Source: Macrostomum lignano (taxonomy: Eukaryota). Taken from it: DNA of 64,000 nucleotides. Numbering within the stretch: the stretch's first letter is position 1; each line of letters opens with the position of its first letter. The translations under genes were made by a program, and so were the position numbers. Positions 1 through 64,000 of the stretch are shown piece after piece. The stretch lies in NCBI GenBank assembly GCA_002269645.1, contig NIVC01000059.1:1116001-1180000 (forward strand), given 5' to 3'. The notes below the pieces were generated by a model. That model did no database searches. It had not been told where the DNA came from and worked only from the letters and a program-made list of their open reading frames with translations.

Positions 1-692
1 TTGCCCACAATATCATAATAATCGCACAAAATATCCTAAGGATCGCCCACAATACCATAAGAATTGCCCACAATATCCTAAGGATCGCCCACAATACCAT
101 AAGAATTGCCCACAATATCCTAACGATCGCACACAATATTCTAAGAATCGCCCACAATATCCTAAGGATCGCACACAATATCCTAAAAATCGCACACAAT
201 ATCATAAGAATCGCACACAATATCATAAGAATCGCCCACAATATCCTAAGGATCGCACACAATATCCTAAAAATCGCACACAATATCATAAGAATCGCAC
301 ACAATATCATAAGAATCGCCCACAATATCCTAAAAATCGCCCACAATATCCTAAGAATCGCACACAATATCCTAAAAATCGCACACAATATCATAAGAAT
401 CGCACACAATATCCTAAAAATCGCCCACAATATCCTAAGAATCGCACACAATATCCTAAAAATCGCCCACAATATCCTAAGAATCGCACACAATATCATA
501 AGAATCGCACACAATATCATAAGAATCGCCCACAATATCCTAAAAATCGCCCACAATATCCTAAGAATCGCACACAATATCCTAAAAATCGCACACAATA
601 TCATAAGAAACGCACACAATATCCTAAGAATCGCACACAATATCCTAAAAATCGCACACAATATCATAAGAAACGCACACAATATCCTAAGG
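1..692. repeat. 21-bp tandem minisatellite (CACAATATCCTAAGAATCGCA), truncated by the window start
   Basis: About 33 near-identical 21-bp units with recurring variants (cct/cat, aga/aaa, gcc/gca). The ORF 13..195 is only the repeat read in frame. Confidence 0.95.
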
Positions 693-3052
693 ATTGCAAT
701 CTTCTCTCTTTGCAATCCTCTCTTTAAAAGAATCTCATAATTTCTTGTCTTAGCTAAAGTTTTACAGGTAATATATATAAACCTTAGTAGCTTAATTTGC
801 TACTCTATAGCAGTTGGGGGAGCTGGAGTCAATCCTTACTCACGGTACGAGTCGTAGGCTGCCTTACAAGATGATTAACCACGGAGAACTCCGATTAACT
901 TGCGGGTGCTTGCAACGAATGCTGTGACCAGTGGAGTTACACAAGATCGCCTACATGAAAAGAGTATCATCTTGCATTTTTAATCACGGCCGTGGCTGTA
1001 ATATCGCAACCCTAATATAGGCTTTGGTGAGGATCGGGCCAAATCATAATTTGAAGATAGCCGGAAGTGGCCGCCGAGTTGCTGCTGTTTCTGACTCTGC
1101 GGGGGTTGGTGGACAGCTAGAGAAGAGGTGGGTTCGTTTCCGCAGTCTCTCTTCTAGTTGAAGTCAGAGGGGAAGAAAGCCTCGCTCACTAGTTATGAAG
1201 AAGATTCTGTCTCTCTCTCTCCGCTCGCGAAATTGGCTTCGACTCGGCTTAATCCCGCGCCTCACCTCGGATAATACAGCCCGAGCGTATCTCTCCTCTC
1301 TCCTCTCCTGAAATGGATTTTTTTATTTTATTGAAGACGGCCTCTCCAGCTTAATTGGGTAGGTCAGCAGAGAGAAAGAGAGCGCGCGCCCCTGCGCTAA
1401 GGACGGTTATCAATTACCGTCCTATATGCTGCATGCCTTTCTAAGGACTTCGGCTCAGAGACTTGAGTCCTTATCCTTGCCAATATCTCTAGGCTCAGTG
1501 TGAAGAATGCCGGCCAAACCCCTTCATCCTCCCCTGATTTTCTCTCCGTGTGCGTCTGGGTGTCCGGCCAGTCATAGAGAGAAGCTTCCGAGTTTGCACC
1601 CGCAGAATGATATATTATGATGGAGAGCTGATATTTTGCATCTTTGAAGCAGAGCCTGTCGTACGTTAAGTACTTATCTGTTGGCCTCTGTCCCTCATGG
1701 CCGGATCAATTAATAAACCTGCGTCTTGGCCGTCCTCCAGAAGCTTCTCTTAGTCTTAAGTGGGCTAGTTCCAGCTGCTGCAGCTTGCCAGAAAGCACAC
1801 ACACACACACACACACACGCCACTCTAGTAGCCCTATACTCATTTCTCTTTCCCTACTCCTTGAGTCCCCCCTTCGTCCGCCGCTATAGCTGGATGCTGA
1901 TTGTCGGTCGAACTATTTGTCTGTCCGTCTGTCTATCTTTCTCTCCTTCCGTTTCTTGCAACTCGTCTGTGTCGCCGTGAGCGAGCGACTGGCTAGCTAC
2001 GAGCGAACTATATTTATAGAAATAGTTCGACTCTCATCTTTCGCCTTTCTCTTCGGTAGTGTTTTTTATTTATATAATTCAGCGGTTTTTCTATTACTTT
2101 GCACGCTCTATCGCATTATTGCGTAGCGGAGAGCGGCGTCGCTTGGACAAGCTGGTTTTAAGCGCGGCTGTTGGGGTTGCTGGCTTTTGTTGGGGGGTTG
2201 GCTTTTGGAGCCTCGCGCTCAGACAGTTCAATGTACGTCTAGGACCAATGTACATGTAAGGGACCAATGTACATTTAAACTAAGTCGTCTAATGCAGGTT
2301 TCCCTCTGCTTGTTGGCTCGGTGTTGAGGTTGGTTGGAGTGCCAATGTACGTTGACGCGACTGACCAGATAAACTATCATACTGGCGTGGAACTTATCGC
2401 ATAGAACTTGAATAACTGCGAGTGAAGCTAATTGTATTTTACTCGCCAGCAAGGGGCCCACCGCCCAAGGAGGGTGGTCACGACTGGCATGCCATTGGCT
2501 GATACTGCGTGTGTAATTCTCTCCCTTCGACTGCAGATTGAGTGCAGTCTGTGCCAGGGAGTAGTAGTCGCAGACAGCTGAGAGCAGAGGGGGGCAGAGC
2601 TCTCTAGACCTCGACCTCGCAGTTGGCCAAGCAGGCCAGCCAGTCTCACGCAGAGTTTTCTTTCTTTTCTCTCTTCCGAGCTGGCGCGTGTGCCGCCGGC
2701 CCGCCGCCCCTCCCTCTATCTACTCTTCCTCTTTCTCCTGCCTCTCCTTGGCCCTCTTTCTCTGCCTCTGGCGTCAATTTCTTTTGCTTTTGCTTGGCAC
2801 TGGCGTGTTGCCTTTTTTGCTAAACAGGCGCGAGCGCTCACGCTCCCCAAAAAGAGAGACATAATAATTCTGGGTGACGAACGAAGAAAACGAGTCGAGG
2901 TATAGGTGTCTCCACAGTCGAAAAAAGTAATTAAGTCACGAAGAAAACAGACTCGGACTAGTAACGGCGAAAGTAGGATTATAACGCGATCCGGAGTCTC
3001 CCCTAAATTCTAGAGCCAGACAGGCGCAAGTCTTGCTAATACTTGTTCATCC

Positions 3053-4726
3053 ATGGAAGACGATCAGCCGTGCGAGGAGGAGCTGAAGCTCATCGCCGAG
3101 ATTAAAGAGATGAAGGCTCGAATTCGCACCGCTCGCAAGGAGGCCGCCGATGCCGATTACGTGACGGAGACTGAGAACTTGCCGCCGCTGGGTCGGCTTA
3201 AGTTCAAAGTGCGCAAAGAACTTCACGGCCATTTGGCTAAGCTGACCGACCTTCACTGGGGCAAGAACTCCGACACCTTGGTCACTGCTGGCCAGGATGG
3301 TAAACTGTTTGTCTGGGACGTTTACAAGTGCATGAAGCAGAACGCTGTGTTCCTGAACACCGCCTGGGTCATGGCGGTCAGCTTCAGTCCGGACAACACC
3401 CGGGTAGCCAGCGGCGGCCTCGACAACATCCTGTCAATCCACAACCTGGAGGAGCCCGAAGGTGGCACGCCGATCGAGCTGTCTGGCCACGATGGCTACA
3501 TCGCGTCTATTCGATTCACGGACGCCTCACACTGCGTCACGTCATCCGGTGACAAGTCCTGCGCGTTGTGGGACCTGCAGGTGACTATTCGCTTAATTAC
3601 CAGTTCCAGTAGTACTTTAAAGAGCCACAAAGGCTGGGTATTATTACATACGTATATATAGCATTGCATTAAAATACTTGAAAGTCGCCAATTTGCTAGC
3701 AACTTCTCATCACTTTGATGCCTCTTGTTCATTTGACTGGGAAACTTTCTTTTGACTACTGTATAATCTAACTATGATTAACTCGCCTGCATAGCAGGCT
3801 TCGAATCTGAACCCAATAGTTGGCTATGCGCTGAGCCAAATTAGGCTGGCTTCCAAATTGATTTGATTTTCTACAGAGTAGAGAGATCTTCTGTACTTTT
3901 GATCGATAGAAACTTAATTTTGGACTGAAGTTGAGTTGAGAATTTAAAATCAGTAAGACTCTCTATCGAGAGGGGCTTTCATCCAAAATCTGACCTTATA
4001 GTTAGTGACTCGCCGTTTAGCTTGTGACTTATCTGTGTCTGAAAACTGATTGTCAGAGGCTACAAATTCTGGTTACATTGCCGCATAGATGGCGCCACTG
4101 TACACGAACGGTTACTGTAACTAACAGACAAATATTTGCTCCGCCGTTATCTGCAAAGCATCTACTGCAGTATTCTTGCAAAGCACTTGGCCACTCATCC
4201 TCATTAACAGGCTGGAAAGATTGTTCACCGATTCCTTGGCCACGAGAACGACGTGAACGCGCTGGCTTTAGCCAGCCACTCGCAGCATTTTGCCAGCGCC
4301 TCGAGCGACAAGACAGCCAAACTGTGGGACCTACGGGAGCAGCACTGCCGCGCCACCTACTGGGGCCACGAGCTCGACGTCAATGGCGTTGATTATTTCC
4401 CCCAGTGCGACTACGCGTTCGCCACTTCGTCGGACGATGGCAGCTGCCGCATGTGGGACATTCGAGCCGATCAGATGCTAGCCAACCTTGGCGACGACTT
4501 CATCCAGTGCGGCAGCACGTGCGTCGCTGTCTCGCGCAGCGGTCGCCTAGTGATGGCTGGCTACGACGACTACAACTGTCACGTGTGGGACCTGCTGCTG
4601 GAGGAGCGAATCGGCATCATGCTCGGCCACGACAACCGCATCTCCTGCATCGGCGTCAGTCCCAATGGAATCGCGGTTGCCACAGGCGCCTGGGACAACA
4701 ACAGCTTTATCTGGACGGCCAAGTAG
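3053..4726 (+). CDS. GNB: Heterotrimeric G-protein beta subunit (WD40), divergent; 2 exons, 347 aa
   Basis: Exons 3053..3580 and 4211..4726 joined by a phase-0 GT-AG intron. N-terminal coiled coil, then GHLAK, GQDGKL, GGLDN, SDDGSCR, GHDNRISC and TGAWD motifs, collinear with G-beta. Confidence 0.95.
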
Positions 4727-5991
4727 TTCTCTGACCATTTCGCGTTTGGCCTACTTCATTTTAATTTCCGTGTTTCACTTTCTTAATCATATTTTGGTGT
4801 GGGGCAGCCTACTACGAGCTATTTGTATTAAAGCAGTTCACCCGACCCCGCTAAGCTTGTCAATTAAAAGCTCAGAAGCTCGGGACCATAAGCTCGAATC
4901 GTTGTAACTCCGATCTCGGCGTATACTTTAAGCCAAAAACCGAAACCTGATGCATGCGGTTTAGGCGTACGAGTACTAAATAAGTCACCAACCAGAATCC
5001 TTCAATTTCAAAAAAGTGTAATATGCTGGCTAAAAGCAGTCATACACAACTCATCTCTTTCCATTTCACTGTATCTTGTTGCTCATAAATCTTCTCAACC
5101 GATTGTTAAATCCATGTAATTTCCTTATGCAAATTATTGCACGTTTTTTCTATAAGAATATTGAGGTTCTTGAATGTTTCGATGTTGTTTTGTTATTTTC
5201 GTACATATACGCCAGTTAAAATGTTCTGTGTAGTCAAATGACTCGCTAAACGACACTTTTATCGAAGTATAGCGTCCATCATTGCAGTTTTAGTCCCCCA
5301 AAAAACTATGAATTTTCCCTAACTGTTTACCATTCCGTCTCTAGAACAATTTTCAATACGAAACGTTTTTTTTCTCGTGGATCGAGTACCTTTATCTTCG
5401 GATTGGAGTGTATCGACCTTGAACTCGTAATAGCTATAGTATTTATTTACTGTCATGAAGTTTTTTCTGACTTTGTTGCGTCTTGACATTCGATATTTTT
5501 ATGCTCGTTCGCGGAAGTCAGTTGGCTAATATATTTGTTTTTTCTGCTTAAACGGCCTAACACTCCAGTGTGCATATTTCTACTGTAATATCGATGTTTG
5601 CTCGAGTTATCGCACAAGAATTATCGTTCTCTGCACAAGCAGTTTATGAACAGTCAGTTAGCTATAGTTGAATTCCGGGGTATGGGAGATGTGAAGTTTG
5701 ATGATTTATAGGCATCCATGATAGTTCCATCGCGTACCATCGTCCCTGATCGTACACACTGGACCAAGCCAACTAGTGCTATAAGAGTAGCAAAACTGCA
5801 GTCGCCTTCGCTATTTACACAACCATTTTTTTAACTGCCGACTCCTTTGAAATTGATCGAACAGGGTAACACTTTTTAAGCCATTTGCACTGCTTTTTTA
5901 GAACTCATTATTTCAGCCATGATATCGTTAACAGATTAAATATACATGGGAATGAGAACAAGCTCATTGTTGTCGGAGACAAGCTTTCGAC

Positions 5992-6178
<187 letters not shown>

Positions 6179-6897
6179 CTGGCTAAAAAAGTAAGTATTT
6201 TTGTTCTCACATGCTAGCAATGAACAATTTAACACTTTGCACACAAAAATGACCCAAAGAAAAATATTAACTATCTTTGAAAGCGCTCTACAAGACGCAT
6301 CGCATCAACTATACCTAAAACGAGCCCTTCTAGTCTTCAGTCTTCATCGCGCCCCCTGCTGCTGCCATCGCTCTCGGGTTTCTACCTTTTCCGCTACAGT
6401 AGGCAGCTGTCTATATTATACATTTAGTACCCAGTCAATCAACCGTAAGTGACATTCGCAAGCTGGGTATGCTGTGCTGAATTAATGCTTAAAAAACCCA
6501 ATAACAGAAAAATGCTATGGAAACTTAGATAAGCATCACCTGGCCACATTCCTACTGCAACCTACTGCCGCGCCTATACACATGAATCCGCATATCCGAC
6601 CAAAGAACATTGTTACAGGATCAATCAGAACCTCTTATAGCAGAAATGTAAGCCTATTAATGGACAAGCAAATATTCGTTAAAAACCGATCTAACAGGAG
6701 GGACAGGTCATTAACTAACCTTTTCGGATGGTCCTGCTTGTAACACCAATGTTATCCTTTCATTAGCAGAGCGCAGCCCGCGGTTCTGAAACTAACATTC
6801 GAACAGTATAAAAAGGATTTATAAATTTTCTGCTCCCGGGGCAGATTTCCGATTTAATGTTGTTTGCTAAATCCTACAACTATATTGGCTGACAGCC

Positions 6898-7806
6898 ATG
6901 ACAAAGAAGCGACCGCAGAACGCGACTCGGGAGCGAGACCGACTTCGAACTCTGCAGCTGGCTTTCAAAGCGTTGCAGGCCGCACTTCCCAGCGTTCCGG
7001 GCGGTACGAAACTGTCTAAGCTGGACATCCTGCTGCTGGCCCGGACCTACATCTGCCACCTGTTGTACGTGCTCGGTCGCATCGGGCGGGAGCAGTACAT
7101 GCGGAGCCAGCTATGCCACAGTAGCAAGGTGAGAAATGAGAGCGAACTATATACCGTTTTGCGATCTAGCTTGCCTAAGGATAATGTTTATTAATAATCA
7201 ATGCAGGAGTGGATGAGCTGAAGTAACAGTGAGCAATGAACACAGCATATGTACGCACAGAGCCCACATTAGCGACTGAAGTGAAGAGAGAGGTCAGATG
7301 GTTGTCATTCAGTCAAATATGTCAACCAGCTCTAGACACCTCTGGATGTACGCTTGACTATAGTTCACCTACTAAATGCACTTCTGCTGGGTGATGTCAT
7401 TCATCGAGCTAGGCCCCTACCGAATAGTCCGATGAGATTCAAAATTCGAATCAAGGTCCACACTGGGCCATTCTTGCTCCTTCTATGTCATGTCTGTCTA
7501 AGTCTGTCTTTACTGCTTGAGTGCTTGGTTTGCCATCTGCAAACAAGCAAACTAGGTCCCAGTTTTGGCAAAAATTGAATGCACTTTTCGGAGATTAGTC
7601 GTACGTAGTAAAGAAGTGAAGAAGATAGTAGGAGCAGCCGACGGAAATAACGACATCAAACGTCGAAAACTTTACCTGTCTCTTTAGGTATAGTACTACC
7701 TGAGGCAGGTAGCCTATAGTACAATCTACCTGAACTTGCTTCTTTATACTTTCTCATGCTTTCCTGTCCTGCCCAGAGTTACGAGCGCAGTTCTTCGTCT
7801 CGTTAG
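6898..7806 (+). CDS. TCF24: bHLH transcription factor, TCF23/TCF24 (OUT)-like; about 86 aa
   Basis: Exon 6898..7128 encodes [48 protein letters not shown], close to the recalled TCF24 bHLH. Donor GTGAGA at 7129. The best phase-0 acceptor (long pyrimidine tract + CAG at 7776) gives a last exon 7777..7806 (SYERSSSSR*). The 3' exon is less certain than the domain call. Confidence 0.8.
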
Positions 7807-8049
7807 ATTTAATTGCATGCATTTCACTTGTACACTGAAACAGTGGGATGTATTCGCTAATGCATTTTTATTTTACCCTATTTAGGTGCTAATGGATATG
7901 AATGAATGATGGCTATCCAAAAATGAAGTTTTTCGATTATAAAAACACTGGCATAAATAAAAAATTCCCCAAACCTTTGCAACAGCAAACTAAAAAGGTT
8001 ATTAGTTACACTAAAATTTTGCCGACGATGTCAGCGGCGGACAGGCAAC

Positions 8050-8380
8050 TGAAATAGGACTTGCTCTCGGTTTTCTTAGAAAGGAACTGGAGGTTCGTAA
8101 GGAACTTATCTAAGGCAGGCTCTGTTCCAACGAGGTAAAACACTGGCCTCGAATATTCTCCTTAATCATCATCATCATTGGAAAAACGTTCTAAGCCCAC
8201 TGGAACCAAATCAGGTAAATAGAGCGGCTGAGCAAGAACTTCCCCATTCCAGGACTTCAAGAGTTCGACTTCCACTTTTTTGGCAAAGTCCACAGGCGCG
8301 TTATTATCGCGAAAGGATTGTCCCTCTCTCCAGCAAACCCCTCATTTTATCTCCTACTTTTTGGACTGGCCGTAGCATTT
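8050..8380 (-). mobile_element. Degenerate mariner transposase remnant (C-terminal DDD region)
   Basis: The minus strand translates, across frameshifts and stops, as KMRGLLERGTIL / RDNNAP...AKKVEVELLKSWNGEVLAQPLYLPDLVP / KENIRGQCFTSLEQ. This matches the mariner pattern KRRGLLSxGVILLHDNA...WEVLxHPPYSPDLAP...LxGxRF. Confidence 0.7.
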
Positions 8381-9278
8381 ATCGAATAGGCGATTTAGTC
8401 TTACTTGATGGCCTTATAGTGTCAGTGTCAGACCTGTATCCAAACTCAAATTTCAGAAGTGGCCCCTGAGAGAGCGTCTTTATCTCCTGGCTAGCAAGAG
8501 CTGACGAAGTTCCAGGACAGAGTTCTCGGACGGAGTTCCAGTCAGAATGACAGCTGATTAAAACAAATGATGATATTATATAAGCTATAATTAAATTTGT
8601 CAAGAATTTCTTCTGAGTGAAAATTCTAGTATTGTTATACACTTACAAATTATTCGTACATTTCTGTTGATAGTAGTATATGAGCTGCAATGTGCGTGTG
8701 CTTCTTTGCGTGTGCTCCTAAAGTTGTGTTCTTATTCAGAAAACAAATAAATCGTTAAAATTAAACAACTGAACCAAATTTTATGCAGCAACATCAATTT
8801 GTTGTCGAAATTCATATTTTCTGCGACTTTATTCTTTCTTTCTATTCCGAGTAGGTCATGCAGTAATTTTTCAGTTTTTGTTTCGGCAAAATTACTCCAT
8901 CACCCTATGTAGCACTATTATACTATTCGAAAAAAAACATACTTTTCGGCTGAGTAGAGCCATTTGAAGTTGCAGTAAAAGTGACTCCAGCACTGAAGGG
9001 TTCTTTACTAGCTTTGTGTGTTCCGATGCGTTCTTATCCGGTTTTATGTTTATGGTAGAAACACAACCCATCATGATCTGGGAAAGACAATCTTAGGGAT
9101 TTAACTTGTTCACACCTCACTCTGGATGACATATTGACACCTAATCGTCTATGTAAAAATCCAAGTCTTCTTCCGAACTCTCTCTTCAAAATCTTATTTT
9201 CGGCTGTCAGTTAGCGATTTGAACTTCAATTAATTAAATTTTATTCCATTGGATCTGCATAAATAAAAATAATCAAGC

Positions 9279-10633
9279 ATGACCGAAGGGACAAGCACTC
9301 AGCCAAAGACTGTGGTTGGTGTTGGCAATGACACGACAAGCTCCGATAGCAACGCCTCTCTCAGCAAGCAGCTCCACGTGACTGGATCAGAGTTTGTCAG
9401 CGCTCTGAAGGACGCGATGGTCGAGATCGATGCCAGCATGAAGCACCGCGAGGAGATCCAATCGATCGCTAGCTTCCTAGTCGCATTTCACAGTACAGAC
9501 TCGACAGCTTTCCTCAGCGAAGACCAGCTCAGCCAGTTGACCTTCACTTTTCGAATCGAATCAGTTGAGCAAACTCGAAGCTGTCTGCTAAAAATTTTCC
9601 GCTCTGGCTCGTCGAATGTTGCCCAGACTAAGCGTTATCGTTACTATCATTTGGTGCCTACTGAGGCCTTTGTCTCGTACTTATGCACTCGAACCTACTA
9701 CCGGCAGATGAGTGCGGATTCTACTGAATCGACGCCATTCAAATTTCCCATTCGAGAAAGCGGAGAATTCTGGTCTTCTAAGAAGCATCAATTTGTCGCC
9801 GACGAGGAAGGTACGCTTGTACACGTAAATACTACTTCAAGTATGATTTTCGAAAGTCGAATTCGGAATTTTATTGTAAAACTTTGATTCAATTTTAGGT
9901 GGCTAATTGTGCAGTGGTATAACTTTTTAATGCAAATTTAAGTATTTATTTTATTTTACTGCAGTGGTACTGAATACTGACTTCATAGAAAGCGTAGATG
10001 TACAGAAAGGTCTGGAAATGTATGCTAGAAAGGACGTTAAAATTTAGCATAACTTGGCGCTGATGAATATAGAAAGGCGCTACACATGTAGATAAGTGAG
10101 TGACGTATAATAACATGTTTTAATCCGCGTTAAAATTTCTACTTGTAGAAGATCAGCAGGACAAGGTGTGGACAAAACAGGAACTGATCTTGACCAACTT
10201 TCTACATTTCCTAGTGAACATGTTCGCCCGCAACATTCCCGGGAATCTGCTCTATGGCATCGAAAATGCCTCGTGCAAAGGTGATTTCTTTTTCTGCATC
10301 AAATTCCTGCAAGAGACACTGCTAGCCAACCCCATGGATCTGAGGAGAATCTACGAACGCATCTGGGACCAGTTCCAGCGGCTGAGTCGCGACCCTGGAA
10401 ATCTTGCCAGAGTGAATGAGCTCAAACTGTTCTGCCTGCCAATTATCAACAAAAATTGGGACTCGTCCGTGCTTCGTCACATGCCGGATTACTTTACCGC
10501 CGGGTTCATCGACAAGGACACATTTTTGAAGGTTTGCAGCGACTGCATCATGTGGACTGAAATCGAGGACAAGTCCAAAGCTGCTGGTCGAGACAGCCAT
10601 GTCCCCTATCTCAAGTTACTGCACTTTTCTTAA
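9279..10633 (+). CDS. Uncharacterised protein; 3 exons, 353 aa
   Basis: Exons 9279..9810, 9965..10009 and 10149..10633. Both introns are GT-AG and phase 1, and they join ORFs 9279 and 10166 in frame. No domain recognised. Confidence 0.75.
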
Positions 10634-11230
10634 CTGTACTCTTTTTGATAGATGGTCTTAACTGCGTTATTCAACAAATTTATTCGTCGGAGGACATGGC
10701 TTCTTTTCACTTCTTGTTCGCCCAAGTTCACTTATTAATCTGTTAATCTTCAGAGCTAGCAACTTGCAACTAGCTGAGACTATATTCTGCAGAACGTTTG
10801 GATCTATTATTGTCAGTAAGGCTTCTTGTACTCGGACTACGTGTTACAATTCCATCCGACCCAATGCAGAGAAAATCGTCTCAGTACGTTTAATAGCTAC
10901 GTCACAACTAACGACACATTTATCACTTAATTTGATACGTTTGAGTATAGGAGGTTTGAAGCTTAGCAACTGTAAGTGGTCGATAGCTAGTTAGTAAGGA
11001 ATTCGATAGCCAGATACCTGGATTGAATGGGACAACTGTTAGTCTAGTACATGTAGATTTGACCAATTCGAAAATGCTAATTTACAGTTGCTCCCAAAGG
11101 AGAGTCAAACAGACTTTTTCCTTTGGTTCCAATTTCGTGTAGAATTTTACAGAGAAAAGTGATGATACGAAGCAGACATCCTCTGTAAGCTCTCTTGCGG
11201 GCTTTCTCTTTTTGACAAACAATTCAGATC

Positions 11231-12102
11231 CTAGTGAATGCTACAACGCAACGTCACTCCTAAATTCTAGTAGTGAATGCTAAAACACAACGTCACTCCT
11301 AAATTATAGTATTGAATGCTAAAACACAACGTCGCTCCTAAATTATGGTAGTGAATGCTAAACACAACGTCACTCCTAAATTCTAGTAGTGAATGCTAAA
11401 ACACAACGTCACTCCTAAATTCTAGTAGTGAATGCTAAAACACAACGTCACTCCTAAATTCTAGTAGTGAATGCTAAAACGCAACGTCACTCCTAAATTA
11501 TAGTAGTGAATGCTAAAACACAACGTCACTCCTAAATTCTAGTAGTGAATGCTAAAACACAACGTCACTCCTAAATTATAGTAGTGAATGCTAAAACACA
11601 ACGTCACTCCTAAATTCTAGTAGTGAATGCTAAAACACAACGTCAACTCCTAAATTCTAGTAGTGAATGCTAAAACACAACGTCACTCCTAAATTCTAGT
11701 AGTGAATGCTAAAACACAGCGTCAACTCCTAAATTCTAGTAGTGAATGCTAAAACACAGCGTCAACTCCTAAATTATAGTAGTGAATGCTAAAACACAAC
11801 GTCACTCCTAAATTCTAGTAGTGAATGCTAAAACACAACGTCACTCCTAAATTCTAGTAGTGAATGCTAAAACACAACGTCAACTCCTAAATTCTAGTAG
11901 TGAATGCTAAAACACAACGTCACTCCTAAATTATAGTAGTGAATGCTAAAACACAACGTCACTCCTAAATTCTAGTAGTGAATGCTAAAACACAACGTCA
12001 CTCCTAAATTATAGTAGTGAATGCTAAAACACAACGTCACTCCTAAATTATAGTAGTGAATGCTAAAACACAACGTCACTCCTAAATTCTAGTAGTGAAT
12101 GC
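11231..12102. repeat. 39-bp tandem minisatellite (CTCCTAAATTCTAGTAGTGAATGCTAAAACACAACGTCA)
   Basis: About 22 units, with occasional 38/40-bp variants. Confidence 0.95.
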
Positions 12103-13274
12103 ACTACCAGTGAATTCTAGTAGTGAAAGTAGTGAAACTCCGCTACAAAGCAGCCATCACTGCAATCAAAACTGATGCAAGGAAATCTACTTAGTTCAGG
12201 CACGAGTCACTAAACTCAACCTTTCAGTGAATTGAATCACAGTCTAAATCTTCCCAACTGTGACCAGAAGGATCCTTTAATTATGAAGCTTTCTTAGAAA
12301 TTGAAAACCGGGAAATTTAAGTTAATAGCCCGCCGGCATAAACTGTAGTCAGCCTGCACTTTCCTAATTCTGACAAATTGTGGTCACGTGTTCTGGAATA
12401 ACTTCTTCTTAATGAGCATAGAACTGAAAGCAATCTGACTTGAGAGCAGCTGTCTATCAAACACCTGGCCTTGGGGCAAGAGCCTGCTAAGGTAACAATA
12501 ACAATCAGTTATACAGCTTTTTGTCGCTAGCATGTAGTTTGCTAGTTTTTTCCTGACTGACAGCTCACTCCGCGCTACAGTCTGCGTGATGAATTATTAC
12601 AAACCCTCTACTAAGCCCTAGAGAGCTCACTATTGAATGTTTAACAATCGATTGAGGATCTATGGACAACTTTTTACTTGCTCCTGCATCCGTTATCTTA
12701 CTTCATTTTCACTGTCTTTTCCGTGACAATAGCTAGATATTTCGCCGACTCTTGTTTCTCTATCCTACCAGAGATAATTGTCATTCAGCTGAGAAAAGTG
12801 AGTTTTTCCTCCGCATAACCACCTACTAGCTACCTGTCGTATACTCTTAAAACTGTAGCCTGCCATATAGCTGGATGCAGCAGACACTTACTGTCTGACT
12901 GGATCAGGCGTAGGCGAACTGCTGGCTGATAACTGATTATCCTAGCCAGCAGTAGATTTTTTACGACTCCTGACTCCGCGGCTGTGTAATGCGTCTACAT
13001 ATATGGCTTAATTAATTGCTTCTAACAGTAAATGGTTTAATTATTAAGCATACAGCTGGGTTGATGAAGCCTCTCGGATTGGTACAGTAGAAAAGGGAGA
13101 TTCAATATGATGTTGAGAGGATTGTAACTATGTTTAACTTTGGCCTACACTTTGCCCCACTATAGTGCGTTATCTTGCACTCAAGAAATCAGTGGTATCT
13201 AGGGCAAGCTCGAGGAGGAGTAGAACCTGCGCTTCGGGCTGTGTTTTGGCATCTGTTCCAATTCATGGTTTTAC

Positions 13275-13580
13275 TTTTGACCTCTGCTCCAGGTCGTAGT
13301 TTTTGGCCTTTTGACCTCTTCTCCAGGTCGTAGTTTTAGCCTTTCACCTCTGCTCCAAGTCGTAGTTTTTGGCCTTTTGACCTCTTCTCCAGGTCGTAGT
13401 TTTTGGCCTTTGACCTCTGCTCCAAGTCGTAGTTTTGGCCTTTGACCTCTGCTCCAAGTTGTAGTTTTTGGCCTTTGACCTCTGCTCCAAGTTGTAGTTT
13501 TTGCCTTTGACCTCTGCTCCAGGTCGTAGTTTTAGCCTTTGACCTCTGATCCAGGTCGTAGTTTTGGCCTTTGACCCCTG
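13275..13580. repeat. 32-34-bp tandem minisatellite (TTTGACCTCTGCTCCAGGTCGTAGTTTTGGCC)
   Basis: About 9-10 units. Length variation lies in the T runs. Confidence 0.9.
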
Positions 13581-14284
13581 CTAAAATCAGTTAGGAGCTA
13601 CTGTATATTCTGGCAATCCATCGCAGTGCTATTTGAGCGAGACTTTTTGCATTACACGAACGCACTTATTTTTGCAAGTCTTATATACCCTTTAGCTAAA
13701 TTTCTCACAAATCGCTCAGTTATCACGCGCCCTCTCTCAAATCTACATGGTGAAGTGAACTGGGGTCTTGTGTAGCTCGCATAAGCACACGCATGCATAG
13801 CCTTGCTTTCTACATCATAGCTCGAATGTACACCCTTAAATCTGTACCGTCTTGTGAGCTCCAACGAGCACAGCTGTGCAGCAAAGTAAATTGAGTTCCA
13901 GTGTTCCAGTCGTTTTGTTTGCATCCGAAATTCCTACTTACTGAGCAATAGAGAGAGAGGAGGGAGAGAGAGCGAAGCCAGAAAAGATGTCTGTTCGAAA
14001 GGAAGACAAGAGCTCAAAGATAGAAAGGACAGTCTGCAAGCCGCAGTGTCTGGCGCGTGCGTCTTGTGGCACTAGCAGAAAATGAGATTATTTAATTCGA
14101 GATGAGCCTGGAACAGGCGGAGGGGTTGCAGAGCAAGAGAGAGAAAAGCTACATAGGAAACTCTGAAGACATAATTCAATACGCTAAACTGTAAAGCTGT
14201 CTAGGAAGTCTGCATCAACGATGAGTGAGTACTGTCTAACTTGGGATCTTATGGGCCGTGCCTAAATTATTCGGGTACAAAAGA

Positions 14285-15056
<772 letters not shown>

Positions 15057-15372
15057 GTGCATGCTGTTGTCACACAAGTGACCCCAATGCCTTGGCCATT
15101 TAACTATTCGAGCGCAATCCAACTCCGCTCGGCAATTCCGTTTCCGATTGCTCTCCGGAAAATACTAAACTGTTGCCGAACGTGGAGCGCTTAGGCATTG
15201 AAAAATTGATGTTTGAAAAAAGTCTGAGCACTGAAGTAAAAACAATTTTATATACTTTATCAAGCTCCCTAGCTAGTATTTATTCTGTTTCCGCTTTGGA
15301 CAGGGTGGATTAGATGTTACTCGCAAGTGAGGAGAGATACAGCTTAGGGACTAAACTAGAGCGAGAGGCTGT

Positions 15373-15493
15373 ATGCTAGTCATGTCTGACTGGTATCTCC
15401 ACGAAGACTGCGACTATGATAGCTATGACAGCTGCTCAGAGCTGCCACTGGAGGGCCAGTGCATTGTTCTGGAGGGCTATCATTGTTCGGCAT
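15373..15493 (+). CDS. Candidate isolated coding exon (MLVMSDWYLHEDCDYDSYDSCSELPLEGQCIVLEGYHCSA), possibly a 5' exon of the synaptotagmin gene
   Basis: ATG, an open GC-richer frame and a strong donor GTGAGT at 15494 (phase 1). A phase-compatible but weak AG lies at 16748-16749, upstream of the 16773 ORF. Confidence 0.3.
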
Positions 15494-15628
15494 GTGAGTA
15501 GTTCTCCAGCTTTCCTTTTTTGGACGTCAGTGTGCTGTGGAACGTGAAACCGGCTTTGAGTTTTGGGATCGTTGATTATTAAATTGGTAGCTTTATTACA
15601 ACATTAATTGGTAGATTATAAACTTGGT

Positions 15629-16050
15629 TTCATGTTTGTCATCAGCTTCACCTGTTAATGTTGGTCATGAGCTACATGTCGGTCATGAGCTTCTTGTTGG
15701 TCAGAAGCTTCATGTTATTCATAAGCTTAATGTTGGTCATGAGCTTCATGTTGATCATAAGCTTCATGTTGGTTATTAGCTTCATGTTGGTCATAAGCTT
15801 CATGTTGGTCAGAAGCTTCATGTTGGTCATAAGCTTAATGTTGGTCATGAGCTTCATGTTGGTCATGAGCTTCATGTTGATCATAAGCTTTATGCTGGTC
15901 ATAAGCTTCATGTTGATCATAAGCTTTATGCTGGTCATAAGCTTCATGTTGGTCATGAGCTTCATGTTTGTCATAAGCTTCGTGTTGGTCATAAGATTCA
16001 TGTTGGACATGAGCTTCATATTGGTCATAAGCTTCATATTGGTCATTAGC
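15629..16050. repeat. 18-bp tandem minisatellite (TTCATGTTGGTCATAAGC)
   Basis: About 23 units. The 3n unit length explains the ORFs on both strands. Confidence 0.95.
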
Positions 16051-16772
16051 TATTATGGGTCATAAACGGATGATACGCAATCGCTTCAACATCGTTAAAT
16101 GATGCAAAAGGCATTATTTAAAGCGAATTTAATTTGCACTGCCAGCCTCTATAATTCCTCACCACTTGATAAAAAAGTATGAATGCATTTTAGTTTTTCT
16201 CATTTTCAATTTCTGTTAGCACTCGTAATGCTTTAACAGATGCATTTAAGAGCAGTCTAACAGAATTCAATGAACAGCTTCACATATTTTCACAAAGCGA
16301 ATTGCGCCTATTTTCCGAGAAAGCAGATTATCACGCGAACGTGCCTGTGCACTTTTTAGTCAGTAGGCTGTTTTTCTGGCATTCCGCTAAGGGCATCGAT
16401 GGCAGCAATGCATCCGCGCTATACTCAGCCAGCTAAGTGTATTCCCAGTGCTCAACTGTCTCTCCTTTTCCTCCTGCTCCGAGCAAATGCCCACCTTACC
16501 AAGGGCTCTCGCTTCTCTCCCCTCTCCTCTCTGTCTCTCTTTCTCCCTTCGGAGTGGCAGTGCCCTGGAACCAATCGCTTGAGCCTAATGCGGCCTCTAA
16601 TTTAGCCACCGAAAGCTGCATGCGTGCTTGTCTGACATGCACTACTGCCGACTGAAGTCGTTTCCAAGACGCAGATAGGCAGGATAACGCTCCCCACGGT
16701 ATATGCAGCTGAATACTTGCCGGAAGGTAACCGAGCAGTGGTGATGTAGCCAGCGACCAGGAAGTCAATTCG

Positions 16773-19700
16773 ATGGCTGTTTATGGCAGCTTGCTGCCCA
16801 CCAGCCTGCGAGCCCTGATCTCTTGTTGCTACGGCGATCGGGACGCCAGCGAAGTCGGCGGTTTTACGGCCGTTGGAAAAAACTGGCACCCGCTGACCCC
16901 GTCTGGTTGGCGAGAACTGCGTCGACAACGACCGCCAAGGACGCGGCGGCGATGCCACAGCAGCAGCGGCGGCGCTTTTGGCGGCGCCAGCGACGGAGGC
17001 GACAGCGACGACGAACTGTCGATGAGCAGCTGCGATGGCGGCGGCTGCGGTGAGGGAAAGTTTCCATTGACCACCGGATTTGAGATCAAACGTTCTGATG
17101 GTCAGTGGTCATATTAGACCGCTGGCTACAGGTCGACTGTTGTTGTTTTCGACTTTTAGATGTGTCCAAAGACCTTAAGTTATCTAACTCTTAAATTAAT
17201 ATACCTATGACCCTATTTAATCCGGCAGCTTGTACTTCGAAGTATTTAAGACGGCAGTTAACTATTCTACTTCGCTATTGCGTCGAGATTGCGTCGAGTG
17301 GAGCAAATTAAGCGCAAAGCTACTCACTCAGTGGCAGGGCGCTGGGACACTCGAACCTCGAGAAATCCCCCCCGACTACTCATTACCTTCCTAACGCTTA
17401 ATTAAGTGACGAGCCCAGAAATGCTGAAAAAAATACTAAAGAGGGACAAAAAGCAGAGGAGCAGACTGTCGAGAGTCGCATTGATAGGCATGGCAGTCAG
17501 AATGTACGGCTATACAATGACCTATTGCACATTCTTAATATTTCCAAAGCGCATATAGAAGCTACGATTCTAATTTCTCCGCATTTAAGAACAATCGAAT
17601 AGTACCCTATACCCAGACTGTTTAGCACAGTTTGCCAGTGCCAAGTGCCTCGTCGCGGGTTCATGGCAACCCCCCTTACCAATCTTGCAGGTGCCGCGGC
17701 TGCGGCAGCCGCTGCCGAGGATGCCGAGAGTCTGGACGGCGGATCTGGCGGCTTATTCGACTCCGTGGACGCCGATCGTACCCGGCGTCGACGCTCAAAG
17801 CCGACCGGTTCGGTTGCCGCGGCGTCGTCGAGTGCGTCGCCGTCGCCAGGCTCTGAGCAGCAGAGACGGCTGAGGCAGCTGCGGAGGTGCTGAATGAGCG
17901 TCTGAGATTAGCGATTGTTGAAATGAACTTGAGATTAGCTACATGTAGGATATATACTGTCCGTCAAAAGTTCCGGAACCCTTGCTACGATGTCTTCTAG
18001 CGGACATAATTTCAGTCCGTTTCAATTGTAACTTGATTCAAATGAAAGCTGCGGATCTCAGCTCCATGATGTGGTCAGAAAAAGTTTATTCGAAGGAGCG
18101 CGTGTGAACAGGCCAGTGTTATGTACATAAAGGTTAGAGAAAAAAAGTGAGAAAAAGACAAACAAGCAATTGTCTATGGTTGCTGAGTCTATGGAGCAAA
18201 CACACATGGGAAGGAATCGGTTTGCGCGCAGTGTTCAGCCTGGCTAACATTAGTCTATGGCCAAAACTTGTGTTGAAATCAACAGGCTCTTATGGATTCT
18301 TGTGCAGTCAGCTTTCATGGGAGAGTAAAAAAGAGTAAAAAACAATTGCTTGTTTGTCTTTTCCTCACTTTTTTTTCTCTAACCTTTATGTACATAACAC
18401 TGGCCTGTTCACACGCGCTCCTTCAAATAAACTTTTTCTTGACCACATCATGGAGCTGAGATCCGCAGCTTTCATTTGAATCAAGTTACAATTGAAACGG
18501 ACTGAAATTATGTCCGCTAGAAGACATCGTAGCAAGGGTTCCGGAACTTTTGACGGACAGTATATATATATAGATTAATGATCCAGTGCTATCAGAACTT
18601 AAAACTACTACCTCGAGGCTAGTTTTTCTGTTTATCTAATTTATCTAATTCACAATTTATCTGTAATACATTTCACTGATGACATTCGTGAATAACTTCC
18701 ACACTACAGACAACAGCAGCTAGCGGGAGCCTCGGCCACACCAACTACTAGTCCCTCGTCGCGTCGCTCCGCCGCCGGTGCCTCATCGCGTCTGTCGGCC
18801 ACGGACGAAGAAGCCGCCTCGGGTCTCGGCGGCAGCCCGCGCTCAACCACCAGGACACAGCAACGGCAGCCGAAGTCGCCGCTATCGACGCGGTCGAACG
18901 CGAGCGCCAATAAAAGCGATGGTCGTCGCAGCGGCGGCGCTGGCCGATCTGGCGGCGGCAGCGTCATTGAATCGATGCCGACACCGTCGCAGGTGTCCGA
19001 ACACCATAGTCATTCTCGACGTTCTACAGAAGCTGCGACGGCGGCGGCGGCGGCAGCGGCGGCGGTGGCAGCAGCGGAGGTGACTGATGTAGCTGACCCA
19101 ACGTTAGGCGCTGATTTTCAAAGCCGTCAATTAGCCGACGGTCTGCAAATCGAAGACTTCACTGACGGACCGCTGGACGAAAGCATCCTAGAAGCCTACG
19201 GAGTTGTTCGGGGCGGTCAGGAAGTGAGGAGACAGACCTTTTTTCTGTTACATACAGATGTTACTTTCAGAGCAAGTCTTTATTTACAATAAATTAATGT
19301 AAGAAGAGCACCACCTCCTGTGCTGACTACTGAGCACATGCAAGCACGCAGATACTGTACGCAGGCACGCACTCATACACACGTTCACACAGGGTGTACA
19401 CTGCAGTGGCCCTGACTTTCTAATCGAAAGGTATGTACACTCTCTGTACTTTGGGGGCTGGCCCGATCATCGGTGTTGAATCGCACGACAATCCCCATCA
19501 GACCAGCTTATTGTGCATACAAGCCTCTAATTAATGCAGTGGCCTGAATGAACGGAATTCAAACGGGGGGTCTGAGCTGCTCTGCCCATCCTACTCTGCA
19601 GGAAGTCAAAGGCCCAGTAGAGAAGGTCAGCAAAGTTCGCAAACTCGGAACGCTGGAGTCGTCTGTTAAATACGACAGCTCCCAGAAAGTTGTAACCGTG

Positions 19701-22316
19701 AAGATCATCCAGACTCACGAGCTTCCTCGACCGGGCACGTACGACTTCGGCGGCAAGCTGGGCACGAACCTGAAGTGGAACTCCATCCAAGTGACGCTCG
19801 CTCTGCTGCCGGAGAAAAAGCAGAGAAACAAGACAACGATTGCCAAGGGAGACAATCCGCAGTTTGATGAGACTTTCATGTTCACCAACATCTCTTCGGG
19901 TAAAGTTGAATATTGACTTTTGATAGTGCGGTCTTGTCTTGATTTTCATCATTGATTTTTCTTAGTGTCTTATTAAGTATTTGACCATTTCCACCGGGTT
20001 TAAAATGGCTACTCATAGTTGTTCGGCCGTGTCAGAAACTTGCCGTTCAGTAATTTACTTTGAATAAATTTCGCTTGTAGTTACTGAGGAGCTCAGCCGC
20101 AAAGAGCTTAGTCCTTGGGAAGCTTAATCCTTTGTCCAGGAGGAGCTTAATCCTTAGTTACGTTTGTTAAAATTCGTACGAGGTGTATATGAAGTATACG
20201 AGTTGTGTAATACACGAGGTGTGGACTACAAAAAACGGAGTTCGACTAAAACTTATCTACAGTAGTGTAAGTCTTCTTAAAGCATAGCTTCCCAGCTTTC
20301 ATATGAGGCAGACTAAAGTCCAAGCATCTATGTTTTCATAATTTTTTAAATCATTAGTTGGGAGGTCGAAGTGCAAAGTGCTTTGAGAGGCTGATGTTGA
20401 GGAAGCGCGGCGTGTTCGATGTGAACAATTGGAGAACGATGCATGCTGGCTGCATCGTGATAGTGCCACAGTGCAAAAGGCGATTCCAGTGAAGCAGATT
20501 TTGCTAAAGTCAGGTTGCAGAGTTGGGACCTCGTGTTGCTCACCCAATATTGGCACCGTGCGGTTTTTTTGAAACAAGTCCTCAAAGGAACAATTGATTT
20601 GAAGACTTAGAGTCCATCAAGCAGAGAATGACAAGGGTGCTAGCTAATACTAGCTAAGCGGCATCACAAAGGAAGGCTTCCAGAGCTGAATCATTAGCTG
20701 ACACCAACGATTGAAATTTTTGAAATTTAAAGCAAGTTCTTGTTTCTTTTTAATGACACTTTTCGCAGCATTTACTTCTGTGGCTCATATTCTAGCAGGT
20801 TTTCCAATATAAAATCACAAATATAAGACTAAATTATTAATTGCCTGACCCATCGGATTTGCAGTGGAATTCGGTCGACTTGGCATCCGTTTTCGCGCCT
20901 ACGGCTGTCAGCACAAGCGTCGCAAACTGCTCATGGCTGAGAACATTCTGGCGCTGGCGTCGTTGGCGTCGCCGAAGAACGAGACAATTCTTCATCTGCC
21001 ATTGGAGCTTCGGGCTGGAGATTATGCTAGACGGGTGAGGCATCCCAGCTGGTTGTTTGTACTAAAGTCGAATTTTGTTTCAGGTGCAACGCGTAGCATC
21101 AAGGTGTGGGAATTGTGCAAGATGGAGTCCAGCATTTACAATCTCATTGCCGATTGCTTCCATTCATCCTCACAGGGTTCTGAAGATGCCAAAGATGACG
21201 CTGACGAGTTGCAAGTGGACGGTTGGACGTCGTTAGGAGTCACCGGATTTCCGGAATTATTTGTTGGCATAACGTACAACGCCTCAACTGGTCAGCTAGC
21301 TACCGAGATTATCAAGGGCAGCTCGTTTAAGCTTCCTGGAATGTCCAGAACACCTGGTGAGTACGAATTCAAGATTCATTAATTTCGAATAACATGACTA
21401 CTTTTGATTAACAATTAAGATGCCTCATCAATTAAAACAAGGCAACTCATACTTTACTTCAGAAACGTACGTTAAAATATCTCTAATGGCGTCGAATGGT
21501 CACGTGCTATTCAAATCGAAGACAACTTCATCTGAGGGCACTCAGAACCCGATGTGGAAGGAGAACTTTGTATTTCCAGTCAACAAATTTCAGCTTACTG
21601 ACATGACCATTATGGTGGCCGTGTACGCTAAAAAGACTATGAATAGACGAGAAATCATTGGTTGGTTCTCTATCGGTAAGTTAAAGTGATTTTTTATGTA
21701 GATTATCACTAAATATAGATATTTAGAATTGTCACCAAAATGACCCATCACCAAAATGACCCGTCACCAAAGCGACCCGTCACCAAAATGACCCGTCACC
21801 AAAGCGACCCGTCACCAAAGCGACCCGTCACCAAAGTGACCCGTCACCAAAATGACCCGTCACCAAAGTGACCCGTCACCAAAGTGACCTGTCACCAAAA
21901 TGACCCGTCACCAAAATGACCCGTCACCAAATGACCCGTCACCAAAGTGACCCGTCACCAAAATGACCCGTCACCAAATGACCCGTCACCAAATTGACCC
22001 GTCACCAAAGCGACCCGTCACCAAAGTGACCCGTCACCAAAGTGACCCGTCACCAAAGTGACCCGTCACCAAAGCGATCCGTCACCAAAGTGACCCGTCA
22101 CCAAAATGACCCGTCACCAAAATGACTCGTCACTTGACGTCAGCTTGACGATGCCCAAAACCAACTGGACTGTCACAATGTATCCTACTTTCGTTCCAAA
22201 AAGGCTGCAACAACAGCGGAGAAGAGGAGCTGGCCCATTGGCAGGACATGAAAGACGCTCACGGCGAGCCGGTCCGTCGCTGGCATCGGCTTTTACAGAC
22301 TGACCTGAAATCCTAA
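16773..22316 (+). CDS. SYT14: Synaptotagmin-14/16-like tandem C2 protein; 8 exons, about 670 aa
   Basis: Exons 16773..17100, 17691..17886, 18710..19223, 19602..19899, 20865..21034, 21176..21356, 21463..21675 and 22204..22316; all phases are compatible (2013 nt). C2A VTLALLPEKKQRNKTTIAKGDNPQFDETFMF, C2B PELFVGITYNASTGQLATEIIKGSSFK...ETYVKISL, and C-terminal NNSGEEELAHWQDMK...VRRWH match the SYT14/16 class. The true 5' end is uncertain. Confidence 0.9.
17957..18560. mobile_element. Tc1/mariner-type MITE, 604 bp, in synaptotagmin intron 2
   Basis: Near-perfect inverted repeats 17957..18173 and 18342..18560 (end CTGTCCGTCAAAAGTTCCGGAAC) around a 168-bp spacer. Flanked on both sides by TA runs, consistent with a TA target site. 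Confidence 0.9.
21731..22133. repeat. 16-bp tandem minisatellite (GTCACCAAAATGACCC) in the last synaptotagmin intron
   Basis: About 25 units. Confidence 0.95.
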
Positions 22317-23022
22317 ACGAAGTACAATATATTCATAGAAACTCTTTTGTGGAACAAGGGAAATAATTACTGGCATCTTTCGCCGTGTTTAACTGCAGCA
22401 ATCGGTGCTCACCGGACGCGCACCCTCCTGTTCAGGAGACCTCGTTAACACTCTCTTTTCTTTTCCCGAAGCCGCTCTGTATTATTACTCAAATCTTTAT
22501 TATGATTACGTAATATTTTAATGCTATAATCTCTGATTGTCATGCACGTATTCGTTTCGGGTGAATATTTTTCGAATGCTGTATAATTTAGCTTGAAGCC
22601 GACAGTTCATTGTGGTATTATGCTGATTGCCAATCTAATTTAACCTTCTAAAATTATTCCCCATTGGCAATGCAACACAGTTGCCGGCAGTAAATGTCAG
22701 AGTTAAATTGTTTGTTCGACTGTATCAACGGTTAAAATATAAATTTAAATATCCGCGAAAAATATTTATTTACATTGTCATATGCGAAAACTAAAATGAT
22801 AATAATTATGATTAAACAGTTCCGCCTAGCTCAAAGAAATTATCAAGAAGACTAGAAGCGTTTTATAAATGGAAAACATTATTATCGTGGATAATGAACT
22901 TCATACTCGCGAAGTAGAGTCAACTGCATTGCATTAAGATTTAAACAAAATTCGAATTGACAGAAAGCCAATACTTTTAGTTAAACTACCACGCTAGTAA
23001 CATTAATAATTAATTAAACTCG

Positions 23023-23308
23023 CCCAATGGCCAGATGTGCAACCGACAGCTCAGCCGCAGCTATTGCGCGGCGCATCTGAAGGCTGCGTACGGCTGTTCA
23101 TTCTAAGGAGTGGGGGGTCGCCACACACACCCTCAATTACTCCAGCTAATGCTGGCACCCATTTTACAGCTGGGTGAACTGAAGCAATGCAGAGTTAAGT
23201 GTCTTGCTCAAGGACACAAATTGTTTCAAGTGGGATCGGGAATCGAACCCCCAACTACTCAGTCGTGAGTCCGGCGCTCTAACCACTAGGCTACAACTCC
23301 CTACACTA
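23023..23308 (-). mobile_element. tRNA-derived SINE with CORE-like body, copy 1
   Basis: Minus strand: GGGAGTTGTAGCCTAGTGGTTAGAGCG (A box) ... GGTTCGATTCCC (B box), then GTGTCCTTGAGCAAGACACTTAAC...CAGCTGTAAAATGGG. A second copy lies at 59421..59671. Confidence 0.9.
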
Positions 23309-23453
23309 GATCATACAAAAAAGAACTATCACTTTTACTGCAAGTAGAAAGATGCGATTTTTTAAAGTAAATTTCAAGAGAAACATTAAATTAATACAAC
23401 TATTATCACAGAAATCAACTCATGAGGTCTCATAGTCTGCATTTCGACAGAGC

Positions 23454-24209
23454 TTACTTTCTCCGTTCCAGAGTCCACCGGCCCCACTGACGGCTCTGCC
23501 CGGTGCCAGACAGGGTCCGGCGTCTTACCGGAGCGGAGGCGGGCATTTTTGAGTTTGCCAACAGCGAACCGCGTCGCAGAGGGTGCACAGAAAACAAAGC
23601 TGAACTGCCGAGATCGTACACCCCGACTGGCTGAAGGATCGCTGTCTCAGTCTCTGTCGCAGACAGCGAAGGTGACGAAGGTGCCGAGACGCCTCGACCG
23701 GCGCTGCCACCAATGCTTTGCTGCCGACTGCCGGAGGTTCGCCTCCAGCGGAGTTGCTGACAAGCCCGACTGTTCCCAGCGGTCATGGCGTCAGATCGGA
23801 CGCTGTCCAAGCGAATGCTAGCCATGGCGCTGTTGAGCACTCGCTCCAGCTCGCTCATTTCAGCATCCCTGGCACTAGGCTGTTGAGTAGTTGACAAAAG
23901 TTTCTGCGTTCGGTGCACCAGAGGCTGTTCCGTTGACGCCAAAGACGTCCCAGCAGCAACTTTGGCTTGGTTTTTGCGCACGGACGCCACGCTGCAACCG
24001 TCTCGAGATGCCGCGAGCGTCAGGCCACCGCTGCTGCCGCCAATTTGGTAGAATCGCTCAGTTCGACGATTGAAGCTAACGCCGATGTGGTGAGCATGAC
24101 GGCTAAGGCGAGACTGATTTGCTGGGCACAGACTGACTGTCACTTCGGTACGAGGTAATCTTTTTGAATCAGGGCCGCAAAGCTCTGATAATTGAGAGTT
24201 ATTGGCCAT
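23454..24209 (-). CDS. Ser/Arg/Gly-rich, probably disordered protein of unknown function (about 251 aa from ATG 24209)
   Basis: Long GC-rich ORF with host-like composition and an AAAATGG start context. The stop overlaps a GTAAGC donor at 23457, so a further 3' exon is possible. No domain recognised. Confidence 0.55.
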   Translation of the reverse strand: MANNSQLSELCGPDSKRLPRTEVTVSLCPANQSRLSRHAHHIGVSFNRRTERFYQIGGSSGGLTLAASRDGCSVASVRKNQAKVAAGTSLASTEQPLVHRTQKLLSTTQQPSARDAEMSELERVLNSAMASIRLDSVRSDAMTAGNSRACQQLRWRRTSGSRQQSIGGSAGRGVSAPSSPSLSATETETAILQPVGVYDLGSSALFSVHPLRRGSLLANSKMPASAPVRRRTLSGTGQSRQWGRWTLERRK

Positions 24210-24970
24210 TTTAGAAATCAACTTATTTGGACACAAAAATGACAGATTCACGTAAGACCAAGATCGTATTGCGAGAATTTTTCGCAACAAGCCGACGACG
24301 GGCGCTCCTATAAGATCGCGCGACACTCAGCTGTCCCAGCTGTAAAAACCGTTTTTCTCTCTTAGTAAACCAGTTGCCGGCTGCACATAAAAAGGCAGCT
24401 GTTAGTTTCATTGGAATCACAGAGGTGAACTGAATCTCTCACTCCTGGGCTTGGCAAGAAAGGCGTATTTTATACAAAAGCCGCATCATAGTTGGGGCAT
24501 GGAAGATAGAATAAAAACTTTTTTTGGGAGGAAAACTCCGCTCTGTTTGTTCGTGTGTCAAGCCCCGCTGTCTGTAATAATAATAAAACCAATACGCCTT
24601 CTACGGAGACGCGACGCAATGAATGAACGCCGGCACTGGGAGCGAGCAGCAGTAACGACTATATTTAGGAAACTGAGGTCAAAGCAATAACAGTGTGTCC
24701 ACTGCAATTCACTTGACTGGGAAGCAAAGGATTTGACTTTTTTCTGCTTTGAAAGGCCTGGCGGGAGGCATATACAGAGACTAGAGTGAAACACTTTGTT
24801 GCAAGAGGTTTCATGACAACCAGCGCGAGCTACTGCCCCCCCCCCCACCCCTGAAGGTCCGTTTAGGCCTGTACTGCAGTGTTTCTCGTACCAGCAGGAG
24901 ATCTCCGCACTGTGCATTCTAAACTGTAAATTAGGACAAAGTTGCAAAATACGTCTTCAGTTTTGGATTT

Positions 24971-26232
24971 TTGGTGCTGGCGCCCCTTGGTGCTGGCGCC
25001 CCTTGGTGCTGGCGCCCCTTGGTGCTGGCGCCCCTTGGTGCTGGCGCCCCTTGGTGCTGGCGCCCCTTGGTGCTGGCGCCCCTTGGTGCTGGCGCCCCTT
25101 GGTGCTGGCGCCCCTTGGTGCTGGCGCCCCTTGGTGCTGGCGCCCCTTGGTGCTGGCGCCCCTTGGTGCTGGCGCCCCTTGGTGCTGGCGCCCCTTGGTG
25201 CTGGCGCCCCTTGGTGCTGGCGCCCCTTGGTGCTGGCGCCCCTTGGTGCTGGCGCCCCTTGGTGCTGGCGCCCCTTGGTGCTGGCGCCCCTTGGTGCTGG
25301 CGCCCCTTGGTGCTGGCGCCCCTTGGTGCTGGCGCCCCTTGGTGCTGGCGCCCCTTGGTGCTGGCGCCCCTTGGTGCTGGCGCCCCTTGGTGCTGGCGCC
25401 CCTTGGTGCTAAAGCCCCTTGGTGCTAAAGCCCCTTGGTGCTAAAGCCCCTTGGTGCTAAAGCCCCTTGGTGCTAAAGCCCCTTGGTGCTGGCGCCCCTT
25501 GGTGCTAAAGCCCCTTGGTGCTGGCGCCCCTTGGTGCTGGCGCCCCTTGGTGCTAAAGCCCCTTGGTGCTGGCGCCCCTTGGTGCTAAAGCCCCTTGGTG
25601 CTAAAGCCCCTTGGTGCTAAAGCCCCTTGGTGCTAAAGCCCCTTGGTGCTAAAGCCCCTTGGTGCTAAAGCCCCTTGGTGCTAAAGCCCCTTGGTGCTAA
25701 AGCCCCTTGGTGCTAAAGCCCCTTGGTGCTAAAGCCCCTTGGTGCTAAAGCCCCTTGGTGCTAAAGCCCCTTGGTGCTAAAGCCCCTTGGTGCTAAAGCC
25801 CCTTGGTGCTAAAGCCCCTTGGTGCTAAAGCCCCTTGGTGCTAAAGCCCCTTGGTGCTAAAGCCCCTTGGTGCTAAAGCCCCTTGGTGCTAAAGCCCCTT
25901 GGTGCTAAAGCCCCTTGGTGCTAAAGCCCCTTGGTGCTAAAGCCCCATGGTGCTAAAGCCCCTTGGTGCTAAAGCCCCTTGGTGCTAAAGCCCCTTGGTG
26001 CTAAAGCCCCTTGGTGCTGGCGCCCCTTGGTGCTAAAGCCCCTTGGTGCTAAAGCCCCTTGGTGCTAAAGCCCCTTGGTGCTAAAGCCCCTTGGTGCTAA
26101 AGCCCCTTGGTGCTAGCAGAGCTACAGAGGGGGCGCCAGCTAAAAAGGGGGCGCCAGCTAAAGAGGGGGCGCCAGCTAAAGAGGGGGCACCAGCTAAAGA
26201 GGGGGCGCCAGCTAAAGAGGGGGCGCCAGCTA
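24971..26232. repeat. 16-bp minisatellite (TTGGTGCTGGCGCCCC / TTGGTGCTAAAGCCCC) followed by inverted related 18-bp units
   Basis: About 71 units at 24971..26116, then about 6 units of AAAGAGGGGGCGCCAGCT (reverse-complement-like) at 26125..26232. Confidence 0.95.
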
Positions 26233-27093
26233 CAGAGGCGCACAACAGCTTAGAACATCCCAGCAGACGTATTAGGTAGCTTGCATGCTAACACAGTTCA
26301 CGCGACTCGAACACGAAGCCACGCTACCTACGTGCACTCTTATACTTTACTAATCTGACTGCAGCATAAGCGTCAGATTTCGCTTCAGAAAGGGCAAGTT
26401 AAATGCGGAGTTTGCCTGCGTGTTGAAGCCTGTAAATTAAAGAAATCTTTACCTAAGCGCAATTTCTACCTAATTCAGAATTGATGCGGTATTCATATTA
26501 TCGAACTTGAAGTCAGAGATTATTTAAAAAAGACGACAGGGTATTAGACACGTCATTGACGATTCTTTAGTGAGGCTGCCTATCGACATAGACGGAAAAA
26601 AGGCAAGCAAATTGATGAAACTGCACATAGCTTGTGAGCTTAGGTGTCTTGTTTGCTCAGTTTTTTGTCTTTAGCATTTTCTTCAACCGTTAAAAGTTTT
26701 TGCAACAATAAATTCGTCCTCAAGTTTTGGCTCCCGCTGAGGTTAATAGTTTCGTGCCACTGATAGTCTTGCCTTTTTCTCTTTCTCTTTTCCACGCGGT
26801 TTTAGTTTAGGTAAAAGAAACCTGTTGGAAAACTCAATCTACGCAAAGCTTTTGTTGATAAGTGACTGTTGTATGTACATGTAACATAGGCATAATGAAT
26901 TATCTCTTTCGTGTGCTTGTTTGGTGCCAAATCAGAGTGCACTTACTTTCCTGCACCACAGGCCAGCATTTCTAGCACTGGGTCTTAAAGAGTTTTTTTA
27001 TGTTTATCTCTAGTCAGTCCAGTTCAGTTGACTTTTGAGAGTTCGTACAAAAAATTACAGATACGAAAACCTGCATCAGTTTGGCGCTAAGAG

Positions 27094-29247
27094 ATGGGCC
27101 TAATTAAGAAAGCGATTGTTGGCGCAGTGATCTCCATCGCGGTGTACCAGGTGCTGCATCATGTCCTGTACGATGCTTACGCCATGTGGCGGTACGCGCC
27201 GAACCGAGAGAACACGTCTGGCAAACGGGTTTTGATCACCGGTTCGAGTAAAGGAGTTGGCAGGGCACTGGCCCAGTTATACTGTGAGCTCGGAGCTCAT
27301 GTGATAGTGCACAGCAGAAGTTTGAAATCGCTGGAGGAGGTGAGCTTCAGCGAAGAACTGTTTCCGTTTTAGATGCATAAGATTTACAGGTGTAAGTTGG
27401 CCATTTTGACTTTCTTATCGTCAGACATGTACACTCTTTGCGTCTTGTGGGTCGGCCCTCATGGGTTGCAAATCAAACGACGTCAAATTTTTTCCTGCAA
27501 AAGCATTAAACGCACCACTAACAGATTCCAACAGATTACCGCTAGCAGAAGGACGCAAGGACTGAATACTCCCTATTTTTAATGCAATTTTCTAAAATCC
27601 TCTTACTTGCTGAGCTTTTAGATACCAAAACACATACGAGCGTACAAAGCCAGATATGATCAATTTTCTTACACACTATCTAATCCACGATCAAAATCCT
27701 AAACTAACAATCAACAGGTGCAAGCCGAATGTCGTAAGCTGGGCGCCGCAAGCGTCTACGCCGTCACCGGGGACATGTCGGTGGTCGGTCAAGCTGACGA
27801 AGTGGTCAACTGGGCCGCTAAAGCCATGGGCGGTCTTGACATCGTAATCGTCAACCACGTCAGCACGTACGTCTTCGAGACGCTTCACTCGGTGGTGTCG
27901 CGCCTACGGTCGGGTGAACTGCAGAAATCTATGCAGGTGGATTTGTTCAGCTACGCTGAGACTGCTCTAGCTGCCATCCCTATCTTGGAGAGGACATCCG
28001 GCAGCCTTGTGCTGGTGTCAAGCGTGGCTGGCAGAATGCCTGTGCCCTACTTTTTCCAGTACGCGTCGGCGAAGGCTTCGCTGGAAGGCTTCTCCAAAAG
28101 TCTGAGACAAGAGCTGGCCATCAACGGGTCCAATGTGCACTGCGGTGTCGCCATCCTCGGAGCCATCGACACGCAGTCTGCTCACGATCTGCTGCCGTGA
28201 GTCACTTCGCGGCAGGAGGAACAGTTTCCACTGCGAAATTTATAGTCAGGTCACAAAGTGCACTTTGTACTCTATAAATGTAGAGACGTCTCTGCAATCA
28301 TGTGTTCGCTATTCACTTTCTTAACTTCTGAATTCGGGTCAATTATATCTTTATATCTTTATGTTGAAAGAGTCGATATTTCTGGGAAATAGTTGCGTGG
28401 GACCAGAGGGTGAGGGTGCACAGAGGGTGAGGGTGCACAGAGGGTGAGGGTGCACAGAGGGTGAGAGGGCACAGAGGGTGAGGGTGCACAGAGGGTGAGG
28501 GTGCACAGAGGGTGAGGGGGCACAGAGGGTGAGGGTGCACAGAGGGTGAGGGTGCACAGAGGGTGAGGGGGCACAGAGGGTGAGGGTGCACAGAGGGTGA
28601 GGGGGCACAGAGGGTGAGGGGGCACAGAGGGTGAGAGGGCACAGAGGGTGAGGGTGCACAGAGGGTGAGGGGGCACAGAGGGTGAGGGGGCACAGAGGGT
28701 GAGGGGGCACAGAGGGTGAGGGTGCACAGAGGGTGAGGGGGCACAGAGGGTGAGGGTGCACAGAGGGTGAGAGGGCACAGAGGGTGAGGGTGCACAGAGG
28801 GTGAGAGGGCACAGAGGGTGAGGGTGCACAGAGGGTGAGGGGGCACAGAGGGTGAGGTCGCAGAGGGTCTTCCACAAACCCAACTGTACTTGTCGTGTTC
28901 ACCAGTAGACCATATTTTGTGGCCATCTGGCGTACGATATACTTATACTAGTTAATGAGATGATCACAAGGTAACTAACTGTTTAATGGCGAATAAGTCT
29001 TTTTGTAAGAACTACAATAGCTGTCACAGTATTATAATATATATCTCTGCTTTTCTACAGAAAAGTTTTCTCTGGCCCGATCGAGTACGCGCCCGTCAGA
29101 CAGACTGCCGTCAGCATCGCCACCGTAGCGGCTGGTCGCATCAATCAGCTGGTCACTCCGCCGGCACTGAAGGCCGCCCTGCTGTTGGCGAGCTTGATGC
29201 CAGAGAAGACCGAAGAGCAGATCTGGCAGGGTGCCAAGCGTCTCTGA
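27094..29247 (+). CDS. Classical short-chain dehydrogenase/reductase, 11-beta-HSD1/HSD11B1L-like; 3 exons, 303 aa
   Basis: Exons 27094..27339, 27718..28196 and 29061..29247 (phases 0, 2). N-terminal hydrophobic anchor, TGSSKGVG, VIVNH, VSSVAG and catalytic YASAK. Confidence 0.9.
28405..28860. repeat. 17-bp G-rich minisatellite (CAGAGGGTGAGGGTGCA) in SDR intron 2
   Basis: About 27 units, two GGG runs per unit. Confidence 0.95.
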
Positions 29248-30940
29248 GCAATCAGTCCTGATACGCTCGTACATGAGATTAAAAGCGTTTATTGATTTTA
29301 GAAACTATGAAAGAAACTTGTTTTGCTATTACAATACCTTCCAATTTTTAATAAATCTGTCACAAAAGTACACTGAATGGCTGCTCTCTAGCTTCTCATT
29401 TCAAACCAACATATAGGTGAAGATACTGAGGAGCAAACAGTCCGGGAACTTTGCGACACTCGTTTTATTTATTTTTCACAGCGAGTATTTCTGTAAAAAA
29501 ACAAATTGAAAAAACCGGTATCAGAAGGGTACTTATAAAAAAGGTATTGAGCAGAGCTACTCACTAATTGAGCCTTTGATCAAGAATAGAAGGCAATGGA
29601 AAGTCAGACATGGAGATTCGAATAGGGATTTGAAGAGCTACAAGTGCGCTGGCAAGACACAAAAAATATGCACATGAACAGTGAAATGCTGCTGATTAGA
29701 TCTGTAGGTAGGTAGCCATGAGAATGAGGAATGTAGTGGATTATTAAAATTTAAGAGAAAGCCCTGAGCCCTGAGCCCGAATAGTCAGATACGTCACAGA
29801 TGGTAAAATAACTATAGGTATGTCACTCGCAATAAAATTTTTGAAAAAGACTAGTAGAGCATCTACTCTTTTTCAGTAGTTTATCTGCGCAGTGTCACTT
29901 AAATTTATTGTAGCTGTTAAAATTTTCCTTCCTACCTTGCTTGGGGTTTGCGGCCTCAGGAGAATGGTTAAGAATGGCAATAAGCGCGTTTAACTCGATG
30001 TACACAAATGAAAGCAAGGCATACAAGACAAGACGAAAGTCAGTCTAGGAGGGGCAGATATGCTATTTATAGCTCTGCTTGTAGAAAGGCGAAGACGAAT
30101 TTTTTCAGCTTCAATATTTTAATTTCACCATTATAGAGGCAAAAGCGCTATCTGTGTCTGTGGATTAGGCCTGTTGAGTAAACTGCTGAATAATTTTTCG
30201 GTATTATGCAGCAGGAAGTTCCTTGTAAAGTTTCATTTAGTACAGGATCTCTGAGAATTGCCTCTGGCATGCTGAGACAAACTGTGTGCACTTGTGACGT
30301 CTCACGAGATTCTCATACTGACACACAAGTCAGCTGTTAAACTTGTCTGCGATGCACTAACTGGTGTGAGTTGTAAAGTCCAAGCACCTCAATTCGGTTA
30401 AGCCAATAATAGTCTACCTGCTTAAGGTATGAACTTTTAGGCGGGTAAGAAAATTTTTTCATCTGACTGGAAAAAGCCAACCATCAATAGTCAAAGTGCT
30501 AAAATTTTAAGTCAAAACTTTCACACACGCTCCGTGTGGACACCACGCACCCAGTGCGTGATTCATGTACTAATTTTATGCATTTTTTAGTATTATCCAC
30601 TTGAACTTCTCAATTTCTCTCAAAAGATAATATTTAAAGAACGGTCTGACACACACTGGGGGGGTTGAGGGTCAATGATTCTTACAGCTATGCGCATGGC
30701 TAAAGTGGGTTAAAAACTAGGTGGACGCAAAACTTTTAGGCAAACAGGTACGTCCCCGAAAAAAAACAAATTAACAAAACTTGACGGTCTCTGAATCATT
30801 TTTAAAATTAGAATCGTTCCAATTTTCAGTTGCAATGATTTTTTTGATTAGGCATTTGATCAGAACTTTTATCAGAATAGATCAGTTAAACCAGGTCACA
30901 ATACAAGTCAATATTGACAAATCAACAGTTGAGCTTAAAA

Positions 30941-33900
30941 TCAGCTTTGAGCTACGGACTCTTCACCGATGAAGCCCGAGTTGCTCTGGCCGCCGCCGAT
31001 GACGACGTTTTGTCCATCGCTGCGCTTTGTGACGCTTCCGTTGTCCTCTTGGTCCCCTGCTTCCGGGTCGCTTCCGGAATTATCGACATTCGAGCCTTCC
31101 TCAGTCGCCGCTACGGGACTGGCGTCGTCCCCTGGCGTTCGCTTCTCATCCAGCGACATTGACTTCATCCCGATGTCGCCGGCTTCGGCGTCGACATTGC
31201 TGCTGACGTCACCGACGCGGTTGGATTGGCGCATCCAGCTCGGTCGGATGTGGTACGCGATTACGTTGCAGATCACCAGCAGAATTATCAGTGCGATCCA
31301 CTGCGAGACCGGATGTAGGAGTTTGGCTATTAAACATACACTGTACGGTAACAATATCAGCATCATTGGCACCACTGAAAATAACAAAAACACAACAACA
31401 ACAGGAACAAAAAATATGATGGTTCTTCATATTTCTGAAGGATCCGGGCGAAGTCCATAGTCACGTCACAGGCTCGAAAAATCACATCGTCGAAAACTGA
31501 TTTAGCAGCCACCATCACACGGCTCGAAAAGGGTTTGGGTTAGGGTTAGGGTTTGAACTTGTGCCTTTTGTAGCTTGCGACGGTGGTTTTTAAACTTTTC
31601 GACGATGTAATTTTTCGAGCTTGTGACTTTTTGAGCTTGTGATGGTGCCCCATAGAGCGACCCATGGAGGTCCTTCTCTGGGTCCCTATCTAGGGTCGAT
31701 AACAACAACAGTAAATAACAACAACAACAAAAACAACAGAACCGCAGAAGCAGCAATAGAATTATTATTAACAGTAAAACAGAAAAATAAAATTTTTCTG
31801 AAAAGAAACGACTTGCACTTTAAAACTCACCGTAACAAAGCAGGTCATCAGCGTTTCCAGTCCGAAGTCGTACCAGCGCGATCCCGGGTCATTGTCCGCT
31901 GTGGCGGATATCTCGTCATAAATCCACCAGATTAGCAGGGCGATCGCTTCGATTGGAGCAACGATGCTGAAAATTTTTTTAATCGATTTTTTAGCATCCC
32001 GGATTTCTATTGAAGATGATTTGTGTTTGCTTCGTTTACCAGATTTTCAGAGCCCCTTTTCACAGAATTTTAAACAATTCTGGGTACATAATTTCGTACG
32101 TACATAGTTTCGATAATATAGTTTTTACTACTAAATCTAAATAAGTTCTTCGCACATCACATGAAAATAATGGCATGATTTGAAGCCAAAACGTCGACCT
32201 CAAAAATTCTACTAAAGCAAAGCAAAAGTCTAGTCTTTGCTGTTAAAGTTGATTCAAGGAATAGAAACTCAACTTGTCTTGGTCGACATTCAAAAAATCG
32301 ATTCAGGTAATTCTGTTAAGCGTTAAGAGGCTTCCCATGCAGTAAAGGCCACGACTGTCATTCATAAACTCACAGAATAATCACCATGGTGACGTTTGTC
32401 AGCGGCCAGTCACCGATTCCGTACTTGTTAACCATGTCCTCTTTGAACGTATTCCAGCCTACTTTGAAGACCAGCGCTTGAAACATCAGGCCGGACGGAA
32501 GCAGAGCGAAGCCCCAGATGAAATCCTGTACGGTTTTTGGAGATGTTTAAATAAGTATGATAAAATGCATACTTTCCAGGCCAATTGAGCCTGGGAGCAA
32601 GAACTTTACTTGTAATTCTTACTGGGAGAATCAAGCCTAGTGGGGGGTCTACGAATATGAAGTAACCAATTCGAGAAATGCTTATATTATATAAATTTTA
32701 ACCTGATTGTCCAACACTTGAATGCTGAGTGCGGAGGGCAGCCCAATAGAGAACATGAGCAGTCCGCACACCGGGGTCGCCAGGCGTCTGGAAACTGCGA
32801 CAACGGTTGGCAGTGCAATCATCATCATTATCACCATCATTTTTCTTTTACATTTAGATCAGCATGTCTTCTCAATCATCTCTATAACATTTAACAGCAG
32901 TTGGTTTTCACTTACGCCCAAAGTTGCACAGCGTCTGTGATGTGTGTTCAACATCCGCAATGACTGTGCTGAGTCCGGCAAAGCACAGGCACAGAAAGAA
33001 CATGATGCACAATAATTTGCCAACGACCCCCAGGCTGCCGAACAGGATGGGAATCCACACGAAGGTGAGTCCGGTGGATGCTGGCCCAGTGGTTTTAATG
33101 ATCTCAACGATACCGGTGCGGGACAAGCTCGGGTTGCTGTTAACCAGGGTGGAGAACACTGTGCCGAATATTGTGATGGCGCAGATGAGGCTGCATTATG
33201 AGTTGTTGGGGATTTTAATATTAGTAAATGCTTGCTTCTGGATAAAATTTGGTCAGTGTTTTAGCAATATTAATTTAATTCTCCATGCGATACCTTGTCG
33301 GCTTACCTGACAAGATTGTTAATAAGAGGAATCATTGTGGCAAATTTCACAACGCCATTTTTGGCGCTCATGTACGTGGCGTACGGGACAATCAGACCCA
33401 TGGCAGCGCCCGTGTCGAAAGCATTCTGCGTTAGCGCGTCCACCCACAGTTTTGCGTTTGACAACGATTCTGTAGTGGTGTTGGAAGAAATCTCTGGTAC
33501 TTTTAAAATTGCATACATAGAGGCCCAGCAAGGTTTGCAGAATGCAGCGAGTGACGCGAGTGAAATCTTTCCAACATAAACTTCTCTGCTGTCTTCTCAC
33601 GGAACACCCGCTTGAAATTTAATCAGCGAAAACGCGTACCCCAGGGGATCATGGGGGCCGCCCTCCCACGCGAATAGGCTGGCATATATTATGGCAGGGG
33701 CACGTTTGGCCCCACTGCTATCAATTTAAGCAGATCCCCAGCAACTACTTTAGTGCCCCTTGGTGCTGGCACATCTTGGTGCTAGCGCCCCTTGGTGCTA
33801 AAGCCCCTTGGTGCTAAAGCCCCTTGGTGCTGGCGCCCCTTGGTGCTAAAGCCCCTTGGTGCTAAAGCCCCTTGGTGCTAAAGCCCCTTGGTGCTAAAGC

Positions 33901-35889
33901 CCCTTGGTGCTAAAGCCCCTTGGTGCTAAAGCCCCTTGGTGCTAAAGCCCCTTGGTGCTAAAGCCCCTTGGTGCTAAAGCCCCTTGGTGCTAAAGCCCCT
34001 TGGTGCTAAAGCCCCTTGGTGCTGGCACATCTTGGTGCTAGCGCCCCTTGGTGCTAGCGCCCCTTGGTGCTAAAGCCCCTTGGTGCTAAAGCCCCTTGGT
34101 GCTAAAGCCCCTTGGTGCTAAAGCCCCTTGGTGCTAAAGCCCCTTGGTGCTAAAGCCCCTTGGTGCTAAAGCCCCTTGGTGCTAATGCTAAAGCCCCTTG
34201 GTGCTCAAGCCCCATAGTGCTAAAACCCCTTGGTGCAAAACACAACAGATAAAAAACTGTCTCTGCAATTACATGTACGTTTCTGAATTCTGAGTCAATG
34301 TTATCATTTGCATTCCAGTATTATGAACTTACCTACATCCGGGGTGAACAGAAACCGGATGCCGTAGTCGCCAAACGGCTGCAGCACCGACCAGGTGTAC
34401 GTCACCACAATGATCACTAGCAGGGTGGGCACCAGCACCAAGTTCACCTTCTCGATCCACGTGATGCCGCCAATGACGCAGGCCCCAGCCAAAAAGATTG
34501 CTAAGCCATGGAACAGCGCTGGCCAGGCTGAGTTCTGGTAGGCAACGAAATCGATTTTGATTTTGAGTACGAGTAGCATAAGTCGTATTAAGAACTGTCT
34601 GAACTCTGTGTCCACACGCCTATCTGCCTCACCGTGAGATTATCGAAAATCAATGCGCTCTCCTCTTCAGTCTGCGGTAGTTCGCTTACAATGCAGAGGC
34701 GGATCATCTCGTACAGGTAGTACAAGCACCAACCTAGGATGACAGCGTAATAGCAGCTGCAGTGTTGAAGAGTTGGGGCTATCGATCGTTAGTTACGTTT
34801 TGTTACATATTGCTACGTTACATATTGCTACAGGTAAATGAATATGAATGAATTGCCAATCTAGCCTACATCAATGGATGAAGGAACAGAATGGATTGCT
34901 AATCTAGCCAGCTTCATGGATGAAGGAATAGAATGGATTGCTAATCTAGCTAAAAACGTCAATGGATGAAGGAATAGAATGGATTGCTAATCTAGCTAAA
35001 AACGTCAATGGATGAAGGAATAGAATGGATTGCTAATCTAGCTAAAAACGTCAATGGATGAAGGAATAGAATGGATTGCTAATCTAGCTAAAAACGTCAA
35101 TGGATGAAGGAATAGAATGGATTGCTAATCTAGCTAAAAACGTCAATGGATGAAGGAATAGAATGGATTGCTAATCTAGCTAAAACGTCAATGGATGAAG
35201 GAATAGAATGGATTGCTAATCTAGCCAAAGATCATCGATGAAGGAATAGAATGGATTGCTAATCTAGCCAAAATCATGGATGAGGAAATAAAATGGATTG
35301 CTAATCTAGCCAAAATCATGGATGAAAGAATAGAATGGATTGCTAATCTAGCCAAAATCATGGATGAAAGAATAGAATGGATTGCTAATCTAGCCAAAAT
35401 CATGGATAAAAGAATAGAATGGATTGCTAATCTAGCCATCGACATCGTGGATTTAAAATCGATTCTTATTGTTGTTGTAGGCCTATGGAAGTAATTATTA
35501 ACTTAGTAAGCTAATAAATTACTGGTAATGCAATAGGTTGCCAGCTTTTCAAATGATATAATGCCCATATAAACTTGCCTGATGAAGAAGGTAACTGACG
35601 ACACCCAGCCTCCGCACCAAATGAATTTGTCGCCCATGGCCCGTTGAAAACTTTGAATTGGAGTTTTTTTATAATACCGACCGATGACGTACTCAATGAG
35701 CAGCATTGGACTGGACCAGATGAAGAGAAACAGCATCCAGGTAATCAAGAAGATCAGCGTCCCTTGGCTAGCGCTGTTCTGGGCTGCTATTCTCGGAAAT
35801 CGCCACACATTGCCTGTGCCAACCACCGTGCCCATGCACGAGAACACGATACCAAGAGTGGAGCTGAATTCCTTCTTCTCTTCGGACAT
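30941..35889 (-). CDS. SLC6/NSS sodium-dependent transporter, prokaryote-like type; 9 coding exons, 604 aa
   Basis: Exons 35889..35579, 34756..34633, 34534..34333, 33469..33307, 33190..32916, 32794..32703, 32525..32374, 31966..31831 and 31300..30941; all phases are compatible (1815 nt). Motifs GTVVGTGNVWRFP, SCYYAVILGW, LWVDALTQNAFDTG, GPASTGLTFVWIP and FAGLST. Confidence 0.93.
31465..31627. repeat. 32-bp inverted repeat pair enclosing a telomere-like (TTAGGG) tract; possible small MITE in SLC6 intron 8
   Basis: 31465..31496 pairs with 31596..31627 (2 mismatches). AGGGTTTGGGTTAGGGTTAGGGTTTG lies at 31530..31555. Confidence 0.65.
33755..34236. repeat. Second locus of the 16-bp TTGGTGCTAAAGCCCC minisatellite, in SLC6 intron 3
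   Basis: About 30 units, the same unit and orientation as at 24971..26116. Confidence 0.95.
34848..35436. repeat. 42/43-bp minisatellite (ATGGATGAAGGAATAGAATGGATTGCTAATCTAGCCAACATC), locus 1, in SLC6 coding intron 1
   Basis: About 14 units. The same family occurs in the opposite orientation at 50399..51760 and 60313..61149. Confidence 0.95.
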
Positions 35890-35945
35890 TTTGAAGGCGT
35901 CCTGCGGTTACAGGCGGCATCTTATGGTGCTGTATAGTCATAGAT

Positions 35946-36165
35946 AGTGTTCTATGGTCACTAATGGTGTTCTATGGTCACTAATGGTGTTCTATGGCCA
36001 CTAATGGTGTTCTATGGTCACTAATGGTGTTCTATGGTCACTAATGGTGTTCTATGGTCACTAATGGTGTTCTATGGTTACTAATGGTGTTCTATGGTCA
36101 CTAATGGTGTTCTATGGTCACTAATGGTGTTCTATGGTCACTAATGGTGTTCTATGGTCAGTGAT
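35946..36165. repeat. 20-bp minisatellite (GTGTTCTATGGTCACTAATG) in the putative SLC6 5'-UTR intron
   Basis: About 11 units, decaying toward 36260. Confidence 0.92.
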
Positions 36166-36294
36166 AATGTTCTACGGTCAGTGACAATGTTCTATAATTA
36201 AGTGATAGTGTTCTATGGTCATAGATAAAATTCTATGATCACAGATAGTGTTCCATGATCTTAGATGTCCCAGTAAAAAGGCCTATTAACTTAC

Positions 36295-36376
36295 CTGGCA
36301 GCAGTTCAAATATAGCTGGTGTGTCAGAAGAGTGTCTCGGTCAAGCTGCGCTCAGCTCTTCACTGTCCCTTTATAT
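36295..36376 (-). promoter_or_regulatory. Putative TATA box and non-coding first exon of the SLC6 gene
   Basis: Minus-strand TATAAAG at about 36375..36369, donor CAG|GTAAGT at 36295/36294, and acceptor at 35902, 12 nt upstream of the ATG. Confidence 0.55.
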
Positions 36377-37868
36377 GTAAATATCTTGCTGACCCGATCC
36401 AACGATAAGATCGAACAGTCAAATCTCTTTCTTTTTTTGAGCGTAGCCATTAGCTCGTACTGAATATTTTACTTCGTACGAATAATTTCGCACTCCGCTC
36501 TAAAATGCGAAAATGCTTCTGTCGGTGGCTGTGGACCAGATAAGCTCGAGAAAGCATGTTGCCTTGAATTTTTGCTTAACTTGCTATGCAAAATTATTTT
36601 GTTTATTCGCTGTTTGGATCTCCTTGACAACGAAATGATCTTTTTGTCTTCTGCGCAAGTCCGTGTCTCCAGCTCTGAATCTTGAATCAAAAAACCGAGT
36701 GAACTTTAAAAATAGATAACACAAACGCTTTTTTGCCACATGCTTTTAATGTGGAGTAATTAAAATTTTGGAGCAAATTAACGAATATATGCTATTGAAC
36801 TAAAATTACTTCGGCAGTTAACATTCTATTAGCCCTACTTGAAGTAGCAAGGTCTGTCGAATTAAAATACGGTCCTCTCAAATATATTGTGACAATAAAG
36901 AAGCAAAGTTCCACTTTTTGCTAGGTGTACAGCGCATTTATCTCTTTATTTTAGAAGCATAGGAGGCTTGCAAAGTTCCTAGTACAATGCCTAGCTGTGT
37001 ACAGTGCGCGCTATGTTTTGAGACTGTCCATGCTGTACGCTCACTTATTCAACGCTTCGACATCATTACTCAAGGCTACTACGAGGCAAATTAGGCAAAT
37101 ATAGGCAAACTTGGGCCGCAGATTTCCTGCAGAGAACGTTTTGGCCGTAATATGACTTATTGCAGTTTCTGTATAAATTGTGGTCTGGCACTCTATTATT
37201 GCTTCGTCACTATCTCTATAAACCTCTATGGTGGGACATAAGTAACTATATAACTCGGAGCTAAAACATTTTTATATACGAATCAATATAAATAACGTAT
37301 ATATGTATAACGACATACGATGCAGCTGTAATTTAGAATGCATTTCATTACTTTTGTAATGATCGAATTGAAGTTATTTTTAAAGACATTTGTGGTAAGC
37401 AGCCCATTTTCTCTCAAGTTTTTTTTCAATTTAACTGGATTTTGCGTGATGCAGCCCAGAGGGCGCGATAAAATGCATGTAGCCGCTCCCCAACTTGGAC
37501 CAGGCAAGGCGCAGAATAATTCCTGACAAGAAATTGACGGATGAGGGGTGAGACACAAAAGAAAATTGCTTCCCAGAGTGGGGATATACTGACTGACTGT
37601 ATCCTGACAGTGCCAGGGCTTGCTTTGGCTGATCAGCAATGGCCTAAGCTCCCTAATTCCTTGTTAATTTGCGGCTTCCAAAATAGACGACCGGAATCCC
37701 GCTTCCGACCTCCGCTTGAGTCTACTAAGCCTTGGCTTTCTGTGTGTTAACTTGCCGATTTCTTTCCCAGCCACCAAGGACCATGGCATGGGCTAATCCC
37801 CAAGCTGTAAACACCCGATTGGAAACTGGAAGGCTTGTTGGCGTCCAATTCCGGAACTTGGGCTCAAC

Positions 37869-37875
37869 TATAAAA
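37869..37875 (+). promoter_or_regulatory. TATA box of the prepropeptide gene
   Basis: TATAAAA, 118 nt upstream of ATG 37987. AATAAA at 38829..38834 closes the unit. Confidence 0.6.
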
Positions 37876-37986
37876 TGGAGGCAGCTTCTGCAGTCTGAGT
37901 CGATCCAGTAGGATAACTCAAACTCGCAACGGAAGGAGTCGAGAACCAGGAAGAGAAAATAGAAGAATTTTTCAGCGACACTGAGA

Positions 37987-38729
37987 ATGCGTTTCGCTTG
38001 GACTCTGCTTCTGCTTGGCCTGCTGGCGTGCTGGGCTAACTGCGGTTCTGTTGAAGCTGGCTCTCGTGAGTGCCTCCGTTAGTCGCGTTGCAGTCACTTT
38101 TTTTAGTTCATTTTTTAAAGACTCCTCCAATCATTGAATGTATAATTTTCCTGCAATTTCAGATCCTGATTGGGACGAAATGGCTGAAGGGTAAAAGCTG
38201 TTTTGAGAATGGATTTGTTAATAAATAGGCGTACTCGACCAATGGAACCTGTGAAATTAAAGGATAATATATTCTATTCTGAGGTGTCTTTGTGGGCGCA
38301 TGCAATCTGTAGATAACATCCGTTGTGCTAGTTTACATAAATTCTTTCTTTCTCGATGCATCGTTGTGTCAGCCCTAATAATAACACATGCAATAATAAT
38401 GCTCGCAGTAGGATTGTGCTCATTCCGGAGCACATGGCCGATTCATGTAAACCTTAGGAATAACGCACTGCCTGTGACGTATTGTACCTACGAAATGTCC
38501 AAGCCTCACAGCCATAATTGGCACAATTTCCTCCGAAAAAAACCGTTCCAGCCCGGAAGACGAGCCAGACGATGACGGCTGTCGCTGGGTGTGCCGGCCG
38601 CGCCACCTGAGCAAGCGCCCTTTCGGCGCGTTGTTCCGGCCCAGGCACCCGCCTCGCCCGGATTCGGATCGCAAGAAGCGTCCGTTTGGGCCGCTGTTTA
38701 GGCCTCACGGTCGCAGGCCGCGCGACTGA
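37987..38729 (+). CDS. Small secreted prepropeptide (neuropeptide-precursor architecture); 3 exons, 94 aa
   Basis: Exons 37987..38065 (donor GTGAGT, phase 1), 38163..38190 (28 nt, phase 2) and 38552..38729. Translation: MRFAWTLLLLGLLACWANCGSVEAGSHPDWDEMAEGPEDEPDDDGCRWVCRPRHLSKRPFGALFRPRHPPRPDSDRKKRPFGPLFRPHGRRPRD*. It has a signal peptide, an acidic spacer, KR/KKR sites, a repeated peptide and a G-RR site. Confidence 0.8.
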
Positions 38730-39007
38730 TTCCAACTAGTTTGACGCATTGCTACGGAAGATCCGTGTTGGCCTCGCATCACATAGACTTGAATGATTTT
38801 CAAGCATAAAAGCACTGACTGAAAACTAAATAAACTTATTGTGTGGGCGTTACGGCCACTCAGGCATAGAAGCTTTATGCTGACTAACTTGTCGCATGTA
38901 TTGTGCTTTTTGCATCGACCGTCTGCGTTGGTTGGTACGCTAAAATTCAAAATCAATAGTGGCAATCTTTGAGTATAATCTTCTAAGTCGTATTGAAGCA
39001 ATAAAAG

Positions 39008-39297
39008 TCAATAACGATTGGCTGAAAGACCCTCCGCTTCGGGATATTTGGCAGCGTACTGCGGCGTCAAGGCAGCGTGACCGTGTCGGATTAAACTGTG
39101 AGCGGTGTCCACGACGCTCTGGGTCAGGTCCATCGGCTCCACTCGAAGCAGCTCGCGCATCTGAAGCAAAAAAGTCAGAGTAGCTACATGTATATAAGCG
39201 TGAAGGCCTACTAAGTTTATAGATGACTACTTTTTTGAGACAAACTGGCCTTTATCAACACTAAAAAAATCCTACATCTACATCTACATTTATCCAG

Positions 39298-39349
<52 letters not shown>

Positions 39350-42300
39350 TTATCTATCTATTTATGTATGTATATGTATTTATTTATTGATTTTTTATTT
39401 ATGTATTTATGTATCTATTCATCCATCTATCAGTGCCGCTTTCCGCTTTCATATCTGAGGTGTCCCTTGCTCAAAAAACAGACTTAACAGGCAACCACTT
39501 GAACAGATTGAGGGGGATTGCCCGTTTAATCTTGTCTTAACTTGTACCTTAGAATTGTCGTAGACAGTCTCGCAGCCCAGACCGAACAGTAGTTGGGTGA
39601 CGTCCGACCGGAAGTAGCCAATCAGCCGGAAAAGCATATCCGGCGCCGATCTGAGCGGCACTCGGTAGCCCAACGGGCCGAGGTGCTCATGCAGGATCAG
39701 GGCGATATCCTTCAGCGACAGGGTGCCCGTGTTGACAATCACCCTCTGGCCGTCCGTGCCGGAAGTCTTCAGAGCGCTCAGGTGGGCCTTGGCTACATCA
39801 CGGACGTCGACGCACGGAAGGAACACCTGAGGCAGCAGCGGCGCCTCGCGGTTCAAAAGGAACCTGATCAGGGTGAGCGATGTGCTGTAGGTGCTCTGGG
39901 CGAGCAGCGGCCCAATGACCACGCCTGGGTTGATGCACACCAGACTGAAGTGCGGGTCTGCGGGGCGATTCTCTTGATAAATACTTAATCCGTTAATCTC
40001 TGTATAGAAATAGAAAACTGCACTTAGAGTTGCCTATTCACTTTCGGATGCTTGCTCAACGCTGCTGACTTTCAGCGAGGAATCGAGGAGTTGAAAATTG
40101 GGTTTAAAGTACTTTGAGCACAGCATACGCATATTACAGAGCCTCACTGTCGATGACGTGTGTTTTTCCTTGAATATCGAATCAGATATCATCATCGTCA
40201 TGTACAGTCGTAGACGTCGGAAATTCACCTTTACAAGCTTAAATTGAGGGCGTCTACCTAGCAACCTACCAATACAAAAAACCTTTTAGTCTAACAGCCT
40301 AACCGTACTTCTAGCGAAAGTGTTTGATTAGGGTCAATCAATGTCTGTTCAGTCGATAGAACTTATAAATTGTAAATTCTGGCTCGTATATCGCATCATT
40401 TTTGTGAACAAATGATTTCTTTTTGAAATTGTCATTTCCTAACATTTTAGAGTCACGTATATGCTGATAGTTGTTGTAGTTTAGAATTTAAAATCATATA
40501 AACAAATTAGGGGCGTGGTGTTCTAGTGGCAGAGATATGCGGGCAGGACACAATGACTAATGCAATTTTGTTTTAACAAGTTTGCGCAAATAATGCAAGT
40601 GATGCCTACTTGCACAGGGGAACAGGATGTTATAATATAAACAACGCGAGCAAAGTGTTCAGGCAGCATGTGCTATCGTACATGCACAGGCAGTCATACA
40701 GAGAACATTAGAAGTTATCGCAGCTTTTACTCTTAATATCCTTGAACAATCGCCAGGCCTCTTTCTCGGCCAGGGTTTTGCTGGTTTCGTAAGTCAGTCC
40801 GAGCGGCCTGTTGTTGGTGTCGAACCAGACCGTCTCGTCATAGATCCGGCCTCTGGTACCCATGATGCCTGCGGTGTGGCGTTTTATGTAGTTCGGAAAA
40901 ATGCTTTAATGAATTCCAACAGCATATAGATACTTGTTCGATAGAATTATGCTATAGTTCCACTGTTGCCGAGTCTAACGTCCCTGTTTCCGAGTCTAAC
41001 GTCACTGCAACAGAGTCTAACGTCACTGCAACAGAGTCTAACGTAACTGCAACAGAGTCTAACGTCCCTGTTGCCGACTCTAACGTCACTGCAACAGAGT
41101 CTAACGTCCCTGTTGGCGAGTCTAACGTCACTGCAACAGAGTCTAACGTCACTGCAACAGAGTCTAACGTAACTGCAACAGAGTCTAACGTCCCTGTTGC
41201 CGACTCTAACGTCACTGCAACAGAGTCTAACGTCCCTGTTGCCGACTCTAACGTCACTGCAACAGAGTCTAACGTCCCTGTTGCCGACTCTAACGTCACT
41301 GCAACAGAGTGTAACGTCCCTGTTGGCGAGTCTAACGTCACTGCAACAGAGTCTAACGTCCCTGTTTCCGGTCTAACGTCACTGCAACAGAGTCTAACGT
41401 CCCTGTTTCCGGTCTAACGTCACTGCAACAGAGTCTAACGTCCCTGTTTCCGGTCTAACGTCACTGCAACAGAGTCTAACGTCCCTGTTGCCGAGTCTAA
41501 CGTCCCTACTCTAGTTCTTATCTACGCCCGTAGTTGATACCTTCTCGTAAAAAGTTAGAGGTCAAAAAACAAACCCGCAATGCTGGCTACCGAGGATGTT
41601 ACAACCAACTTCTTGACAGATTTTGTCGCGGCCACGGCTTCAATGATGGCTCTGGTGCCGCCGATGGCTGTCCGCAGGGTTACATCGGCCTCGGCTTGAG
41701 TTTTCGGCACCCTCTCTGGCAAACTGCTGGCCACGTGGACAACGTACTGACAGCCGCTGACTAACTGCGTCCAGCTGACTGTCTGGTCCAGCAGGTCAGC
41801 TTCGACAAACTCGATTCTATCGCTCAGATACTCGGACAAAGCAGCTTTGAGCTGGCTCACCTAGTATTGATTACAGTCAAAATAGTAGATGATAAGCGTC
41901 TACGGTATTTGACCTTAAATGTCACATCGATGCTGGCTGGTAGATTCTTCTTTCCCAGATCATTCCCAACTTAATGGCCATGGATAACCAAAGTGTAGGG
42001 ACACTGTACAACTGCAACACTGTACATTCTCGCTATAGTGTGTCTTATAGAACCGGTCTCTAGCGACAATGTACGGCGGTTCTCCTGTGTTTTTTCCGAA
42101 ACATATTTTCAGAAAGGCTCTGAGTATCTTACGAGCTACACCATCCAAAATAAACATTTCTTATCTTACCTCAAATGCTATTTCTAAACATTAAAGGGGT
42201 TTAGGCTCTAATTTCATTTCCAGATTAATCTATAAATAGCTATATAAACTTATGCGCGAACGTCGCTGAGCGAAATTTCCATAATCCAATACTCTGATCT

Positions 42301-44335
42301 ATATTTCACAAGAAAAATTACCTTGACGTTTTGATTGGAAGTCAAATTTCGCGCGGTCACTCGCAAGCTGTATCCATCGCCCAGCAACAGCTTGGCGACG
42401 TGGCTGCCAATAAAGCCGGTTGCTCCAGTCAGTAAAACTAAGCCTGGGAGGATGCAGTCAGCTGACTAAATTATTGCGATGCTGAGCTTGTAACAAATTT
42501 ATGCGTCCAGTTTTGCTGATGCTACCACCGACACTTATGCCGGTACATCTAACGACACATCTACCGACACATCTACCGACACATCTACCGACACATCTAA
42601 CGACACATCTAACGACACATCTACCGACACATCTACCAACACATCTAACGACACATCTAGCGACACATCTACCGACACATCTACCGACACATCTACCGAC
42701 ACATCTAACGACACATCTACCGACACATCTACCGACACATCTACCGACACATCTACCGACACATCTAACGACACATCTACCGACACATCTACCGACACAT
42801 CTACCAACACATCTAACGACACATCTACCGACACATCTATTAACACATCTACCGACACATCAACCGACACATCTACCGACACATCTAGCGACACATCTAC
42901 CGACACATCTAGCGACACATCTACCGACACATCTACCGACACATCTACCGACACATCTACCGACACATCTACCGACACATCTACCGACACATCTAACGAC
43001 ACATCTACCGACACATCTAACGACACATCTACCGACACATCTACCAACACATCTAACGACACATCTACCGACACATCTACCGACACATCTAACGACACAT
43101 CTACCGACACATCAACCGACACATCTACCGACACATCTACCGACACATCTAACGACACATCTACCGACACATCTACCGACACATCTACCAACACATCTAA
43201 CGACACATCTACCGACACATCTATTAACACATCTAACGACACATCTACCGACACATCTACCGACACATCTACCGACACATCTAACGACACATCTACCGAC
43301 ACATCTACCGACACATCTACCGACACATCTACCGACACATCTAACGACACATCTACCGACACATCTACCGACACATCTACCAACACATCTAACGACACAT
43401 CTACCGACACATCTATTAACACATCTACCGACACATCTACCGAAACATCTAACGACACATCTACCGACACATCTACCGACACATCTACCGACACATCTAC
43501 CGACACATCTAACGACACATCTACCGACACATCTAACGACACATCTACCGACACATCTACCAACACATCTAACGACACATCTACCGACACATCTACCGAC
43601 ACATCTAACGACACATCTACCGACACATCTACCGACACATCTACCGACACATCTACCGACACATCTAACGACACATCTACCGACACATCTACCGACACAT
43701 CTACCAACACATCTAACGACACATCTACCGACACATCTATTAACACATCTAACGACACATCTACCGACACATCTACCGACACATCAACCGACACATCTAC
43801 CGACACATCAACCGACACATCTACGGACACATCAACCGACACATCTACCGACACATCAACCGACACATCTACCGACACATCAACCGACACATCAACCGAC
43901 ACATCTACCGACACATCAACCGACACATCTACCGACACATCTACCGACACATCAACCGACACATCTAGCGACACATCTAGCGACACATCAACCGACACAT
44001 CTAGCGACACATCTAGCGACACATCGACCGATGCATCTATTAACCCTTTCATTGACAATGAAAGCCTTTCAAAGCCTTGAAACCCTTTCAGAGACACCTC
44101 GACAGACACTTCTAGCGACACTTTACATATTTTCTACCGACTCCATTCCTTTTCATTGACAAATATAAAACTCAACAGTTAGTTTTGATAATCAGTTGAA
44201 CAAAAATTGTAATGCAGCAAAAAATTTACGCATAAATTTTATTATTATACTATAATATTAAATCTGAAGAATGCTGTATAATTTTAGATTAGAGAAATTG
44301 AACAAAGCAACGAACTTACCCTGACTTTCAGACAT
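39008..44335 (-). CDS. Extended-SDR NAD(P)-dependent reductase/epimerase, DFR/CCR/GRE2-like; 6 exons, 374 aa
   Basis: Exons 44335..44320, 42443..42322, 41860..41575, 40868..40731, 39957..39548 and 39160..39008; all phases are compatible (1125 nt). Motifs [35 protein letters not shown] and [10 protein letters not shown]. Confidence 0.92.
39296..39360. repeat. Short (TATC)n microsatellite in the last reductase intron
   Basis: About 14 copies. Confidence 0.9.
40965..41506. repeat. 21-bp minisatellite with two alternating unit types (GAGTCTAACGTCACTGCAACA / GAGTCTAACGTCCCTGTTGCC)
   Basis: About 25 units in reductase intron 3, largely A-B alternation with A-A-A runs. Confidence 0.93.
42524..44036. 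repeat. 12-bp minisatellite (ACATCTACCGAC), about 1.5 kb, in reductase intron 1
   Basis: About 125 units. The 552-aa and 528-aa ORFs are the repeat read on each strand. Confidence 0.97.
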
Positions 44336-44529
44336 GCTAAACAGAAAGAAACTGTAGCATTAGACAAGAAAGTGAAGTTTTTAAGCTAGTGAAGAGAAAA
44401 GCTCTTATAGTTTTGGCTTTTTTAATCAGTTGCCATGTGGAGAGAGGGGCAGGCAGAACTCAGATAACAGGTGCGCACAAGCAAAAGTTACTTCTACGAG
44501 TTGGTTTTTTATTTCAAGTTAAAACTTTT

Positions 44530-44937
44530 TTAAAATCCGACAGTCTTCGGGCAGGTTGCACCGTCCGAGTTGGTAACCATGGCAACCCGTTGAAACACCT
44601 GCAGTCCGGCGCAGTCGCCCAGGTGTTGAAAAGCCCACGCGACGCCGGCTGAGTCAGTCTGGATTTGGCACCTGGCCGCGTCCGGTGTTGACATGCAGCG
44701 AGGCGGACCCGCCGAGTCCTTGGAGCCGCAGTCAAACCTGCTCAAACTGGATTTCGGTCCAGAGAATCGGTAGATCAATTGCTGAGGCTCGGCCGCTGAC
44801 AGGTGCGGACAGGACTGAGTGACCAGGCGCAGCAGTTCAGATCTGAGATCGCTGTCGGCTCCAGATTCCGTTGCTACTAGAAGCAGAAGCGGCAACAGCA
44901 AACTGATGCGATGCAACGTCAAGTAGTTGAAGAACAT
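44530..44937 (-). CDS. Small secreted cysteine-rich protein of unknown family, 135 aa, single exon
   Basis: AAAATG start, signal-peptide-like RISLLLPLLLLVATESGA, six Cys in the mature part, GC-rich exon-like composition, and AATAAA 17 nt after the stop (44513..44508). Confidence 0.75.
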   Translation of the reverse strand: MFFNYLTLHRISLLLPLLLLVATESGADSDLRSELLRLVTQSCPHLSAAEPQQLIYRFSGPKSSLSRFDCGSKDSAGPPRCMSTPDAARCQIQTDSAGVAWAFQHLGDCAGLQVFQRVAMVTNSDGATCPKTVGF

Positions 44938-45596
44938 TTTGGGGCTTCTTTAGTAAACTGAAACTTACCAGAGCTGGAAAGTTACTTTGCTTCTAAATCG
45001 TTGCATCCTTTCACCTTTTTTATAGCCATAACTATAAGCCGACGAATTTTCCAGGAACAGAACGAATTGCAACAAAAATACAGCGATGCTATTTTTGGAA
45101 CAGCCAATTACGTTTCAGCTTAATAATAATATCTTTAATAGACAGGTAGAGAGAGGGTAGCAGAGGATGTCTCAATTTTTATTATTTAAAAAAATTATGA
45201 TGACATGATTATACAGAATCGTTATCGTTTTTTATCCTCACAAGATTAACTTAAGCGGATGTCCTCTAGATATTTTCTCGGTCGGTTGAAACTATATTTA
45301 ATGTGGCTAAAATTACATACGATTATTGCACATGATGACATCCTAAAAATAGCACATTATGGGCACTTTCTCTCTCCTTGCCCCCTGCTATTTTAACTTG
45401 GAAATTCTAAGCAACGTAACTATACAACGTCGTTATACAGCTGGTTTGGCTGAGATAGCTATGTACAATTCGCATGCATAAATGTGGATAATTGATTAAA
45501 GGCTTTGCCTGGAAATTTACCGGAAAATTTCCCATTAGGTGCAAATTTTTATCTGATAAAATTTCGATGCAATTAAGGTTAAAGTGAATAGTTCCC

Positions 45597-45632
<36 letters not shown>

Positions 45633-45906
45633 TTTAAAAAGTAAAAAGAGTTTCTTATTGACCCAATTCCTTGAAGTGTAATCCTAATTGCTTTGCTGCC
45701 TAAAGTATACTCAGCAATATTGAAAAAATCGTCATCACAGAAGATTCCGTCTGTGGTCGCCACTTTTGAGAGTGCAGGTAAAGTCTCTCAATCTTTGCGA
45801 GTGACGCAACTTAGCTACGCCGTGCGGCAGACTTCAGTTGAGGAATGGTGGGGGAGCGGTGTGCGAGGGTTGGACGGGTTAAAGCTACCCCGATCAGTTT
45901 TATCGC

Positions 45907-48043
45907 CTGATTGGGCGGGACTGGCTGGATAGCCTTCCGCTAGACTGGAGCAGCGTCAACCAAGTCTAGACCAAGGGCGAGCATCCTAGAGTCTGCCAAC
46001 TGCTGAAGGAGTTCGCCAATGTCTTCGAGCCGGGTCTCGGCAAGTTCTCCCGGCCGCCAGTGCGCCTGAACCTGAAAGCTGACGCCTGCCCTCGCTTCCT
46101 GAAGGCTCGCAGCGTGCCGTTCGCCCTGAAGGCCAAAGTCGAGGAGCAGCTCGACGAAGAGATCGAGCAGGGCGTGTTAGAGCCGGTCGCCAGCTCTGAC
46201 TACGCGTCGCCTATCGTGCCAGTGCTCAAGTCGGATGGCTCCGTCCGAATCTGCGCGGACTTCAAGAGGACGGTCAATCTGGACGTGGAGCCGGACCGCT
46301 ATCCGCTGCCGCGGATCGAGGAGATCTTCGCCAAGTTGGCCGGAGGACAGCGGTTCACGAAGCTTGACCTATCGCAAGCCTACTCGCAGTGGCCACTAGA
46401 CGAGTCGTCCCAGAAGCTCTGCACTATCAACACCACAAAGGGGCTGCTGCGCTAACGCACGGCTGCCATTCGGTATGACTCCTGCAGTCAGAATTTTACA
46501 AAGGCAGATAGGCAGATGTTCGTCGAGTCTGGTCAGTGGCCAAAGCCTTCGCCACCGGAGCTTCGCCCGTTCGGTTCGCGGTCAGCCGAGCTCAGTGTGC
46601 AGGACGGCTGCATCCTGTGGGGCAGTCGCGTCGTGGTTCCTAAGAGCGGACGATCACCCTTGCTGCAGTGTCTGCACCAAGGTCACCAAGGCGCCACTCG
46701 GATGAAGGCGCTCGCCCGCAGCGTCTTTTGGTGGCCCAATCTGGACGCTGACATCGAGCAGGTGGCGAGCCGGTGTCAAGACTTCCAGGAGCTGCAAAAG
46801 TCGCGGGCGCCCTACCCACTACAGCCGTGGGCTTGGCCGGACGTGGTCACGGATCCACGTCGACTACGCTGGACCAGTCGACGGACGCATGCTGCTGGTG
46901 CTGGTGGATACGCACTCCAAGTGGCTGGATGTCCACATCATGACAGGTTCGATTACCGCGGCTACCGTCCAGAAGCTGCGCCAGAGCTTCGCAACTCACG
47001 GGCTGCCAGAAATTCTTGTGTTGGACAACGGGCCCAATCTAGTGAGCGAGGAGATGGAGCGGTTTCTCCGGAGCAATGGCATCCAGCACGTTCGCACGGC
47101 ACCGTACCACCCGGCATCGAACGGCCAGGCCGAGCGCACCGTCCAGACGCTAAAGAGGTCGCTCGCCAGGCGGAGAGGAGGCTCGCTGGAGGAGCGCGTG
47201 TCCCGGTTCCTCCTGACCTACCGGACGACGCCGCATTCAACGACTGGTGTCGCACCCTGTGAGCTGCTGATGGGGCGGAGGCTGCGCTCGCTGCTCGACC
47301 GGGTCCGGCCAGACCTGCCGTTGAAGGTCGGGTGCCAACAGGCAATGAGAAGGAGCGACATGACGAACGCGCCCACCACCGGCCGATCGCGGCCGGAGAC
47401 TCCGTGCTGGCAAGGGACTTTTCCGACGAGGGCCGATGGAAGCCGGCAACCGTGACCAGTAGCCTCAGTGCAGCAAACTTCACCTGCGAGTTCAATGATA
47501 GCCGAACAGCTCACCGTCATGCCGACCAAGATCGGAAGCCTGCGGCTACTGCCTCGTCCGATTCAGAGTTTCCTAACCGCGTGCCGCAGCAGTCGGCTAG
47601 CGAGCCTGACAGTTCAGCTGACCCAACGGCCGATGCCAGTGGAGTCGACAGTGCTGAAACAGCGACGAGCCCCGAACTACCGAGACGTTCGGCCAGAGTG
47701 CGGATGGCTCCTGATCGACTGACTTACCACTGCGATGACCTAGTCGTGTGTACTGACTTGCTCTATTCTGTTCCTACACAGTGACTTGATGGGGAGGAAT
47801 GTGATGACTTAGCTCGGCCGTGCTGTTCCTTGCCATCTATACCAAATGAGTTTGGTTCGTTGCACGCAATGTGTAACTTCTATGTACTCGTGCTTTCTCT
47901 CTATCAATTGCTCAGCCTGCACGTTGTACCTTGTTCGCCTAAGCATACGCAACGTGCATTCCTTTCGGTCTCTACTATAAATACATGGTATTGGGAGACA
48001 CTAGCTCTCTATCTTGGTTCTAACTAAAACATAGTCTACAACA
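45907..48043 (+). mobile_element. Degenerate Ty3/gypsy LTR retrotransposon (K02A2.6/Mag-like), 5'-truncated and internally deleted, with 3' LTR
   Basis: Protease tail LIGRDWL at 45907; RT N-half (ASPIVPVLKSDGSVRICADFK, KLDLSQAY, RLPFG) at 46060..46512; integrase Zn finger and DDE core (LVDTHSKW, LDNGP, SNGQAER) at 46516..47330; PPT GGGGAGGAA at 47791..47799; LTR TGT...ACA at 47800..48043. It carries stops and frameshifts. Confidence 0.93.
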
Positions 48044-48261
48044 GTTGGTGCGAATTGCGGCGTTAAAGGTTTCAAACAAAGGTATTACATTGGTGTTCGA
48101 TGCCCACTGAGGTCCTCGTCGGAGTCTGATCTCACGTTCTCCGATCTCGCCTCTAGCTTGCTACAGGGTTGGGAACGGCATTAGGTGCTCGAGCTTGAGG
48201 ACTCACCTCGACATCGATTGCCGACAGGGCAGCGCCTGGGCATCAGGAGGAAGACAACCTT

Positions 48262-49890
48262 TCACGCACCGTCGCACTTCGTCAGAGCGTCCTCTATCTC
48301 AGTGAAGAAACCCATGTACAGGGTTTGCAAGGATTTGCCATCGCTGATCTTGAAGTTCGGCTTCGCCGCCACATTGGCGTACGTGCCGGCACTTGCCTTC
48401 TTGGGCGTCTTAGGATCAAGCGAGAGGTCGGTGCGCTGGTCTGCCCGTTGCCTTTTGCGCTCAAGGCCAGCCGAAGTTTTATCATCCCATTTGCGACGGG
48501 TGACGACCTGAAAGCGGCCGTTTTCATACACACCCACAGTGGGGGTGGATGCCGAGGTGCGAGGGTTTCCGCTGGGTTCGCGGTGAGGTCAACCTTCATG
48601 TTGGAGGGTTGGGGGATTTACGGACCCCCAGCCGCGTGAAGTTTCGGCTCCTGAGCTGTTTTTGTACGCTTTATTTATCTATGAAGCGTAGGCTGGAATA
48701 AAGAAGCTAAGATCTAGAAAATGGGGCGGTTAACCGTGCGGGGGTGGATATACCTCCAGCAAGCTCCGGAGAATCCATCATGCAGCTGCTTTCGCTGCTT
48801 GTGCTATCCTTTTGTTTTTCAAACTCTTCAATGACATTGATTGTGAAGTCGGGCATAAGATCCTCTATTTTAAAGCTCTGGTTCAATGACTTGGGTGTAT
48901 TCAGTTTCAATGGCTTGAGCATATTGTCTGCGGACCTGAGTAGGCTGTCTTGGGGGAGGAGGACTTCTTTGTTGTCGATAAGGTACCGAAGCATTTCCTT
49001 GTCTGTTCTGTTGTGTCTGTTCTGTTCAATTGCGATTTTTAGGACGAGTCCAATTTTTTCTTCTGTTGTCATTATATTGTCTTGGATTGCCACATGATCG
49101 GCAGTCTCTAGCGTAATGACCAAATCTTCCACAGGTGTAGCAAGTGGGTGGCGGAGCGTATCTCTGTCGCTGTAGCATGATCGCAGAAGTTTGGTGTTGC
49201 TGCATAAGTTTGCTCAATGTCGTATCACTACTACGAGTAGTCAATAGTGGGGCACTTGCTTCCCATTGCATGCCGCAACGAATTAATTGTTTCTCTGTCT
49301 CAATAGTTTCTCCTAACAATCTGTCTCGCAGAGAAGGTTGAGCATTAATAATGACATGGAGGATTAAGCTTTGTTCTTGATCAGCAAGGCGTTGTCTTTC
49401 TCGTGCAGCTACATGTAATTCTGCTGGTCCGATAGGTTGAGCTCCTGGGTTCGGTGGTGGTGGCTGGTGCAACAACTTTAATAATTTTGCGGACATCATC
49501 GACGAAGGTAAGGAAGGATTCCGTCAGACTCATTTTTCGGATATGAAGTTTGTGTAGAAGCACGGATCGATTGGTTCCACATCTGGCGAATTGTGTTCTT
49601 AGTTGTGTATCTAAAGTATGATAGTCTTGCTGAGCAGCAGCATTTAGTTTTCCATAAATTTCTCTGGCAGTACCTTCTAGCAGTGGAGGAAGAATAAGTG
49701 TCTTTTCTGGATTTTGTAGTCCATATTCGTGAGTTTCAAGGTCAAAGTGTTCAATGAATGTATTGAAATCCTTATCCATAGTATACATTCCAACAGTTTC
49801 CTTAACATCGCAATGCACTGTAGGGTTTCTTCAATTCGAGCCATATGTTCAAATGGAAACGGTAAAAGGACCAGATCTGGATCAATTTCC
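48262..49890 (-). mobile_element. Frameshifted gag/ORF1-like retroelement remnants without pol
   Basis: CCHC knuckle CYTCGRFGHYARDC at about 49142..49101, preceded by a capsid-like helical ORF (49818..49381) in another frame. The 48262..48640 segment has FQVVTRRK and TYANVAAK, reminiscent of non-LTR ORF1. Confidence 0.65.
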
Positions 49891-49931
49891 AAAGGGTTTT
49901 CCAGAGTGAACTTTCAAAGTGGTGAAAAAGT

Positions 49932-49937
49932 GCGTGC

Positions 49938-49993
<56 letters not shown>
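49932..49993. repeat. (TG)n microsatellite (another at 45597..45627)
   Basis: Directly visible. Confidence 0.95.
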
Positions 49994-49996
<3 letters not shown>

Positions 49997-50207
49997 TTCT
50001 GTGGTTCTGACTCTAGTCTAAAGTCTGACTAAACACACGCAGTCGACATTCCAAAGTTAGTCATAGACTGTTTGATTAAAAAGAATTTTGTATCAGTATC
50101 GTTAAAATTTGCTTGTCACCTCGTCATCGGCGTTAGACAGAAAGATTTATTAGCTAGTAGCCAACATATTATAAAAGTACTACGGAATCCTTTCAAGCTA
50201 CCGAAAA

Positions 50208-53200
50208 ATGCCGGATGATCAGCCAGTTTTCACAATCGATAACTCCCTTGCGGAGGAGACTATGAGAAGTTTTGTGAGACGGCACTGGACTACAGTGTAC
50301 TTTTGCATTGGTCTGCTGGTGCACATTGGATGCCTGGTTGTACTGCATAGGACCGAGACTAACTCTGAGGTATGGCTGTGTTGCTTTGTGTCTGAGCCTG
50401 TTGGCTAGATTAGCTATCCATTCTGTTCCTTCATCCATGATGTTGGCTAGATCAGCAATCCATTCTGTTCCTTCATCCATGATGTTGGCTAGATCAGCAA
50501 TCCATTCTAGCTGTTCCTTCATGCATGATGTTGGCTAGATTAGCTATCCATTCTGTTCCTTCATCCATGATGTTGGCTAGATCAGCAATCCATTCTATTC
50601 CTTCATCCATGATGATGTTGTTGGCTAGATTAGCAATCCATTCTGTTCCTTCAACCATGATGTTGGCTAGATTAGCAATCCATTCTATTCCTTCATCCAT
50701 GATGTTGGCTAGATTAGCAATCCATTCTATTCCTTCAACCATGATGTTGGCTAGATTAGCAATCCATTCTATTCCTTCATCCATGATGTTGGCTAGATTA
50801 GCAATCCATTCTATTCCTTCATCCATGATGATGTTGTTGGCTAGATTAGCTATCCATTCTGTTCCTTCAACCATGATGTTGGCTAGATTAGCTATCCATT
50901 CTGTTCCTTCATCCATGATGTTGGCTAGATTAGCAATCCATTCTGTTCCTTCATCCATGATGTTGGCTAGATCAGCAATCCATTCTAGCTGTTCCTTCAT
51001 GCATGATGTTGGCTAGATTAGCAATCCATTCTAGCTGTTTCTTCATCCATTATGTTGGCTAGATTAGCAATCCATTCTGTTCCTTCATCCATAATGTTGG
51101 CTAGATCAGCAATCCATTCTAGCTGTTCCTTCATCCATGATGTTGGCTAGATTAGCAATCCATTTTATGCCTTCATCCATGATGATGTTGATGGCTAGAT
51201 TAGCAATCCATTCTGTTCCTTCATCCATGATGTTCGCTAGATTAGCAATCCATTCTATTCCTTCATCTATGATATTGATGGCTAGATTAGCAATCCATTC
51301 TATTCCTTCATCTATGATATTGATGGCTAGATTAGCAATCCATTCTGTTCCTTCATCCATGATGTTCGCTAGATTAGCAATCCATTCTATTCCTTCATCT
51401 ATGATATTGATGGCTAGATTAGCAATCCATTCTATTACTTCATCAATGATGTTGGCTAGATTAGCAATCCATTCCATTCCTTCATCTATGATGCTAGCTA
51501 GATTAGCAATTCATTCTATTACTTCATCAATGATGTTGGCTAGATTAGCAATCCATTCTGTTCCTTCATCCATGATGTGGTCTAGATTAGCAATCCATTC
51601 TGTTCCTTCATCCATGATGTGGTCTAGATTAGCAATCCATTCTGTTCCTTCATTCATGATGTGGTCTAGATTAGCAATCCATTCTGTTCATTCATTCATG
51701 ATGTTGGCTAGATTAGCAATCCATTCTATTCCTTCATCCATGATGTTTGGCTATAGATTATCAATTCATTTTATTTGCTCATATGATGTAACCACGCTCT
51801 GGTCGCGGGATAGGGCATGGGAACTTTTTCGAAAGTGCCTCCTATCCCGTGTACCCTCTGCACAGAGCTGTCGAGACTCGGCCAGGTCTCCGCCCAGGCC
51901 TGGAGACTCCCGCTCTGCTGCCCCCCCTCCTGCTGCCTTGGTTCCGTCTCCCCTGCCGCCACACCTGCCTTTCCGGAGCTCCCTGTCCCTCTCTGTACCC
52001 TCCCCTCTACCTTATCTCCCCTGCACTCCACCCTATTCTTCTTGTACTTTCCCTTTCCCCCCTCTTTTTGTCTCTCTCTGCACTCTTTTCCTGCGCTGTC
52101 CCCTCCTTCTCTGTGTCTACTTACAGTATTTTGTGTGCTCACCGTCTCCCCATCCCCTCCCAAACTCCCAAACGGTGACGCAAGTCGTGGGACCCCTTCT
52201 TCCCCCCGATGACTCATCGATGACTCATCTCCCTCTCTTGCGCAACCTTTTCTCATGCCATTGTTCTCCTCCCCAAATTTCTCATGCGACACCCACCCCA
52301 CCTCCGCTTCTATTGTTCTCGTTTTTGATTCTTTTGTTCTCTCGACCCCCACCAATTATCGCATTTTCTCCGATTTTCTCTTTCTTTTGTTCTCGTTTTC
52401 GCACCTAATTATCACCTTTTCTCCAATGTTTACTTTTCCATTGTTCTCAGTTTTCCCCAATTATCCCCGATTTCCAATTCCTTTGTTCTCGACCCCAGCC
52501 CTATTGTTCTCAATGTTTGCGTGCGCAACACTTTCGCGACCACCCGCTGCGCCAATTATCCCCCCACCCCACCTCCGGATTGCGCAATTTCCCTATTTCT
52601 CATGTTGCTATGCCGGTCTCATGCTTCTCATCATGACTCATTCTGACGTCATTCTGCCGGCAGCCAATCAGAGAGAGGGAGCCATGGTAACGACCTTGAG
52701 GAGGCGGCTGTGAGGTCTATAAAAGGAAGCGATTTCGGCATGAGAATCCTCAACTTTTCGCCTCTTTGGGCTTGCCGTCAGACTGAGTTCTGACCCATTC
52801 GTCTATAAGACGAATCCCTGCCGGTCCGCGGTCTGTCACCGCCAAGTTATCCTTAGCTCCCCAAGTGAGCTCGCCTATCGGCCAGCGGTCTGATACCGCC
52901 CAGCATCATCAGCATCGCCTGATCTACATCAGCGCCTCGTCGCTCCAGCGCATCGCCGCTTCACTGTCTGCCTGACTGCAGCCTACAGCCACCCTCGGTC
53001 ACTCCGCCTCTCTCTCTCTCTCTCTGTGCAGCTGCCGGTAAGTTCCTGTTACTAATTTGTGCTCTAATTGCCTTTGCTTATCCGGGGTTTGCCTATTTTC
53101 CATTGTCTGATTAGAGAGCTGAGCCAATTGTGATACCGTATCTTTTGCTGTATTTTACTCAATAGTGAAGCCGCCTAATTGCCCGATTATTCGCCTAAGG

Positions 53201-54775
53201 GCCTAATTATTAACTATTAACTAACTTCATCATTATTCAATCTTTCACCATCATTTAACTCATGGCTTGTTAAGCCTTTCTCCCGGGGTGGCAAAGCATA
53301 AGGGAGTTTGGGTAAGCTAATGGCCTCTCCCCGTGCAAAGCCCGCCTGTGAGTGCGTGCTGCGGGCCGCGTGTGCGTGCAGTAGAGGGATTAGCGAGTCT
53401 TGGCACAGAATGGCAGTAGGAAGGTTGCAACCCCATGCTAACGCGTCCCTTCGCCCTGAGCAATCTAAACTGGAGACAGTACATGTTCGCCTCATACTAC
53501 TCTTAGTAATCAAAGTCGCAAGTCAGCCTCGCTCACAGCCACAAAGGATCCCCTGCTGAGAAATCCTCCAGGATTGAGCCCAGAGTTCCCGATCATGCCC
53601 CAAGCAGAGTCCCTGTACTCGGCTGCATGCGTCTCCCCTGTTAGCCTAAATCCCCTGGTAACCATCCCAGGCGGGGCTCTAGCCTCGAGAGGTCTGGTAG
53701 AAAGATCCAGGTGCGCCAGGTCACATAGAGTGGTGGCAGCCACTCGGTCATACCATGACCGAGTGACCAACTATTGCACCTTGGCTACAGGTGGGGTCCA
53801 TGTGGGTCCTTGGCCCTCTGGTCACGAAGCGCTACCAAAAGCTACTAATCATGTGGGCGGGACAGTCTGGTGCTGGAGGTCCGTCAGGTCGTTGCCCGGT
53901 CATAGGCAGCCTACGGTCATTGCCCCCTCTAGTCATGCGTTCGTCTCTCTACGGAGCGGACAGGCGACAAGGGCGGTTATATCACATACTTATTTTCACG
54001 TCAAGCCTTTTTGTGAGGTAAGTGAAATCAAGCAAGTTACACTAATAAATTGCAGACGCCACCGCAAGGCTACCAGCTGACTCTGCAGAGAATAGCGGCC
54101 CTATTGATGTACGTTAACGTCATAGCGATGGCCCTGATGGTGCTGCTTGATTCGCACCTGAGCATCCGTTGGCAGCGAGCCAACTCGCCGCTCAACATTG
54201 TTGAAGAGGATTCGGATCTGCCGATGACTAAAAGCGAAGCCGAAGGTGAACTTAGGTTGATCTCGAAGTTCTCCAGGAAGGAATGGGAGCCGGTTATGGA
54301 TGTGAGTACATGATCTTTACTTCAAGTCTCGAAGGTCAATTGACCCTGCCTTAATTCAGATGTATAGTGTTAGATATATTAAGTATAACTGGATTGTTAC
54401 AAAAACCCTGGCACGAATCACCCGCAATTCCTGCACCATTCCAAGGTCGTCGGTCACGTGAGCAAAGCAACAATCGCAATTTTCTCCTGGGTTCTGACTC
54501 TGGCAATTCTCGTCAACATTGTGACACTGTTTATCCCGCCTGGCATTATGCCAAGCCTGGCCACACAGGCCACTCTGTTCAGTTTGGCCATACCTGGCCT
54601 GCTGTGCCTCCTGGCCTGCCTGCTGTTCGTGCTGCACCACATGTACTTTAAGTATCGACAGGCTCGCAAGACATTCAGTCGGACTATTATCAATATGAGC
54701 CGTTCGCAACCTCCCGGTTCGTACAATCCGCTGAGATCGGCTTCGATGGATTCAGATTTTCCGGCGGAAGAGTAA
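50208..54775 (+). CDS. Putative four-transmembrane protein of unknown family; 3 exons, about 245 aa
   Basis: Exons 50208..50369 (donor GTATGG), 54056..54301 (donor GTGAGT) and 54446..54775, all phase 0. Four hydrophobic segments: WTTVYFCIGLLVHIGCLVVL; IAALLMYVNVIAMALMVLL; ATIAIFSWVLTLAILVNIVTLFI; ATLFSLAIPGLLCLLACLLFVL. The exon 1-2 join across 3.7 kb is inferred. Confidence 0.6.
50399..51760. repeat. 42-bp minisatellite family, locus 2 (reverse orientation)
   Basis: About 31 units of 42/45/48 bp. Confidence 0.95.
51787..53789 (+). mobile_element. Possible solo LTR / promoter-bearing insertion, about 2 kb
   Basis: Begins TGTAACC and ends GGCTACA (6/7 inverted match, TG...CA). It has a pyrimidine-rich 5' half and an internal TATA promoter. 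No target-site duplication is visible, so the boundaries are uncertain. Confidence 0.4.
52634..52724 (+). promoter_or_regulatory. Compact Pol II promoter: AP-1, CRE, CCAAT, X-box half site, TATA
   Basis: TGACTCA 52634..52640, TGACGTCA 52644..52651, CCAAT 52664..52668, CCATGGTAAC 52682..52691 and TATAAAA 52718..52724. Downstream donor CCG|GTAAGT at 53037/53038. Confidence 0.7.
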
Positions 54776-55287
54776 AGCTGTGCAGTGAATGTACTTTTAA
54801 ATAGCGACAGAAGTTCCAAGAAACATCTTCAGTGTGACACTTGTGGGCGAGTAATTATAATGTAAATTCAGGTTTGTTATAATTGATGACAATTCTGGGA
54901 GGTTGATTGACAAAGTTTCTTAAAGCGTCAATTACATAGGCTTATACTCTCATTTCGAAGGGTTGCGCATAGCTGTATGGTAGTTAAATTGTTTGCAGTC
55001 GTCGTCTTATATAACTCTTAACTATAGACGTTCAAACGCTAATAATATCATTTAATTTATCATATCTAGCTAATCAAATAAATGATAAAATATCCAATAA
55101 ATAAAATGTCTTATTTTTTAACCAAAGTAGCGTAAAGTAGATTGGTTGTATTAATCATTTGTTTGACAACAATGAAAATGCTTTTATACCTTCATATATA
55201 ATGTGTAGCCGCGTATTCTTGAGTTTGAATTTCCGTGGACTTCTTTAGCCGTAGAAACTTGATTTATTTGTGTTCCAGCTTGCTTGA

Positions 55288-55452
55288 TTATATAGACTGA
55301 CCGCGATGGGGGAGGGAAGGGTGAAAAACGCAGCTTAGAAAATCCTAACCAATCGGATTTCGCCGACAGGGTAGGCACTAAGCACTCTATTGGTTGGGGC
55401 TCGTTATTCACGCGTTTACAGCCAATCAGAAACGAAAAGAAATTTCGCGAAA
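55288..55452 (-). promoter_or_regulatory. Putative promoter with three CCAAT boxes, an E2F-like palindrome and TATA
   Basis: CCAAT 55349, ATTGG 55389, CCAAT 55422, TTTCGCGAAA 55443..55452 and minus-strand TATATAA 55294..55288. Confidence 0.45.
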
Positions 55453-55642
55453 GGCTATACGCAGGGGTGGGGTGACGCAGAAAAAAATACGGAGAAAACA
55501 ACCGAAAACACTAGAAGTGCACGCGCACGCAAATTGAGCACTATTACAAATGCTTCATTTGAATATTACATATTGACATACATTTATAACAAATTCTACG
55601 CGTTTCAATAATAATAATACAATCAGTTGGCGGGAAAAAAAT

Positions 55643-58600
55643 TTACTTTGATTTTTTGTCTTTCCTGGCGCCAAGTCGTTGAATGAGTTCTCGAGAACGC
55701 CTGAAACGGTTGGACGTGATGCGATGTCGCGGTTATTAGTTAAAATGTTAAAAAAAACTTCAAATTTAGGATGTATATTAACAAATTTAAATTCAGTGGC
55801 TATTTTAATAATAAATGTTGTGAATGGTAGATAATATCTATAAAAGAAAAAAATATTAAAAATTGAGTGAAAGAAACGAAATTTTAGGGGTTGGAACACT
55901 ATACGATCTATTTGGCGAATTCTTTAGTTGGAAAAAGTGCCACTTCTATACATTTTTTATTGGAAATGCGAGTGTATTTTTACCAGTTTAAAAATACCTT
56001 TAACAAGGCAGAAAAAATGCATTTAATTTTATGTAGATTCATGTTTTCTTCACTGTTTTGACATATTGTAAACTTTCTTCACAGACAAAAATAATATTTG
56101 TAAAAATTATCAAAAATCGTACAATCGTACCGAGTCAGGTCTTCAACCTCAACCAGCATCGAGTCCTGTTCCATTTGTAGAGAATCTCGTTCGATAAGAC
56201 AGCCCACAAGCTGTTCGTTGAAGCCTATAAGTGGATGCAATTTAAAATTCAATTTATGCAGAAGCTTTCATTGTAGTCTTATCCGACCCTTTATAATTAG
56301 CCCCAGCTTCTTACCCTTGACTCTATCTAGCAGATCTTGCTGTACCTTTTGCAGTTCAATCAATGAGACGCAGCTCAAATCATGAAAAACATTTGGCGAG
56401 CTTTTCGGCAAAATTGAGCGCTCAATCTGCAGCTGCATTCGGGCCATTGGCTCGGCCTGCGGATTCGAGAGTGTTTGACGTTTTTACTACAGAAACTGTA
56501 TTCACTACTGAAAAAGTAATATGTCTGGTCTGTGGGTTTCTAAACTTAAAAAATTCAAAAGTTGCAGAATGCAGAATGAGAGAGAGATATGTAGGTAACA
56601 ATAAATTAAGGGAATGGTAGATGTTAGATGTGTAGGGAATGGCGGTAGATGTGTAGGGAGCGATAGAGATGTAGGGAACGGTAGATGTAGGGAACGGTAG
56701 ATGTAGGGAGCGGTAGATGTAGGGAACGGTAGGTGTAGGGAACAGTGGAGATGTAGGGAGCGGTAGAGATGTAGGGACGGTAGAGATGTAGAGAACGGTA
56801 GAGATGTAGGGAACGGTAGAGATGTGGGGAGCGGTAGAGATGTAGGGAGCGGTAGATGTAGGGAACAGTAGAGATGTAGGGAGCGGTAGATGTAGGGAGC
56901 GGTAGATGTAGGGAGCGGTAGATTTAGGGAATGTATTCAGGAAGCAGATGTTAGGAACGAATATTTAGGGGATGTAGACGAAAGGGGACACGTAAATGTT
57001 AAGAATATATGATGTAGGGAATGGGAACTTCTGAGATTTAGTTAAAGAACGCGCACCTGAGCCATGGCCAGCTCAGCTTCCGCCTTCAACCTGGCCTGTT
57101 GAGCGCTAATTCCGTCGGAGCTGCCGCATAACGTTGACCAATCGATATCACCGCTGCCACCACACGTGTCATGTCCAACTGTTTTGCCGCCGCCTATGAT
57201 CAAGTCGTTCAAAGCTGAGCAGGCGGCTAGCAGCTCCGGCTCAAGTGGTCGGCGGGTGCGCAGCTTTGATTGGGGCTTGAAATGGTTGTTTTATAGAGAA
57301 ATATGATTTATAATTAATTTGTTTATTGTGTTTGCTTTGCTCGAGACGGCCCAGGGACGTTTACCGGCAACTGGGTCCCTCCAACTGCGAGAGAAGAGTT
57401 CACAGCTCGCTTCCGCTGGCTTTCGTGGTTTACTGGCCATGGCCACGATGTCCATCCATACATTTAACTGAGTTTTGCGCGGTAGCCCCAAAGCAATAGG
57501 GGAGAAAATACGAAACGACAAATACTTGAAGTTAGTGGAGGCGCGTTTTAAATAGCAGAGGGGTGGGAGAGAGATAAGGGGGGACGGGGCAGTCAGCGGG
57601 CAGCCACGACACCCCATCCCGCCGGCCAGCCAATCACGAGCCGCGGCGTCTGAGAGAGGGCAGAAAAGACAAGTACTCGTAGGTCAGGCCAGGGTGAGCC
57701 CCCAAACCCGGCCTGACCCACTGGCCCAACCAGAGCGCGCGGAGGGAGAGAGAGTAGTAAGACACAACTGCCTACCTAGAATCGCTTTTTCAAAGCTTGA
57801 TTAAAACTAACTTTGACCAATCGATAAAGTTCTCTAGAAAAGTAATGATAATCAACTTAAATGAAGACAGGAAACTGTACAAAAATACTCCTTTGATTGT
57901 TTTCTTAACGGATTCGCATTTTTAACGGTTTCATTTCTGATTATAATCAAGCTAGACATTAGTACACCAACCTTGGGACAAAACGCACACTTGCTCCATT
58001 CGCCTGATTGCGATTCGGAAGGTTGAGCATGTGAAAAGAAATTAAACCAGTGCTTAAAAGCATCCAATCTCGCTAATGCATTTTGCAGGGAACACTGGCC
58101 TTCAGCGAGCCTTCATGGCCTCGCACCATTTGCCGGAGTGTAGCGTTCTTAAACTTCAGTTGTCAATTTTTTTTCAAGTTCGAAAATACCAAAAGAACTT
58201 TCTTTCTCTATTAACGCATTGGCAGAAACCTTAGGCTCGCTAAAATTGTAGATTTATTAGAGAAATATTAATTGACAGTTTAAACAGCTTTAAAAATTAG
58301 TTTTAATGTTGCATTGGCGAGTTGATGGGAGAGGTAATTGTCTAGTTGTGTTTTTTGTTTAAATCGACGTGTTTTGCACTCTCTCGAAGTACTTCACAAG
58401 GACGACCTTTTGTTTTCTTAAAGTAACGAAAATTGACTAAAATTAAACGCAACCCTTAGCATTAAAGATCGGACATACCTCTTTCTCCGTTTTTATTTGT
58501 TTCAATGATAAACTGCCGAGCGGACAGATCTGAAAAATGTAGGGGGTAAGGTGAGATAAAGTGAGATAATTAGACCTAATGTTGAGCGGAGCGAGTTCAG

Positions 58601-59120
58601 GTGAGAAAATTAGGGCTAGTGTTGGGCGGGAGCGAGTTCAGGTGAGATAATTAGGACTAGTGTTGGGCGGGAGCGAGTTCAGGTGAGATAATTAGACCTA
58701 GTGTTGGGCGGGAGCGAGTTCAGGAGAGATAATTAGGGCGCTAGTGTTGGGCAGGGGCGAGTTCAGGTGAGATAATTAGACCTAGTGTTGAGCGGTAGCC
58801 AGTTCAGGTGAGAGAGTTAGGCCTTGTGTTGGGCGGAAGTAAAATAACTCACTAGACATTATCAACTAAAAGTTATTTCTAACTTCGTGAACCATTAATT
58901 CACACCTGCAGGGATTTCGGCGGTCTACGAAATTTCTGCCATTCGCTTTGGCGGCCGCCATCTGGGCCGATTAAATCCTCATCGCCATCTTCATCAATAT
59001 CGGAAGCTGCGTCGTTTCGGTAGCACAGCTGCATGCTGGCGCCCTCGCTCAGGCTGTGTCGGAGAGCCGACTGACTGCCGCTCATTGTGGGGCGAGCACT
59101 GTGACCTCGATTGCGAGGCT
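55643..59120 (-). CDS. SCHIP1: Schwannomin-interacting protein 1-like (C-terminal coiled coil); 5' exons unresolved
   Basis: Exons ~59120..58906, 57275..57057, 56456..56315, 56224..56131 and 55700..55643, phase-compatible. LRHSLSEGASMQLCYRND, QARLKAEAELAMAQAEPMARMQLQIE and DLLDRVKGFNEQLVGCLIERDSLQMEQDSMLVEVEDLTR match recalled SCHIP1 blocks. A likely upstream exon lies at about 60001..59903 (ENEREQI). Confidence 0.78.
56620..56960. repeat. 18-20-bp minisatellite (GATGTAGGGAGCGGTAGA) in a SCHIP1 intron
   Basis: About 17 imperfect units. Confidence 0.9.
58560..58840. repeat. 41-bp minisatellite (GTTGGGCGGGAGCGAGTTCAGGTGAGATAATTAGACCTAGT) in a SCHIP1 intron
   Basis: About 6-7 units with 41-bp spacing. 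Confidence 0.9.
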
Positions 59121-59420
59121 GCTTACTCGGAAGAGGGGGCAATCGGATGACGCAACATTTTAGTGATTGACAGGTGATAGTTTATGACGGTAAAAGGCGA
59201 ATGGAACTTGTGTCTAAAAGGTGAGTGCTTGTTCCTGGCTGGTGCCTTCCATATCTATAATGTACTGGTACAATAAAAAATAAATATTCACTGGAAGGCC
59301 GGCCGGGGGATCCTGCCGCAACGCGCCTTGGGTGTCGGAAATTAACGGTGAGGCGAATCTGCCAATTCTGTACGCAGGTACGCACTCATATAATAGTAAT
59401 TCATAACTGATTACACCTGC

Positions 59421-59671
59421 CCCAATCGGGCCAGATATGCAACCGACAGCTCGGGCGCTGATCAGTCCAAGGACTGGGTGGGGGATCGCCACACACCCTC
59501 AATTACCCCAGCTAATGCTGGCACCCATTTTACAGCTGGGTGAACTGAAGCAATGCAGAGTTAAGTGTCTTGCTCAAGGACACATTGTTCCAGTGGGATC
59601 GGGAATCGAACCCTCGACTTTCAAGTCATGAGTTCGACGCTCTAACCACTAGGCTATAACTCCCTACACTA
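59421..59671 (-). mobile_element. tRNA-derived SINE with CORE-like body, copy 2
   Basis: Highly similar to 23023..23308. A box TAGCCTAGTGG, anticodon-loop-like CTCATGA and B box GGTTCGATTCC. Confidence 0.9.
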
Positions 59672-60312
59672 CTGGTGAATATTTAAATTCACATGCACTT
59701 GGAACATGACTTACCATGATTGAAAAGAGAGCGAAAACCTTGCAATGAGAAACAAGTGCAATATGATAACTAGATATTAATATGAAAAAAACTGCAGTAT
59801 ATACAGATTCAAAGCTTATGCTTCAGCCAATGACAGGTCATACTTAAACTGCAAGCAGCAACCGACTGAAGTTTCAACAGCAAGACAGTAGAAAATTTGT
59901 ACTTTTCAATTTGTCCAATCCTCATTGATGAGCTGCTGCTGGCAAATAAAATTCCTGCAACTGCCCGAAGTAAGATCTGTTCTCTCTCATTCTCCGGCAC
60001 ACTGATCAATAATTCGAATAAGGCTGATGAGACCTCAGTCAAAATTGATTTTTCATGCGAAATTAATTTTCTCTGTCTCTCAAGACATATAACTGTTGGA
60101 GAGAGATAAACAGCTTATGGGAGAGGGCAGAGGGGCGAGCAGTGACCAAATAGGATTGCTTGATGAGGCAGATTTGAAATCAAGATATTGAGGAGTATTG
60201 ACACTGCATAGGAAAAAGATCCATTTTCCCCATTTTTCCGGGAAATCAAAAGCCGTTAGCTAGTCGCCAAGGAGACTTTTACCAGAAGCTTTTTATTTTC
60301 AATCTATTCTAT

Positions 60313-61149
60313 TTCTTCATCCATGATGTTGGCTAGATTAGCAATCCATTCTATTCCTTCATTCATGATGTTGATGGCTAGATTAGCAATCCATTCTATT
60401 CCTTCATCCATGATGTTGGCTAGATTAGCAATCCATTCTATTCCTTCATCCATGATGTTGGCTAGATTAGCAATCCATTCTATTCCTTCATCCATGATGT
60501 TGGCTAGATTAGCAATCCATTCTATTCCTTCATCCATGATGTTGGCTAGATTAGCAATCCATTCTATTCCTTCATCGATGGTGTTTGGCTAGATTAGCAA
60601 TCCATTCTGTTCCTTCATGCATGATGTTGGCTAGATTAGCAATCCATTCTATTCCTTCATCCATGATGTTGGCTAGATTAGCAATCCATTCTATTCCTTC
60701 ATCCATGATGTTGGCTAGATTAGCAATCCATTCTATTCCTTCATCCATGATGTTGGCTAGATTAGCAATCCATTCTATTCCTTCATCTATGATATTGATG
60801 GCTAGATTAGCAATCCATTCTATTCCTTTATCCATGATGTTGGCTAGATTAGCAATCCATTCTATTCCTTCATCTATGATATTGATGGCTAGATTAGCAA
60901 TCCATTCTATTCCTTCATCTATGATGTTTGGCTAGATTAGCAATCCATTCTATTCCTTCATGCATGATGTTGGCTAGATCAGCAATCCATTCTATTCCTT
61001 CATCCATGATGTTGGCTAGATTAGCAATCCATTCTCTTCCTTCATCTATGATATTGATGGCTAGATTAGCAATCCATTCTATTCCTTCATCCATGATGTT
61101 GGCTAGATTAGCAACCCATTCTATTCCCTCATCATGTCGGCTAGATTAG
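60313..61149. repeat. 42-bp minisatellite family, locus 3 (reverse orientation)
   Basis: About 19 units of 42/45 bp. Confidence 0.95.
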
Positions 61150-61783
61150 GAATCCACTGTGTCCTTACAATCAAGGACGAGATAAAAAAGGCTGTTTATT
61201 CTACATATATTGAGCTATACAAAGCCCTAAGCATCATCCCAATATCTCATTGCTTCGCAAGCACAGCTAAATGAAAATATTTCAAACCTTCTACTTGTTT
61301 CTCTTCCTTCGCACACATGGTTCAGGAATTTCCCAGAGCGATCGCAAAATCTGCGAGTATTTGAGAGCAACAGAAATGTCGAGAGCAGGGATCGCAGCTA
61401 GCCTTAAGCTGCTGAGCAAATATTTGAGAACAGAGTTGGGAAACAGGCCTGCAAAGAGAAAGCTATAGCTGTTTTATCCTTAAAATAATCAGCAATATCA
61501 TCATCATAAAGAGAGAAATCTACATCAGAATCTCCCTAGACCCTACTATATTTTTACGATGCATAGGAGCAACTATAAAAGTCAGCTTTAATGTTCAACT
61601 ATACTACTGACAGTTCAAAACAAACAGACAGTAGTATTGCTGCTGATGAGAAGCAGGTTTAATCAATTGAAATGCGAATCGAATGGGAGGATCTCTGTCA
61701 AGAGAAACGGTTTCAGAGAGAGAGAGGTAGAGAGAGAGAAAAGAGAGGTCACGGTGTGTTTAAAAAATAATTAATTTAGTATG

Positions 61784-61821
61784 GGCTACCGGTTTCGAGG
61801 CTCTGGGCTCTTCGTCAGGCC
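61784..61821 (-). ncRNA. Minimal type I hammerhead-ribozyme-like motif, probably a Penelope-like element remnant
   Basis: Minus strand GGC-CTGACGA-A-GAG cccagagc CTC-GAAA-CCGG-TA-GCC: conserved core, 3-bp stems I and II, palindromic stem III and a GUA cleavage triplet. Confidence 0.55.
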
Positions 61822-61923
61822 AAAAATCAGTGTTTCATGCAGTGCAATTTGGTCTTTTAAGTATTAGTTTTCTCAGTCTAATAAAATCGCAGAGCTGCTG
61901 TACATATGAGGGGTGTACATTTA

Positions 61924-62300
<377 letters not shown>

Positions 62301-63075
62301 GCAAGTCGCGACAAAACGCTATAAGTAAGTTATAATAGGGCACTTAAAATATTTGTTATTACGAGCTATAGGCCCTTGAAATTGTTATAATTAGGCACTT
62401 AAAATACCCGTAGTTTATAATTACGTGCACCTAAGTTACGAATAATTATTTAGTGTTCCAGTTTTCTACTCATTCTAGAAACTGTCCGAAAAGACTAATG
62501 CAGATTATTTTCCAAATGATTGCTTAACGATATTAATTCATTAATTCTCAAACGAAAATGAAGGATTCTGTTGGGGGACTTTAACAAGAGTTTCTCGTCT
62601 AGCTCTTATCTTAACTACTTTCTGAGTAGTTAGGCGCCTTTGAAACGTGCTCAAGCATTCGATTTCGTACTAATCCAAGGAGCCGAGCTTGGAGCAAACT
62701 AACTAACTGACTGACCGACCGCAGGCAGTAATCCCATTATAGCTAGCAGGCAAAATCTAGTCAAGAGTTCAGCTGGTCTACATTATATACTGCAGCTATA
62801 CATTGGCTATTGAAATTGATTTCTGCCGAGGGCCAACCGCGGCCTACTGGATTGCAGAGGAGGTCAATCAAGCTGGACACTCTCAAGCCGGACGAATTCA
62901 AGTGATTTGAGGGCGGCGGCGTGGAAGGCAGAGAGAATGTTTAAGAATTCCTCCGTAAAAGCAACTTGAGAAGCTGAGAGAGGCGCGCGGACATGGCTTT
63001 GAGGACTGATTTGAGAAGAGTTTGATGAAGCATTCGTGGAGCTGCGCAAATTATGCAGGACATCCTATTGCTTCT

Positions 63076-64000
<925 letters not shown>

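What the first reader, a model, noticed from the sequence alone, without database searches (positions are those of the whole stretch)
37869..38834. Hidden three-exon prepropeptide encoding a repeated (R)PFGxLFRP(R)H peptide: candidate new neuropeptide family
The ORF track misses it because its exons are 79, 28 and 178 nt. It forms a complete unit: TATA box, signal peptide, acidic spacer, a C-x3-C loop (GCRWVC), then KR-PFGALFRPRH... and KKR-PFGPLFRPH-G-RR, a stop and AATAAA. G-RR predicts C-terminal amidation. Convertases disfavour cleavage before Pro, so the mature forms may keep the Arg (RPFGPLFRPH-amide), as substance P does; this loosely resembles bradykinin (RPPGFSPFR). I do not recognise the motif from known neuropeptide families. 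An alternative reading is a Pro/Arg-rich cationic defence or secretory peptide.
Basis: partly seen in the sequence, partly recalled or inferred. Interest (0 to 1): 0.88.

Follow-up and report, generated by a model that had tools for sequence, protein, structure and literature searches.

The report
Orphan flatworm secreted repeat-peptide precursor gene
This is a real, already annotated but unnamed three-exon gene of the flatworm Macrostomum lignano that encodes a small secreted precursor with two selectively conserved copies of an RPFGxLFRP peptide; it is most likely a lineage-restricted neuropeptide or hormone, but a defence-peptide role is not excluded.

Summary
Exons 37987-38065, 38163-38190 and 38552-38729 (+) splice through canonical GT/AG sites into a 94-aa ORF. 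That ORF has a hydrophobic leader, an acidic spacer, a C-x3-C pair and two KRPFGxLFRP units.

It is not hidden. The protein is identical to GenBank PAA92260.1 (BOX15_Mlig024080g3, "hypothetical protein") of Macrostomum lignano. That annotation was built from RNA-seq transcripts, so both junctions have indirect RNA support. Two further syntenic copies exist, as expected for this polyploid genome.

The two peptide units share 9 of 10 residues, yet 8 of those 9 use different codons (P about 1e-4). This points to selection on the peptide sequence itself.

No relative was found in 1.84 billion representative proteins, Pfam, PDB or metagenomes. The motif is absent from the searchable literature and from the planarian prohormone catalogue.

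The neuropeptide reading is plausible but unproven. No expression or peptide data were reachable. All three basic sites, including the G-RR site needed for amidation, are followed by Pro. The C-terminal half is 46% Pro+Arg with net charge +13, which also fits a Pro/Arg-rich defence peptide.

The closest motifs are RPamides and neuromedin U/pyrokinin. Both fail their defining C-terminal rule. Interest is moderate.

The parts
37869..37875 (+). TATAAAA, a candidate TATA box 118 nt upstream of the ATG
   Evidence: Sequence. Identical in paralogues g1 and g2. Function is inferred; no TSS data.
36300..37986 (.). Unusually conserved upstream intergenic block, the presumed promoter/5'UTR, shared head-to-head with an SNF transporter gene on the minus strand
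   Evidence: About 1.3% substitutions between g3 and g1, against 7-9% in the introns and 4-6% locus-wide. No Rfam family in 35500-39500.
37987..38065 (+). Exon 1 CDS (79 nt): Met, hydrophobic leader MRFAWTLLLLGLLACWANCGSVEA, and the start of the propeptide. Donor GTGAGT, phase 1.
   Evidence: 9-residue hydropathy up to 2.97; -3/-1 candidate cleavage sites after residues 17 and 24. Only 2 synonymous differences among the paralogues.
38163..38190 (+). Exon 2 (28-nt microexon) encoding (H)PDWDEMAE(G). It is required to keep the reading frame.
   Evidence: 100% identical in the three paralogues, while the flanking introns are about 90-91% identical.
38552..38729 (+). Exon 3 CDS (178 nt): acidic spacer end, C-x3-C (CRWVC), KR-PFGALFRPRHPPRPDSD, RKKR-PFGPLFRPH-G-RR-PRD, and the TGA stop
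   Evidence: All three non-synonymous paralogue differences lie outside the two PFGxLFRP cores.
38614..38643 (+). Repeat copy 1: K-R-P-F-G-A-L-F-R-P (AAG CGC CCT TTC GGC GCG TTG TTC CGG CCC)
   Evidence: It carries 2 synonymous and 0 non-synonymous differences in g1/g2.
38677..38706 (+). Repeat copy 2: K-R-P-F-G-P-L-F-R-P (AAG CGT CCG TTT GGG CCG CTG TTT AGG CCT), followed by H-G-R-R-P
   Evidence: 9 of 10 residues equal copy 1, and 8 of those 9 use a different codon.
38829..38834 (+). AATAAA polyadenylation signal, about 100 nt after the stop codon
   Evidence: Conserved in g1 and g2.

Best explanation
Mlig024080 is an expressed, lineage-restricted gene of Macrostomum lignano. It encodes a 94-aa prepropeptide.

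Proposed mechanism (inferred): the leader directs the protein into the secretory pathway, and the acidic spacer neutralises the basic C-terminal half. The propeptide is then cut at the three basic clusters (KR57, RKKR76, RR90) to release two related short peptides built on (R)PFGxLFRP. These act as extracellular signalling ligands, either a neuropeptide or a peptide hormone, most probably through a GPCR.

Every basic cluster is followed by Pro. Cleavage is therefore likely to fall within or before the basic pair rather than after it. That would give Arg-Pro N-termini: RPFGALFRPRHPPRPDSD, RPFGPLFRPH(-NH2 if the Gly is exposed) and RPRD.

What is shown: the gene structure, transcript-based annotation, three retained copies, and amino-acid-level selection on the repeat. 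What is inferred: secretion, cleavage positions, amidation, cell type and receptor.
For: - Exact identity to PAA92260.1, with matching gene span.
- The NIVC annotation derives only from StringTie/TACO/de novo transcripts plus TransDecoder (PMC5730564). Both junctions, including the 28-nt microexon, are therefore transcript-supported.
- The three syntenic copies keep the splice sites, ORF, TATA box and AATAAA. Exons are 97-100% identical against introns at 90-91%.
- Among the paralogues there are 4 synonymous and 3 non-synonymous changes. None of the non-synonymous changes falls in the PFGxLFRP cores.
- In the intragenic repeat, 9 of 10 residues are identical and 8 of 9 differing codons are synonymous. 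Binomial P = 1.8e-4; simulation P = 6.5e-5.
- The precursor architecture fits: hydrophobic leader with -3/-1 sites, spacer charge -10 against +13, basic flanks and Gly-Arg-Arg.
- M. lignano has a nervous-system-expressed PC2 homologue (PMC4490696).
- Cleavage between or before dibasic residues is a documented proneuropeptide route through cathepsin L/V (PMC9070308).
Against: - There is no evidence of neuronal or endocrine expression, no peptidomics and no receptor.
- No homologue was found outside M. lignano.
- All three basic sites have Pro at P1'. From my knowledge of convertase specificity (for example the uncleaved Arg-Arg-Pro inside neurotensin), this disfavours canonical C-side cleavage. 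That includes the cleavage needed to expose Gly for amidation.
- Copy 1 has no amidation signal.
- A C-terminal His-amide is unusual among known neuropeptides (own knowledge).
- The composition (46% Pro+Arg, 7 RP dipeptides, net +13) fits defence peptides equally well.
- No SignalP or NeuroPred was available.
Confidence: 0.5

Rival explanations
1. It is a host-defence peptide: a Pro/Arg-rich cationic antimicrobial peptide precursor. An anionic propiece masks a strongly cationic C-terminal region. That region is released whole (about 50 aa) or as fragments from epidermal, gut or gland cells, and acts on microbes.
For: The C-terminal 50 aa are 20% Pro and 26% Arg, with 7 RP dipeptides and net charge +13, facing a spacer of -10. 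Dibasic-Pro sites may resist convertases, which would leave a longer cationic product (specificity from own knowledge). RKKR is a furin-type site usable in any secretory cell (own knowledge). The gene has no homologues, as is typical of fast-evolving immune effectors.
Against: The conserved part is a specific mixed hydrophobic motif (PFGxLFRP) kept under strict purifying selection while synonymous sites are saturated. The basic, Pro-rich linker is where the paralogues vary (R71H, R47H). The predicted fragments are short (9-17 aa), and fragment 1 carries DSD, giving only a modest net charge. No similarity to any known Pro/Arg-rich antimicrobial peptide was found.
Confidence: 0.2
2. It is a secreted signalling or manipulative peptide from a non-neural gland, for example a prostate or seminal-fluid peptide transferred at mating, or a pharyngeal or adhesive-gland product. 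It would use the same prohormone-like processing.
For: It is small, secreted, taxon-restricted and hormone-like in architecture. M. lignano is known to express many unannotated secreted prostate transcripts (PMC5977470; only the title and abstract were used). In planarians, prohormone genes are also expressed in the copulatory apparatus, glands and gut (PMC2953531).
Against: There is no positive evidence. The gene ID was not found in the reproduction-related supplements I could search, but those files were truncated or use other identifiers, so this says nothing either way. Seminal-fluid genes usually evolve fast at the protein level, whereas here the motif is strongly constrained.
Confidence: 0.15
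3. It is a divergent member of an already known neuropeptide family, either PRXamide/neuromedin U-pyrokinin or RPamide, rather than a new family.
For: Copy 1 GALFRPRH matches NMU-8 YFLFRPRN at 5 of 8 residues and cockroach pyrokinin LVPFRPRL at 4 of 8 (PMC1397894). RPFGPLFRP matches Antho-RPamide-1 LPPGPLPRPamide at 6 of 9. Antho-RPamide-4 GP(Hyp)SLFRPamide and Nematostella pQLLFRPamide end in the same LFRP (PMC7523074). The nematode peptides NLP-2/22/23 end in FRPG, processed to FRPamide (PMC7303124).
Against: The defining C-termini are not met. RP is followed by H-G-RR or by R-H-P-P, never by Gly, and there is no P-R-X-Gly. No Pfam (including the NMU family) or PDB hit appears even at E = 10. 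A shared 4-5-residue word is expected by chance across the known peptide universe (my estimate). Planarians already have a canonical PRXamide gene, ppl-1, encoding YFSPRMamide, with a quite different sequence. The authors consider the cnidarian RPamides confined to Hexacorallia.
Confidence: 0.1

Closest known systems
Multi-copy amidated neuropeptide prohormones of flatworms (Schmidtea mediterranea npp/spp/ppl genes, Collins et al. 2010, PMC2953531)
   Same: A small precursor with a leader peptide, spacer and repeated short peptides flanked by basic residues, with Gly as amide donor. Many members are flatworm-restricted orphans. M. lignano has a neural PC2 homologue.
   Different: None of the planarian prohormone sequences in the held supplement contains LFRP, FRPH, PFGP, PFGA or FRPR. 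There is no sequence relative anywhere. Here every basic site is followed by Pro.
RPamide peptides: sea-anemone Antho-RPamides (LPPGPLPRPamide, GP(Hyp)SLFRPamide, Nematostella pQLLFRPamide) and nematode FRPamides NLP-2/-22/-23
   Same: A Pro-rich short peptide with a G-P-L-x-R-P / L-F-R-P core. It shares 6 of 9 residues with Antho-RPamide-1 and an identical LFRP with Antho-RPamide-4.
   Different: The family is defined by a C-terminal Arg-Pro-NH2, which needs RPG in the precursor. Here RP is followed by His-Gly or Arg-His-Pro. No homology at precursor level is detectable.
Neuromedin U / pyrokinin (PRXamide) family
   Same: LFRPR in copy 1 equals the NMU-8 core FLFRPRN, and FRPR is shared with cockroach pyrokinin LVPFRPRL.
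   Different: No Gly follows LFRPRH, so there is no amide. Copy 2 reads FRPH, not FxPRX. No Pfam NMU hit. Planarian ppl-1 (YFSPRMamide) is the canonical flatworm representative.
Substance P / bradykinin-type Arg-Pro N-termini
   Same: A basic residue followed by Pro at the start of each unit. This predicts retention of Arg and an aminopeptidase-resistant Arg-Pro N-terminus (own knowledge).
   Different: Only 3 of 9 residues are shared with bradykinin. Bradykinin is excised from kininogen by kallikrein, not from a small prohormone. There is no tachykinin FxGLMamide motif.
Pro/Arg-rich antimicrobial peptides (apidaecin, PR-39, Bac7; recalled from memory)
   Same: High Pro+Arg content (46%), repeated RP/PRP units, strong positive charge, and an anionic pro-region.
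   Different: No sequence similarity was found. The constrained part is a hydrophobic-aromatic motif. The predicted fragments are short. Activity is untested.

Membership tests
Secreted peptide-hormone / neuropeptide precursor (generic kind) | N-terminal signal peptide | tested here: met
   There is an n-region (MR) and a 12-14-residue hydrophobic core (hydropathy up to 2.97). Candidate -3/-1 cleavage sites lie after residues 17 (CWA|N) and 24 (VEA|G). This is a heuristic only; SignalP was not available.
Secreted peptide-hormone / neuropeptide precursor (generic kind) | Repeated or conserved short peptide(s) flanked by mono- or dibasic cleavage sites | tested here: met
   Two KRPFGxLFRP units are flanked by KR, RKKR and RR. 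Selection on the amino-acid sequence is supported at P about 1e-4. Caveat: P1' is Pro at all three sites.
Secreted peptide-hormone / neuropeptide precursor (generic kind) | C-terminal Gly followed by basic residues (amidation signal) | tested here: inconclusive
   Copy 2 has H-G-R-R, but Pro follows the pair. Copy 1 has no Gly.
Secreted peptide-hormone / neuropeptide precursor (generic kind) | Expression in neurons or endocrine cells, and mature peptides detectable | not testable with these tools
   No expression or peptidomic data for Mlig024080 were reachable.
RPamide neuropeptides (cnidarian Antho-RPamides; nematode NLP-2/22/23) | C-terminal Arg-Pro-NH2, meaning ...R-P-G followed by a cleavage site in the precursor | tested here: not met
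   RP is followed by H-G-RR (copy 2) or R-H-P-P (copy 1). Family definition taken.
PRXamide (neuromedin U / pyrokinin / sCAP) | C-terminal F-X-P-R-X-NH2 | tested here: not met
   Copy 1 has F-R-P-R-H but then P-P with no Gly. Copy 2 ends F-R-P-H-G. No Pfam hit at E <= 10. Motif taken.
PRXamide (neuromedin U / pyrokinin / sCAP) | Activates NMU/pyrokinin-type GPCRs | not testable with these tools
   This needs a receptor assay.
Bradykinin / kinins | RPPGFSPFR-type sequence released from a kininogen | tested here: not met
   Identity is 3 of 9. The precursor is a 94-aa protein without any Pfam domain.
Pro/Arg-rich antimicrobial peptides | Cationic and Pro- and Arg-rich (roughly 25% or more Pro, with PRP/RP repeats) | tested here: inconclusive
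   The C-terminal 50 aa are 20% Pro and 26% Arg, with 7 RP dipeptides and net +13. The composition is compatible, but Pro is below the usual level and there is no homology.
Pro/Arg-rich antimicrobial peptides | Antimicrobial activity, or immune-inducible or epithelial expression | not testable with these tools
   This needs an experiment.

The most novel reading that the evidence does not exclude
(R)PFGxLFRP(R)H peptides are a previously undescribed, Macrostomum- or macrostomorph-specific neuropeptide family. They would be processed non-canonically within the basic pair to give Arg-Pro N-termini and a rare C-terminal His-amide, and would act through a dedicated GPCR. Alternatively, they could be the first bilaterian link to the cnidarian and nematode LFRP/FRP-amide peptides.
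Probability: 0.3. Interest if true: 0.55.

Novelty: new member of a known kind. Interest (0 to 1): 0.38.

Why it matters
If confirmed, it would add one lineage-specific peptide ligand to the signalling repertoire of M. lignano, the only flatworm with routine transgenesis. There its promoter, cells, receptor and RNAi phenotype can all be tested directly.

The systematic dibasic-Pro arrangement would make it a clean natural test case for how invertebrate prohormones are cut when Pro occupies P1'.

It does not open a long-standing question. Flatworm genomes hold dozens of orphan prohormone-like genes, and this one is already in GenBank as a hypothetical protein.

It is also a useful calibration point: short spliced peptide genes are invisible to ORF-based scans.

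Tried and rejected
**Searches for relatives**
- The word-indexed search of 5.8 billion proteins found only the M. lignano cluster.
- Full phmmer against 1.84 billion representatives found only self plus P0004. P0004 is a 615-aa translated tandem repeat lacking the motif, with its E-value inflated by six repeats. I rejected it as spurious.
- Pfam at E <= 10 gave nothing.
- PDB phmmer at E <= 10 gave only a chance CD8 match.
- The metagenome scan matched 600 patterns, and none was confirmed by tblastn.
- Rfam on 35500-39500 gave nothing.

**Literature**
- Searches for the gene ID and six motif substrings, run twice, found no relevant paper.
- A search for named M. lignano npp/npf/flp genes found none.
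- No M. lignano single-cell atlas was found.
- McVeigh et al. 2009 (PMC2749192) and Koziol et al. 2016 are the two flatworm neuropeptide catalogues most likely to list such a gene. Neither is held.

**Supplementary tables**
- I searched five supplements for Mlig024080 and found no hits: Wudarski 2017, Grudniewska 2018, Brand 2020 and Weber 2018.
- These misses are uninformative, because the files are truncated or use other identifiers.

**Logan assemblies**
- No Logan or RNA-seq contig carries the exact protein, so I obtained no direct spliced-read evidence.

**Readings considered and rejected**
- A chance ORF: excluded by identity to the annotation and by conservation in the paralogues.
- A fragment of a larger gene: excluded by the in-frame upstream stop and the leader peptide.
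- A bradykinin relationship: only 3 of 9 residues match.

**Searches not run**
- I ran no further search on looking for an M. lignano ppl-1 orthologue. The PRXamide membership test was already failed by direct inspection.

Full report
**1. What is there**

Segments 37987-38065, 38163-38190 and 38552-38729 on the + strand total 285 nt. They translate without a stop to a 94-aa protein, MRFAWTLLLLGLLACWANCGSVEAGSHPDWDEMAEGPEDEPDDDGCRWVCRPRHLSKRPFGALFRPRHPPRPDSDRKKRPFGPLFRPHGRRPRD.

- Both introns have canonical boundaries: GTGAGT...TTTCAG and GTAAAA...TTCCAG.
- The ATG is preceded by an in-frame stop.
- TATAAAA lies at 37869-37875 and AATAAA at 38829-38834.
- Without splicing, the region gives only 31-aa and 46-aa ORF fragments. 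That is why an ORF list does not show the gene.
- Skipping the 28-nt exon would break the frame.

**2. Whose gene it is**

A search of 5.8 billion proteins returned one cluster: three 94-aa "hypothetical proteins" of the flatworm Macrostomum lignano.

- The window's protein is identical to PAA92260.1 (BOX15_Mlig024080g3).
- That gene sits on the 1.49-Mb scaffold NIVC01000059.1 of assembly GCA_002269645.1.
- The annotated gene span of 743 nt is exactly 37987-38729.

The gene is therefore not unannotated. According to the genome paper, the GenBank annotation of this assembly was produced from a genome-guided transcriptome (StringTie plus TACO plus a de novo assembly, with ORFs called by TransDecoder) and not from ab initio prediction (PMC5730564). 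The existence of this model therefore implies transcript support for both junctions, including the microexon. I could not see the reads themselves. No RNA-derived contig in the assembly index carries the protein.

**3. Paralogues**

Two more copies, g1 and g2, lie in the same gene neighbourhood: an SNF-family transporter upstream on the opposite strand and an NAD-dependent epimerase/3-beta-HSD-like gene downstream. This fits the known redundancy of this polyploid genome.

- In a three-way alignment all splice sites, the TATA box and the AATAAA are conserved.
- Exons are 97-100% identical, while the introns are 90-91% identical and carry a 93-bp indel.
- The CDS shows four synonymous and three non-synonymous differences.
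- The non-synonymous ones (D44A, R47H, R71H) all lie in the spacer, loop or linker.
- Two of the synonymous ones lie inside peptide copy 1.
- The counts are small, but the pattern is that of a coding gene under constraint.

**4. The repeat is under selection as a peptide**

The two units K-R-P-F-G-(A/P)-L-F-R-P share 9 of 10 residues, but 8 of the 9 shared residues are encoded by different codons.

- Given that 27% of random single-base changes in these codons are synonymous, 8 or more synonymous out of 9 differing codons has P = 1.8e-4.
- Simulating nine random changes keeps 9 or more of 10 residues in 6.5e-5 of trials.
- The duplication is therefore old enough to have saturated silent sites, while the amino-acid sequence was held.

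This is the strongest single argument that (R)PFGxLFRP is the functional product. It is typical of ligands with a specific partner.

**5. Architecture**

- The N-terminus has a short basic n-region and a 12-14-residue hydrophobic core. Possible signal-peptidase sites lie after residue 17 or 24. This is a heuristic; SignalP was not available.
- The next 20 residues carry net charge -10, and the remaining 50 carry +13.
- Basic clusters sit at KR57, RKKR76 and RR90. Copy 2 is followed by Gly-Arg-Arg.
- M. lignano has a PC2 homologue expressed in the nervous system (PMC4490696).

All of this fits a prohormone. Two points temper it.

- All three basic clusters are followed by Pro. To my knowledge, convertases disfavour Pro at P1'; the Arg-Arg-Pro inside neurotensin stays uncut.
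- Cleavage between or before paired basic residues is a documented alternative route through cathepsin L/V (PMC9070308). It would give three products that all begin with Arg-Pro. This is attractive but inferred.
- Copy 1 has no Gly, so at most one of the two peptides is amidated.

**6. Relatives and literature**

No relative was detected by any search:

- full HMMER against 1.84 billion representative proteins, where the only other hit was a translated tandem repeat that I reject;
- Pfam at E <= 10;
- PDB sequences;
- a confirmed-by-tblastn scan of metagenome contigs.

These collections appear to contain no other Macrostomum proteomes. Conservation in relatives is therefore untested, not negative.

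Neither the gene ID nor any of twelve motif substrings occurs in the 8.3 million searchable full texts in a relevant paper. The supplement with the Schmidtea prohormone sequences contains none of LFRP, FRPH, PFGP, PFGA or FRPR. The two catalogues most likely to list M. lignano peptides (McVeigh 2009, Koziol 2016) are not held. That remains a gap.

**7. Closest known motifs**

Bradykinin shares only 3 of 9 residues. Better look-alikes, checked in papers rather than from memory, are these:

- Sea-anemone Antho-RPamide-1, LPPGPLPRPamide (6 of 9 residues).
- Antho-RPamide-4, GP(Hyp)SLFRPamide, and Nematostella pQLLFRPamide, which share the same LFRP (PMC7523074).
- Nematode NLP-2/22/23, ending in FRPG, processed to FRPamide (PMC7303124).
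- NMU-8 YFLFRPRN (5 of 8 residues with copy 1) and cockroach pyrokinin LVPFRPRL (PMC1397894).

Neither family definition is met. RPamides need R-P-Gly and PRXamides need P-R-X-Gly. Here RP is followed by H-G-RR or R-H-P-P. A shared 4-5-residue word is within chance expectation across all known peptides. I treat these as functional analogies, not membership.

**8. Rivals**

The C-terminal 50 residues are 20% Pro and 26% Arg, with seven RP dipeptides, opposite an anionic propiece. This is also the layout of Pro/Arg-rich defence peptides, and if the dibasic-Pro sites resist cleavage a long cationic product would result. Against this, the constrained part is the hydrophobic-aromatic core, while the basic linker is where the paralogues vary.

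A gland or seminal-fluid peptide is also possible. Planarian prohormone genes are expressed in many non-neural secretory tissues.

I could obtain no expression data. The supplements searched were truncated or use other identifiers.

**9. Verdict**

- It is a genuine, expressed, taxon-restricted secreted-peptide precursor whose repeated motif is under strong amino-acid-level selection.
- Confidence by reading: signalling peptide (neuropeptide or hormone) about 0.5, defence peptide about 0.2, gland or seminal peptide about 0.15, and divergent member of a known family about 0.1.
- It is a new member of a known kind and not categorically new. It is already in GenBank as a hypothetical protein.

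Noticed in passing
window 36300-37986: The 1.7 kb upstream of the peptide gene is far more conserved between the homeologous copies than anything else nearby. Substitutions are about 1.3% here, against 7-9% in the gene's introns and 4-6% across the 20-kb locus. The block lies between the divergently oriented SNF transporter gene and the peptide gene. It is a candidate shared regulatory region, or a gene-conversion tract. No Rfam family matches it.
   Followed up: partly
window 30941-35889 (-): An annotated 604-aa sodium:neurotransmitter symporter (Pfam SNF) gene lies head-to-head with the peptide gene, in all three paralogous loci. I did not determine the transporter subfamily. The adjacency of a neuronal-type transporter is suggestive but may be coincidence.
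   Followed up: no
window 37969-37976: A pyrimidine tract plus AG (ttttcag|CGAC) sits 10 nt upstream of the ATG. It could be a spliced-leader trans-splice acceptor, since about 39% of M. lignano genes are trans-spliced according to PMC5730564. Not tested.
   Followed up: no
window 46516-47455 (+), GC 0.60 block 46001-48000: ORFs here match the retroviral-type integrase zinc-binding domain (Integrase_H2C2, E = 1.9e-12) and the integrase core (rve, E = 1.7e-12). The matches are split over two frames. This is probably a decayed LTR-retrotransposon pol fragment.
   Followed up: partly
window 3053-3661 (+): A long exon encodes the N-terminal half of a G-protein beta subunit (Pfam WD40_Gbeta, E = 4e-47).
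   Followed up: partly
window 14241-15194; 42501-44159; 51137-52408; 63036-63896: Long tandem or minisatellite arrays give spurious long ORFs on both strands (LSIY, THLP/VDVS, ARLAIHS and CLSV repeats). The 42.5-44.2 kb array has an extreme GC skew (-0.52) and lies inside the span of the downstream epimerase-like gene.
   Followed up: no
L001 10440-10585 / L002 equivalent, versus window 38437-38481: Intron 2 of paralogues g1 and g2 carries about 93 bp more than the window copy, and the segment around it is replaced rather than merely extended. This indel accounts for the 833-nt versus 743-nt gene spans.
   Followed up: partly
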